From contig CM082585.2 in NCBI GenBank assembly GCA_040954595.2, positions 6,597,808 through 6,661,807 on the forward strand: a DNA stretch of 64,000 nucleotides, in the 5' to 3' direction. The position numbers and the translations under genes are program-made. Numbering within the stretch: position 1 is the first letter of the stretch; the number at the start of each line of letters is the position of its first letter. The notes beneath the pieces are model-generated. The model saw only the letters and a program-made list of their open reading frames with translations. It did not search any database and was not told the DNA's origin. The stretch comes from Balanoglossus misakiensis. Its lineage: Eukaryota; Animalia; Hemichordata. This document shows, in pieces, positions 1 through 64,000 of the stretch.

Positions 1-294
1 TTATGCAAATTATGAAAACTGCCCATGTCAAATATTATTCCGAAATGGTTCTTCATGCACATTAAATATTTTTAAACTTAAAAATCATGGAAAAAATCAT
101 GTTTATTTCTTGATATTTGGCCCAAAATTTTCAATATTAAATTTATGCAAATTAGACATATTTCCACAAGGTGGATTCGGGTGCATTTTTGATATGTTGT
201 TCTTGACACCTCTCCAAAATATATTCTGAAGAAAAAATTTCTGTTGCAATTTGTGGTGGGTTAGGTGCCCAAATCTCGTAGATTGACTAGACTA
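1..294. mobile_element. Right end of a DNA transposon (Academ-like ...GACTAGACTA terminus) in intron 1 of an NLR copy lying left of the window
   Basis: Homology to the other array units begins abruptly at 295 (TAGTTGGTTAATC). The empty site in the last unit reads ATAC-TAG-TTGG (~44200), consistent with a 3-bp TAG target duplication. TAG...CTA ends are typical of Academ. The left end is not visible. Confidence 0.4.
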
Positions 295-552
295 TAGTTG
301 GTTAATCATTGGACATTTAGTGTAGCAGGATATCCTGTTCATTAACCAACACGAGGTCGGTTAATCATTGGACATTTAGTGTACCAGATATACATGTTCA
401 ATGATTAAACAACTCCTCCACCTACAGTAGAGAAGCCATCTTTTGCTATAAACCAGGAACTTTTAATATTACACCATCTAGACTACAAAATAACTTTAAT
501 ATGAGTTCATAGTGTACAGTGTTCTAATATAATGATCTGGCTTTAAACTTAC

Positions 553-650
553 CTTTACAGTTGGTTGATGAAGCTCTCTCACTGCTGTTTGTCTCGTTTC
601 AACGTTAGAGCAAGATGGCAAATAAGTAATGGCTTCAAAATGGCGTTGTC
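553..650 (-). promoter_or_regulatory. Non-coding first exon/promoter of an upstream NLR paralog (copy 0)
   Basis: Minus-strand donor AAAG|GTAAGT at 553/552 with CAAGATGGC/AAAATGGCG (YY1-like) motifs. The same block sits 5' of every NLR copy (~13790, ~25461, ~44459). The transcription start is inferred. Confidence 0.5.
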
Positions 651-1784
651 AAAAAAACCAACAAACAAAAAACTTGTACTATATGAAGACCATAAAAGTT
701 TGGTATAGGGACTTGGACGTATCAGTGGTAGTGTATTCCTATCTGACGACGATGCCTTACTGGTGTTGGAATTTTGGCGGTCAATGGCAGAGTAAGTGTG
801 GAACCCCGTCACGACGTGTTGCACATAGATCTACGGTACACAGGAATGATTTATAGAGTAGACTTTCTTTGGCATTTTGCCATTCAAACATTTCGCAAAA
901 GTCCCAGATATATAGCGCCATCACGGTTGATAATGATAAGCTGAGTTGTATTTGCTTACAAATTTGTGAATTTATTTCTGAAAATAAAGCATAAGCAAAT
1001 TCATTAAAGCCCCAATATCTGCCATTTTCTGGATTATAAAACAATACGTTGGCTAACAAAGCTTTAACGGTTTTGTACACCGCAAGCAAGATGGTTGGTG
1101 GGTTTCCTTTTCATACACAACAGTTTTACAACGATCTGTGTCTTTTATACATCCCAAATGAATATTCTACCTATCAGAATTTATATAATTTAACAGCACG
1201 CTGCAGCCTTCGAATGATGTAGTTCGCGAAAACTGCATATTTCTTTATAAAGCATTTAATTAAAGAAAACAATGTCTTTCTGAACAATTATTTTCTGTAT
1301 TTTAGTGCTTACTGCATACCATAAATTGTAGATGATTTGGAAATGAAACTCTTTGCAATGGGGTCGGAGGCCTATTGCAATAAATAGACACTTAGAAACA
1401 TAAAATGGTATTACCAATCAAAAGTATGATTTATTGAAACTTGACTCTATATCTCCTGAATACAATAAAATAGTACTTGGATACATTCTTGGAAAACAAC
1501 TTTTGTCTTAAATATCTATCTTCAAGAAAGGTGTCCTTCTTAGAGCAGTGTCTGCAAAGACACTAGATACACAGTATACTTTCTACGAATTTCAAAGACC
1601 ATCACATGAATTAATTAAGTTTAGTCTGTTTCTAATATAAGGCGTTTGCAAACTCCATTTTCTGTACACCTCAATTAAAGGACACTGGCGCACACAGATG
1701 CATAGATATTTCCACTGACAGTGGCCGTTGCGATTTGTGAAGGTACGGTGAATTAAATGACCCATGATTTTGGAAATGGTATTA

Positions 1785-1930
1785 CAGTAGAACCTGTCTA
1801 TAGTGGCCAGTCGAGGGACATTCCTAAACTGTCCTTTATAGACAGGTGGCCTTTATATACAGGTCAATGAATGCACATGTATATTGCACAGGGACAGTAA
1901 CAAAGTGGCCACTATATACTGGTTTGATTG
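1785..1930. mobile_element. Tc1/pogo-like MITE upstream of the pentraxin exon (copies at ~14915-15060 and ~29760-29905)
   Basis: TA|CAGTAGAACCTGTCTATAGTGGCCA ... TGGCCACTATATACTGGTTTGATTG|TA: imperfect TIRs with TA flanks. Confidence 0.55.
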
Positions 1931-2005
1931 TATTTCATGAATAATCTTCAGTAATTGATTGTTCACTCACAATAGGAAATGTTTGTTTGCATTTATATTT
2001 TACAG

Positions 2006-2586
2006 AACCAGTGTTGTCTGGGCTTGATGGCAAAATGATTCAGTTTGATGGAGATTACACGTTGCAGTCCTTCAAAACATTACCTAAGCTGACCGATTTA
2101 TCAGTGTGCTTTTGGTGTCAAATCACCGAAAAGAATGGGGGCTGGTTCACCTTTGAAACACAGAACGAATACGTACTGGCATTTTGGCGCGACACTGAGC
2201 TGATGGTGCAGTCGGGCAATTGGAATGGCGAATCACTCTCCGTCGATGACGGCCAATGGCATCACGTGTGTGTCACGTGGAAGTCCAACGGCGGGCTGTG
2301 GCAGGTCTTCAATGATGGCGCCCTAGCTACCAACGGTGCTGGTCTCGGCGACAAATTTGAATTAGCCGCAGGAGGAAAGTTTATCCTGGGAGCATCGAGA
2401 CAGTACAAGGTCAAAGGCAACATGGCGCTGTTTAATGCATGGGACCGGGTGCTCAGCAGTGATGAAGTCAGTGATGTGAAGTCTTCCTGTGATGGTGACT
2501 ACGAGGGGAATCTGTTGTCATGGAAACAGGGTTTAGCACCACCGGAGAGAAAATACACGGCCGATTTTAGCCACTGTACCGGCTAG
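2006..2586 (+). CDS. Pentraxin-domain exon, copy 1 (terminal exon; no in-frame upstream coding exon found)
   Basis: Pentraxin signature DGQWHHVCVTWKS, plus LSVCFW and FNAWDRVLSSDEV. Acceptor TTTTACAG| at 2005/2006. The listed ORF start at 1987 is intronic. Confidence 0.85.
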
Positions 2587-3521
2587 CTAATCAACGTCGA
2601 TTATAGTAAACAATATCATGTGTTTGGAATGTATGCATGCATATATCCAAGATATACATGATTAAAATCGTCTTAAATATTGCATGATTGTAATATTGCA
2701 TGACTTGATTAAAAATATTAGTTGTTTGTTGGATTAGATGTGAAGTAACTTGAAACTTTGTTGCTCTCTCGATATCGTGAAAATTTTAACTCGCGAAAAT
2801 AAAGTGTTTTACAGTACATACAGATATATTCACAAAATGCAGACGTATAGGCTCACAGATTCCCTCTATAAATGTACACAGAACAAAATGGGATTCTTAA
2901 AAATAATAATCTTTATTTCATCCTATTATATGCCATTATCTCAAGTATTGTTGAAATCAAGCAAATAAAATGCAACAACTGTGACAAATTGCAAAAGAAG
3001 GAATTTATTCTAGTTTTAATAAAAACACTACAAGTATGTTTTACCATAGTGAGAGTACACAGTATTTCTCTTGATGTATTGTCTATAATTTACAAATCTT
3101 GGAAAATGACTTGACATATCCATTGAGTAACAAATAAGAAACACAGTGTATAATACTTCATAAAACAATTGGGCTTTGTGATATTGCACCTGTAGACGGT
3201 TTTGGTTAAACCTTCATAAACAACAACAACAACAATTGGGTACTTATCCACGACAAAACTATATGTTTACAATAGTCACGGATCAGAATACAAGTCAGTT
3301 GTACAATGAAAACATTAAGAGCAATATGACTTGTCAATGTCTTTGTTTTTTTATTCTACATGACAAGATATTTAAAAGCTAAATGTACCACATTTTCAAA
3401 CTTTCAAGCCCTCTCAGAATATTAAATAGTCCAACCCTGCAAAGGAATGTGCCCTGGTTACTCGTACCCTTCATTTGTCTTTCTCATAAAAGTAACGGCT
3501 GCTGAAATTTACTGTGGCTGT

Positions 3522-6500
3522 TTAACTTTCATTATGCTTCAAAAAGTTAATGGCTATTCTTAATGTACAGACTGGTTTAAATATGTGCCATCCATCATTA
3601 TTGTCAAATCTATTGGCCAGTGTGATACACTCTTCAATGACCAAATGGTTAGATTTCACCAGAGTTGACATCTCAGACATAAACCTGTCATTTATTCCAA
3701 AACGACTCTCTGATATAATTACTATCGTAAAGGAATTAAGACTGATAGTCTTAGCCTTCTCAAGGAGAGTGCTGACATATGACTGGATTCCATCACACAT
3801 TGATGACACGGTAATAATGAGCTTTAGTGTGAAATGTTTCACGCTTCTAGACCATTGCTGGTTTGGTATCAAACAGGTCAAATCAGAAGCTTTCCATTTA
3901 CGCAAGGCTAAAGATAAGTATTCTACATGTCTGACTTGCCTTGTGAGAATCATAAATGCATTTGCATTTGCCAGGTTGTTAGACAGCATATCAGTTTCAA
4001 ATTCTGTGACACTGCTACACATATTCAATGCCTCCACAAGATTCTCAGTGTTATCAGCTATGTCTATGAGATTATATCCCTGGATGCAAATAGAATTTAA
4101 CACTGGACTGGAGGCGGATTTCAAAGCAGATAGCAACCATGTTGGAAAGCCTCCAGTATAAAAATGCAACATGAATTTTCTTGTTTGTTTACAGTTCTGG
4201 ATAAACCAACGTAGTGAATCAATTTGTGCATCATTCGTATCAAAGTCTAATACTAGAGACACACACTCTGGACTCTTTTCTATAAGTTTGTCAAATGGTA
4301 ATGGGACTTCACGGCACTGATTCTGTACACCCCACTGAAAATTCTGCAAATGTTTGTTGGAACTAACACTTTGGAATAAATGGGTGATAGCCTGGGCACA
4401 TGTTTCTGTGTTCACCAGTTCACCCCGTTTTAATAACAATATTCCATTCAAGGTATTCAAATGCCATCCTCTGTTCAATGCATTTGCTATTTGCTGAATT
4501 GATTCTAAGGTATCACAATACAATGCCACTGATGTTAAACTAATGCAATGTTCAGTTATTTCCTTAATTACCTGTGTGAAGAAATCTGATCCGTCCCAAT
4601 TCTGTAAATATAAATGTTTGATGCCTTGAACACTGTCATTGTTCTGGGCCATGCTATTCAATAGACTAATTACCTGCCCAACCATTTTCTGGCTAAGTAT
4701 ACATGCACCATACAGGCTACTCTCTATGGCATTCCTTGCATCATGATTGAACATATCATAAGGAAACCAACCACTATAAAAATCATAATCACGTTCACCA
4801 TTATCTAGTATCAAATGATTTGGCATAAATGGTGCTAGGTATTCAATTTTGATATTGGCTTCAAATAAACACTTGCAAATTAATGCAAATTCATCTGTGA
4901 TGTCAAAGTCATTCTGACTACTATACTTACTTTGCATCTTCTCAATCAGAACTTTCATAAAAGGGTCTGCTTTCTGTTTTAAGATGCCAGCAACAAACAC
5001 GCAAACCTGTTTTTCTCTTATAATTCTGTCAAGGGCAGACTCTGATCCATCACTACCAAAAATGTTGGTGATATGCAATGCAGTGAAATATTCAAGCCAG
5101 GTTTTATGGTAGAAAAAGCAACCAGTCTGCAACTTGATTCTAGAAATTCCAGTATCTCTCACTAGTAAGCCTAGTGACAGAATTGTTTTGCTGACAGACT
5201 TTTCATCTATCATCATAGACCCTTGTGAACACACATCATATGCAACACTAGCTAATGCAGCCACTTCATCATTTAAATCATTCAGTATGCTATCAGTCAG
5301 TTCCCTGTTATTCTTGCAACAGAATCTCTTCAAAATACAGTCCAAAATTTCAGAATAAATGTCCGTCAAATTATTCTTGGGGATGGTTTTCTTCTCTTCC
5401 CAAAGCAGACAAACAAATGCTAGATGTAAGGGATTACATAGCAGATCTCGCTTGATGTAGTCTGCAGTGTCTACATCATCATCATCGCCATCATGATACC
5501 ATGGCTTACCATCAGATTCTTTAACAACATCAAGGTTTAACTCTGAAACAAGACTCTTCGCTTGGTTTACTCTCTGACTAAAATACTTGCCTATATACTC
5601 AATTGCATCTTTTGTTGAAAAGCCTTCAATTCTGAAGTGCACCTGACATTTTTTGAGAGCTTCATCACATTCATGAGGTCGTGTTGTTGTGACAACTGTA
5701 CACCATGACAACAATTTCTCCGAGATAATAGGAAGTATATCTGATTTCTCTCTGGATGATGATGTAATTTCATCTAACCCATCAAATATACACAGTACTA
5801 AATTTTGATTTTGTTCAATGTAACCATAAAGATCCTCTTTCTTGATTTTGGCATCCCTAGGAAGTAACTGATGGAAGATGATGTCATCTAATCTCTTTTT
5901 GTCAGAAATGTGTCTCATTTCTAAGAGAAACAGAAGTTTGAATTGTGGTAGTTTGCCCTGTGCCCAATCATATGCTAGCTTCCTACAAAATGTTGACTTT
6001 CCCATTGCTGGAGCCCCCTCAATCCTGATTCGACTGCAAATTAACTGTGGATCTTTCTCTTTAAAAATGTCATGCTCACTTGTGAGAACGCTCCCTTTTT
6101 CAAAAAGTTGTCTTCTGTCAGTTTTGATAACTCTCAGTTTCGTGTAGACTTCAGTGAGACTTAGAGATACACTTTCGTTCCATGGAATTGGTCTGAAATC
6201 GTTGAAGTGTCTTGTATACTTTTGTTGTAAATATTCTATCAACCAATGTATGCTTTCTAAAAACAAAATTGGAAATAAAAAAGAAGCATTAAAGTGATGA
6301 ATGACACCACAGTACTCACACTTCGTGCAAGATCGATTCATGAGGGATTACAAAAATAATGTGATCAAGTCAGGATTTTGAGTATCAATACAGTAATGCA
6401 GTGAACATACTAGAATGAACAGTACTATTGCATGCTGCGATTGCAACTGAGGTTCGTGATTGTACAACACTAGTACACGGCTGAATCTTTCAATCAATGG

Positions 6501-9500
6501 CAACGCGTCCATGTAAAATGTCTGTAATCTCTGATACATTGTATTTTGGTTACCTGATACATTTCCTGGCTGACTGGTTGTGATCAGTTCAGCCAGATCA
6601 TATCTCCCAATGCTACGAAGTAAGTCTGTCAGCAAACCTGTTTTGTCTTCCCCAATGACTTTTCTGTCAAGTAACTTCTCAAACAACTCTGTAGCAAGTT
6701 GAATTCCTTCAATTTCTCTCTTTGGTATTCTCGTTGATCTCATGTTTCTGCACAGGAATTTCATGGATTTAAGTTCATCTGTAATGGTAATTACACAAAA
6801 CAAAATTGTTAAGAATTAATTAATCTGTGAGTTTTTTGTCCCAGAAGCTGTAGAAATCTTAATAACAACCAACTGCTATATAATACACACCTTTCGTTTT
6901 CTTTTATGGGGTTACATTTTTATGTGTAGCCCTATAATTTTACACCATTTTATAATTCCTTATACATGTAGTAAATTTTCAATTACCCATTACCTGACCA
7001 AACATGCAAGTGAACATGGCCTTCATATAAGGACTTAATTCGCACCCTTATTTACATGTGCCTATAGCTGCTTGCATGCATGCAGGGTATTAAACACCAC
7101 TCTTACCAGTTTGCCTAGTATATTGAGACTTTAATTGGTGTATGGTAGGTACAAATGCATGTAATACGACCATCATAATTAGTTTACAGTCTGTTATAAC
7201 TAATACAATCCACTTACCCTGTCCTATTTCATCTGCTATTCTGAGAAGTAACCCAATAAAACGATCTTTACTTCTTTGAGTGTAACTTTCAGTGGCTTGT
7301 ATCTCCTCTGTCCCTTTAAAATTGAAATTTGGAGAAACATGTGAATGTTTGAAAAGATTAACCTTTTTAATTCGATGCACATCATAGTCAGAGCTGTAGT
7401 GTTTAAAATGTAAAAAAATATTATCACTTTAAAACCCCTGACCAAAATCTTTTGAACTATGCTATTAGTCATTATACATCGCAAGCATTTGTGCCCTTGG
7501 AATTTTTAGGTTCAAAATATTTTCCTAGAGGAACATTTATGCTATCTTGTAATTCCAACCTCAACACTTAGCTCTCCCTTTATATCCAGGTTCAACATTT
7601 TATTGGCTACTTTTAAGCTTTAACCATACCAGCCACACCCCTGAATTATAAGTTGTCATTTTTTAAATATACCTGTGCGTGCCTCCTGTATATTTGGTAT
7701 CTGTATTTCATGAGCCCATTCAGAGAGTTGATGCTTAAACCATTTTGTATATTCATGGTTATATTTCTCATGACCTAACACTGCATCATAGTGTCCTGTA
7801 CTGAGCCAACTGATGTAGATATCACATGTAGGACTATCACCATGTCTTGGACTTTGTAACAGAAATGTTGGTTCCATCCCACTGTTCGTACCACCAACCA
7901 ATACATGTATATTGACACACACACGGCGGCTTAAGGCAGCAATTTCTGTTAAACCAGCGCACATACCATCCATGGCAGCTCTCGTCAGGAAATCTTTTGG
8001 ATCTCCTTCAATTACATGCTGGAACTGAGGTAAGTTTTGTCTTATATAGTTCGCAGCCTCTTGTCTGAGAATACCGTGTAAAGACTGACCGCCGTACATG
8101 GATTCTGCAATGGCACGATAGAGGCAGTTTCCATCTGGAATAATGTCGTATCTGTACAAACCCTGGCTTTGTAAGAATGCATCCTGTACTTCCTGTTCTA
8201 GGACTGTTTTGTTACTTTTAAGCTTTTGGTGTAGGGTTTTGATGGATTCTATAGGTGTCCGCAGCGTATGGAAAATCTCTGTAAAGTATACATGATAGTT
8301 CATTATGTCATGTAGTAATTGAAAAAAAAACTACTTGTGGCCGTATGTTTATATGTACGTAACCTATAAAGTAGTAAGACATGGTGGCTTGCCTTCAATA
8401 TTAAACTTTCAGGAGTTTCTACAGGACAAAATATTGTTTTTATTCAAAATTTACAGTCTGACCAAATACATAAGAGGTTCAAGGGTCAGTGCCAGACTCC
8501 TCCAACATCGTCATCACATCATCATCATCATCATCATCATTCATTATCATCATCATCATTAAACAGTCACACAGGACAAAATATTGTTTTTATTCAAAAT
8601 TTACAGTCTGACCAAATACATAAGAGGTTCAAGGGTCAGTGCCAGACTCCTCCAACATCGTCGTCACATCATCATCATCATCATCATCATTCATTATCAT
8701 CATCATCATTAAACAGTCACACATAAAATAACTTGGTTCCACTATAAATGCTGCCCTTAAACTAAGCTAAACTTTCATTTCTCAATATCAGTTAAGTTTA
8801 ATATTTACCTGGTGTATGTCCTCTTGTCACAGTTGTTGGTATTTTGTCTGGAGTAGCAATCTGCTCATACATTATTTCTGTAGGCTGAATTTGCCCTGAT
8901 TGTGACACCGACGTAGAGGGTGGCCTCACTGATGCTTCAGTTCGTCCAGATGAATAAGTGCCGGAAGACTGGACCGTTTTTTGTGGTAGTTGCACTAGTT
9001 GCAGCTGTGAGAAAAGTTGTTGGCATGGCAATGGTTGTTGTTGGAAGGTCTGTGTTGGCATTGCTGATCCTGAATAGCCTTGATGTTCACGTGTGTGAGC
9101 CATAATTGTTTGTGGCTCTGTATGCTGGTGTTGCTGGGGCATGTGAGCCTGTTGACTGATATTCTGCATAACCCTCACTTCAGATTTCCCTGGCTTATGT
9201 AACTGTTGTGGTATTGAAGATGGGGCATGCAGATGCTGTGTCTGTGATGCTGACTGAGGTAACCAATGTTGCATTGCCTGGCTGTCTGAAAACTGGTGTT
9301 GTAGTGGCCGAAATGAAGACTGTTGACCATCAGTTACTGACATATCTGGCTGCCACAGGTAATTGTGCTGCAATGATTCGGTTGTCAGATCTTGGGGGTT
9401 GCTACTTTCTTCCTAAAAATTAATACATGTATGTACAAATTGTGAAACAAACCGAATACTCTGCTCATTTTCTCATGGTGTAGATACAGAAATACACACT

Positions 9501-9910
9501 AACATGGTGATCGAATATCTGCAGTCTCTGTTCGGCCTGTATCTGGAATCTTTTCTAAATATGTACTTAATATTTAATTCATTGCACCTTAATTCTTACA
9601 TACAACTACCATAAACCAGCCACAAAACAAACAAAAACGGCTTAGGTCCTCTGGGGTATACTTTTCACAGGTTTTGCAATAGTCTTAAAAATACATTAGC
9701 AGAAAGGATACATATCATAGATATGATGCAAAGATTTATACAAATTTAAGTTTACTGCAGATGACCATGTTGAGATTTTATCAATTATTGATGTATGATT
9801 TGTCTCATTGACTTCTATGAGAAAATGCATCATTGGCTCCACCACATGAAAAAGGTAATTAATGTAAAATTGCCTAAAAAAAATGCTAATACCTGTGAAT
9901 ACTGTTCCAT
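3522..9910 (-). CDS. NLR copy 1: Q-rich linker-OTU(OTUD1-like)-DED-NACHT-LRR-like, ~1427 aa
   Basis: In-frame GT-AG exons 9910-9893 (MEQYSQ), 9412-8809, 8278-7673 (OTU), 7313-7218 + 6778-6554 (DED) and 6256-3522 (NACHT/LRR). NACHT motifs: Walker A GAPAMGKST, Walker B CIFDGLDE, sensor TTRP, NPLHL, FYHKTWLEYF. Confidence 0.85.
6554..7313 (-). CDS. Death effector domain exons of NLR copy 1
   Basis: FIGLLLRIADEIGQ|DELKSMKFLC...LFEKLLDRKVIGEDKTGLLTDLLRSIGRYDL, including the DED RxDL motif. Confidence 0.8.
7673..8278 (-). CDS. OTU deubiquitinase exon (OTUD1-like) of NLR copy 1
   Basis: Cys box IIPDGNCLYRA and His box ISWLSTGHYDAV; from memory these resemble OTUD1 IIPDGNCLYRA...LSWLSNGHYDAV. 606-nt phase 1-1 exon. 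Confidence 0.88.
8421..8720. repeat. 150-bp tandem duplication containing a (CAT)n microsatellite
   Basis: ACAGGACAAAATATTG... begins at both 8421 and 8571. Confidence 0.85.
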
Positions 9911-10552
9911 GTTGGTATCCCAGGTATGAAGTCTTCTTGGAGATTTTTTTCCTTTTCTTTTTCTTCTTCATCACCTCCTTTTACTTTTTGGATAACTTTA
10001 AATACTCAGAGTTACTCTGAGTCAGTAAATGACGATCTGTAGTGTTTGTTTTCCTGTCAAGAGAAGATGTTAAAAATTTTACAGACAGAGATTTCAAATG
10101 ACCTTATATCGATCCTTTAAAGTTTTACAACTTTGTCTGTTGACTTAAAGAAAATTGGGGTGGGTGGAGGTCAAAGGTCTTGGAAACAAGTAATCTACTG
10201 TTCGCGGTGTCTGGGCTAACATTATTGCAACCGTAGGATTAGATATGGGTTGACAGTCCCCAGTTACTTGCACTTTCCGGACAGGTTGTTTTTGTGAATG
10301 TATTGGATGTTCTTGAATAGAAAAAGGTATAAGGCTGTCTTTTTATTTCACACATTTCTTTTTCAGTTTTGGGGTTGAACATTCCTGAATATTTCAATGA
10401 CGTACTCAAGACTTATGATGAACAAAGTTAATCACACTGCAGCGAATACCATGAGTACAAACGCAATAACAAGTGGAAGAAATTCAAGAAAATCATACAT
10501 CTTTGCTGTTCAAGTTTCTGCATAAATAAAAGCTGATGTGTATCCATACTTA

Positions 10553-11358
10553 GGCTGCATTCACAAACACCTCTGGAGGGGGGGGGGGGGGGGCAGGAGA
10601 ATTGAGGGGGGGGGGGATTTGAAAAAATTGAGGGTATGTAAGGGGGGGATTTGAAATAATTTAGGGACTGAAAGGGGGGGACTTGAAAACTTTAACGACT
10701 AAATATTTATTTTGAGTCCACAAAAATGCAGTTTCGCGCCCTTTATTTTACAAAATTTTCTAATGTGGGAGGGGGACACCCCCTCCCACACCCACCCCCC
10801 TCCATTCATCAACACCTTTCAATCATTGACTGGCTTATCTAGTGTCCCAGGTCAGGGGACTTGCCCCCACCCCATGATAACTTTGAGCGACGACGGTTAA
10901 ATTTGTCCTCCCCAACATACCGGTAGTTGAGTTAATTTGCTTTTGCCGGGTTCATTAAAATGCAGCTTTGAGCTCTGTATTTTAGAAAATCTTCTTACGT
11001 GGGAGGGGGACACCCCCTTCCAAACCCATCCCCTTCAATTCTCGGTTTACAATGTCTCCCAACACAGAATACAAATATATGTACTTAAAAAATAAAAACA
11101 ATGTTCAGTTTTAATACCCACTGATGAGGAGAAACATCAGTTTCAAATTCTTTTCATGGGAGCGCTGTTTTTCTTTTTTTAAGATAGATAGGTGATGTGT
11201 TTTGCTCTGTGAAAGAAGATGGGGGGGATTTCAAAATTTTGGCAGTTCGGAAGGGGGGGATTTGAAAATATTGGCAGTTCGGAAGGGGGGCATGTGAAAA
11301 TTAGCGGTAAAAAAAATTGAATTCTCCCGCCCCCCCCCCCCCCTTTGTGAATGCAGCC
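10553..11358. mobile_element. PIF/Harbinger-like MITE (~806 bp)
   Basis: TTA|GGCTGCATTCACAAA ... TTTGTGAATGCAGCC|TTA, with a 3-bp TTA TSD. The empty site ACTTAAG is present in units 2 and 3. Confidence 0.85.
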
Positions 11359-11845
11359 TTAAGTTCAAGAAAAAGATGAATATTAAACCAGACTTTATAA
11401 ATCTGACAAGTGATTTCCTGTTTTCAGGGAATATTGGAAATTTCAACATTGTGAGCATGTCAGAACTCCAAATATGCGGGCAAGATCACATCTTGCAAAT
11501 TAATCTCAGCCAAGCACATTGGTAATTAAATTTATAAGGTGTGAACTTGCCCGCATAGTTGAAGTTCTCAAGCTCACAATGTTGAAATTTTACCTGAAAC
11601 TAAAAAAGGCGATGTCGTATTTTCAGGCAATATTGGAAATCACTTTTTGAGGAGACTGTGACATGTTGTTCACTGTTTACAACAGTGAGTTTGATGCACT
11701 TAATTGCTGATTAATCTTTGGATCTGACTCTGAAACTAGCACTGGAGGGTCAGAATCAGAATCAGTATCAGCTGGAAAGGTCACGCAAAGACGAGGGTCA
11801 AGTGAATCTGACAAAAAACGTCTAGCACATAGATGTATTTATACT

Positions 11846-12563
11846 TGTGATGTCATATGCAAAAACCCCTAAATGTCTGTTAATTTATATGCACCTCTGA
11901 GATAAAACTTTGTCAGAAGTATTTTCTGGACGTTTCTGCAGCCCCACTTTTTTTCTCGCTACATGTAGGCCTGCATACACAGGTGCACAGTGAATATTTG
12001 CACGTCAGTCATAATACTCTGGCTTTCAGAAGTATGTGATAAACACAGATTCAGCCTTTCAGAACTACACGATAAATCAATACATTCTTCTGTTGTTCAG
12101 TACCGATACATGGGGTCAAATCGACTTGATAGGTTTGCAAGCAGGCGTCCTTGGGGGGCATGTGGTCTTATCATACCAGTTGGTTAATCATTGGACATTT
12201 TATAGCAGGATATCCTGTGATGTCATATGCAAAAACCCCTAAATATTTGTTAATTTATATGCACCTCTGAGATAAAACTTTGTCAGAAGTATTTTCTGGA
12301 CGTTTCTGCAGCCCCGCTTTTTTTCTCGCTACATGTAGACCTGCATACACAGGTGCACAGTGAATATTTACTTGTCAGTCATAAAACTCCGGCTTTCAAA
12401 AGTATGTGATAAACACAGATTCAGTCTTTCAGAACTACACGATAAATCAATACATTCTTCTGTTGTTCTGTACCGATATTTCTAGACGTTCCTCCAGCCC
12501 CGCTTTTTTTCTTGCTACATCATACATGTAGGCCTGCATACACAGGTGCACAGTGAATATTTG
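11846..12563. repeat. Local tandem duplications in intron 1 of NLR copy 1
   Basis: TGTGATGTCATATGCAAAAACCCC occurs at ~11846 and ~12216. GCCTGCATACACAGGTGCACAGTGAATATTT (or a near match) occurs three times here, versus once in the other units. Confidence 0.75.
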
Positions 12564-13411
12564 CAGTATTGTTATTTTGCGGGTCAGCGTGTCAAAGTGC
12601 AGGCCAATTTGCGGGTCGCCCCCAAAACGATAGAAATGTGACTTCTGTGTATGTGCAATTGTTTCTTGGGATAAAATGAACCCAAAATATATCCCCATTT
12701 CCTTTTAGACCATAATAACTTTCGTGGAAAATACATCTTTGTCAATAATTACAGTGGAATCGACCGGTGACCGAGGATGTGTAGTACGTGGCACTGCCAC
12801 CAGTGACGTCTTGCTTTCCCGCCATGCAGTCAAGATGTCCGACATGGGTGATCTTATTCCTTAGTATCGTTGTTCATATGCAAAGTATAATGATCTGTAT
12901 TGTAGAAGATTGTCGTGAGTGCATCTATGACTCAAGCTGCGTGTCACCCACTCAACCTAACCCCATGTAATATGGTTCTACGCGTACATACGTACAGTAC
13001 GTGCACTGCATATGTACACATATATATAGCTTTATAGTCCTAGCCGTATTTAGTCCGCTTTGCTTCCCAAACTACATGTGGTATTTATTATTATTACTCT
13101 CCAGGCTGCCACATTGTCACAGAAGTGTTGCACCAGTGAATGTATAGTGGCAAAGCGGAAATCGATAATGAATTTGGTTATCATAGTAGTAATCTACATG
13201 TTTTTTTCCGCTAAGCTACCATCCATTTTTAAAATATACTGTTTCCCTACAAAGCCTTCTTGGTTTTTCCACATTTTGTTGACATATGAAGAGGATTTGA
13301 TTTTCATAATGTGTTATCCCTCGAGCTTTGTGAAATTCGAGGACTTAAAATTGGCCCGCATTGACCTGCCGTGGCCCGCAACCCGCATGACCCACACTAT
13401 AGTTACACTCG
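12564..13411. mobile_element. hAT-like non-autonomous element (~850 bp)
   Basis: Absent from units 2 and 3. Flanked by duplicated (G)AATATTTG (8-9 bp), starts CAGT, and has subterminal GCGGG/CCCGC motifs in inverted orientation. Confidence 0.6.
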
Positions 13412-15135
13412 AATATTTGCACGTCAGTCATAATACTCCGGCTTTCAGAAGTATGTGATAAACACAGATTCAGCCTTTCAGAACTACACGATAAATCAAT
13501 ACATTCTTCTGTTGTACTGTACCGATACATGGGGTCACATCGACTTGATAGGTTTGCAAGCAGGCGTCCTCGGGGGGCGTGGTCTTATCATACCAGTTGG
13601 TTAATCATTGGACATTTAGTGTACCAGATATACATATTCAATGATTAACCAACTCCTCCACCTACAGTAGAGAAGCCATCTTTTGCTAACCAGGAACTTT
13701 TAATTTTACACCCTCTAGACAACAAAATAACTTTAATATGAGTTCATAGTGTACAGTGTTCTAATAAAGTGATCTGGCTTTAAACTTACCTTTACAGTTG
13801 GTTGATGAAGCTCTCTCACTGCTGTTTGTCTCGCTTCAATGGCAGAACAAGATGGCAGATTAGTAATAGCTTCAAAATGGCGTTGTCAAAAAAACCAACC
13901 AACAAAAAACTTGTACTATATGAAGACCATAGAAGGTTGGTATAGGGACTTGGACGTATCAGTGGTAGTGTATACCTATCTGACGACGATGCCTCACTGG
14001 TGTTGGAATTTTGGCTGTCAATGGCAGATTAAATGTGGAACCCAGTCACGACGTTTTGCACATAGATCTACGGTACACAGGAATGATTTATAGAGTAGAC
14101 TTTTATTTGCATTTTGCCATTCAAACATCTCAAGTCCCATGTCCACATCTCATGATAATGATAAGCTTAGTTTTATTTGCCTTACAACTTTGTGAATATA
14201 TTTCTGAAAATACAGCATAAGCAAATTCATTAAAGCCCCAAATATCTGCCATTTTTTGCATTATAAAACAATACGTTGGCTAACAAAGCTTTAACAGTTC
14301 TGTACACCGCAAGCAAGATGGTTGGTGGGTTTCCTTTTCATACACAACAGTTTTACAACGATCTGTGTCTTTTATACTTCCCAAATGAATATTCTACCTA
14401 TCAGAATTGATATAATTTAACAGCACGCTACAGCCATCAAATGATGTAGTTGGGAAAACTGCATATTTCTTTATAAAGCATTTAATTAAAGAAAACAATG
14501 TCATTCTGAATAATTATTTTCTGTATTTTAGTGCTTACTGCATACCATAATATTATTGTAGATGATTTGGAAATGTAACTCTTTGCAATGGGGTCGGAGG
14601 CGTATAATTGCAATAAATAGACACTTAGACACATAAAATGGTATTACCAATCAAAAGTATGATTTATTGAAACTTGACTCTCCTGAATACAATAAAACAG
14701 TACTTGGATACAATCTTGGAAAACAACTTTTGTCTTAAATATCTATCTTCAAGAAAGGTGTCCTTCTTAGAGCAGTGTCTGCAAAGGCACTATAATAAGA
14801 TACACAGTATACTTTCCCATCACAATCTACGAATTTCAAAGACCATCGCATGAATTAATTGCGATTTGTGAAGGTACGGTGAATTAAATGACCCATGATT
14901 TGGAAATGGTATTACAGTCGAACCTGTCTATAGTGGCCACTGGAGGGACATTCCTAAACTGTCCTTTATAGACAGGTGGCCTTTATATACAGGTCAATGA
15001 ATGCACATGTATATTGCACAGGGACGGTAACAAAGTGGCCACTATATACTGGTTTGATTGTATTTCATGAATAATCTTCAGTAATTGATTGTTCACTCAC
15101 AATAGGAAATGTTTGTTTGCATTTATATTTTACAG

Positions 15136-15716
15136 AACCCGTGTTGTCTGGGCTTGATGGCAAAATGATTCAGTTTGATGGGGATTACACGTTGCAGTCC
15201 TTTAAAACTATACCTAAGCTGACTGATTTATCAGTGTGCTTTTGGTTTCAAATCACCGAAAACAGTGGGGGCTGGTTCACCTTTGAGACACAGGACAAAT
15301 ACGTACTGGCATTTTGGCGCGACACTGAGCTGATGGTGCAGTCGGGCAATTGGAATGGCGAATCGCTCTCTGTCGACGACGGCCAATGGCATCACGTGTG
15401 TGTCACGTGGAAGTCCGACGGCGGGCTGTGGCAGGTCTTCAAAGATGGCGCCCTAGCTACCAGCGGTGCTGGTCTCGGCGACAAATTCGAATTAGCCGCA
15501 GGAGGAAAGTTTATCCTTGGAGCATCGAGACAGTACAAGGTCAAAGGCAACATGGCGCTGTTTAATGCATGGGACCGGGTGCTCAGCAGTGATGAAGTCA
15601 GTGATGTGAAGTCTTCCTGTGATGGTGACTACGAGGGGAATATGTTGTCATGGAAACAGGGTTTAGCACCACCGGAGAGTAAATACACGGCCGATTTTAG
15701 CCACTGTACCGGCTAG
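15136..15716 (+). CDS. Pentraxin-domain exon, copy 2
   Basis: Same acceptor and WHHVCVTWKS signature as copy 1; ORF intact. Confidence 0.85.
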
Positions 15717-16667
15717 CTAATCAACGTCGATTATAGTAAACAATATCATGTGTTTGGAATGTATGCATGCACATATCCAAGATATACATGATTAAAATCG
15801 TCTTAAATATTGCATGATTATAATATTGCATGACTTGATTAAAAATATTAGTTGTTTGTTGGATTATATGTGAAGTAACTTGAAACTTTGTTGCTCTCTC
15901 GATATCGCGAAAATTTTAACTCGCGAAAATAAAGCGTTTTTACATACAGACATATTCACAAAATGCAGACTGCAGATGTATAGGCTCACAGATTCCCTCT
16001 ATAAATGTACACAGAACAAAATGGGATTCTTAAAAATAATAATCTTTATTTCATCATATTATATGCCATTATCTCATTAAGTATTGTTGAAATCAAGCAA
16101 ATAAAATACAACTGTGACAAATTGTAAAAGAAGGAATTCATTCTAGTTTTAATAAAAACACTACATGTATGCTTATAATTACCATAGTGAGAGTACATAG
16201 TATTTCTCTTGATGTATTGTCTATAATTTACAAATCTTGGAAAATGACTTGACATATCCATTGAGTAACAAATAAGAAACACAGTGTATAATACATCATA
16301 AAACAATTGGGCTTTGTGATATTGCACCTGTAGACGGTTGGGTTAAACCTTCATAAACAACAACAGCAACAATTGGGTACTTATCCAAGACAAAAATATA
16401 TATTTACAATAGTCACAGATCAGAATACAATTAAGTCAGTTGTACAATGAAAACTTTAAGAGCAATGACTTGTCAATGTCTTTGTTTTTTATTCTACATG
16501 ACAAGATATTTAAAAGCTAAAACTACCACATTTTCAATCTTTCAGACCCCCTTCAGAATGTATGGTCCAACCCTAATAATATTCTGCAAAGAAATGTGCC
16601 CTGGTTACTCATACCATTCATTTGTCTTTCTCATAAAGTAACGGCTGCTGGAATTTACTGTGGCTGT

Positions 16668-19600
16668 TTAACTTTCATTATGCTTCAAAAAGTTAATGGC
16701 TATTCTTAATGTAGAGACTGGAACAGACATTAGGTGTCCATTTGTATCGGCAAATATATTGGCCAGAGTGATACACTCTTCAATGAACACATAGTTTGAT
16801 TTCACCAGAGTTGACATCTCAGACATAATCATGTCATTTATTCCAGAACCAATCTTTGATAAAAGTACTATCGTAAAGGAATGAAGGCTGATAGTCTTAG
16901 CCTTCTCAAGGAGAGTGCTGACATATGACTGGATTCCATCACACATTGATGACTCAGTAATAATGAGCTTTAGCGTGAAATGTTTCATGCTTCTAGAACA
17001 TTGCTGGTTTGGTATCAAACAGGTCCAATCAAAAGCTTTCCATTCATGCAAGGCTAAAGTTAAGTATTCTACATGTCTGACTTGCCTTGTGAGAGTCAAT
17101 GCATTTACCAGGTTGAAAGTATAAAACACATCAGTTTCAAATTCTGTCACACTGCTACACATATTCAATGCCTCCACGAGATTCTCAGTGTCATCAGCTT
17201 TGTCGCTGAAATCACACCCCAGGATGCAAATAGAATTTAACACTGGACTGGAAGATTTCAAAGCAGATAGCAACCATGTTGGAAAGCCTTCAGTATAATA
17301 TTGCAACATGAATTTTCTTGTTTGTTTACAGTTCTGGATAAACCGACTTAGTGACTCAGTTTGTGCATCATTCATACCAATGTCGAATACTAGAGACACA
17401 CACTCTGGACTCTTTTCTATAAGTTTGTCAAATGGTAATGGAACTTCATGGCATTGATGCTCTACACCCCACTGAAAATTCTGCAAATGTTTGTTTGAAC
17501 TAACATTTTGGAATAAATGAGTGACAGCCTGGGCACATGTTTCTGTGTTCACCAGTTCACCCCTATCTAATGAAAACATTCCATCCAAGGTATTCAAATG
17601 CCATCCTCTGTTCAATGCATTTGCTATTTGCTGAATTGATTCTAAGGTATCACAAGGCAATGTCACTGATGTTAAACTAATGCAATGTTCAGTTATTTCC
17701 TTAATTACCTGTGTGAAGAAATGTGATCTGTACAAATTATGTAAATATAAATGTTTGATGCCTTGAACACTGTCATTGTTCTGGGCCATGCTATTCAATA
17801 GACTTGTTACCTGCCCAACCGTTTTCTGGCTATAAAGTGTACATGCACAATACAGGCTACTCTCTATGGCATTCCTTGCATCATGATTGAACATATAATT
17901 ATACCAACCACTATGAAAATCATAATTATATTCATCATCATCTAGTATCAAATGATTTGGCATAAATGGTGCTAGGTATTCAATTTTGATATTGACTTCC
18001 AATAAACACTTGCAAATGATTGTAAATTCATCTGTGATGTCAAAGTCATCCTGACTACTATACTTACTTTGCATCTTCTCAATCAGAACTTTCATAAAAG
18101 GTTCTGCTTTCTGTTTTAAGATGCCAGCAACAAAAACGCAAACCTGTTTTTCTCTTATAATTCTGTCAAGGGCAGACTCTGATCCAACACTACCAAAAAT
18201 GTTGCTGATATGCAATGCAGTGAAATATTCAAGCCAGGTTTTATGGTAGAAAAAGCAACCAGTCTGCAACTTGATTCTCGAAATTCCAGTATCTCTCACT
18301 AGTAAGCCTAGTGACAGAATTGTTGGGCTTACAAACTTTTCATCTATCATCATAGACCCTTGGGAACACACATCATATGCAACACTAGCTAATGCAGCCA
18401 CTTCATCATTTAAATCAGTCAGTTCCCTGTTATTCTTGCAACAGAATCTCATCAAAATACAGTCCAAAATTTCAGAATAAATGTCCGTCAAATTATTCTT
18501 GGGGATGGTTTTCTTCTCTTCCCAAAGCAGACAAACAAATGCTAGATGTAATGGATTACATAGCAGATCTCGCTTGATGTAGTCTACATCATCATCATCA
18601 TCATCATCATGATACCATGGCTTACTGCCAGACTCTTTAACACTATCAAGGTTTAACTCTGAAACAAGGCTGTCTGCTTGGTTTACTCTCTGACTACTAA
18701 AATACTTGTGTATATACGCAATTGCATCTGTTGTTGAAAATCCATCAATTCTGAAGTGTGCATGACAAACTTTGAGAGCTTCATCACATTCATGAGGTCG
18801 TGTTGTTGTGACAACTGTACACCATGACAACATTTTCTCTGAGATAATGGGAAGTATGTCTGATTTCTCTCTGGATGATGATGTAATTTCATCTAACCCA
18901 TCAAATATACACAGTACATGTACTAAATTTTGGTTGTGTTCAATGTAACCATAAAGATCTTCTTTCTTGATTTTGGCATCAGTAGGAAGCAACTGATGGA
19001 AGATGATGTCATCTAATCTCTTCTTGTCAGAAACGTGTCTCATTTCTAAGAGAAACAAGAGTTTGAATTGAGGTAGTTTGCCCTGTGCCCAATCATATGC
19101 TAGCTTCCTACAAAATGTTGACTTTCCCATTGCCGGAGCCCCTTCAATCCTGATTCGACTGCAAATTAACTGCGGATCTGTCTGTTTAAAAATGTCATGC
19201 TCACTTGTGAGGACACTCCCTTCTTCAAAAAGTTGTCTTCTGTCAGTTTTGATAACTCTCAGTTTCGTGTAGACTTCAGTGAGACTTAGAGATACACTTT
19301 CGTTCCATGGAATTGGTCTGAAATCGTTGAAGTGTCTTGTATACTTTTGTTGTAAATATTCTATCAACCAATGTATGCTTTCTGAAACAATAATTGTGAA
19401 TAAAAAAGAAGCATTAAAGCGATGAATGACACCACAGTACTCACACTTCATGCAAGATCGATTGATGAGGGATTACAAAAATAATGTGTTCAAGTCAGCA
19501 TTTTGAGTATCAATGCAGTAATGCAGTGAACATACTAGAATGAACAGTACTCTTGCACGCTGCGATTGCAACTGAGGTCGGAGGTTGCACAACACTGGAA

Positions 19601-22600
19601 CACGACTGAATCATTCAATCAATGGCAATACCGCCGTATAAAACCTCTAAAATCTCAGATATATTGTATTTTGGTTACCTGATACACTTATTGACTGACT
19701 TGGAGTAATCAGTTCAACCAGATCATATCTCCCAATTCTATGAAGTAAGTCTGTCAGCAAACCTGTTTTGTCTTCCCCAATGACATTTCTGTGAAGTAAC
19801 TTCTCAAACAACTTTGTAGCAAGTTGAATTCCTTCAATTTCTCTCTTTGGTATTCCCGTTGATTCCATGTTTCTGCACAGGAATTTCATGGATTCAAGTT
19901 CATCTGTAATGGTAATTACACAACACAAAATTGTTAAGAATTAATCTGTGAGTTTTTTGTCCCAGAAACTGTAGAAATCTTAATAACCAACCAACTGGTA
20001 CATAATACACACCTTTCGTTTTCTTTTATAGGGTGACATTTTTATGTGTAGCCCTATAATTTTACACCATTTTATAATTCCTTATAGTAAATTTTCAATC
20101 ACCCATTACCTGACCAAACATGCAAGTGAACATGGCCTTCATATAAGGACTTCATTCACACCCTTATTTACATGAGCCTATAGCTGCTTGCATGCATGCA
20201 GGGTATTAAACACCACTCTTAGCAGTTTGCCTAGTATATTGAGACTTTAATTGGTGTATGGTAGGTACATATGCATGTAACACCACCATCATAACAATAG
20301 TTTACAGTCTGTTACAATTAATACAATCCACTTACCCTGTCCTATTTCATCTGCTATTCTGAGAAGTAATCCAATAAAATGATCTTTACTTCTTTTAGTG
20401 TAACTTTCAGTGGCTTGTATCTCCTCTGTCCCTGTAAAATTTAAATTTGGAGAAACATTTAAATGTTTGAAAAGATTAACCTTTTTAAGTCAATGCACGT
20501 CATAGTCAGAGCTGTATAAGTGTTTAAAGTGTAAACAAATATTGGCTACTTTTAAGCTTTAACCATACCAGCCACACCCCTGAATTATAAGTTGTCATTT
20601 TTTAAATACCTGTGCGTGCCTCCTGTATATTTGGTATCTGTATTTCATGAGCCCATTCGGAGAGTTGATGCTTAAACCATTTTGTATATTCATGGTTATA
20701 TTTCTCATGACCTAACACTGCATCATAGTGTCCTGTACTGAGCCAACTGATGTAGATATCACGTGTAGGACTATCACCATGTCCTGGACTGTGTAAATGA
20801 AACCTTGGTTCTCCTCCACTGTTCTCACCACCAACCAATTCATGTATATTAATGCGCAGACTGTGGCTTAAAGCAACAATTTCTGTTGACCCAGCCCACA
20901 CACCATCCATGGCAGCTCTTTGCAGGAAATTCTGTGGATCTCCTTTAATTGCATGCTGGAACTGAGGTAAGTTTTGGTTGAGGTATCTCACAGCCTCTTG
21001 TCTGAGAATGCCATGTTTAGACTGATCGCCGTACAAGGATTCTGCAATGGCACGATACAGGCAGTTTCCGTCTGGAATAATGTCGTATCTGTACAAACCA
21101 TGTCTTTGTAAGAATGCATCTTGTACTTCCTGTTCCAGTACAGTTTTGTTACCTTTAAGTTTCTCACACAGGGTTTTGATGAATTCTCTAGATGCCGGCA
21201 ATACATCCAGAATCTCTGTAAAATATACATAAGAGACAGCCACCTGTAATCTTAGTTATTGACAAAGCATAATTTGCGCATCAGTTAAGTCGGGAACATG
21301 AGCAGTATATAAGTCCTTCCAAAGTCATTATTTGAAAATATTTTCATAAAATATTTTTTACAGTATATCTCAGGAAATCTTGGTGGCCATATGAAACTTT
21401 CACGTGTTTCTTAATAGGACAAACTGGAGACTTTCATAAAAGAAAACTGAAAACTCACATGTTCGAAAGAGCATACAGTGCGGTTTAACCATGAGCGTCA
21501 TTGGGCAAAATTTCTTTTTGGATTTTGGCGCTATATAAACTTTGTTGTTGTTGTTGTTGTTGACAAACTGAATTTTTCAAACCAATGTCAAGGGTCAGTG
21601 CCACACTCTATCATCACCATGCATTATCATGAGACATTAAGGCCAAAAAAATAGTTTGTTTCTCATCCTAGGAATCTTGCAAAAATGATGCGGTGACACG
21701 GTTTTTTTTCGTCATGCATTATCTTGAGAAATAAAAGAACTTGCTTCTATGATAAATGTTGCCCATAGACGAGTAGGAGCTTAAAAATACACATCAGAAC
21801 TATGTGCGTACAAAACTACACAACCTAATCCTACACAAACTGTAGTTCTGGCTACAAAACATTGGACCAAGTCACCTGTTGTGGAGTTGTATAAGTACAC
21901 TAACATAAACCTTCATCTCTGATATCAGTAACTTAAATATTTACCTGGTGTATTCCCCTTTGTCACAGTTGTTGGTATTTTGTCTGGAGTAGCAATGTGC
22001 TCATACTTTCTTTTTTTAGGTGGACGTTGTGATTGTAGCTGTGACGTAGATTGCCTCACTGACGCTTCAGTTTGTTCAAATGAATAGGTGGCGGAAGACC
22101 GGTCCATTTGTTGGGGTTGCTGCACTGGTGGCAGTTGTGGAAAAGGTTGTTGGAATGGCAATGGTTGTTGTTGGAAGGTCTGTATTGGCATTGGTGATCC
22201 TGGATAGCCTTGATGTTCACGTGTGTGAGCTATAATTGTTTGTGGCACTGTATGTGGGTGTTGCTGGGGCATGTGAGCCTGTTGACTGGTATGCTGTATT
22301 ACCCTCACATGATATTTCCCTGGCTGATGTAACTGTTGTGTCGCTGAAGGTGCGACTTGTTGCTGCCTTGACTGTGTTATTAGAGGATGTATCCCACAAT
22401 CTTTTGGCAGCCTGCCTGAAAAGTGGCCTTGTTGTTCAGGAGAGGATTGATGTAGCCCATGCATTGTGTGGGTGCCTGAAGATTGGTGTTGCTGTTGCAC
22501 AAATGAGGGTTGTTGACCATCAGTTACTCTAGATAGCCCTGACTGATGTAACTGTTGTGGTATTGAAAATGGGACCTGCAGATGCTGTGCCTGTGACGCT

Positions 22601-23778
22601 GTCTGAGGTATCCCATGTTGCATTGCCTGGCTGTCTGAAAACTGTGGGCCCCCAGTTACTGACATATCTGGCTGCCACAGGTAATTGTGCTGCAATGATT
22701 CAGTTGTCAGATCTTGGGGGTTGCTACTTTCTTCCTAAAAATTAATACATGTATTTACAAATTGTGAAACAAACCGAATACTCTGCTCGTTTTCTCATGG
22801 TGTAGATACAGAAATACACACTAACATGATGATCGAATATCTGCAGTCTCTGTTCTGCCTGTATCTGGAAACTTTTCTAAATATGCACTTAGGCTGCATT
22901 CACAAACATCTCTGGAGGGGGGGGGGCAGGAGAATTGAGGGGGGGGATTTGAAAAAATTGAGGGTATGTAAGGGGGGGATTTGAAATAATTTAGGGACTG
23001 AAAGGGGGGGGACTTGAAAACTTTAACGACTAAATATTTATTTTGAGTCCACAAAAATGCAGTTTCGCGCCCTTTATTTTACAAAATTTTCTAATGTGGG
23101 AGGGGGACACCCCCTCCCACACCCACCCCTCCATTCATCAATACCTTTCAATCATTGACTGGTTTATCTAGTGTCCCAGGTCAGGGGACTTGCCCCACCC
23201 CATGATAACTTTGAGCGGCGACGGTTACATTTGTCCTCCCCAACATACCGGTAGTTGAGTTAATTTGCTTTTGCCGGGTTCATTAAAATGCAGCTTTGAG
23301 CTCTGTATTTTAGAAAATTTTCTTACGTGGGAGGGGGACACCCCCTCCCAAACCCACCCCCTTCAATTCTCGGTTTACAATGTCTCCCAACACAGAATAC
23401 AAATATGTGTACTTAAAAAATAAAAACAATGTTCAGTTTTAATACCCACTGATGAGGGGAAACATCAGTTTCAAATTCTTTTCATGGGAGCGCTGTTTTT
23501 CTTTTTACAAGATAGATAGGTGATGTGTTTTGCTCTGTGAAAGAAAATGGGGGGGGGGGGATTTCAAAATTTTGGCAGTTCGGAAAGGGGGGATTTGAAA
23601 ATATTGGCAGTTCGGAAGGGGGGCATGTGAAAATTAGCGGTAAAAAAAATTGAATTCTCCCGCCCCCCCCTCCAGAGGTGTTTGTGAATGCAGCCTTAAT
23701 ACATCGTACCTTACATCTAATTAAATACATCTAAAATTGCCTAAAACAAAATGCTAATACCTGTGAATACTGTTCCAT
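16668..23778 (-). CDS. NLR copy 2: Q-rich linker-OTU(OTUD1-like)-DED-NACHT-LRR-like, ~1482 aa
   Basis: In-frame exons 23778-23761, 22734-21945, 21215-20610 (OTU), 20431-20336 + 19903-19679 (DED) and 19381-16668. All NACHT motifs are intact. Confidence 0.85.
20610..21215 (-). CDS. OTU deubiquitinase exon (OTUD1-like) of NLR copy 2
   Basis: IIPDGNCLYRA, DGVWAG and WLSTGHYDAV motifs; 606-nt phase 1-1 exon. Confidence 0.88.
22892..23695. mobile_element. PIF/Harbinger-like MITE, same family as 10553-11358
   Basis: TTA|GGCTGCATTCACAAACA ... TGTTTGTGAATGCAGCC|TTA; internal sequence nearly identical to the copy-1 element. Confidence 0.85.
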
Positions 23779-26444
23779 GTTGGTATCCCAGGTATGAAGT
23801 CTTCTTGGAGATTTTTTTCCTTTTCTTTTTCTTCTTCATCGCCTCCTTTTACTTTTTGGCTAACTTTAAATACTCAGAGTTACTCTGAGTCAGTAAATGA
23901 CGATCTGTAGTGTTTGTTTTCCTGTCAAGAGAAGATTTTAAAAAATTTACAGACAGAGAATAAAGTATTCAGAGATTTCAAACGACTTATCAATCCTTTA
24001 AAGTTTGACAGCTTTGTCTACTGACACATTGGGTTGGGTGGAGGTCAAAGTTCTTGAAAAAAAGTAATCTACTGTTCACGGTGTCTGGGCTAACATTATT
24101 GCAGCCGTAGGATTAGATATGGGTCGACAGTCCCCAGTTTATACTTGCACTTTCCGGACGGGTTGTTTTTGTGAATGTATTGGATGTTCTTGAATAGAAA
24201 AAGGTATAAGGCTTTCTTTTTATTTCACACATTTCTTTTTCAGTTTTTGGGGTTGAACATTCCTGAATATTTCAATGACGTACTCAAGACTTATGATGAA
24301 CAAAGTTAATCACACTGCAGCGAATACCATGAGTACAAACGCAATAACAAGTGGAAGAAATTCAAGAAAAATCATACATCTTTGCTGTTCAAGTTTCTGC
24401 ATAAATAACAGCTGATGTGTATCCATACTTAAGTTCAAGAAAAAGATGAATATTAAACCAGACTTTATAAATCTGACAAATGATTTCCTGTTTTCTGGGA
24501 ATATTGGAAATTTCAACATTGTGAGCATGTCAGAACTCCAACTATGCGGGCAAGATCACATCTTGCAAATTCATCTCAGCCAAGCACATCGGTAATTAAA
24601 TTTATAAGGTGTGAACTTGCCCGCATAGTTTAAGTTCTCAAGCTCACAATGTTGAAATTTTACCTGAAACTAAAAAAAGTGATGTCGTATTTTCAGGCAA
24701 TGTTGGAAATCACTTTTTGAGGAGTGGGACATGTTGTTCACTGTTTATGACAATGGGTTTGATGCACTTAATTGCTGATTAATCTTTGGATCTGACTCTG
24801 AAACTAGCACTGGGTGGTCCGTGTTAGAATCAGAATCAGTATCAGCTGGAAAGGTCACGCAAAGACGAGGGTTGAGTGAATCTGACAAAAAACGTCTAGC
24901 TCATGGATGTATTTATACTTATGATGTCATATGCAAAAACCCCTAAATATCTGTTAATTTATATGCACCTCTGAGATAAAACTTTGTCAGAAGTATTTTC
25001 TGGACGTTTCTGCAGCCCCACTTTTTTTCTCGCTACATGTAGGCCTGCATACACAGGTGCACAGTGAATATTTGCACGTCAGTAATAATACTCGGGCTTT
25101 CATAAGTATGTGATAATTACAGATTCAGCCTTTCAGAACTACACGATATATCAATACATTCTTCTGTTGCACTGTACCGATACATGGGGTCAAATCGACT
25201 TGATAGGTTTGCAAGCAGGCGTCCTCGGGGGGCGTGTGGTCTTATCAATATCATACCAGTTGGTTAATCATTGGACATTAGTGTACCAGGTACGGTATAT
25301 CTGTTCCATGATTAACCAACTACTCCACCTACAGTAGAGAAGCCATCTTTTGCTTACCAGAAACTTTTAATTTTACACCATCTAGACTACAAAATAACTT
25401 TAAAATGAGTTCATAGTGTACATGCAGTGTTCTAATAAAATGATCTGGCTTTAAACTTACCTTTACAGTTGGTTGATGAAGCTCTCTCACTGCTGTTTGT
25501 CTCGTTGTCTCGTTTCAACGTCAGAACAAGATGGCAAATTAGTAATGGCTTCAAAATGGCGTTGTCAAAAAAACCAACAAACAAAAAACTTGTACTATAT
25601 GAAGACCATAAAAGGTTGGTATAGGGACTCTGGACGTATCAGTGGTAGTGTATAACTATCTGACGACGATGCCTCACTGGTGTTGGAATTTTGGCGGTCA
25701 ATGGCAGAGTAAGTGTGGAACCCCGTCACGACGTGTTGCACATAGATCTACGGTACACAGGAATGATTTATAGACTTTTATTTGCATTTTGCCATTCAAA
25801 CATCTCAAGTCCCAGATAGCGCCATCACGGTTGATAATGATAAGCTTATAGTTGTATTTGCTTACAAATTTGTGAATTTATTTCTGAAAATACAGCATAA
25901 GCAAATTCATTAAAGCCCCAAATATCTGCCATTTTTTGCATTATAAAACAATACGTTGGCTAACAAAGCTTTAACGGTTCTGTACACTGCAAGCAAGATG
26001 GTTGGTGGGTTTCCTTTTCATACACAACAGTTTTACAACGATCTGTGTCTTTTATACATCCCAAATGAATATTCTACCTATCAGAATTAATATAATTTAA
26101 CAGCACGCTACAGCCTACAAATGATGTAGTTCGCGAAAACTGCATATTTCTTTATAAAGCATTTAATTAAAGAAAACAATGTCTTTCTGAATAATTATTT
26201 TCTGTATTTTAGTGCTTACTGCATACCATAATGATATTGTAGATGATTTGGAAATGAAACTCTTTGCAATGGGGTCGGAGGCTTATAATTGCAATAAATA
26301 GACACTTAGACACATAAAATGGTACATGTATTAACAATCAAAAGTATGATTTATTGAAACTTGACTCTCCTGAATACAATCAAACAGTACTTGGATACAA
26401 TCTTGGAAAACAACTTTTGTCTTAAATATCTATCTTCAAGAAAG

Positions 26445-29400
26445 CATGAAGGCGCGACCTTGCACATTTATACGATATCGGATATTTATCGTCTAGTATC
26501 GACACTAGAAAATATCGCTTATATCCTCCAGTATCGTCGAGTATCGTCTAATTTATTTCACTGGACCTGTGCCGACCATGGCATGTTCACCAAGAAAAAT
26601 ATCGTCTAGTATCGTCTAATTTGAAAGTTGTTGTTTAAGTACAGTCTACTTTAACGTTTTAGACGATACTAGACTCTAGTATCGATAGTATCGATACTAT
26701 CGGATATTTTTGAGGTCCGACATAGTCAGGAAGCAGGCAAAGTTGTTGTTAAAGTACAGTCTAATTTAACGTTTTTAGACGATACTAGACTCTAGTATCG
26801 ATAGTATCGATACTATCGGATATTTTTTAGGTCCGACATAGTCGAGAAGCAGGCAAAGTTGTTGTTAAAGTACAGTCTACTTTAACGTTTTAGACGATAC
26901 TAGACTCTAGTATCGATAGTATCGATACTATCGGATATTTTTGAGGTCCGACATAGTCGGGAAGCAGGCAAAGTTGTTGTTAAAGCACAGTATCGTCTAA
27001 TTTCTTTGACTAGACACCCTTGTCGCCCATTACATGCAAACCATCATTGGACAAATGTCGTATGCTCACCAAGAAAAATATCCGATACTATCGATACTAT
27101 CGATACTAGAGTCTAGTATCGTCTAATTTTTTTGACTAGACACCCTTGTCGCCCATTACATGTAAACCATCATCGGACAAATGTCGTATGCTCACCAAGA
27201 AAAATATCCGATACTATCGATACTATCGATACTAGAGTCCAATATCGTCTAATTTCTTTGACTAGACACCCTTGTCGCCCATTACATGTAAACCATCATT
27301 GGACAAATGTCGTATGCTCACCAAGAAAAATATCCGATACTATCGATACTAGAGTCTAGTATCGTCTAATTTTTTTGACTAGACACCCTTGTCGCCCATT
27401 ACATGTAAACCATCATCGGACAAATGTCGTATGCTCACCAAGAAAAATATCCGATACTATCGATACTATCGATACTAGAGTCTAGTATCGTCTAATTTCT
27501 TTGACTAAACACCCTTGTCGCCCATTACATGTAAACCATCATTCGACAAATGTCGTATGCTCACCAAGAAAAATATCCGATACTATCGATACTATCGATA
27601 CTAGAGTCTAGTATCGTCTAATTTTTTTGACTAGACACCCTTGTCGCCCATTACATGTAAACCATCATTGGACACATGTGGCAAAGTTGTTGTTAAAGTA
27701 AAGTCTAGTTTAACGTTTTAGACAATACTAGACTCTAGTATCGATACTATCGGATATTTTTGAGGTCCGACATAGTCGGGAAGCAGGCACAGTTGTTGTT
27801 AAAGTACAGTCTACTTTAACGTTTTAGACGATACTAGACTCTAGTATCGATACTATCGGATACTTTTGAGGTCCGACATAGTCGGGAAGCAGGCAAAGCT
27901 GTTGTTAAAGTACAGTCTAGATTAACGTTTTAGACGATACTAGACTCTAGTATCGATAGTATCGATACTATCGGATATTTTTGAGGTCCGACATAGTCGG
28001 GAGGCAGGCAAAGTTGTTGTTAAAGTACAGTCTAGTTTAACGTTTTAGACGATACTAGACTCTAGTATCGATAGTATCGATACTATCGGATATTTTTGAG
28101 GTCCGACATAGTCGGGAAGCAGGCAAAGTTGTTGTTAAAGTAAAGTCTAGTTTAACGTTTTAGACAATACTAGACTCTAGTATCGATAGCATCGATACTA
28201 TCGGATATTTTTGAGGTCCGACATAGTCGGGAAGCAGGCAAAATTGTTGTTAAAGTAAAGTCTAGTTTAACGTTTTAGACGATACTAGACTCTAGTATCG
28301 ATAGTATCGATACTATCGGATATTTTTGAGGTCCGACATAGTCGGGAAGCAGGCAAAGTTGTTGTTAAAGTACAGTCTAGTTTAACGTTTTAGACGATAC
28401 TAGACTCTAGTATCGATAGCATCGATACTATCGGATATTTTTGAGGTCCGACATAGTCGGGAAGCAGGCAAAGTTGTTGTTAAAGTACAGTCTAGTTTAA
28501 CGTTTTAGACGATACTAGACTCTAGTATCGATAGTATCGATACTATCGGATATTTTTGAGGTCCGACATAGTCGGGAGGCAGGCAAAGTTGTTGTTAAAG
28601 TAAAGTCTAGTTTAACGTTTTAGACGATACTAGACTCTAGTATCGATAGTATCGATACTATCGGATATTTTTGAGGTCCGACATAGTCGGGAAGCAGGCA
28701 AAATTGTTGTTAAAGTAAAGTCTAGTTTAACGTTTTAGACGATACTAGACTCTAGTATCGATAGTATCGATACTATCGGATATTTTTGAGGTCTGACATA
28801 GTCGGGAGGCAGGCAAAGTTGTTGTTAAAGTAAAGTCTAGTTTAACGTTTTAGACGATACTAGACTCTAGTATCGATAGTATCGATACTATCGGATATTT
28901 TTGAGGTCCGACATAGTCGGGAAGCAGGCAAAGTTGTTGTTAAAGTACAGTCTAGTTTAACGTTTTAGACGATACTAGACTCTAGTATCGATAGTATCGA
29001 TACTATCGGATATTTTTGAGGTCCGACATAGTCGGGAAGCAGGCAAAGTTGTTGTTAAAGTAAAGTCTAGTTTAACGTTTTAGACGATACTAGACTCTAG
29101 TATCGATAGTATCGATACTATCGGATATTTTTGAGGTCTTACATAGTCGGGAAGCAGGCAAAGTTGTTGTTAAAGTACAGTCTACTTTAACGTTTTAGAC
29201 GATACTAGACTCTAGTATCGATAGTATCGATACTATCGGATATTTTTGAGGTCCGACATAGTCGGGAAGCAGGCAAAGTTGTTGTTAAAGTTCAGTCTAC
29301 TTTAACGTTTTAGACGATACTAGACTCTAGTATCGATAGTATCGATACTATCGGATATTTTTGAGGTCCGACATAGTCGGGAAGCAGGCAAAGTTGTTGT

Positions 29401-29490
29401 TAAAGTACAGTCTAGTTTAATGTTTTAGACGATACTAGACGATAAATATCCGATATCGTATAAATGTGCAATGTCGCGCTGTCCTCCATG
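26445..29490. mobile_element. Non-autonomous TIR element (~3.05 kb) filled with satellite repeats; superfamily unassigned
   Basis: AAAG 4-bp TSD (26441-26444 and 29491-29494); empty site CAAGAAAGGTG in the other units. ~55-bp TIRs CATG...TTGCACATTTATACGATATCGGATATTTATCGTCTAGTATCG. Confidence 0.85.
26625..29440. repeat. Composite satellite: 3 x ~115-bp unit X, ~5.5 x ~126-bp unit Y (26990-27680), ~15 x 115-bp unit X
   Basis: Periods read directly: TTGAGGTCCG at 27981, 28096, 28211...; TATCGTCTAA at 26991, 27117, 27243... Some units lack a 9-bp subrepeat. Confidence 0.92.
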
Positions 29491-29980
29491 AAAGGTGTCC
29501 TTCTTAGAGCAGTGTCTGCAAAGACACTAGATACACAGCATACTTTCCCATCACAATCTACGAATTTCAAAGACCATCGCATGAATTAATTAAGTTTAAT
29601 CTGTTTCTAATATAAGGCTTTTGCAAACTCCATTTTCTATACACCTCAATTAAAGGACACTGGCGCACACAGATGCATAGATATTTCCACTGACAGTGGC
29701 CGTTGCGATTTGTGAAGGTACGGTGAATTAAATGACCCATGATTTTGGAAATGGTATTACAGTCGAACATGTCTATAGTGGCCAGTCGAGGGACATTCCT
29801 AAACTCGCCTTTATAGACAGGTGGCCTTTATATACAGGTCAATGAATGCACATGTATATTGCACAGGGACAGTAACAAAGTGGCCACTATATACCTCTTT
29901 GATTGTATTTCAGGAATAATCTTCAGTAATTGATTGTTCACTCCCAATAGGAAATGTTTGTTTGCATTTATATTTTACAG

Positions 29981-30561
29981 AACCCGTGTTGTCTGGGCTT
30001 GATGGCAAAATGATTCAGTTTGATGGAGATTACATGTTGCAGTCCTTTAAAACTTTACCTAAGCTGACTGATTTATCAGTGTGCTTTTGGTTTCAAATCA
30101 CTGAAAAGAATGGGGGCTGGTTCACCTTTGAAACACAGGACGAATACGTACTGGCATTTTGGCGCGACACTGAGCTGATGGTGCAGTCCGGCAATTGGAA
30201 TGGCGAATCGTTCTCCGTCGACGACGGCCAATGGCATCACGTGTGTGTCACGTGGAAGTCCGACGGCGGGCTGTGGCAGGTCTTCAAAGATGGCGCCCTA
30301 GCTACCAACGGTGCTGGTCTCGGCGACAAATTCGAATTAGCCGCAGGAGGAAAGTTTATCCTGGGAGCATCGAGACAGTACAAGGTCAAAGGCAACATGG
30401 CGCTGTTTAATGCATGGGACCGGGTGCTTAGCAGTGATGAAGTCAGTGATGTGAAGTCTTCCTGTGATGGTGACTACGAGGGGAATCTGGTGTCATGGAA
30501 ACAGGGTTTAGCACCACCGGAGAGCAAATACACGGCCGATTTTAGCCACTGTACCGGCTAG
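29981..30561 (+). CDS. Pentraxin-domain exon, copy 3
   Basis: Same acceptor and signature as copies 1 and 2; ORF intact. Confidence 0.85.
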
Positions 30562-31424
30562 CTAATCAACGTCGATTATAGTAAACAATATCATGTGTTT
30601 GGAATGTATGCATGCACATATCCAAGATATACATGATTAAAATCGTCTTAAATATTGCATGATTATAATATTGCATGACTTGATTAATAATATTAGTTGT
30701 TTTTTGGATTAGATGTGAAGTAACTTGAAACTTTGTTGCTCTCTCGATATCACGAAAATTTTAGCTTGCGAAAATAAAGTGTTTTACAGTACATACAGAC
30801 ATTCACAAAATGCAGACTGCAAACGTATAGGCTCACAGATTCCCTCTATAAATGTGTACACATAGAACAAAATGGGATTCTTAAAAATAATAATCTTTAT
30901 TTCATCATATTATATGCCATTATCTCAAGTATTGTTGAAATCAAGCAAATAAAATACACCAACTGTGACAAATTGCAAAAGAAGGAATTCATTCTAGTTT
31001 TTATAAAAACACTACAAGTATGTTTTACCATAGTGAGAGTACACAGTCTTTCTCTTGATGTATTGTCTATATTAATTTACAAATCTTGGAAAATGACTTG
31101 ACATATCCATTGAGTAACAAATAAGAAACACAGTGTATACACAGTTTTAATAAAAACACTACAATAGTCACAGATCAGAATACAAGTCAGTTCTACAATG
31201 AAAACTTTAAGAGCAATATGACTTGTCAATGTCTTTGTTTTTTTATTCTACATGACAAGATATTTAAAAGCTAAAACTACCACATTATCAATCTTTCAGA
31301 CCCCCTTCAGAATATCATTTGGTCCAACCCTAATAATATTCTGCAAAGAAATGTGCCCTGGTTACTCATACCCTTCTTTTGTCTTTCTCATAAAGTAACG
31401 GCTGCTGAAATTTACTGTGGCTGT

Positions 31425-34400
31425 TTAACTTTCATTATGCTTCAAAAAGTTAATGGCTATTCTTAATGTACAGACTGGCATAAACATTTTCCTTCCATAA
31501 TTATAGTGAAATATATTGGCCAGAATTTTACACTCTTCAATGAACACATAGTTTGATTTCACCAGGGTTGACATCTCAGACCTAATCCTGTCATTTATTC
31601 GAGAACCAATCTTTGATATAACTACTATCGTAAAGGAATGAAGACTGATAGTCTTAGCCTTCTCAAGGAGAGTGCTGACATATGACTGGATTGCATCACA
31701 CATTGATAGCGCAGTAATAATGAGCTTTAGTGTGAAATGTTTCATGCTTCTAGACCATTGCTGGTTTGGTATCAAACAGGTCCAATCAGAAGCTTTCCAT
31801 TTATGCAAGGCTAAAGTTAAGTATTCTACATGTCTGACTTGCCTTGTGAGAATCAATGCATTTGCCAGGTTGTGAGTAAACACATCAGTTTCAAATTGTG
31901 TCACACTGCTACACATATTCAATGCCTTCACAAGATTCTCAGTGTTATCAGCTGTGACTATGAGATCATACCCCTGGATGCAAATAGAATTTAACACTGC
32001 AGGACTGGAGGATTTCAAAGCAGATAGCAACCATGTTGGAAAGCCTTCAGTAAGATCATGCAATATGAATTTTCTTGTTTGTTTACAGTTCTGGATAAAT
32101 CGACTTAGTGAATCAATATATGCATCATTCATATCAAAGTCTAATATTACTAGAGACACACACTCTGGACTCTTTTCTATAAGTTTGTCAAGTGGTAATG
32201 GAACTTTAGTGCAGTAATACTTTACACCCCACTGAAAATTCTGCAAATGTTTGTTGGAACTAACACTTTGGAATAAATGAGTGACAGCCTCGGCACATGT
32301 TTCTGTGTTCACCAGTTCATCTTCATCTAATGATAAAAATCCATAGAAGGTATTCAAATGCCATCCTCTGTTCAATGCATTTGCTATTTGCTGAATTGAT
32401 TCTAAGGTTTCACAATGCAATGCCACTGATGTTAAACTAATGCAATTGTCAGTTATTTCCTTAATTACCTGTGTGAAGAAATGTGATCTGTCCCCATTCT
32501 GTAAATATAAATGTTTGATGCCTTGAACACTGTCATTGTTCTGAGCCATGCTATTCAATAGACTAATTACCTGCCCAACCATTTTCTGGCTAAGTCTACA
32601 TACACCATACTGGCTACTCTCTATGGCATTCCTTGCATCATCATTGAACATATAATGATGCCAACCACTAGTAAAATCATAATCATATTCACCATCATCT
32701 AGTATCAAATGATTTGGCATAAATGGTGCTAGGTATTCAATTTTGATATTGGCTTCAAATAAACACTTGCAAATGAATGCAAATTCATCTGTGATGTCAA
32801 AGTCATCCTGACTACTATACTTACTTTGCATTGTCTTCTCAATCAGAACTTTCATGAAAGGGTCTGCTTTCTGTTTTAAGATGCCAGCAACAAACAGGCA
32901 AACCTGTTTTTCTCTTATAATATTTTCAATGGTAGACTCTGATCCATCACTACCAACAATGTTGCTGATATGCAATGCAGTGAAATATTCAAGCCAGGTT
33001 TTATGGTAGAAAAAGCAACCAGTCTGCAACTTGATTCTAGAAATTCCAGTATCTCTCACTAGTAAGCCTAGTGACAGAATTGTTTTGCTGACAGACTTTT
33101 CATCTATCATCATAGACCCTTGGGAACACACATCATATGCAACACTAGCTAATGCAGCCACTTCATCATTTAAATCATTTGGTATGCTATCAGTCAGTTC
33201 CCTGTTATTCTTGCAACAGAATCTCTTCAAAATACAGTCCAAAATTTCAGAATAAATGTCCGTCAAATTATTCTTGGGGATGGTTTTCTTCTCTTCCCAA
33301 AGCAGACAAACAAATGCTAGATGTAAGGGATTACATAGCAGATCTCGCTTGATGTAGTCATCATCATCATCATCATCATCATGATACCATGGCTTACCGT
33401 CAGACTCTTTAACAACATCAAGGTTTAACTCTGAAACAAGACTCTCCGCTTGGTTTACTCTCTGACTAAAATACTTGTGTATATACTCAATTGCATCTGT
33501 TGTTGAAAATCCATCAATTCTGAAGTGTGCATGACAATCTTTGAGAGCTTTATCACATTCATGAGGTCGTGTTGTTGTGACAACTGTACACCTTGGCAAC
33601 AATTTCTCTGAGATAATAGGAAGTATATCTGATTTCTCTCTGGATGATGATGTAATTTCATCTAACCCATCAAATAAACACAGTACTAAATTTTGGCTGT
33701 GTTCAATGTAACCATAAAGATCCTCTTTCTTGATTGTGGCATCCCTATGAAGCAACTGTTGGAAGATGATGTCATCTAATCTCTTTTTGTCAGAAACGTG
33801 TCTCATTTCTAAGAGAAACAGAAGTTTGAATTGAGGTAGTTTGCCCTGTGCCCAATCATATGCTAGCTTCCTACAAAATGTTGACTTTCCCATTGCCGGA
33901 GCCCCTTCAATCCTGATTCGACTGCAAATTAACTGCGGATCTGTCTCTTTAAAAATGTCATGCTCACTTGTGAGGACACTCCCTTCTTCAAAAAGTAGTC
34001 TTCTGTGCATTTTGATAACTCTCAGTTTCGTGTAGACTTCAGTGAGACTTAGAGATACACTTTCATTCCATGGAATTGGTCTGAAATCGTTGAAGTGTCT
34101 TGTATACTTTTGTTGTAAATATTCTATCAACCAATGTATCCTTTCTAAAACCATAACTGTGAATAAAAAAGAAGAATTAGTGGCTGCCTCTGTGGAACTC
34201 TACTTATATAACAATTGTACAGGAAAACACGTCTTGCATACAAATACACCTGAAACACTCGAACAGTATAAATGCTTGAAAACTAGTGGGCTAATGGGAA
34301 GGCACAGAATGCGACACACTCATGGGTTGGCGGAAACTTGGCAAAATCTTTAATATGCAGATGAAAAAGAGTTTGACAAAACCAGCTCCAACCACTTATA

Positions 34401-37400
34401 CACCATGTGAATAAAGGTAAATAAAATAAATATAACAAACATACAAGTAAAAGCCATGGGTAGTGGTGGGTGGGGTTTGAAGCGAGCGACTGCTCGAAAA
34501 AGTGACTCTACAAGATGGCGGAAGCCCTACAAAAGTAGCAATTCTCTCCGGAAGGCGGGAAGACGCACTACACAGAGGGCGCCCCAAATTACACCCAAGG
34601 GGTTGGGCCTAAATTAGTGGCTGCCTCTGTGGAACTCTACTTATGTAATAATTGTACAGGAAAACACGTCTTGTATACAAATACACCTGAAACACTCGAA
34701 CAGTATAAATGCTTGAAAACTAGTGGGCTAATGGGAAGGCACAGAATGCGACACACTCATGGGTTGGCGGAAACTTGGCAAAATCTTTAATATGCAGATG
34801 AAAAAGAGTTTGACAAAACCAGCTCCAAGCCGCCAAACCAGGGGAGGGGAAGCATTCAGGGAGTTCCCATTAGCGAGTAAAATACAAAACTGCCGAGGAA
34901 CTTACTAGAAAGATACCTAACACATTGGAGAAAAGATGTGAAAACTTCAAGACTGATTGAAGTGGGAACGCAAATGCTCTTGCATAAGGGTGGTGACTGA
35001 GCAGCACTTTTGTGGGCTGACATGTAAGTAGCGCAAGTAAGCGGGTGATTTCCAGTCCCCGTGCAATTTGATAAGTTCCCCAGGAACCCCTGCTTCGAAA
35101 GCGAAAGAAGCGCCGCCCCTGCGGAAACTATGGCCTGAGTAGAGAGAGGGGTTGAACCCGGCTTGCGCTAAGACGGAACGTAGAAAAGACACAAATGCGC
35201 TGTGAGTGAGGGGGACTAGGGTACCCTGTGAAGGATAGACAAATGCTGGTGCTCCGGCTGGAGCTGGGATCAAGTCGCGCATGCGTTCGAAAGACGTGAC
35301 TGGGCATAACACTGAGCCTGGTAACCGCGCAACTGGGATTGAGCACACGCGATCGTGGAACTGATTGGTTTTTGACCAACGAATGAGAACGTGTAGCCCA
35401 AAAGCACTAAACTGTATATCCCCCCGACACAGGTGCTTCTGGGGGTCAAAGGTCGTGCGAGAAGGAACAGTAAGGTTGGACTTCCTGAGAAATGTGAAAA
35501 AACCCAATAAGCAAGCGGTCCAAAAAACTTGATGAAAAGGGTTGGAAAAATCTAACAACCTATGTAAAGCTAACATGATATGCGGAGTGATGGGCAGCTT
35601 CTGAGTACATGACTGGGGATGAACTCGCTGAAGACCTCTCAAAGTCAGTTTGACTTGAAAACTCTCTAAGGCCGAACATTCAATGCCTAAATACGAATGC
35701 AATTTAGAAACACCATGCAAGTAGTTTTTCAGTGACTGCACTGAACTGACTGAACGAGATAAAAAGGTAAGAAACATGGAAAGAACATGCGGTGATGCCG
35801 GTGTTGGCTTGAGGCCGAAGAAGTGGCAAAACAATAAGAAAGCCTTCCACTGGCTTTTCAAATTTTGGACTGTCCCTGTAGCAAATGCAGAAGCTTGTAA
35901 GGCTGTAGTTTGCTGGTGAAGGGCAAGCCATGACGACCCTGAAATAAGGAATGAAACCTAACTGAGAATACATCTCGACGCTGGGAACATGGACAGTGAA
36001 AGCTTACAGGTCATAGTGAAAGTTAGTGAAATATGTGACTGGCACTGCCACCTCTATCACATACATACTACTGGTTAACGCATGAAATTCAAAACTGTGA
36101 TGCTGAGAAATGTGCCATCTGCTTAAATGGTCAGCTAAGCGATTATCCTGACCCTGAATATGCACCGCTTTAAGTTCAAAACTATTGAGTGTGGACATAG
36201 CCATAACTCTCGTAAATATTGAAGTATATGAAGGTCTCATGAGCGACCTGAATGCTCGACGGAAAGTTTAAATACAGCGATGTCAGAGGCGAAGCTGAAA
36301 TCGGAGGAAATGTTACAATGTTTGAAGTGGACGAGGACGGTGGGTCCTCGTTCGCTGAGTAAGACACAATGTCAGATTTGAAGTATATGAAGGTCTCATG
36401 AGCGACCTGAATGCTCGACGGAAAGTTTAAATACAGCGATGTCAGAGGCGAAGCTGAAATCGGAGGAATTGTTACAATGTTTGAAGTGGACGAGGACGGT
36501 GGGTCCTCGTTTGCTGAGTGAGACACAATGTCAGATGATGCGTGTATGGCCTGAGATACATGAAGGGCGTGGTGTATGTGACCAGGGAGCCCGAATGTTA
36601 GCGTAGGACGGTGACCGAGCGCTAGAAAATTCTGCCAATGCAGAAGAGTACGGAATGTTCTATGAGGAAGAGACGGAACACAATGTAGTCTCTGTGAACC
36701 TGGAAGTCAACCCAACAACTGAAGTTCAGTCCGAATTAGATGTATTACTATCGGAGCTGTCATTCTTCTTGCTGGTGGCGAGGTGGCAGTCTTTGCCGCT
36801 GTGAGGTGTGGCTGTGTTGTTAATTTTGAAACAGTGATAGCAGATGTGGCGTCTAAAACACTTGTCGCCCCATTCGCATGTCTGGAGGTTGTATTTGTAA
36901 CAAATATCGCTCTTCTTGACGGCCTGTGTCTTGCCGCTATCAGTGCCTTGTTTGACGGATTTCAGGGTGTCGGGTGAGAGAAGTTCTTTTTCATAACGGT
37001 CGAAGCAGTCTTGCCAACGTAGTTCTGCGCTTTGTATCTTTTCTAAGATGGTACCGTGAAAATTCAGTACGTCTGACCAATCGTGCTTATGAGCGAGTCT
37101 CATTAAGTTCTGTAGATGCAGTGATCTGGGAGCGCGTTCCTCAGACGAGATGGGCAGGTAGACGGAGTTGAGTATTTCTAATTCACCTCTGACCAGTTGT
37201 GCGATGGTTAAGTTGTCGAATTTGGGGACTTTTCCTCCTTTTTCGCGAGGTAGGCGCAAATGTGGCCATTTCACTCTGGATTCGTCTGCGAAGCTAGGGG
37301 CTTGAGAGTCACGAGGGGACTTTCCTGGCTTACCTTGTGACATGTAGCCGATCGGCCAATCAGCACGAGTAGACTGTCCGATGGACGTTGGCAATGCGGA

Positions 37401-40400
37401 GGCGCCAAATGCCGAATTCACGATGTGAGAGAGTTGTGCGTCGACTGCTTGGTTGGCCGCTGGGTTTTGACGAAGGGTGTCCAGTGTTGGTGGACAGCCG
37501 TTGCCCGACGATAAAGGGATCGATGGAGGCGGTTGCATGAGACTTGTGTTGGCAACCCGCACTCGGAGGGCGGCAAGTTCGTGTTCTAGTTCTGAGATGC
37601 TGGAGCGGGTCTGTAATGCACGCTGCTCTCGTTTCTGCAGTAGGAGTTGCTTTTCCTGTAACAGTTCTGCCTGTCTGGCTTGTAGATCTTCGAGCTGGAG
37701 TGAGTCAGTCTGTTCGACGACGACGGATGTGGTGGGAATGGCAGAGCTTCCATCTGCGCCTTGCGGTTGGGGCACGCCTGTGCAGTTTGGGCCTGGCTGT
37801 AATCCAAGAGCGCGATGCCCTTTTACTGCTTGTTTGCAGCCAGAGCAGTTGGGAGTCCGCCTTTCGGACTGTGGGAGAGTTTCGCTGTCTGAGTGGTCGG
37901 ACATATTGTGACGACAAAGCGGCGAAAAAGACGGATTTTTGGAAGAAGTTTGAAGCGAGCGACTGCTCGAAAAAGTGACTCTACAAGATGGCGGAAGCCC
38001 TACAAAAGTAGCAATCCTCTCCGGAAGGCGGGAAGACGCACTACACAGAGGGCGCCCCAAATTACACCCAAGGGGTTGGGCCTACATTAAAGTGATGAAT
38101 GACACTACAGTACTCACACTTCATGTAAAATCGATTCATGAGGGATTACAAAAATAATGTGTTCAAGTCAGCATTTTGAGTATCAATACAGTAAATGCAG
38201 TGAACATACTAGAATGAACAGTACTCTGGCACGCTGCGATTGCAACTGAGGTCGGAGGTTGCACAACACTGGAACACGACTGAATCATTCAATCAATGGC
38301 AATACCGCCATATAAAACCTCTAAAATCTCAGATATACTGTATTGTATTTTGGTTACCTGATACACTTATTGACTGACTTGGAGTAATCAGTTCAACCAG
38401 ATCATATCTCCCAATTTTACAAAGTAAGTCTGTCAGCAAACCTGCTTTGTCTTCACCAATGAGATTTTTGTCAAGTAATTTTTGAAGCAAATCTGTAGCA
38501 TGTTGGATTCCTTCAATTTCTCCTTTTGGTATCCCTACTGGGCTCATGTCTGTGCATAGGAATTTCATGGATTGAAGTTCATCTGTAATGATAATTAAAC
38601 ACAAAAAAATATTAACAATAAACCTGTTTAAGTGTTGGACACAGAAGCTGTAGAAATCATAGTAAGCCACTGGCAGTTGTAATAAAGCTACCAAGTTTTC
38701 TTTTAACATTCCCGGCTCGATTTTGTGTGAAACCCCATCATTTTGCACAATTGATCTTATGTATCCTTTTATGGTAATTTTATGTCATTTTAAAATCAGT
38801 CATACTCTAATTGGACTTCGTACTGTCATTTACATAGTATTGCCCAATGTCTGCAGTAACTCAATGTTTGATAGAAGTTATAGAGGTTACAGCAATATAG
38901 ATTTATCAATGATACCAACAGAATATCAACAATTCCTATGGACTGTTCATTATTCTATATGGCTATCAAACACTCGACAGTGATTTACTTCACCAGCCAC
39001 AAAGATGTGTAATTCCCCCCCCCCCCATCTGCATGATTGCCGGTTGCAATTGGGCATATAAAACATTTTCAGCAGTTTACCTATTAGTAAATACATATGT
39101 GATACTATACTACCATCACAATAATTATGAAAGTCCAGTGTCCTCTAATACTATTCCACTTACCCTGTCTTAATTCATTTGCTATTCTGAGAAGTAATCC
39201 ACGAAAATCATATTGCCTTCCTTGAGTGTAACGGGTTATCCATGCATCGCTGTCACCCTGTATCAGCTGTTCCCCTTTAAGATTGAAATGTGTAGAAATA
39301 TACACATTTACAAAGATTCACCTTTTTATTCCATCATATGTTGTAGTAAGAGCATTTGAAGTCTTTTTTTCTTTTCACTTTTAATTCAATATAAACGTGA
39401 ATCTTGTATTGAGTGACAATTATTATACATAGAAATTAAAAATAATCTCTTGAAATTTATAGGTTCAAAATATAAGTTTTGAAGCTATAACTTCTTTTTG
39501 TGTACCACTTCTGTGAAAATGTTTTGTTTACAAATTTACAAGACAAACAACTTTTGATGGAACCATTGACTTGTACTAAAAGTTAATGTACCGGTATGTG
39601 TATTGTGTGACATATGTAAGAGTACCTCAAACCTCAATCTGGGACCAGAAACTGGGACTCCCAGATGTCACAAAATGCAGTCTGGGACCAGTCCCAGACC
39701 TAATCTGGGACCGGTCCCAGATTCACTATTTTTACAGGTCTTTTACTTCAAAAAGGCAAGACCAGTTTGGCAAATTTCATAACAAAACTACATAAACATT
39801 TCATGCTACATAAACAGTAGTACTGGCTACAAAACATTGGACGAACTACACAAGCAATATGGCAACTGCATGGTTATCATTGCACCAGCTCAACTTTTGT
39901 TCATCATTTCTTAATATTTACCTGGTGTAAATGAGGGTTGTTGACCATCAGTTACTCTAGACAGCCCTGGTTGGTGTACCTGTTGTGGTATTGACGATGG
40001 GGCCTGCAGATGCTGTGCCTGTGACGCTGACTGAGGTATCCGATGTTGATGAATTGCCCAGCTGCCTGAAGATTGGTGTTGCTGTTGCAGAAATGAGGGT
40101 TGTTGACCATCAGTTACTCTACCGGTAGATAGCCCTGACTGATGTAACTGTTGTGGTATTGAAGATGGGGCCTGCAGATGCCGTGCCTCTGCCGCTGACT
40201 GAGGTACCCCACGTTGATGAATTGCCCAGCTGCCTGAAGATTGGTGTTGCTGTTGAACAAATGAGGGTAATTGTTGACCATCAGTTACTCTAGATAGCCC
40301 TGGCTGGTGTAACTGTTGTGGTATTGAAGATGGGGCCTGTAGATGCTGTAAATCTGACGCTGACAGAGGTATCCAATGTTGACGAATTGCCGAGCTGCCT

Positions 40401-42732
40401 GAAGATTGGTGTTGCTGTGGCAGAAATGAGCGTTGTTGACCATCAGTTACTCTAGATAGCCCTGGCTGGTGTAACTCTTGCGGTATTGAAGATGGGGCCT
40501 GCAGATGCTGTGCCTGTGATGCTGACTGAGGTATCCCATGTTGAGGAATTGCCCAGCTGCCTGAAGATTGGTGTTGCTGTTGCAGAAATGAGCGTTGTTG
40601 ACCATCAGTTACTCTAGATAGCCCTGGCTGGTGTAACTCTTGCGGTATTGAAGATGGGGCCTGCAGATGCTGTGCCTGTGATGCTGACTGAGGTATCCCA
40701 TGTTGAGGAATTGCCCAGCTGCCTGAAGATTGGTGTTGCTGTTGCAGAAATGAGCGTTGTTGACCATCAGTTACTCTAGATAGCCCTGGCTGGTGTAACT
40801 CTTGCGGTATTGAAGATGGGGCCTGTAGATGCTGTGCCTGTGATGCTGACTGAGGTATCCCATGTTGAGGAATTGCCCAGCTGCCTGAAGATTGGTGTTG
40901 CTGTTGCAGAAATGAGCGTTGTTGACCATCAGTTACTCTAGATAGCCCTGGCTGGTGTAACTCTTGCGGTATTGAAGATGGGGCCTGCAGATGCTGTGCC
41001 TGTGATGCTGACTGAGGTATCCCATGTTGAGGAATTGCCCAGCTGCCTGAAGATTGGTGTTGCTGTTGCAGAAATGAGCGTTGTTGACCATCAGTTACTC
41101 TAGATAGCCCTGGCTGGTGTAACTCTTGCGGTATTGAAGATGGGGCCTGTAGATGCTGTGCCTGTGATGCTGACTGAGGTATCCCATGTTGAGGAATTGC
41201 CCAGCTGCCTGAAGATTGGTGTTGCTGTTGCAGAAATGAGCGTTGTTGACCATCAGTTACTCTAGATAGCCCTGGCTGGTGTAACTCTTGCGGTATTGAA
41301 GATGGGGCCTGCAGATGCTGTGCCTGTGATGCTGACTGAGGTATCCCATGTTGAGGAATTGCCCAGCTGCCTGAAGATTGGTGTTGCTGTTGCAGAAATG
41401 AGCGTTGTTGACCATCAGTTACTCTAGATAGCCCTGGCTGGTGTAACTCTTGCGGTATTGAAGATGGGGCCTGCAGATGCTGTGCCTGTGATGCTGACTG
41501 AGGTATCCCATGTTGATGAATTGCCCAGCTGCCTGAAGATTGGTGTTGCTGTTGCAGAAATGAGGGTTGTTGACCATCAGTTACTCTACCGGTAGATAGC
41601 CCTGACTGATGTAACTGTTGTGGTATTGAAGATGGGGCCTGCAGATGCCGTGCCTCTGCCGCTGACTGAGGTATCCCATGTTGATGAATTGCCCAGCTGC
41701 CTGAAGATTGGTGTTGCTGTTGAACAAATGAGGGTAATTGTTGACCATCAGTTACTCTAGATAGCCCTGGCTGGTGTAACTGTTGTGGTATTGAAGATGG
41801 GGCCTGTAGATGCTGTAAATCTGACGCTGACAGAGGTATCCAATGTTGACGAATTGCCGAGCTGCCTGAAGATTGGTGTTGCTGTGGCAGAAATGAGCGT
41901 TGTTGACCATCAGTTACTCTAGATAGCCCTGGCTGGTGTAACTCTTGCGGTATTGAAGATGGGGCCTGCAGATGCTGTGCCTGTGATGCTGACTGAGGTA
42001 TCCGATGTTGACGAATTGCCCAGCTGCCTGAAGATTGGTGTTGCTGTGGCAGAAATGAGCGTTGTTGACCATCAGTTACTCTAGATAGCCCTGGCTGGTG
42101 TAACTGTTGTGGTATTGAAGATGGGGCCTGCAGATGCTGTGCCTGTGACGCTGACTGAGGTATCCCATGTTGCATTGCCTGGCTGTCTGACAACTGGTGT
42201 TGAAGTGGCCGAAATGTAGACTGTTGACCATCAGTTACTGACATATCTGGCTGTCTTGAGTAATTGTGCTGCAATGATTCGGTTGTCTGCTCTTGGGGGT
42301 GGCTACTTTCGTTCTAAAAATGAATACATGTATGTACAAATTGTGAAACAAACCGAATACTCTGCTCATTTACTCATGTTGTAGATACAGAAATACACAC
42401 TAACATGGTGATCGAATATCTGCAGCAGGAGGATTTATCTGGAAACTTTTCTAAACCAGCCACAAAACAAACAAAAACGGCTTAGGTCATCTGGGGTCCA
42501 CTTTTGAGAGGTTTTGCAGTCATCTTGAAAATACATTTATAGCAGAAAGGATTATACCAGCCTATTACACAAATTTAAGTTTACTGCAAATGTTGAGATT
42601 TTTATCAATTATTGATGTATGATTTGTCTCATTGACTTCTATGAGAAAATGCATTTGGTTCCACCACATGAAAAAGGTAATTAATGTTAACTGTCTAAAA
42701 CAAAATGCTAATACCTGTGAATACTGTTCCAT
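31425..42732 (-). CDS. NLR copy 3: expanded Q-rich repeat-DED-NACHT-LRR-like, no OTU exon, ~1821 aa
   Basis: In-frame exons 42732-42715, 42313-39922, 39274-39164 + 38582-38358 (DED) and 34144-31425. The last intron carries the Ngaro-like element. Confidence 0.8.
34947..35939 (-). CDS. Tyrosine recombinase of the Ngaro-like element
   Basis: Catalytic set FLRKSN (R), WSKT (K), GHSFRRGGA (HxxR), GDWKS (W), AYLRY (Y). The frame is open upstream of the listed TTG, has no leading ATG, and follows a TTCCTTATTTCAG acceptor-like site. Confidence 0.88.
   Translation of the reverse strand, partial: GSSWLALHQQTTALQASAFATGTVQNLKSQWKAFLLFCHFFGLKPTPASPHVLSMFLTFLSRSVSSVQSLKNYLHGVSKLHSYLGIECSALESFQVKLTLRGLQRVHPQSCTQKLPITPHIMLALHRLLDFSNPFHQVFWTACLLGFFTFLRKSNLTVPSRTTFDPQKHLCRGDIQFSAFGLHVLIRWSKTNQFHDRVCSIPVARLPGSVLCPVTSFERMRDLIPAPAGAPAFVYPSQGTLVPLTHSAFVSFLRSVLAQAGFNPSLYSGHSFRRGGASFAFEAGVPGELIKLHGDWKSPAYLRYLHVSPQKCCSVTTLMQEHLRSHFNQS
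36004..36217 (-). pseudogene. C-terminal remnant of DIRS-type RNase H
   Basis: FELKAVHIQGQDNRLADHLSR matches HIxGxxNxxADxLSR. No RT motifs seen upstream. Confidence 0.75.
36219..36537. repeat. 159-bp tandem duplication at the pol deletion junction
   Basis: TTGAAGTATATGAAGGTCTC occurs at 36219 and 36378. Confidence 0.85.
36726..37904 (-). CDS. Gag-like ORF1 of the Ngaro-like element (~392 aa)
   Basis: ATG at 37904 (MSDHSDSE), coiled-coil-like segment, and C-terminal Cys/His knuckle CYKYNLQTCEWGDKCFRRHICYHC...HSGKDC. Confidence 0.8.
   Translation of the reverse strand: MSDHSDSETLPQSERRTPNCSGCKQAVKGHRALGLQPGPNCTGVPQPQGADGSSAIPTTSVVVEQTDSLQLEDLQARQAELLQEKQLLLQKREQRALQTRSSISELEHELAALRVRVANTSLMQPPPSIPLSSGNGCPPTLDTLRQNPAANQAVDAQLSHIVNSAFGASALPTSIGQSTRADWPIGYMSQGKPGKSPRDSQAPSFADESRVKWPHLRLPREKGGKVPKFDNLTIAQLVRGELEILNSVYLPISSEERAPRSLHLQNLMRLAHKHDWSDVLNFHGTILEKIQSAELRWQDCFDRYEKELLSPDTLKSVKQGTDSGKTQAVKKSDICYKYNLQTCEWGDKCFRRHICYHCFKINNTATPHSGKDCHLATSKKNDSSDSNTSNSD
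39930..42240 (-). repeat. Coding minisatellite, 162-bp/54-aa unit, ~14 copies
   Basis: 15 VTDGQQ motifs; six near-identical central units; variant units 3-5 recur as units 12-14. Confidence 0.93.
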
Positions 42733-45700
42733 GTTGGTATCCCAGGTATGAACTCTTCTTGGAGATTTTTTTCCTTTTCTTTTTCTTCTTCATCGCCTCC
42801 TTTCTCTTTTTGGATAACTTTAAATATTCAGAGTTACTCTGAGTCAGTAAATGACGATCTGTAGTATTTGTTTACCTGTCAAGAGAAGATGTTAAAAAAG
42901 TTTACAGACAGAGAATGAAGTATTCAGAGATTTCAAATGACTTATCAATCCTTTAAAGTTTGACAGCTTTGTCTACTGACACATGAAAATTGGGTTGGGT
43001 GGAGGTCAAAGTTCTTGAAAACAAGTAATCTACTGTTCACGGTGTCTGGGCTAACATTATTGCAGCCGTGGGATTAGATATGGGTTGACAGTCCCCAGTT
43101 ACTTGCACTTTCCGGACGGGTTGTTTTTGTGAATGTATTGGATGTTCTTGAATAGAAAAAGGTATAAGGCTTTCTTTTCATTTCACACGTTTCTTTTTCA
43201 GTTTTTTTTGGCTGAACATTCCTGAATATTTCAATGACGTACTCAAGACTTATGATGAACAAAGTTAATCACACTGCAGCGAATACCATGAGTACAAACG
43301 CAATAACAAGTGGAAGAAATTCAAGAAAAATCATACATCTTTGCTGTTCAAGTTTCTGCATAAATAACAGCTGGTGTGTATCCATACTTAAGTTCAAGAA
43401 AAAGATGAATATTAAACCAGACTATTATAAATCTGAAGTGATTTCCTGTTTTTAGGGAATATTGGAAATTTCAACATTGTGAGCATGTCAGAACTCCAAC
43501 TATGCGGGCAAGATCACATCTTACAAATTCATCTCAGCCACGCACATTGGTAATTAAATTTATAAGGTGTGAACTTGCCCGCATAGTTAAAGTTCTCAAG
43601 CTCACAATGTTGAAATTTTACCTGAAACTAAAAAAAGTGATGTCGTATTTTCAGGCAATATTGGAAATCACTTTTTGAGGAGACTGTGACATGTTGTTCA
43701 CTGTTTGCGACAATGGGTTTGATGCCGATTAATCTTTGGATCTGACTCTGAAACTAGCACTGGGTGGTCCGTGTTAAGAATCAGAATCAGTATCAGCTGG
43801 AAAGGTCACGCAAAGACGAGGGTTGAGTGAATCTGACGAAAACGTCTAGCTCATGGATGTATTTATACTTGTGATGTCATATGCAAAACCCCCTAAATAT
43901 CTGTTAATTTATATGCACCTCTGAGATAAAACTTTGTCAGAAGTATTTTCTGGACGTTTCTGCAGCCCCACTTTTTTTCTCACTACATGTAGGCCTCATG
44001 CATACACAGGTGCACAGTGAATATTTGCACGTCAGTCATAATACTCGGGCTTTCAGAAGTATGTGATAAACACAGATTCAGCCTTTCAGAACTACACGAT
44101 ATATCAATACATTCTTCTGTTGTACTGTACCGATACATGGGGTCTAATCGACTTTATAGGTTTGCAAGCAGGCGTCCTCGGGGGTGTGTGGTCTTATCAT
44201 ACTAGTTGGTTAATCATTCACTAGGACATTTAGTGTAGCAGGATATCCTGTTCATTAACCAACACGAGGTCGGTTGATCATTGGACATGTTGTGTACCAG
44301 GTATGTTCAATGATTAACCAACTCCTTCACCTACAGTAGAGAAGCCATCTTTTGCTAACTAGGAACTTTTAATTTTACACCATCTAGACTACAAAAGAAC
44401 TTTAATATGAGTTCATAGTGTACAGTGTTCTAATAAAATGATCTGGCTTTAAACTTACCTTTACAGTTGGTTGAAGAAGCTGTCACTGCTGTTTGTCTCG
44501 TTGTCTTATTTCAACGTCAGAACAAAGATGGCGAATTTTTAACGTAATGGTTTCAAAATGGCGTTGTCAAAAAAGAGACTTGTACTATATGAACACCATG
44601 AAAGGTTGGTTTAGGGCCGGGACCTGGACGTATCAGTGGTAGTGTATACCTATCTGACGACGATGCCTCACTGGTGTTGGAATTTTGGCGGTCAATGGCA
44701 GATTAAATGTGGAACCCCGTCACGACGTGTTGCACATAGGCTACCCCGGTACAAGGATTGATTTATAGAGTAGACTTTTATTGCCATTCAAACATCTCAC
44801 GAAAGTCCCAGATAACGCCATCACGGTTGATAATGATAAGCTTAGTTGTATTTGCCTTTACACATTTGTGAATTTATTTCTGAAAATACAGCATAAGCAA
44901 ATTCATTAAAGCCCCAACATCTGCCATTTTTTGCATTATAAAACAATACGTTGGCTAACAAAGCTTTAACGGTTTTGTACACCGCAAGCAAGATGGTTGG
45001 TGGGTTTCCTTTTCATACACAACAGTTTTACAACGATCTGTGTCTTTTATACATCCCAAATGAATATTCTACCTATCAGAATTGATATAATTTAACAGCA
45101 CGCTACAGCCTTCAAATGATGTAGTTCGCGAAAACTGCATATTTCTTTATAAAGCATTTAATTAAAGAAAACAATGTCTTTCTGAATAATTATTTTCTGT
45201 ATTTTAGTGCCTACTGCATACCATAATAATATTGTAGATGATTTGGAAATAAAACTCTTTGCAATGGGGTCGGAGGCCTATAGTTGCAATAAATAGACAC
45301 TTAGACACATAAAATGGTATTACCAATCAAAAGTATGATTTATTGAAACTTGACTCTCCTGAATACAATAAAACAGTACTTGGATACAATCTTGGAAAAC
45401 AACTTTTGTCTTAAATATCTATCTTCAAGAAAGGTGTCCTTCTTAGAGCAGTGTCTGCAAAGACACTAGATACACAGTATACTTTCCCATCACAATCTAC
45501 GAATTTCAAAGACCATCGCATGAATTAATTAAGTTTAGTCTGTATCCAATCTAAAGCTTTTGCAAACTCCATTTTTCTATACACCTCAATCAGTTCAAAC
45601 CAGACACGATTAATACTATGTCTTGTATGCATAAAGTTACAATGGTACTTTAGTGCAAGGTATATACAATACAAATAAACATTTAAAATTGTTTTACAAC

Positions 45701-47053
45701 AAATATTTACCTCTGTAGGCAGTGATACATGAAGTGAATAACACACATATGATCTGATAAAGGCTGGAAATGTGCCAAGTAGCGCTAAATTGTCAAGAAA
45801 CAAACGACCATCTGTAAATGCATTTATAGTGCCACCTGCACAAATATCATTAAAATGCAAATTAACCATTATTTAACATCATGACATCGTCAAATGTCTG
45901 TAAGATCTGTAGTAAGTTTTATCAAATTTGGTGCAGTTTTTTTGTGTGAAAGTGTTGACACTGTGCTCTCCATTGGCAACTTGTCTGAAAAATGTTTATC
46001 ATATGTAGAGCACGTCAACAGAAATTGACTTGACTTCATTCAGCCATTCTTGAGACATCGATAGACACGCACACATCAATACTACATTAATTTACATGTG
46101 TGAACATGAAGCTAAAAAAAAGATACAACATTATATATTTTACAAGGAAACAAATTGTCACTCGGTCATTTTGACGTTTTTACTACCAGAAGGACCCATT
46201 CAAATTGTTAATCTATTGTATGGGTGGACCCACCCACCAACATACAGAGAAATGAAGGGTCAAACGGTTCTCATTGGTGCCATTTTTTAGATTGACAATC
46301 CTTCCCAAAAAGAGCAAACATGATTTTGAATGACAAGAAAACTCTTAAAATCAAACCTCTATCTAGGAACACACATAACTAAGTGTGTGTTACAATAGGT
46401 TTATCAGTGAAAAAAACAGTTACCCATCAAATAATCAACGACAGAAACAAATGTGATTGGACAGCGATAATATACAACTGTGAAATGAAGAAATCTTGTC
46501 TGTATAGGCCTGAGTTTATTATTATCTACACAATAAATATTTGGTATAGTTCGGTGTTTTGACTACAGTGATGTGTGTTAGAGTCAGTTACATCTAACCA
46601 CAGTGACTAATCTACCTAAACACATCTCGGAGCAGAGTTAACCTCTTCCTCCCTACACCTACCTCAACTGAAATACACTTGACGATGCTACTGTGATAGT
46701 CTAGCACAGTCAATATGCTGTAAGACTTTACTGATGCCTTGTTTTGGATACAAGGAGTTTTTTCATCATTGCGATAGCCAATATCTCCAACTGCATGGTC
46801 TGTTACCGACAATTACCTATTTCTCTCTTCACCTCTCGGTTATGACATAGTCACTACTGTAGGAATTTGTGTCGTCAGTTGAACAAGTGCGTAATATAGA
46901 AAAGTCATTTGCTGTAAGTATAGACGAGCTTCTATGAAAATTAACCTTGTACTAGTTTGATGACATGATTAAGAAACCAATCACTTTTTTGTTCAAAATT
47001 ATAAATCATCGCACTTTTAAGACTTCCGTGGACTCGAAAGCGACCCAAGCTCT

Positions 47054-47902
47054 TTAGCCATCCTTGCCTTGTTTCTGTTGTGACATGATGTTCACCTTGG
47101 CGATGTTCTGCATCCACATACTGGCTGGCAGCTGCCTTGTTGTTCTGTCAAAAATACAGAATGTGTACATGCGTTAATAATGAGTGGAAATCAAACTGGG
47201 CAGGAGGAGAGAAATTTGGCTTTACACAGATTTTTCCCAGGCAAACAGCAAGTCACTTTCATGATCCCTATATGACCCTTGTACTTTTTTGGTATGGGTT
47301 GTTAAAATTCACAATTTTGGGACAAGAATCGTATAAAATATTACTTGGGGAAACCATAGAAAACAATGGATTTGGACTGAACCATGGTGGTGAAAGGGTT
47401 AAATTTGTAGCAACAAGAAAACTACTTGAAGCTCAAGTCCATTGTTTCTTTGCACAAAGCCAGTGGCACGTTCACAAGAGTCCAGATTTACACTCGCAGA
47501 GACAAACATCCTCGCCGTTCGATCTCTGATATAATGTGACATCACTCACCCTTTAAGCAATTTACTTCTGTTGACGGAAGAATCGTCCATACTTTCACTG
47601 CTTTCGCGTTTGTGTTTGGGCACTTTCAGATGTTCTGCGATGAGTTCACCGTCTTCGTTGACTTCAAATTTCAGGTCACCTGGAGAAATGATGAATCAGT
47701 ATCACTTAGACAAACCTTCCCTTTCATCGAATGATTTGAATTACGTGTTTGTGACTGTCTCCAATCCTGGGTTAATTAATCATTAGTTATTACCAGCAAG
47801 CACTATCAGTTTTTCTGAATATCTGTGTGTCCTTGACTCGCTGACTACCTTTAGGATCAGGGACACTGCTCCAAGTTGCTCATCAAATTGCTGGAATGAC
47901 AT

Positions 47903-47937
<35 letters not shown>

Positions 47938-50900
47938 GCTCTAGGAATTAATCATGATTTTGAAAAAGACAAAACAATGGTTCAAATATAGCTGCAAGCA
48001 GCGATGACGGGCACAAGCTTAAGCCGAAGGTCAAAGGTCATATGTGGTCACCCAAAATTTGGGCAAAAAATTTTGACCCCATACTAGTCCAGGTCCAACA
48101 AAAACCAGACCTCTATCCCTATTGGTTCGCCTAGAATTAGATATGTACATAATTAATGAGGTAAAGTATAAGGCTCCATTAGGAGTTCCATGCCTCCAAA
48201 TGCCAAGGCTGTATCTGCATGGGTTGCCGAGATACGGTAAAGTAGGTCAAAGGTCACCTGAGGTCACCCAAAATTGGGCAATAAATTTTAACCCCATACT
48301 GGTCCATGTTCAACAAAAATCAAACCTCTAGCCCTATTGGCTAGCCTGTAATTAGGTATGCACATAATTAATGAGATAAGCAGTTGTCACAGGTGACCCC
48401 CAATTTTGTCTTTTCAATTTTAGTCACAACCCTCCAAACGCCAAGTCTGTACCTGCTGTGGATGCCGAGATATAGGAAAGTAGGTCAAAGGTCACCTGAG
48501 GTCACCCAAAATTTGGGCAAAAATTTTTGATCCCATACTGGTCCATGTCCCACAAGAACAAAACCTCTAGCCCTAATAGTTAGCCCGGAATTAGGTATGC
48601 ACATAATTAATGAGTTAAGCAGGTGTTACAGGTGAGCCCAAAATTTTGTCTTTTATTTTGGTCCCATTCAGCTCACGGGCCACTAGACTGTCACTGTACA
48701 GGACAATTGCACAGACGTGGACATAGCGTCATAGCTTAACTATAGAAAGTATAGGCCTATGGCTGGGTCCACAAATATGACAAATAATATTTAATAATCT
48801 TCTTCTCAAAATAGACTTGGCCCACGGCCTTGACATTTGGTATGTAGGACACTGACCACATGGTCCGCAAAAATTGCTAAAAGAATTTTGATATCTCCAT
48901 TCATATGCAAATTAGGCCCATTTGAAAACTTTGCCCATATATGGTCATCAGATCACATGACTTATTAAACATTCACGAGGGTACTGCACCAGCTCTCATA
49001 GGCCTGCATCACTGTGCCAAGTTTGAGATTTGTAGGTTCAGCCGTTTTCAAGATCCTATTGGGCAAAAAAACTACACAAGAAAAAGAAGAGGATGAAAAA
49101 CCCCAGTAATACCAATAGGGCACAAGCCTGCTTGGCTTGTGCCCTAAATATAGTGAAGTTACAGGGAGATAATGAGGTGTATACAGGAAACAGAGACTGG
49201 TGTAAAGATAGCAAACTGGCAAGCTGCCAGGCCAACTTGTTGACAATATACTGAGGGGGGGGGCCTTATAAGGTATATTTTACTATTTCAGGAAACTGCG
49301 TGTGCATTTTGCTTCACTGATCAGCGTGTGAGGTCTTTTACCCTAGACCCCCCTGGAAGGTTCAATGTCCTTTGCCAGGTTGGTGTGGCTAAGCAAGGAT
49401 TCTTTCTACCTGGGTGGTACTTTGGTGGCGACAGTGGACGTGTATGGCTTTGCATACTGCAAAACACTTTATTTTCGCGAGCAATAAATTTTTCGCGAAA
49501 TACGCGAGAGCCAAAATGGCGTGAAAATAAAAAGTCGCGTAATTTTTTTTTGAAGATAACGATGCAGTGAATGAAATACGAGAACGCGAGAAATTAATAC
49601 TCGCGAAACAGTGGCCTCTCTCGATATCGCAAACATTTCAACTCGCGAAAATAAAGTGTTTTACAGTACTACAAAGGTCAGCTATGGCAGACAGAGAGAT
49701 GACTTTAAAACCAAACAAAGCAAAACTTACTCGCTCTGACTGGACCAAGTTCCTGCGCCCTCTTGTAACACATCTCAGCTGTCCAGAATGAAGGAATGCT
49801 TGGGAACAGCATGTGATTGTCTTCGGGTAAATGCACGCCAAGAAACTGCAAAGATTTCCTGAAATGTTCGTTGTCAAGACAGGACTCATCCTCATCTGTC
49901 CACATCACCAACGGCACCGATTTTCCTTCCGCTGAAAACGGAAATATTAATATTATAAATTAACTGGAAAGAAAGTTGCACTGGTAAAGCCTGACCAATT
50001 TCGCCAATAAACAAAAGTAAAAACAGTCATTATTTTCAAGAATACTTTGCACACTAGCTCAGACTACGTAGTCAAATTAAAAGAAAGAAAAGAAAAGCGA
50101 AAGTTTCTTACTTGAATAGAAGTAGGCGATTGGTTCTGGTGGTTCATACTTGGGGCAGTCTGAAAAAAAAATTGAGGGAAACTTAAAATGTGTCATGCAT
50201 TGACACCCAAATACCTATGAGGGTCAGAGCCCCTGGAATAGTGAATAAACCCATTGATCAAAATTAAACAGATTGATTTGTATGCTTAGTGAACACGTTA
50301 AAGGAGTTCACCAGCTTAAATGGCACCATGAAAACAGAAATATCGAAGTTGCTTACTCAGTTTGACGTAGCATGCTTCTAAAAACCACGACTGCAAGTGC
50401 AGCAACTGCTTAGCATAACCTGTGAAGACATAAATTATTTGCGACTTGCGTCAGTATAAAAATGCATGAGGTCGGGAATTCAACTAGAACATAGCCTATG
50501 ATGCAAGCAGTGAAAACTGTCACATCTCCACACAGCATCAATGGATATAGTCACATATCTATATAAACTGTTTTCATATACGTACATTTTCGAAGTCTAG
50601 TACTGCTATGAACTACATTCATTGATACAACTCACACGACACCTGTCACATGATCCCAGCATGTTCATACACATAACCCTTTTAATATTCTTCAAAAACA
50701 TTCATGTACACACATGTAAAATGTCGTTGAACATCACCAGCTTTCTGTGCTCTTACCTTCATCATGTACCATCTGCAAACAGCCGTACAACGTGTCCGCA
50801 AGGACAGATTCTACCATCTGATGAAGTGACAGGTCTTGCTCCTCTATTGAATCTGCAACAGACGGGGCAGCAGGCTACAAGAAATGACATTTAAGTCAGG

Positions 50901-53900
50901 AGTGTGACTCATTCAAATGAGTGCAGAAAAAAATGCTAACATCTTCAATAGCTAAACCGTCAAATTGTTTCAACTGAACACTATTTTTTTATTTTAATGG
51001 GCCAGACCATTTTCCACACAAAGGTACGGAACAATAACTCCAGCAGAAAAATTACCTTATCAGATTTGCTGCCATTGGCATTCTCCTTTGCATCGCCAGG
51101 ACTGCAATGAAAACAAATGTTAATGTTAATATGGAGCATACCATTCGAGCTCATACACTTTTATCGAATTTAGCAAAACTTCTAATTTCCCAGCACAGTC
51201 TTCAAGTGTTTTGCAGTATGCCAAGACGATCTCCTGAGAGAAACTTCATGTTCTCAAGTGTAAATTTCAACATTAAAAATTGAGATAATGTGAATCACCT
51301 TTCTGATGTTGCCTCTGATTTCTGATCCGTTTCTGTCAGCATCTTGGCACATCTGTTCATATCTTCTTTGGCAAACTGTGAAAACATCTGTACTACGTAG
51401 TCCATGAAAGCTTCCGATTCCTGTACGTAGAAATTGTTGTGTTAGTATTACTCCAAAATCTTCCCATGATTGAGACTATGCCACATACACTGTTTGTGTA
51501 TTATTTATGTAATATGTATTTTTATGTGTGTTGGTTTATGCACATCCAATCCGAATTTTCTGCAAATTTTGCATTCAACGCATTCATATAGTGGACTGCC
51601 TTCGCTTCCTTCCATACTTCATGTGCACCGTATAAGTAGACTTTTGTTTTGTCCCTACTTTCCACCCAATTTGCTGTCTTTTCCCGATCTCTGACACAGA
51701 CTGTGGTCGCCGCCATCTTTTTTGTATGTTAAGACAGCACAATGCCTTATGGCATTAACCACATACAATTTTCGTAACCAGGGTCTCTGGTTTGGTATCT
51801 GCACATAAGACGATCGTCGCCCTTTAACAGTCCCTATCAAATACGTCTCATGCTCCTACCTCTGACACTGTGAAGTTTTCCTTCCACATATCGGCGAATG
51901 TAGACAACACAGAGGCTTGATACAAACACTCTATTCTGTTGGCGTCGGCCGCGACGTGGAACATCATGGTGAAAATTGCCTCGTTCACAACTTGTCCATT
52001 TTCAGCGAATTTCGACAGCAAGTGGGCATATGACGCCATGACTCTGGAGGTGCAGAACCTGGAGAAGAAATTCACAGAAAAAAGTTAAAGGGACATTAGT
52101 TGTATCTTTTGGCTTGATTTTCAGTATTTTTGTTCTACTCCAAACAGCATGCTAATAACCCAGTACTTCGCTTGTCAACATAGCCTGTATGTGTGTAACG
52201 GCCATTGTTGACAAATAAATTACTTACTTTTCAATGTGCGTTTTCATCTCTATATTTCCTTGCTGACTGTCTTCGTTGTACAGTTGCTGTGTGACCAGCA
52301 GGAGTTCGGTGTTTCCCATGATCAGCTCTCGGAGATATTCCACAGTCTCCGTGTCCGGGTTGTACTTCCTGATCAGCAGCACGTACAAATCGTACACATT
52401 CTGCAGTCGGTTGATCTTCTCTGCAAGATTGCGAAACAAAGGGCGGATTAAAGCGCGTAGCTCGTCTCGCGCGCATGCGCGTAACTTCCCAGCAAATTTT
52501 CCGTTCGATGCATTCAAATAGTGGACTGCCTTCGCTTCCTTCCATATTTCATGCGCACCGTATATTAAGTAGATTGTGGTTTTGTCCCTCCTTTTCACCC
52601 AAGCTGGTGTCTTTTCCGGATTTCCGACACAGATTATGGTTGCCGCCATCTTGTGTGAGCACTGCCTTATGGGATTGACTGTTCGCTAAACGTCTGGAAC
52701 CAGCGGCTACAGTTGGAACATGCGTGTGAGACGAGCTACACGCTTGAACTGTGAGCTTGAAAGTTGAAAGCACTCTCTAAGCCCATACAGAGTTACAAGG
52801 GACTTTCCTAAACTGACAGTTGGCTTTGATAGATAGGCCAATTAATGTGCATGTTGTACATGTACTGCACTGGGACTGTAACATAGTGGCCACTGTATAT
52901 AGAGGTGGCCACTTACACAGGTTTAACTGTACATTTGTAATAACATGTACTTACCCAGAGCATCTCGAGCATGCGCACTGTTATTGTTGTCTGTGTCAGA
53001 CATGTTCCTCTTCAGATATCTCGACAATGCTGTGAATATTTCTCGAAGTGCCTTTACGAGGACGCAAAGTCTGTCAAACGCAAAGAAAAGATGATTATAC
53101 AAATTATTCATACACGCAACATCATTATGAAAGTCCATGTGACACGACAAATTTCCACTACACAGAGGTGGCCACTAACAGAGGTTTGACTGTACCTTGA
53201 AAAGTAGACATCTGCCTGGCCTGTCTTTTTGGTCGAAGCGTACGACTCCCACGTTCTCAGAGTAAGATAACAAATGGTACCAGTGATGCTGGCTGAAACA
53301 GTTTCACTGGAAAATTAAAGAGAAAAAGCAAATATGTCAGATTCTCACATAAAAACACAGGAATGACCCTGGAGAACATTCTGGAATTGATCCAACAAAT
53401 TTTGTAGACTAGCAAGATTAGCTAACCAAATTTTTTGGCCGTTGTGAGATGTTGCAGGGTAGTGGTAGTTAATTAATTTAATTTCTCCAACCAACAACAA
53501 CTTCAACTAATAATGCGGGTGTTTCACGATTTTTTTTTCAAATACTCTTAGCACACACTTAGTGCAAGACAGCTAGCAATTTTCTTAAGACAAATACCAT
53601 GCAATTGCAACCATCTCAGTGTAAGGACACCCTGTCACCCCTACAAAAAAGTGGAACTGTCACACTTCTAATGAAAACAAGCTTCACACACTGATATTCA
53701 ACACAGCATGGGGCATTTGCCAATCAGAGTTTCATACCCCACAGGGATAATTTCCGTTTTGTACATTATAGATAAAGTGTTAATGATGTACTTACTTTAA
53801 ATCGCTCAACTCTACTTCCTGTAGTTGCGTTAGCTGTAGAAAGTAACCAATGGCCCACCAGAAATACGTCAATTCTGTCTTGTATACACTACTGTCAGAG

Positions 53901-56092
53901 TTCTGTAAAATAAAAACAAGACTATTGGTGAATACAAGAAACTAGTTACAAACTTGTTATTTGGTTATATAACAGTATGATATTAACAAGGTACATGTAC
54001 ATAATTTTTATCAACTGCAGATCGACTTTGCTCTGGAAGATGTTGATAGACACAACTGAATTACAAGTAATAGACAGCAACAATTTCTATTCTCTAGAAG
54101 TATTACCAATGAGATTTCCAACAAGTGAATATGGATGATTAGATAAAATACAAGGCCATGCATGGAAAAATTCATCCGTACATGTAGTACTTCGTTGGCT
54201 CATCTTACATCAACATCAGATACCCACAAGGGTTTCCTAGCAACGTGCAGTGATGAAGATGGAAGCCGGTCAAAGGTCAAAATGCCCATCTGAATTCAAC
54301 ACGTGAGTGATAACATACAGCGGTTGCAGATGCCACACAAATAAGCTTCTTTATATGCAAATTTATCAAAACAACAGCCACACAATAAACACAGATGAAA
54401 GCTTATATCACTGTCTCCATGGCAACCTAGGAAGTCTGCTGGAGGGAGCATGACAAGGGTTTCACCCCCCGGCAAGCCTACCTTCAATTTGACTGACAGC
54501 TTGTCCAGACCTTTTCTTGTGAAGGCAATAGCAAAGTCCCTCAGTAATATCCTGTTAGTTTGAAAACACAATGAAAGAACACCTGGTTAGATCAGCAATC
54601 ATTTTGCAATCAGATCAATTTATTAATTGACAAAATATTATACCAGTCAGAGAGTGATTGTACATGTAACTGCAAGAATACGAAATTTAACTGAAACACT
54701 GGGAAAGATGATTTTTTCCCCCTCATTAAATTCAGAAATCTTTCCAATTTGACAATATTAAACTCACTAACTCATCGGGCTATATGTATATGCATTGCAA
54801 TTGTTTGTACATGTACTGTTACAGTGTTCTCCCCAAGGTAATTAAAGCATGGTGGCCACCATTCTTTAATTTGAGAAGACAATAGAACTAAAATACCATA
54901 ACAATTGATTATATTGTTAATGCGAATTAGCGGCCACGCTTTCCCAAAATCCTGGGGAGAACACTGTCTTAAGGTGTTTAAAATGCCATACCCATAGGAA
55001 ATGGTCCCTGCCCATCACCCCTGCAATTTTAGTGCACAGGGCCAATTTACTATAGGAAACAATGGATTTGGACTAAACCACGGCAGTGAAAGGGTTAAGT
55101 ACCTATAGTCTGCGCCTTCTGAATCATCGGACGATTCGCTACCATCACTGCTACCCAGAGAGAGCATACTGCCTTGTTGATCTTCACTGTTCCCATTCTC
55201 ACTGTCGCCTTTCTCCATACTGTCTTCATCGCTGTAACTTTCTCCATCTTCTCTGTCTTCGTTAGTAACCATGTCAACAGTCTCACCATCTTGGCCATCC
55301 TTCAGCTGTAGTCAAGACAACGTGGTAAAGTCATACTAGTAATTCAAGATTGGCATTGAGATTTATAAATACCTCGGACTGATCTTTTATTACATATGTT
55401 TGTGAATGCACTGTCATCTTGCAAGGAAATGCTGATGAATTCTTGTACAGATCATGTGTGTGTCCGGTGTAAATAATTTAAACCCCCAGTAACTCGGACA
55501 TTCTTCAGTATTTTTCTCATACATCAACTCTTGATCTTCTCTGGACATTTTTATGAAATGTTCAGCAATTTCTGTCCATGTATTACACATCGCGCCATTG
55601 GGTGACATTTATCGCATGTTAATTATGAACATTTATCATCCAATCAGCAGCCGCGTCACATAGAGCTTTCGATTCAGCGAGAGTGGGGAATCAATTTGAT
55701 CCCACACTCACAGGGGCCATGGGTGTGAGGAATGCGTGACATCATAACAAGTTACCTTTGCTTTTTGTTTCAACTGTTCTGTGATTTCTTCCAGCGTGTA
55801 GTCCATATCCAGCAAGAAGTTGTCTGCAGAATTCTGTCCCGGGCCCCACATGGCCATGGCTAGGCTGCTTCTGGGCTTGCCTCCACAGCCCTCCATGAGC
55901 TCGTCAACAGACTGAGAAGAAGAATATGAAAATAGAGTAATAACTGGGTGTTGAACAAATCTGACGTGGATTCTGTACATTTTGTTGGTTGTCATCAGAA
56001 AGATTTAGATTATGTGCACTGTCATGCTCACGGGAATAGTATATTATATAACCTTGGTGTGCCCTCAGTATTGCCTGAGTTTCAATTATTAT

Positions 56093-56127
<35 letters not shown>

Positions 56128-59100
56128 GCAATAACAACGGCAACCACCAAGCAAAAACTTTGCAACAAACTCACCTCCTCTTTGAAGATGACACACAGCA
56201 AATGCAAGATTGAAACCAGCTTCTGATCCTGCAATCAACATGATTAGAATAACTGTCAGTTTTGATGTTTCTCGGCAGTGGTGTTCACTTGTATTTGACC
56301 AAGAAAATGATGTGGGAAACGTGCTTGACATACTGATATGACTACATCCCGGAACACAAAACACAAAATCACTCAATGAATTATTGGGTAGTAGGGAGGA
56401 TGACACATGCATACACGTACATGTTTAACTGTAAGACCGGGATCCAAGAAATTTAACTTAGTACATTTACAGTTCTCATTGTGATTCGAGAAAGTACTCT
56501 GAGCGTATGTCTGTTGTAAGATTTGTAAAAGACCCTAATTCTGACCCTAAATATCTGAAGAATTAACCAACTCACCATTTCTGGACGACTACACAGCGAT
56601 ATAATAACATCTCCTAAACCTTCTTCCAGGAAATTCCTGAACACAAGCAAGCACACGACAGTGTAAAATTACATGTATTTATCAAGAATTGGTGCCCCCA
56701 TCATGAGGTCCTCTCAAGTCAGACCGTCACAATAACCCTATCACATGCAACCAGAGACAAATCTGGTGATTCCAGTTGATTTGCTGAAAAATCAGTTTCC
56801 ATGTCCAGGGGTCTGCCCCAGGTTGACGCGAGTCCTGGTAAACTCATTAATATTCATGCTCATTAATATGCATGATTAATATTCATGTCTTTTGCAAGTC
56901 ATACCCATTCATCAATGTATTAAAATAAAATGGATTGAGTACATAAAAAATGTCTACTGGAAGCCTTTGTTTGCTAGCTTTTTTACTTGAGTGCTGGTCA
57001 GGCCCGAATGCTATAAGTTGCATCCATAGCGGATTTTTACCTGATAATTTGTGTGTGTTGGTTCGATTTGTTCTTCCATACACCACCACCACCACTGTTG
57101 TTAATTTTGTTGGATTTGTCATGCTGGGAGCGCAGGGTATTACCCAGCCATATAAGGACGCTTTGAATTGTATCAATTCTCTCTGTTGTCATAGTTTCCT
57201 CCGCATACTGGACACAAAAAAAGCAACAAGAAAAATTTCGGTTTGGTGGATATTTGTCTAAAGTGCAATGATTTCAAATACATTTAATTTTAAGTTTGAA
57301 TGAAATCAGTCCATGCATCTCTGATTGGCTTGGGAGGGACCACTGGAGACACATACACACACAGTCACACACATGGACTAATGGAATCAAATCTATTAGT
57401 CTCTTTGGACTTTGCCTGTAGGGACTAAAAAGATGCATAATTGTATCAATTCTATGTACAGAGAAACACTCAACACACTATGATACCATCACAAACAGAA
57501 ACACACTTAACGTTTTGTTGGTGCACATATTAATAAGACATATTCAACTGCCGACTTGAGCTTAAACAGAGATGTCATTATCCAGGACTTACGTCTTCCA
57601 GTGTTTGCTGCATTTCGGAGACAACGGCCTCTGCAAGTCTACGGTCACACATCGCCTCCTTCAGATCCGCGATCATTTTCTGCAGATCCCTGAAGACATC
57701 TGGGATGTCTTTCGCCTTGCTGCTCTGGATGAGGAATTCTGGCGGCGTGGAAAGCTTGGCCAAAATCCTGCAGATTGGAAAACAAACAAATCAGAAAAAC
57801 ACATCAGTATGTTACGTATACAGTTGGGCCTACTGGCATAATTTATCGGGAGTCTCACACGGCAATTTGCTGGGGTAGCCCTATTCAGTTACACCTGTCC
57901 AAGACGTCCCTGGGAAACAAAATAAGATGGGTGATGGTTTTTTTTTTTATTGTGTTGCGAGTGAAATTGCCTTCCCCTACATCAATCTTAAGTATCAAAT
58001 TACACTGATCACAGATCAGTTATTTCAGATGTCTTGTTTTAAACATAATTAATGAAAAAAGGGCAGGGCAGTGAGAGAGAGACTTTGTCCCTTTAAAGGG
58101 TTTGGACAGCTTACCTTGCACACAGAGAGAAAATAGTCGGATCATTATCACTGTAGATCATAATCGGTATCAAATCCTGAAAAGATTAAAATCATAATTA
58201 GAGCTAAAAAACTGAGATTGCTATCAAACAATCTACAGAAACTCATTTCTATAGCAATTATAAAATAGATGGAGATTTGTACAAACTGAGATGCTTCAAA
58301 AAGTCTGTATGTCTCTGGATTCAAAAACTAAAGACAAACATATGCTTACTGTTTTAATGAGCTGGTTAATGGCAATGGCTTGACGGACATTTCTCTTGGC
58401 ATGGTCTTCATGTTGTAGATTTGTTAATAACTCCTCAAGACTCTCTGCAATTGCGTGGAAAATAGAAATGTACATGAAAAACCCATAAATTTTCACCTTT
58501 TTTTTACTCATGGTCTGTGTATGCAGCGGGTAACCTTTATGACTTTATTAATGATCTTCCAGTTTAAGATACGATAAAACGGGTAATTTTCGCGACAGGG
58601 AATTTTCACGATATATAAAGAGGCAACTGTTATGCTACGATCAATTTTCAACTTCTCGTATTTCACAAACTGCATTGTTATCTCTGGAAACTTTTTTACA
58701 CAACATTTTGCGAAAATTTATCGTTTGCAAGAAAATTCCCGTTTTACAGTACGCCTACTCTAGGAAAAAAAGTCAGCAGTTTTCTATGGCAAATAGACCC
58801 AAGTTTAGTCATGTGATAAAGGTACAAAAACATGTACATGTAAACACACATCGTGTGTGAGCAAGATTTTAGGAACGTGTGTGTTTCTATGGCTGCATGT
58901 TTTTCACACATGTGTTTGTTTGTACCGTGGTGTGTACAAATTCTGGGTTTCACCAATTATGCACAAATATACACAGGATCGTATGATTATGATATGAATA
59001 ACATCACGTGTCCTGTACCACACACGCACTGAAATACACAATACGGCTTCATAGAACAAAGAACAATCCATACCTTCACAGGTATCAGCCACCACGTAGA

Positions 59101-59176
59101 CCTCCCCAAGTGGGTATCCAAGATTGGAGGACACGGCATTCATGCCGCCATCTCCAGTCATAATACGCCATTCCAT
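47054..59176 (-). CDS. tim: Timeless (TIM1, circadian Drosophila-type), ~23 coding exons
   Basis: Spliced peptides MEWRIM..LGYPLGEVYVV (59176-59074), LQHEDHAKRNVRQAI, DLIPIM, TYFWWAIGYFLQL, LYVLLIRKYNP..YLRELIMGN, FAENGQVVNEAIFTMMFHVAAD (52058-51860), LQSWFLEACYVKL, EPIAYF, KSVPLVMW..LGVHLPED..FPSIPSFWT..AQELGPV (49931-49731). These are collinear with recalled Drosophila TIM motifs. TAA stop at 47054; the last exons are less certain. Confidence 0.85.
47901..47937. repeat. (ATTT)n microsatellite
   Basis: Directly visible. Confidence 0.9.
47984..49148 (-). mobile_element. Non-autonomous Helentron/HINE-like element in a timeless intron
   Basis: One end has the hairpin AGGGCACAAGC-(N)-GCTTGTGCCCT. 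The other has a matching GGGCACAAGC subTIR next to AGCTGCAAGCAGCGAT. Internal ~220-240-bp direct repeats (GGTCACCCAAAATT x3); A/T-run flanks. Confidence 0.65.
49454..49667. mobile_element. TA-flanked MITE (TIR CTG(C/T)AAAACACTTTATTTTCGCGAG); fragments at ~2768-2816, ~15900, ~30745 and a related copy at ~58570-58750
   Basis: Inverted termini of ~27 bp and repeated TCGCGA motifs. Confidence 0.7.
52452..52744. mobile_element. Kolobok-like MITE in a timeless intron; degenerate relative at ~51545-51720
   Basis: TTAA|AGCGCGTAGCTCGTCTC ... GAGACGAGCTACACGCT|TGAA inverted termini. Confidence 0.6.
56092..56127. repeat. (GAT)n microsatellite
   Basis: Directly visible. Confidence 0.9.
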
Positions 59177-59203
59177 CTGTTCAATAAAAAAACCCATGGA
59201 ATT

Positions 59204-59445
59204 CAGTGTTTCATTCAGGATGCCATGATCAAGAGGGGGGATATGTCGACCCCCTTTGCCAGAATATTTGGGGGGAGGGATTCCACTCTGGCAGGGGGGG
59301 GGGGGGGGGCTGTTATATCTTCAACATATGAATGACATGATGGGGCACTGGTCCACCCTTGACAAATTGCTAGGGGGTGCCAACATGTCAACAGAGGGTG
59401 AACACCCCCCCCCCCCCAATCCCTCCCTGTCTAAATGAAACACTG
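59204..59445. mobile_element. MITE with CAGTGTTTCATT termini next to the acceptor of the first coding timeless exon
   Basis: CAGTGTTTCATT ... AATGAAACACTG, flanked by repeated GGAATT. Confidence 0.6.
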
Positions 59446-60640
59446 GGAATTAAACATTAGGAGAAATACAAAAAGTGAAAATCTTGATTAACCCGGGCCT
59501 CATAAGAAAAGAAATGAAATCAATTGTGAGTCATCTTCCTAATAATCCTATGCTGCACCTCAGAAAAAAAATCCACCTTTCAATACAGGTACAGTTGGTA
59601 ATAAATTGTCCTACGCACATTTATCACAAACCATTTTCTTTCCAATGGTCTACACTAATGTACATTGAATGCATCATCTCTACAATCCAATCTATAAGAG
59701 AATCCCCGTTACAGTACCTGTTCTATTGTCTACATCTAAAGGTAAAATTCCACACAACACACTATATTACAATTTTAATATCCAGTGTTGGGGATTGATT
59801 TCCAAATACAAACTCCAGCAAACTTACATGTGCTGTATATGAATTTAAAACTGAAATACAAGAGACCACACCAATTTATGCAGCAATTGGCCAAATGTCA
59901 CATGACAAGTAACACCAGCTGGTATTGTCAATTGCTACTGTGTCAGTTTTCCCAACTCTCTGAATGTAGCATAGTCTCCCATAGATAAAATGTTTGTTTG
60001 TTTTTTCTTCCGAATATATAACCATTTAGAAAGTGATTTTGACAATTTATTTAACCAGGTAAAACAGTCTCTCTAATGGTATCAATCTCTCAGCATGGCT
60101 TGATTCAGATTGCTCTACCTACGTGGATTTCCTTGCTGATTGTTTTGACAAGAATGAGAAACAACAAATTTAGACGTCTTGATAAAGATCAGATCAATGC
60201 AAAACGTTGCATGAGGTTAGTTAGCAAGGTAGATGTCGCCCACGTTCCAGCGGTACCATTTTGTCATCGTGGTACTACTAAAACTAGTTTCGAGAACGGG
60301 GTCACGCGAAACAGCGTCACTATGTCATAACAACCACTCGAGGGAAAAAGAAACGAGAAAAATATCACATACAGTTCAGTGTGCATTCAAAATAGATCTC
60401 GTAAACTATGAGTCATTGTCTAGGCCGTTTTAACAGTTTTTGGCAAAGGAAGTGCCAAAAACCATGAAAAAACGGTTGAAAATTATGGTTTTTGTTGACC
60501 AGTCGACATGCATTCATTGCATGGCCTTCAACAGAACACGCCATTACAACATGGATCTCCCCCACACGATAGCAACACACACAATTTACAATGTACAAAG
60601 AAAGTCTACCACGTTCTCCAGGTACAAACACCGTACTTAC

Positions 60641-61560
60641 ATTTGACTTGTTGGAATTGCACCCTGGAAGATTACAGGAATCTTGTAGTTTTGCTATTTG
60701 TAGGATTAATTACCTCTCGCAGACGGCGATCATGTTTAGAAAGGTTGGAATCTGATATCCTCTCGATCTGAACTGAACACCCTCTGACGTCAGATGTTGT
60801 CGTGCGCAATGTAGGTCGGGAAACCCCCTGAACATGTGAATGGCAGTCACGTTGGGGGAATCCGGTACGGTAGCCCCAAAGTGCCAGAAATAGTACTGGT
60901 ATCTTCAACGTGTGTCAAGTGATCGTGTTGTTGCAGTCGCATTTCGGCTGCAGTTCGTTAGCCCAGTGGCTGTGCTACACACACGGTATGTGAAGAGCCA
61001 TAGTACAGGCGAGACGCTGGGCGAACAAACTCATGCGACTGTGAACGTGGTTTCGTGGATGGACACGTCCCCTGGGAGCGCAAGTGTGTGTGTGTACGTG
61101 TGTGTGTCTCCCTAGCCACCTCTATTGTTTAGGGTAGGCTCCCTGGGGTGGGGATAGGTTCAAAACAAACGTGTTAATAGGCTGACGTGATTTCACATTA
61201 TGGGCGGAATTAACTGCAGTCATGATTGAAAACATAGAATGGGACCAAATTTTAACAATAACATTTTTTTGTTGCTTCGATTGAAATTAACTTTTTTTTT
61301 ACTCAGCCTAACGTATTAATAAAAAAATAACTTGTAAAAGATACTTACTTTGTGGGCTGTGACGTTTTCATTAACAAAATTCATCGAAAATAGCGATTAT
61401 CACATGGAGCAAAATATCCCTCTGTATTTTGTAAAACAGATCTAGAGCACTCAAATTGGACAATTATGAATTATTATTGGGTACCGGGTATAAGAAGCAG
61501 AAGCTGGATTGATTATTATAATATCTTGATTGAGACATGTGTACTACGCACGTGTCACAT
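60641..61560 (-). promoter_or_regulatory. Putative timeless 5' UTR exon and promoter region
   Basis: Minus-strand donor AAAT|GTAAGT at 60641/60640. Locally CpG-richer, with a TGACGTCA (CRE) at 60785-60792 and a CACGTG E-box at 61549-61554. Short motifs can occur by chance. Confidence 0.35.
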
Positions 61561-64000
61561 TTCGTTCATTTTCAGACTGATTCGGCGGCAAAGTCTATTT
61601 ATAGTACATGTACGTGTATTTTTACAATTAAATACTATAAAATAGCACACATTGGCTAAAGCTGACCCAACGACTCTCGACGTTGGGGGCGCTGAACCCA
61701 TGCTCGTGACAGTATGTATCTTCTGAAAGGACACTGAAATATATACATATACTGACAATTGCGGTAATTTTGGGGCGATTTGTCGTTTGCTTTCCCGATT
61801 CATTAATTTCTTGAGCTTGGTCTGGCCGAGAAAAGCTGACCAAATTACATAGCTGTGCCATGGTCATGTACCGTGTTTAGTAGACGTAGGAGTTCGGACT
61901 GAAGGGGTGCACACTAGTGTCGATCAAAATTTTTCCCTTGAAGCGCGCCTAATGCCTAATAGGAAATGTCTTGTGTACCGTAACGCGACAACCATATTAT
62001 CATGGAAAAATAGTAAATAAAATGTATTTTAAATTTGCATTGACTCCAACTTTGGGCTAGTGTCAGTATTTTTATTTTGGATATCAACCTTGGTTTCTTG
62101 TTCTACTCTTTAAAACATAATGACTTGCTCAGTATTTTTTTTCAACACACAGCCCCTTTGTATGAATCGGCATTGTCATTTTTGAAAATTGAACTCTTTC
62201 CGGACTTGAAGTCCTTTGTCACAATAACAATGGTTATTATTTATATACAGGCTTTATTGAGAAGCTAAGACTGAACATTTCATCATTCTATTCAGAGTAT
62301 AACAAAAAAAAAACAAGAGTTGATACATTGGAAAAAATTACTGAGAAAATAGCCAAAGGTAAATGCTGAGGCTTTCAGTATTTACTGAAATATGAACTGT
62401 ATAACCAACAAATCCATTCATTTCCGATTCGAGTCTCATCCAAATCAGCTTACCCTGGAAGACCATATCCCAAATCACAAATCACGATATTGCCCTTAAT
62501 GCCGTGCCATGCGTATAATGATCCGAAACTTAATCCCCAAATCATTTTTCAAACGTTGCTGTAATTGTATGAGTGACTTTATAAAATGCCACAGCTTAGA
62601 ACGTTACTCCTCTTTCCCTCTGTCTGTCTGTCTGTCTGTCTGTGTCTCCCTCTCTACAAACGGTTATAGCATATTTCTAAGCAAACAACAGAAACTACAT
62701 GAAATGTATTCACGTGAAGGAAAATGTCCAATTGCCAGACAAAGTCTATCGGCATTTTATCCCCATTAACGCGTCCACTAAGGGTTTCGACGGTAAAAAA
62801 GCCATGCAATACCACCATCATAGTGTTTCTGAAAATATTTATTCAGTACAAACAGACACGCGGCCTACCATCAACAATGGGTAGGTGAGTCGAGTGTGTG
62901 GACCTAAAAGCCTGGCCATGTATCCTATAGGCTGCGATGCGACCGCGTTGAGTCCCAGAGATAAGCAGCCGTCTACTGCTAGTGTCCCGCCATTGCATGC
63001 ATTGTTAGTTCGAAATCAGCATCAGTTCTTCAAAGCATGCTAGAAATTAAAATTCCACTTTTCATTTTATAGAGATCATCTTACTGCTATATCAAGAGTC
63101 TTGAATCGAACAATTGTTTTATCTATACAGGACATACATGTTATGGGTGGCAAGACGCCAGGCCGTCAAATGTTGCCTCTGCCGTACGGATTGAAAAAAT
63201 ACCGAATTTAATTCACAACCCATTATACGTACATCCGATATTCATTTGTACAATTACGCCATGTAAAATAAACCCAGTCCGATGATGATGATGATGTTGT
63301 TAATTATTATGTACCAGTATATATAGCAGCTGTTTTAAAACCACAGGCAAGCTCATCTGTTCGTGCGTTCTTCAAGTTTCACCAATGTCCGTAGTTTGAG
63401 CATTGGACGATGATGGCGAAGCAATAGCTGATAACAGACAAGTATGAGATATTCAAAATTTTCTCTTACCTGAAGGACTTTCAGCGTAGCTACCCATGGG
63501 TGGAACATTTTTTGCCGCTTTCGTTGTATGTCGTCGATGATTTCCTTTTTTTCACTGAGAATCCACTCCTCAAACTGTGAAAATCCTCAGTGAAACGATC
63601 GTTAACTGTGGCTCTCCATCATGCACAGAAAATGGTGTATTGTTCTCTTCTTCCCCATCTACTTCTTATTTGTCCCGTCAAACGCACGAAGTGACCCGCC
63701 TCCGTGCTCATTTTTGGGGCGGAGCGTGGGTACGTACAGCAACCGAACAATCCATGATTGTCAGGGTTTTCCCCCGTAAGCTAGGCGGACTATTGTAAAT
63801 AATTTATCATACGCAGATAATTTATCATAAATATGAGAAGTCCCATTTTCGAGTTAGACGACAGACAGTATAAGTCTGGCAATGTTACGCTTCAGATGGA
63901 TCTGACGCGTGTCGTTGGAGCCAGTTCTTTAGAATGAAAGTCAGGCGATATTCAGTTCACCTATAGCACTGCTAATAATCAATTTTCAGATTGTTGCAAT

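Follow-up and report, generated by a model that had tools for sequence, protein, structure and literature searches.

Predicted acorn-worm NLR receptors carrying an OTUD1-derived domain upstream of the DED

The ubiquitin ligases and deubiquitinases that regulate animal NLRs are normally proteins in their own right. The locus described here raises the question of whether some of these receptors carry a deubiquitinase of their own, and whether that domain works as an enzyme. We analysed a 64,000-nt stretch of Balanoglossus misakiensis DNA (the window), which holds two tandem genes, P1 and P2, with predicted Q-rich–OTU–DED–NACHT–LRR products of 1427 and 1482 residues. An earlier note had proposed that in two paralogs six exons splice in frame through GT-AG sites and join these domains, and the rebuilt models agree with this. 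All 10 introns of P1 and P2 have GT-AG borders in the predicted splicing, both products are free of internal stops, and the junctions named in that note (8809>8278, 7673>7313 and 6554>6256) are exact on P1 (Table 1). OTU, DED and NACHT all score above the Pfam cut-offs in each protein. A third paralog, P3, lies outside the 3522..23778 range of the earlier note and has no OTU exon; the three genes share one orientation, and their opening 18 bases are identical. No RHIM-like tetrads were found in the Q-rich exons, and exon 6 is 87% identical between P1 and P2.

Table 1. Predicted features of the three paralogs, in window positions
Feature	Position	Strand	Details
P1 exon 1, coding part	9893..9910	(-)	ATG at 9910, start codon predicted
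P1 exon 2, Q/S/P-rich low-complexity region	8809..9412	(-)	18% Gln; no RHIM-like tetrad
P1 exon 3, OTUD1-like OTU domain	7673..8278	(-)	606 nt, phase 1-1; Pfam OTU E=7.6e-13; Cys codon 8126-8124, His codon 7793-7791
P1 exon 4, linker and first DED helix	7218..7313	(-)	phase 1-1; aligns with DED start of P0121/P0123/P0124
P1 exon 5, remainder of DED	6554..6778	(-)	phase 1-1; Pfam DED E=3.6e-14, profile positions 14-77
P1 exon 6, NACHT then ~15 predicted LRR-type repeats, stop codon	3522..6256	(-)	Pfam NACHT E=2.3e-26; Walker A/B intact
P2 exon 1, coding part	23761..23778	(-)	spliced model
P2 exon 2, Q-rich region	21945..22734	(-)	20% Gln
P2 exon 3, OTUD1-like OTU domain	20610..21215	(-)	606 nt, phase 1-1; Pfam OTU E=4.8e-16; Cys codon 21063-21061, His codon 20730-20728
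P2 exon 4, linker and first DED helix	20336..20431	(-)	alignment
P2 exon 5, remainder of DED	19679..19903	(-)	Pfam DED E=4.7e-14
P2 exon 6, NACHT and LRR-type repeats, stop codon	16668..19381	(-)	Pfam NACHT E=9.6e-24
P3, paralog without OTU exon	31425..42732	(-)	1821 aa, zero internal stops (predicted)
P3 exons	42732-42715; 42313-39922 (Q-rich tandem repeats); 39274-39164; 38582-38358; 34144-31425	(-)	

With random phases, five in-frame junctions would arise by chance about once in 240, a rough figure, as the sites had been picked and paralogs do not count as independent cases. At the level of sequence, the stronger argument against chance is the continuous match to an independent RefSeq model, P0121, with which each spliced model aligns by BLASTP through the OTU/DED/NACHT junctions; residues 219-1302 of P1 form one unbroken match at 49% identity. 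The fused protein might still not be made, if the locus yields a separate short Q-rich–OTU transcript, the DED-NACHT-LRR protein arises by skipping, and gene finders misjoin the two in all three species. An in-frame read-through stop and an AATAAA lie shortly after the P1 OTU donor, and no transcript-derived fused protein was among the 15 matches listed. Two models from Ptychodera flava, P0001 and P0151, end before the DED; P0001 shares 125 of 126 N-terminal residues with P0123 but stops after the OTU domain, whereas P0123 runs on to DED-NACHT. However, the corresponding P2 intron has no such AATAAA, P1 and P2 share a conserved donor behind the OTU exon that restores the frame, and the same domain order recurs in four independent RefSeq models, with a linker that aligns with P0121/P0123. 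We consider it very doubtful that the fusion is not made.

The nearest family of the window OTU domains is OTUD1, as the earlier note had suggested, with ~44% identity over the catalytic domain. The best solved match of the P2 domain is the OTUD1 structure 4BOP (E=6.8e-37), and the window domains group with chordate OTUD1 both in a 45-row tree (support 88/82) and, against one outgroup clade, in a 24-row tree (100/100), where nine OTU domains cluster inside the OTUD1 group (92/96, not starred). A transposon-borne origin (Helitron, MULE) was rejected, since the OTU domains of these elements are much poorer matches (E no better than 1e-16) and the MULE OTU is placed elsewhere than the window OTUs in the 45-row tree. 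The catalytic Cys, His and Asp are intact in P1 and P2, as the same note had read them, along with the aromatic residue after the His. Of 34 columns invariant in chordate OTUD1, P2 keeps 31/34 and P1 28/34, and P1 has a Cys where all 10 of the chordate OTUD1 sequences in the comparison have Trp. The window proteins resemble chordate OTUD1 in the Cys loop, the His loop and a low-complexity region ahead of the OTU domain, although this region is Gln-rich here and Ala/Pro/Gly-rich in OTUD1. They differ in the NLR fusion, in the missing Trp of P1 and in the C-terminal UIM, for which the alignments show no counterpart after the OTU domain of P1 or P2. The domain thus appears to be OTUD1-derived, but because the UIM is absent P1 and P2 are not to be taken as OTUD1 proteins, and the K63 preference that had been carried over from OTUD1 should not be assumed; it would be expected to have gone with the UIM. 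According to PMC3705208, OTUD1 without its UIM has lower activity and no linkage specificity, with 14.5x more enzyme needed. A stand-alone acorn-worm OTUD1 with a UIM was not among the named matches; conceivably, the copy captured by the NLR is the last that remains.

Downstream of the OTU domain, the DED is recognised through Pfam in P1 and P2 and through alignment in P3, and NACHT scores above the Pfam cut-off with intact Walker A and B in all three. The C-terminus had been described as LRR-like; Pfam gives zero LRR hits. In the AlphaFold prediction for P1 (mean pLDDT 76.8, pTM 0.69, last 40 residues under 50), however, the chain ends in ~15 strand-helix repeats, a feature of the predicted structure only. 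The best Foldseek matches of this model are NLRC4 (4KXF, E=1.1e-25), NOD2 and NLRP3, over their length, and on this model the P1 C-terminus reads as an LRR-type solenoid. P1 and P2 would fit the NLR class by their DED, their NACHT with Walker A/B and a predicted C-terminal LRR. With metazoan death-fold NLRs, including these three structural neighbours, they share the DED, the NACHT with Walker motifs, the helical domains, the solenoid and tandem expansion, but differ by an enzyme domain upstream of the DED. According to PMC3879445, whose text does not contain the word OTU, NLRs of sponges, sea urchins and amphioxus have no N-terminal domains other than death folds. The nearest ESM Atlas clusters of P0002 are NACHT, with no OTU among the rows shown; these are clusters of 50 or more, a scope that shows neither novelty nor absence of an OTU fusion.

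The earlier note also knew of no described OTU-DED-NLR architecture. Word-based searches of the literature returned no description of OTU-DED-NACHT-LRR, but the order OTU-DED-NACHT is already present in RefSeq, in four models (all computer gene models) from two acorn worm species: P. flava XP_070532842, XP_070536456 and XP_070537049, and Glandiceps talaboti XP_077991469. The uncharacterised RefSeq relatives also include P. flava XP_070532830. These models have the same domain order and NACHT subclade as the window copies; all six OTU-bearing NLRs fall in one 8-row subclade of the NACHT tree (86/92, not starred). OTU presence changes three times on this tree, as expected from one gain and two losses; the tree omits nine NACHT rows and three short matches. 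The relatives differ at the catalytic position, where Ser replaces Cys in all seven related OTU domains outside the window, whereas the window copies, alone among those seen, keep the Cys. The Ser forms are eroded in differing ways: two are too eroded for Pfam to report an OTU, and in four the loop with the conserved Trp is deleted. A single Ser clade is not rejected (p-AU 0.149, 24-row OTU tree), and on this tree the Cys could have gone two or three times independently, or once with a reversion. The OTU exon (phase 1-1) can be skipped or added without a change of frame and is absent from P3 and P0124. The best reading of these sequences is an acorn-worm NLR subfamily with an optional OTUD1-derived module, and the family likely holds working and disarmed versions of it.

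Substitution rates separate the parts of the receptor. The predicted LRR strands have an omega of 2.95 (LRT p=0.002), diversifying, against 0.44 (p=0.004) for the NACHT module and 0.57 (p=0.04) for the OTU exon; the LRR rather than the OTU is the diversifying part, and its strands would fit ligand sensing. Within the OTU catalytic core omega between P1 and P2 is 0.66 (p=0.22), not distinguishable from neutral. The OTU exons differ at dS 0.24-0.31, with the Cys kept in both, and the first 150 codons stand at dS 0.31 versus 0.05-0.12 in the rest of the gene (Fisher p=1.4e-6), which points to a separate history, with the module exchanged between copies. The core omega is compatible with a tolerated passenger, a symmetric exon shuffled into a flexible N-terminal region where it is harmless, slowly decaying and often skipped. 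Its phase, the in-frame skipping, the losses in P3 and P0124 and the erosion that differs from one Ser form to another would agree with such an exon. Yet P1 and P2 both have an open exon, of the same length, despite dS ~0.3, fused models of two other species retain it at 37-48% identity, and P2 preserves its near-full set of invariant columns; we think a passenger improbable.

Our tentative preference, held at somewhat short of even confidence, is that P1 and P2 are tandem-duplicated NLRs whose OTU domain, likely still working at least in P2, removes ubiquitin weakly and without linkage selectivity from the signalling complex of the receptor itself. A single entry of the OTU exon into one NLR subfamily would predate the Ptychodera/Glandiceps split; some copies (P3, P0124) would later have dropped the exon, and Cys>Ser would have disarmed it in others, as the relatives suggest. 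By analogy with established NLR biology, a ligand at the LRR would release the NACHT, the receptor would oligomerise, and the clustered DEDs would recruit DED-bearing adaptors or caspases. Most speculatively, the oligomer could stand in for the lost UIM by bringing ubiquitin chains to the enzyme, which may set a signalling threshold, more probably as a brake than as a trigger; OTUD1 is itself described mainly as a negative regulator, acting on RIPK1/RIPK3 chains, in PMC13437307. The OTU would be an accessory of the receptor, not its core. In favour of this reading are the open gene models of both OTU-bearing window copies, their colinearity with P0121, the domain order and tree groupings shared with the RefSeq models, the Cys kept in P1 and P2 despite the divergence of their OTU exons, and the diversifying LRR. 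Against it stand the missing Trp and lower column count of P1, the core omega, the poor activity of UIM-less OTUD1, the skippable exon absent from P3, and the early stop, AATAAA and truncated P. flava models described above. Moreover, C320S abolishes OTUD1 activity according to PMC13437307, and with Ser in 7/7 relatives catalysis is not what kept the fusion there. Of the two mechanisms in the earlier note, the window copies favour the enzyme, and the relatives favour a non-catalytic role.

Plant NLRs carry integrated host-derived domains as pathogen bait, commonly with an adjacent helper NLR in a sensor-helper pair. The main rival to a local deubiquitinase is that the OTU is such a bait, mimicking a host deubiquitinase or gripping ubiquitin, so that a pathogen factor that binds, modifies or cuts it would switch the NLR on; catalysis would be irrelevant and lost over time. 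The plant feature of a non-canonical host domain fused into the receptor is present in P1 and P2 as spliced in our models, and the likeness extends to fusion through shuffling, to gain and loss among paralogs and to catalytically dead versions. A bait would also agree with a fold and His-loop region still recognisable in two species of different genera despite the Ser, with the possibly repeated loss of the Cys, with the exchange of the module between copies and with inactive OTUD1 C320A, which still binds K63 di-ubiquitin (Kd ~40 uM) according to PMC6172466. On the other hand, the diversifying signal lies in the LRR and none in the OTU, both window copies keep the catalytic residues, and the Trp-loop deletions run contrary to a kept ubiquitin groove. 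The NTPase is of another class (NACHT here), no effector or other pathogen factor is known, and the arrangement in the window, three genes in one orientation that each have their own DED, does not suggest a sensor-helper pair, although P3, lacking the OTU, could conceivably be a partner. Recurrent Cys>Ser after duplication is also seen outside any receptor, in OTUD4-subfamily pseudo-deubiquitinases (Drosophila Otu, CG3251) described in PMC4654579; these belong to another OTU subfamily, and the replaced Cys that marks them is found in the seven relatives but not in P1 or P2. No paper on low-complexity sequence as a requirement for the activity of Drosophila Otu came up in a literature search. 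We regard a bait as rather unlikely.

Under the local deubiquitinase that we prefer, the eraser of ubiquitin is predicted inside the receptor itself, and the family sets natural controls side by side: an intact OTU in P2, a damaged one in P1, none in P3 and Ser-substituted forms in two other species. Part of this family is hidden from Pfam annotation by eroded OTU domains and an unrecognised LRR. With these controls one can ask directly if a DED platform has its threshold set by ubiquitin editing in cis, and if host enzymes give rise to integrated decoys in animals as they do in plants. In its furthest form, which we hold to be unlikely, an animal NLR family would be in the course of making an integrated decoy out of a host enzyme, with a captured OTUD1-type domain that works in one lineage and that in others, disarmed by Cys>Ser, may lure pathogen factors that target the ubiquitin signalling of the host.

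The window holds a tandem array of three copies with a unit of 13-15 kb, each unit carrying one minus-strand NLR gene (P1, P2 and P3; see the table). In P1 and P2, Pfam matches above cut-off were obtained for OTU (E = 7.6e-13 and 4.8e-16, respectively), DED (3.6e-14 and 4.7e-14) and NACHT (2.3e-26 and 9.6e-24), the domain content proposed in the earlier note, and the junctions named there (8809>8278, 7673>7313 and 6554>6256) match the P1 gene model exactly. The DED coding sequence is split between exons 4 and 5, and each spliced model gives one continuous alignment over the exon junctions to P0121, a Ptychodera flava database protein. The OTU-DED-NACHT fusion is a real feature, confirmed for the DNA, with splicing predicted, and the fused protein is very probably made. 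Separate transcripts in its place, to which a stop and AATAAA beyond the OTU donor in P1 and the OTU-only models in P. flava would point, are very unlikely.

Features of the window
Feature	Positions	Strand	Description
P1	9910-3522	minus	6 coding exons; 1427 residues spliced; no internal stop; GT-AG sites
P2	23778-16668	minus	6 coding exons; 1482 residues spliced; no internal stop; GT-AG sites
P3	42732-31425	minus	5 exons; open across 1821 residues; OTU exon absent
P3 Q-rich exon	39922-42313	minus	797 codons; grown by ~162-base tandem units; frame intact
P3 last intron	34176-38085	minus	retroelement-like insertion
Tandem repeat array	26624-29440		~115-base units; between second and third copies
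Pentraxin/laminin-G-like ORF, first copy	1945-2586	plus	Pfam match; tail to tail with NLR gene
Pentraxin/laminin-G-like ORF, second copy	15075-15716	plus	tail to tail with NLR gene
Pentraxin/laminin-G-like ORF, third copy	29920-30561	plus	tail to tail with NLR gene
Open frame	52224-52685	minus	153 aa; without Pfam match

In both P1 and P2, exons 3, 4 and 5 have phase 1-1, and the frame survives removal of the OTU exon (exon 3). Searches of the whole window with blastn and tblastn matched this exon only twice and not in P3, whose intron 2 starts like P2 intron 2 and ends like P2 intron 3. The insertion in the last P3 intron contains a gag-like ORF of 451 aa and a tyrosine-recombinase-like ORF of 336 aa, the latter with a weak Pfam match (E=0.1), and split direct repeats ordered A...B-A-B, the layout of the Ngaro/DIRS group. 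An ORF scan found no long reverse-transcriptase ORF, so the element is likely non-autonomous; it lies ~30 bases upstream of the NACHT-LRR exon acceptor and could affect P3 splicing. A repeat-rich linker, as in P3, is also present in the Glandiceps DED-NACHT protein P0133.

The best solved match to the OTU domain is OTUD1 (4BOP; E 6.8e-37), followed by OTUD5 (3e-10), and among the best 120 of 260 longer homologues three P. flava proteins precede vertebrate OTUD1 and unnamed records of the same grade. In the phylogenetic comparison with OTUD1 suggested earlier, a 24-row tree places the window domains and their relatives, nine in all, in a single group (92/96, not starred) surrounded by OTUD1s. 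The domain is OTUD1-derived, and the P1 and P2 proteins are not OTUD1. Both retain the catalytic Cys, His and Asp, as the first reading had claimed, and the aromatic residue after the His; of the 34 alignment positions that do not vary among 10 chordate OTUD1 sequences, P2 keeps 31 and P1 28, P1 having lost a conserved Trp. Alignment with OTUD1 reveals no UIM in either domain. Since the excerpted text of PMC3705208 describes OTUD1 lacking the UIM as non-specific and lower in activity, the K63 preference that had been carried over from OTUD1 should not be assumed here.

Between P1 and P2, omega is 0.57 for the OTU exon (p=0.04) and 0.66 for the catalytic core (p=0.22). The first 450 bases of the exon have a dS of 0.31, versus 0.03-0.12 in the last 150 bases and the other exons, and intron 2 cannot be aligned between the two genes, which would be mosaics arising most simply by unequal crossing-over or conversion.

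No Pfam LRR match was obtained in the C-terminal half, for which AlphaFold2 (27-row alignment; mean pLDDT 76.8) predicts ~15 strand-helix repeats after helical domains, with NLRC4, NOD2 and NLRP3 as best Foldseek matches. P1, P2 and P3 are NLRs by their defining parts. Columns that vary among the three paralogs concentrate at or just after predicted strands (60/170, versus 51/258 elsewhere in the repeats; Fisher p=0.0005). In codon models, omega is 2.95 at the strands (p=0.002 versus 1) and 1.31 in the remainder of the repeats (p=0.37); the NACHT module has an omega of 0.44 (p=0.004). The basis is thin, with three sequences that probably exchange DNA. On that basis the genes show the pattern of working receptors whose ligand face is under diversifying selection, which argues against pseudogenes.

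The nearest proteins to both the OTU exon (best 120 of 260) and the NACHT exon come from acorn worms, which makes an acorn worm the likely source of the window too. OTU, DED and NACHT are joined in four RefSeq models (three P. flava, one Glandiceps talaboti), and further acorn-worm models comprise one OTU-DED and two OTU-alone. Among 309 collected proteins (39 matching NACHT, 273 OTU), the same four alone match both; a profile search (15 matches from 7990 scored candidates) yielded no further fusion, and the representative-library search covered 150 of 2730 matches, all of these searches being non-exhaustive. P0121 and P0123 of P. flava carry eroded OTU domains missed by Pfam and found by phmmer with the window domain (E below 1e-44), so Pfam annotation undercounts the family. 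P0001 and P0123, with consecutive accessions, share 125/126 N-terminal residues and have OTU copies 83% identical, one protein ending after the OTU; they could represent alternative OTU exons or close paralogs. In a 23-row NACHT tree, six OTU-bearing proteins, P3 and the OTU-less relative P0124 form one eight-row group (86/92, not starred), most simply read as a single OTU capture followed by loss in some copies. The architecture is already present in databases, unremarked: no published description was found in the literature searched, largely outside subscription journals.

The catalytic position is Ser in all seven related OTU domains outside the window (273 OTU matches overall: Cys 247, Ser 8, not parsed 18), leaving the window copies as the only family members found with Cys. 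These Ser relatives keep 24-27 of the 34 OTUD1-invariant columns, and four have a deleted Trp loop; trees do not separate several Cys losses from one loss and a reversion (p-AU 0.149). Recurrent Cys>Ser change is likewise described for OTUD4 homologues in the cited part of PMC4654579. As C320S abolishes OTUD1 activity (PMC13437307, in extract), the fusion was kept where catalysis was not. The OTU could serve as an integrated bait, since these relatives carry Ser and inactive OTUD1 binds ubiquitin (PMC6172466, partial text); the diversification sits in the LRR, however, and we consider this rather unlikely. Still less likely is an OTU that is a decaying passenger.

We tentatively favour, at somewhat below even chances, an accessory deubiquitinase. 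By analogy with the NLR family, the LRR would sense ligand, the NACHT oligomerise and the DED give the output. The OTU would be an optional accessory, that of P2 likely trimming ubiquitin on the receptor's own complex, with the receptor oligomer taking over the role of the lost UIM. Given the role described for OTUD1 in the extract of PMC13437307, its action would more likely be that of a brake.

Follow-up and report, generated by a model that had tools for sequence, protein, structure and literature searches.

The 64,000-nt stretch of Balanoglossus misakiensis DNA analysed here (the window; GCA_040954595.2, contig CM082585.2, positions 6,597,808 to 6,661,807 of the forward strand) is built of one tandem unit occurring three times, with long blocks that are 92-95% identical. 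In each unit, a pentraxin/laminin-G exon on the plus strand is accompanied by a receptor gene on the minus strand. Pfam finds a DED and a NACHT domain in all three receptor genes, and in those of copies 1 and 2 an OTU domain as well; the three tandem genes are predicted to encode receptors of the order Q-rich arm–(OTU)–DED–NACHT–LRR. The gene models were built by anchoring on splice sites common to the copies; they translate without internal stops into 1427, 1482 and 1821 aa for copies 1, 2 and 3, with GT-AG introns. A start exon leads into a Q-rich exon (phase 0 to 1), followed in copies 1 and 2 by an OTU exon (1-1) and then by two DED exons (1-1, 1-1) and a long terminal exon. Because every exon 3' of the Q-rich exon begins in phase 1, the OTU exon can drop out in frame.

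All features of copy 3 described here lie on the minus strand. A putative non-coding first exon with a promoter-like region occupies 44459..44780, with a GTAAG donor below 44459 and an approximate upstream limit; three other copies of the promoter-like region (anchors 548, 13785 and 25456) match it at 91.5-93% identity. Two ATGs lie in the start exon (42715..42874): the main one, in phase 0, at 42732, and one upstream of it, in phase 1, at 42793. The upstream ATG, present in 3/3 copies, opens a 29-codon overlapping frame if the Q-rich exon is included and full-length frames of 1246, 1239 and 1044 aa, beginning with a lysine run, if it is skipped, so that a predicted isoform could bypass the Q-rich exon altogether. 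The Q/S/P/H exon of copy 3 (39922..42313; 2392 nt, AG/GT, phase 0 to 1) is followed by an intron without an OTU exon (39275..39921), by a single DED split across exon 1 (39164..39274; linker and first helix, phase 1-1, of an old divergent type) and exon 2 (38358..38582; phase 1-1), and by the NACHT-HD-WHD-LRR exon (31425..34144; 905 aa), in which Walker A/B are intact and the LRR part is diversifying. The corresponding minus-strand exons of copy 2 are a Q-rich exon of about two units plus a tail (21945..22734) and an OTUD1-type OTU exon (20610..21215), and those of copy 1 a Q-rich exon of one unit plus a tail (8809..9412) and an OTUD1-type OTU exon (7673..8278); both OTU exons are of phase 1-1 and keep the catalytic Cys/His.

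A preliminary description of this DNA had counted about 14 in-frame copies of a ~54-aa unit in copy 3, about one in copy 1 and about two in copy 2, and these counts are borne out. TRF places an array at 39929-42239 with a period of 162 nt, 14.2 copies and 93% matches, through which the minus-strand frame stays open for 800 codons, while the other five frames of the exon hold 15-107 stops. The exon opens with a 25-codon leader, continues with 14 units of 53-57 aa, of which one measures 159 nt, 11 measure 162 nt and two 171 nt, and closes with an 11-codon partial unit. In copy 1 there is a single unit, at 9337-9182, and in copy 2 a partial unit plus a degenerate second, at 22644-22318. Gaps between the Q-rich exons of copies 1 and 2 are multiples of 3 in 4/4 cases, as are the other length changes of this exon (unit variants of -3, +3 and +6; loss of the tail). 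Equating units 3-5 with units 12-14, as had been proposed, is approximately right, with 0 differences between units 3 and 12, 2 between 4 and 13, and 8 between 5 and 14; the real near-identical block, at about 42003-41510, is however ~3 units long, shifted by half a unit and duplicated at a lag of 1467 nt. Units 6-11 are 0-1 nt apart, a near-identity that marks their expansion as recent. Unequal crossing-over is an established mechanism of repeat expansion, and the duplicated block and near-identical central units form the pattern to be expected from it.

Variation among the units is near neutral, without a clear excess of amino-acid change: pN/pS is 0.81, and zero stops among 29 changes would arise by chance with P = 0.17. 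Lys and Cys are absent from the Q-rich exon of copy 3, the first Lys lying at residue 847; per unit, the absence of lysine is not significant (P 0.17-0.33). A weak search with the leader and two units found no homologue at E <= 0.01 among 592 candidates (proteins of 232-2000 aa), and Pfam returned only matches below cut-off on the array, with no passing stretch. Taken alone, the array is ordinary minisatellite evolution in a disordered linker.

Short reads were available as three runs (X1-X3) of one sample, which is possibly the source of the assembly itself. In run X1, contigs that hold words found 6 times in the window have depths of 181-215, against 30-42 on unique flanks; this depth is not a copy number, and its elevation fits a multi-copy array. 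In run X2, a 62-mer contig has a depth of 114 against 138 for a unique contig, again not a copy number, a hint that the X2 array differs or holds a different mix of units. The concern that alleles might carry frameshifts finds no echo in this one sample: among 63 contig pieces aligned to one unit, the length variants listed lose 3 nt net or gain 6 nt, and none of those listed shifts the frame. Depth is about 5 at 39780-39899 in both runs, and dips of such a kind carry no meaning.

Copy 3 departs from its neighbours by three separate changes: the expansion of the array, the loss of ~120 codons at the 3' end of the Q-rich exon, and the missing OTU exon. The repeats had been described as standing in place of the OTU domain. 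The OTU is indeed absent and the array present, but the array expanded within the preceding exon rather than at the OTU site, and the following intron lacks the OTU exon; the domain was not physically replaced by the repeats. That intron, correctly described as ~650 bp long and free of OTU sequence, measures 647 nt and shows no alignment to either OTU exon above shuffles. At its start, 140 nt align to the intron that precedes the OTU in copy 2 (101/148); at its end, 200 nt align to the intron that follows the OTU in copy 1 (140/220). Each alignment scores above 100 shuffles.

The DED protein of copy 3 is 60% identical to those of copies 1 and 2, as against 87% for the protein of the NACHT exon. 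From the donor of the Q-rich exon to the middle of the DED, introns of copy 3 are about 65-70% and DED exons 80% identical to copies 1 and 2, while the flanking introns reach 95-98% on the 5' side and 97% (to copy 2) on the 3' side; within DED exon 2 the sequence switches near 38450 from divergent (80% to copy 2) to copy-2-like (96%). Because this segment is far more divergent than its flanks, copy 3 is a recombinant in which a recent 5' end and NACHT-LRR part surround an old, long-maintained OTU-less DED cassette. Frame and splice sites of the cassette were kept as its introns diverged to about 65-70% identity, and short-read contigs hold a second DED-1 allele with an in-frame 6-nt insertion. 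The divergent DED (60% identity) could as well point to a different partner.

Matches to the copy 3 NACHT exon at E <= 1e-30 (n = 27) come from Ptychodera flava (19), Branchiostoma (3), Glandiceps talaboti (1), Saccoglossus (1) and unnamed sources (3). In a NACHT tree of 27 rows, built without the three unnamed matches, the window genes group together (100/99), with three Ptychodera models as their sister (99/96); both belong to a larger group of moderate support (88/87) that also contains other OTU-bearing proteins. Since the genes are placed among OTU-bearing proteins, presence of the OTU is likely ancestral and copy 3 a loss. Copy 3 itself falls between copies 1 and 2 and the Ptychodera trio without resolution. 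A common origin of the OTU loss in copy 3 and in Ptychodera P0124, an OTU-less model, is not supported, as the two do not group.

Pfam matches the DED of copy 3 at E 3e-13 and the NACHT at E 2e-26, and the Walker motifs GAPAMGKST and FDGLDE are identical in 3/3 copies. Pfam has no LRR match in the terminal exon, yet in an AlphaFold2 model of it (12 sequences, mean pLDDT 72.8) the NACHT leads into 11 strand-helix repeats that begin at residue 544, and NLRP3, NLRC4 and NOD2 are matched over about 900 columns (E about 1e-20, TM 0.3-0.5); by this model, copy 3 has a predicted NLR fold with a C-terminal LRR. Between copies, dN/dS is 0.24-0.57 in the NBD and 1.29-1.88 in the C-terminal part, highest in pairs with copy 3. 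The excess of dN over dS in the C-terminal part is significant in 1/3 pairs (binomial; P = 0.02 for copy 2 against copy 3, 0.06 and 0.18 for the others), and purifying selection on the NBD in 2/3. Variable positions number 81/318 in the LRR and 22/181 in the NBD; LRR strands alone (18/73) are not clearly above helices (26/126), and an excess emerges only when the three following residues are counted with the strands (40/106, P = 0.005). Judged by these comparisons, amino-acid diversification is seated in the LRR and C-terminus, not in the arm.

What kind of structure the repeats form can be approached through models and composition. Three units modelled with AlphaFold2 have a mean pLDDT of 45.6, no residue at or above 70 and no secondary structure, a weak result as it comes from a single sequence; with the composition it supports the disordered N-terminal module that had been proposed, and the disorder check suggested with it gave no ordered model of the three units. 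The copy 3 unit holds 23% Q, 17% S, 9% P and 8% H, with 8% charged residues and 3.6% F/W/Y, and the arm resembles in this the Q-rich exons of copies 1 and 2. The Q-rich N-termini of Ptychodera models P0001, P0123 and P0124 are alike (Q 17-22%, S 9-12%, P 9-10%, H 5-7%), yet share no alignable sequence with the arm (z at most 2.9, in no case exceeding the highest shuffle), and residues 1-420 of P0001 contain no repeated 8-mer and hence no long perfect array. Because the composition is common to them without significant alignment, selection would seem to act on bulk properties rather than on motifs.

We hold with moderate confidence that copy 3 is a predicted DED-NACHT-LRR receptor whose accessory N-terminus has been rebuilt: the OTUD1-type exon is absent, and a 162-nt coding minisatellite has expanded into a predicted disordered, multivalent and length-tunable arm of ~800 residues that would tune receptor clustering. 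Directly observed beneath this reading are how the exons are arranged, the array, the absence of the OTU exon and of the tail, the mosaic divergence, intact motifs in the NACHT and faster amino-acid change in the LRR, together with the NLR fold as a predicted model. Ligand sensing and oligomerisation by NLRs and recruitment through DEDs are established biology, and the candidate mechanism follows them. The minisatellite would have expanded in copy 3, likely by unequal crossing-over; the LRR would sense a ligand and the NACHT oligomerise; the predicted arm would, by composition and length, tune the clustering of the receptors; the DED would recruit a DED caspase or adaptor; and copy 3, lacking the OTU, would signal without an attached ubiquitin editor or binder. 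The exact number of units is presumably loosely constrained. The clustering role is read from composition only, and the low charge and aromatic content of the arm speaks against it.

A possible, if somewhat doubtful, account is that the array is a neutral minisatellite expansion in a dispensable linker, and that copy 3 is perhaps decaying or truncated and yields at most a Q-arm-DED product. A pN/pS of 0.81, the recent expansion of units 6-11, and a unit length of 162 nt, a multiple of 3 that permits in-frame gains without selection, would all suit it, as would the seemingly different unit mix in X2 and the donor-like GTAAAC with which the copy 3 start exon begins. The decay would follow from a 3.9-kb retroelement of Ngaro/PAT-like type (34175..38089, minus strand) that lies in sense orientation in the DED-NACHT intron, 30 nt before the NACHT acceptor, and carries ATTAAA hexamers at 34791 and 34354; it could impair copy 3 or truncate its transcripts. 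The element is bounded by split direct repeats in the order A1...B1-A2-B2 (37948-38089 = 34475-34616; 34612-34828 = 34175-34391; 98.6%), which define the Ngaro/PAT type according to the available part of PMC9210276. Its ORFs are described as gag-like and recombinase-like; a 336-aa ORF matches Phage_integrase only at E 0.1, a 451-aa ORF has no Pfam match, and no RT ORF is present in the element. However, the end of the element leaves a branch-like CTAAT at the original distance from the acceptor, all 1821 codons stand in an open frame, the promoter-like region has been conserved, and Ptychodera retains a Q-rich arm of similar composition, all of which argue against this account.

The preliminary description had also raised the idea that an OTU-less paralog acts as a sensor or regulator of the OTU-bearing ones. 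In one form of it, copy 3 would be the OTU-less partner of copies 1 and 2 in hetero-oligomers, either in a sensor-helper pair or as a dominant regulator. This is unlikely in our view, although it is compatible with a clustering arm. Co-assembly is plausible given the 87% identity of the NACHT exons, and a Ptychodera cluster likewise mixes OTU-less P0124 with OTU-bearing P0121 and P0123 on the same contig. Yet P0124, a Q-rich DED-NACHT model, is automatic and may have missed an exon, and the identical Walker motifs and diversifying LRR of all three window genes show no asymmetry between sensor and helper.

We regard as very unlikely the proposal that the arm is a protease tripwire, in which viral 3C/3CL cleavage at Gln would free or destabilise the N-terminus and activate the receptor as in NLRP1/CARD8. 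The LQ|A and HQ|S bonds on which it was founded are present, LQ|A unchanged in 14/14 units, on a disordered N-terminus of an NLR whose removal could unmask the DED. The sites nevertheless occur at chance: shuffling the unit 20,000 times yields one or more LQ[ASG] in 29% of cases (P = 0.29), each unit has 4 Q[ASG] sites where 4.56 are expected, and the Q-rich exon of copy 1 has no LQ[ASG]. CARD8 sensing requires self-cleavage of a FIIND, as far as the accessible text of PMC10249858 describes it, and neither a FIIND nor a C-terminal CARD was found here by Pfam or fold search. Fourteen near-identical sites would, moreover, not broaden protease coverage, the units, with their near-neutral pN/pS, show no clear excess of amino-acid change, and amino-acid diversification lies in the LRR rather than in the arm. 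The fuller 3CL- and 3C-type consensus patterns occur 0 times in the copy 3 exon.

Of the proposed prion-like or condensate scaffold, a disordered scaffold with a condensate-type role is possible, whereas the classic features of a prion or amyloid are missing. That the repeats form a signalling amyloid, in the manner of RHIM or fungal NLR amyloid motifs, is highly improbable for all their 23% Gln and tandem repetition: Q+N reaches at most 21 per 80 residues against a prion threshold of 30 or more in 80, there is almost no Asn and 9% Pro (five Pro per unit), the RHIM-like core pattern [IV]Q[IVLC]G does not occur in the copy 3 arm, and no ordered model was obtained. An assembly artefact in the array or the OTU-less junction is scarcely credible, since, hard as near-identical units 6-11 are to assemble and although none of the listed contigs was shown to bridge the junction between array and intron, the array holds distinct unit types in a higher-order pattern, its words have raised depth, and contigs match the DED intron and exon of copy 3.

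The fusion of an OTUD1-type domain to an NLR, in a form that can be switched, is a stronger lead than the array. Among the 120 of 260 OTU matches listed, the best named ones are three Ptychodera models, followed by vertebrate OTUD1, and the best match among solved structures is human OTUD1 (PDB 4bop, E 7e-37). In a tree of 39 rows hand-chosen from the matches, the window and Ptychodera OTUs form one clade (98/94), which is sister with moderate support (89/78) to amphioxus, tunicate and vertebrate OTUD1; the Glandiceps OTU is a long, unplaced branch. These matches class the OTU of copies 1 and 2 as OTUD1-type. The exon ends 24 residues past the OTU core, with the DED next, and Pfam finds no UIM in either OTU exon. 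The catalytic motifs PDGNC and GHYD are present in 2/2 window OTUs, and all seven other hemichordate OTUs retrieved have Ser at the position of the catalytic Cys; two of these seven models have no DED or NACHT match and may be gene fragments.

The OTU-DED-NACHT order also occurs in Ptychodera flava (XP_070536456, XP_070537049, XP_070537198 and XP_070532842) and Glandiceps talaboti (XP_077991469), all unstudied gene models, and Pfam finds a NACHT or DED in 0/42 OTU matches scanned (42 of the 150 listed). The likeness of the KKRK tail of copy 2 to P0003 is not significant (115/2000 shuffles). An OTUD1-type domain on a DED-NACHT-LRR protein is common to at least two acorn-worm families, in Cys-intact, Cys-to-Ser and deleted versions. 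The literature searched holds no report of an OTU-NLR fusion and nothing on OTUD1 evolution; subscription journals and bioRxiv supplements lay outside it and could list a fusion, and the word OTU is absent from the available portions of the text and supplements of PMC8662601 and PMC13012124 (six supplements for the latter). Speculatively, and with considerable doubt, acorn-worm NLRs may have taken up OTUD1 as a ubiquitin sensor integrated into the receptor, which switches between an active enzyme (Cys), a dead decoy that binds ubiquitin (Ser) and a deleted form. They would then be the animal equivalent of the integrated-decoy NLRs of plants, with copy 3 exchanging the protective role of the enzyme for an 846-residue, lysine-free disordered arm whose repeat number would set the activation threshold.

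According to the available part of PMC13012124, cephalochordates and other invertebrates have DED-NACHT fusions and tandemly duplicated NLRs. The window genes share with such NLRs, as seen in the Branchiostoma, Saccoglossus and Ptychodera matches, the DED, the NACHT, an LRR-like C-terminus and tandem duplication, and differ in adding a Q-rich arm and, in copies 1 and 2, an OTUD1-type domain. The Ptychodera and Glandiceps models show the same OTU-DED-NACHT order, Q-rich N-termini, one model without an OTU, and a Ptychodera trio that is sister to the window genes; in contrast to copies 1 and 2, their OTUs have Ser for the catalytic Cys in 7/7, and P0001 lacks a long perfect array in its first 420 residues. 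NLRP1 and CARD8 also have a disordered N-terminus on an innate sensor; CARD8 needs its FIIND and shows positive selection on the tripwire, within what the accessible text of PMC10249858 covers. In copy 3, by comparison, a FIIND and C-terminal CARD were not found, the effector domain is N-terminal, and no positive selection is seen on the arm.

In plant NLRs with integrated decoys, a host enzyme domain is fused to the receptor. The window genes are like these in that an enzyme domain was gained, inactivated or lost among paralogs, and differ in that any pathogen effector or decoy function would be putative; the family bears on whether animals use integrated decoys. Human OTUD1 has a disordered low-complexity N-terminus before its OTU and needs a UIM-like tail for K63 specificity (PMC9952104, in the part available). 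Copies 1 and 2 resemble it in structural match, catalytic motifs and a disordered N-terminus before the OTU, but their OTU is fused to DED-NACHT-LRR and has, by inspection, no UIM-like tail, their arm is of Q/S/P/H rather than A/P/G composition, and the OTU is absent from copy 3. While mammalian OTUD1, in the partial account available, restrains NF-kB and cell-death signalling in trans, its activity would here sit on the receptor itself. The three paralogs form a natural series, from an OTU with a short arm to no OTU with a long one, which lets one ask in what way the threshold of an innate receptor depends on ubiquitin editing and on disordered arms.

An upstream ATG, in phase 1, is conserved on the minus strand at 42793, 23839 and 9971, where it would form the start of a lysine-rich N-terminus. 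When the Q exon, the Q/S/P/H-rich exon that follows the start exon, is included, this ATG leads into an overlapping frame of 29 codons, and if the exon were skipped it would open a full-length frame. In the short-read runs X1 and X2, one contig fuses a splice acceptor of the NACHT-exon type in frame to a repeat unit, with a loose end at window position 41411; this acceptor is identical to the copy 2 acceptor (19375-19404) at 28 of 30 positions. The contig hints at another locus or allele in which the Q unit lies downstream of the DED.

Among the paralogs, amino-acid sites in the LRR part (31425-32700) change faster than silent sites. A pentraxin/laminin-G exon has been co-duplicated with every receptor gene of the window (1945-2586, 15075-15716 and 29920-30561, plus strand), with dN/dS of 0.23-0.29, and each of these exons stands head to head with the promoter-like region of the next receptor. 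The promoter-like/first-exon sequence also has a fourth copy, near 548 (region about 295-900), which implies a further paralog past the left end of the window.

An Ngaro/PAT-like element with split direct repeats (34175-38089) carries one gag-like ORF of 451 aa and one recombinase-like ORF of 336 aa; no RT ORF was found in it. Its high depth in X1 and X2 suggests that it is present in many copies across the genome, read depth not being equivalent to copy number. An element of about 815 nt, which we take to be Harbinger-like, occurs at 10548-11362 and 22887-23699. It has terminal inverted repeats and what looks like a duplicated TTA; its insertion sites differ between copies 1 and 2, and copy 3 has none. 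Non-coding arrays of 115-126-nt satellites lie between copies 2 and 3 (26624-29440). On the minus strand, a 153-aa ORF (52224-52685, within 51562-52685) gave no match in a Pfam scan and has a 160-nt duplicate close to it.

The OTUD1-type OTU exons of copy 2 (20610-21215) and copy 1 (7673-8278) encode Cys at the catalytic position, and in copy 1 Cys also takes the place of the Trp that is conserved in the W-A-G segment. In the homologues from Ptychodera flava and Glandiceps talaboti, the catalytic Cys position is occupied by Ser in all seven OTU-bearing protein models retrieved (P0001, P0002, P0003, P0121, P0122, P0123 and P0147).
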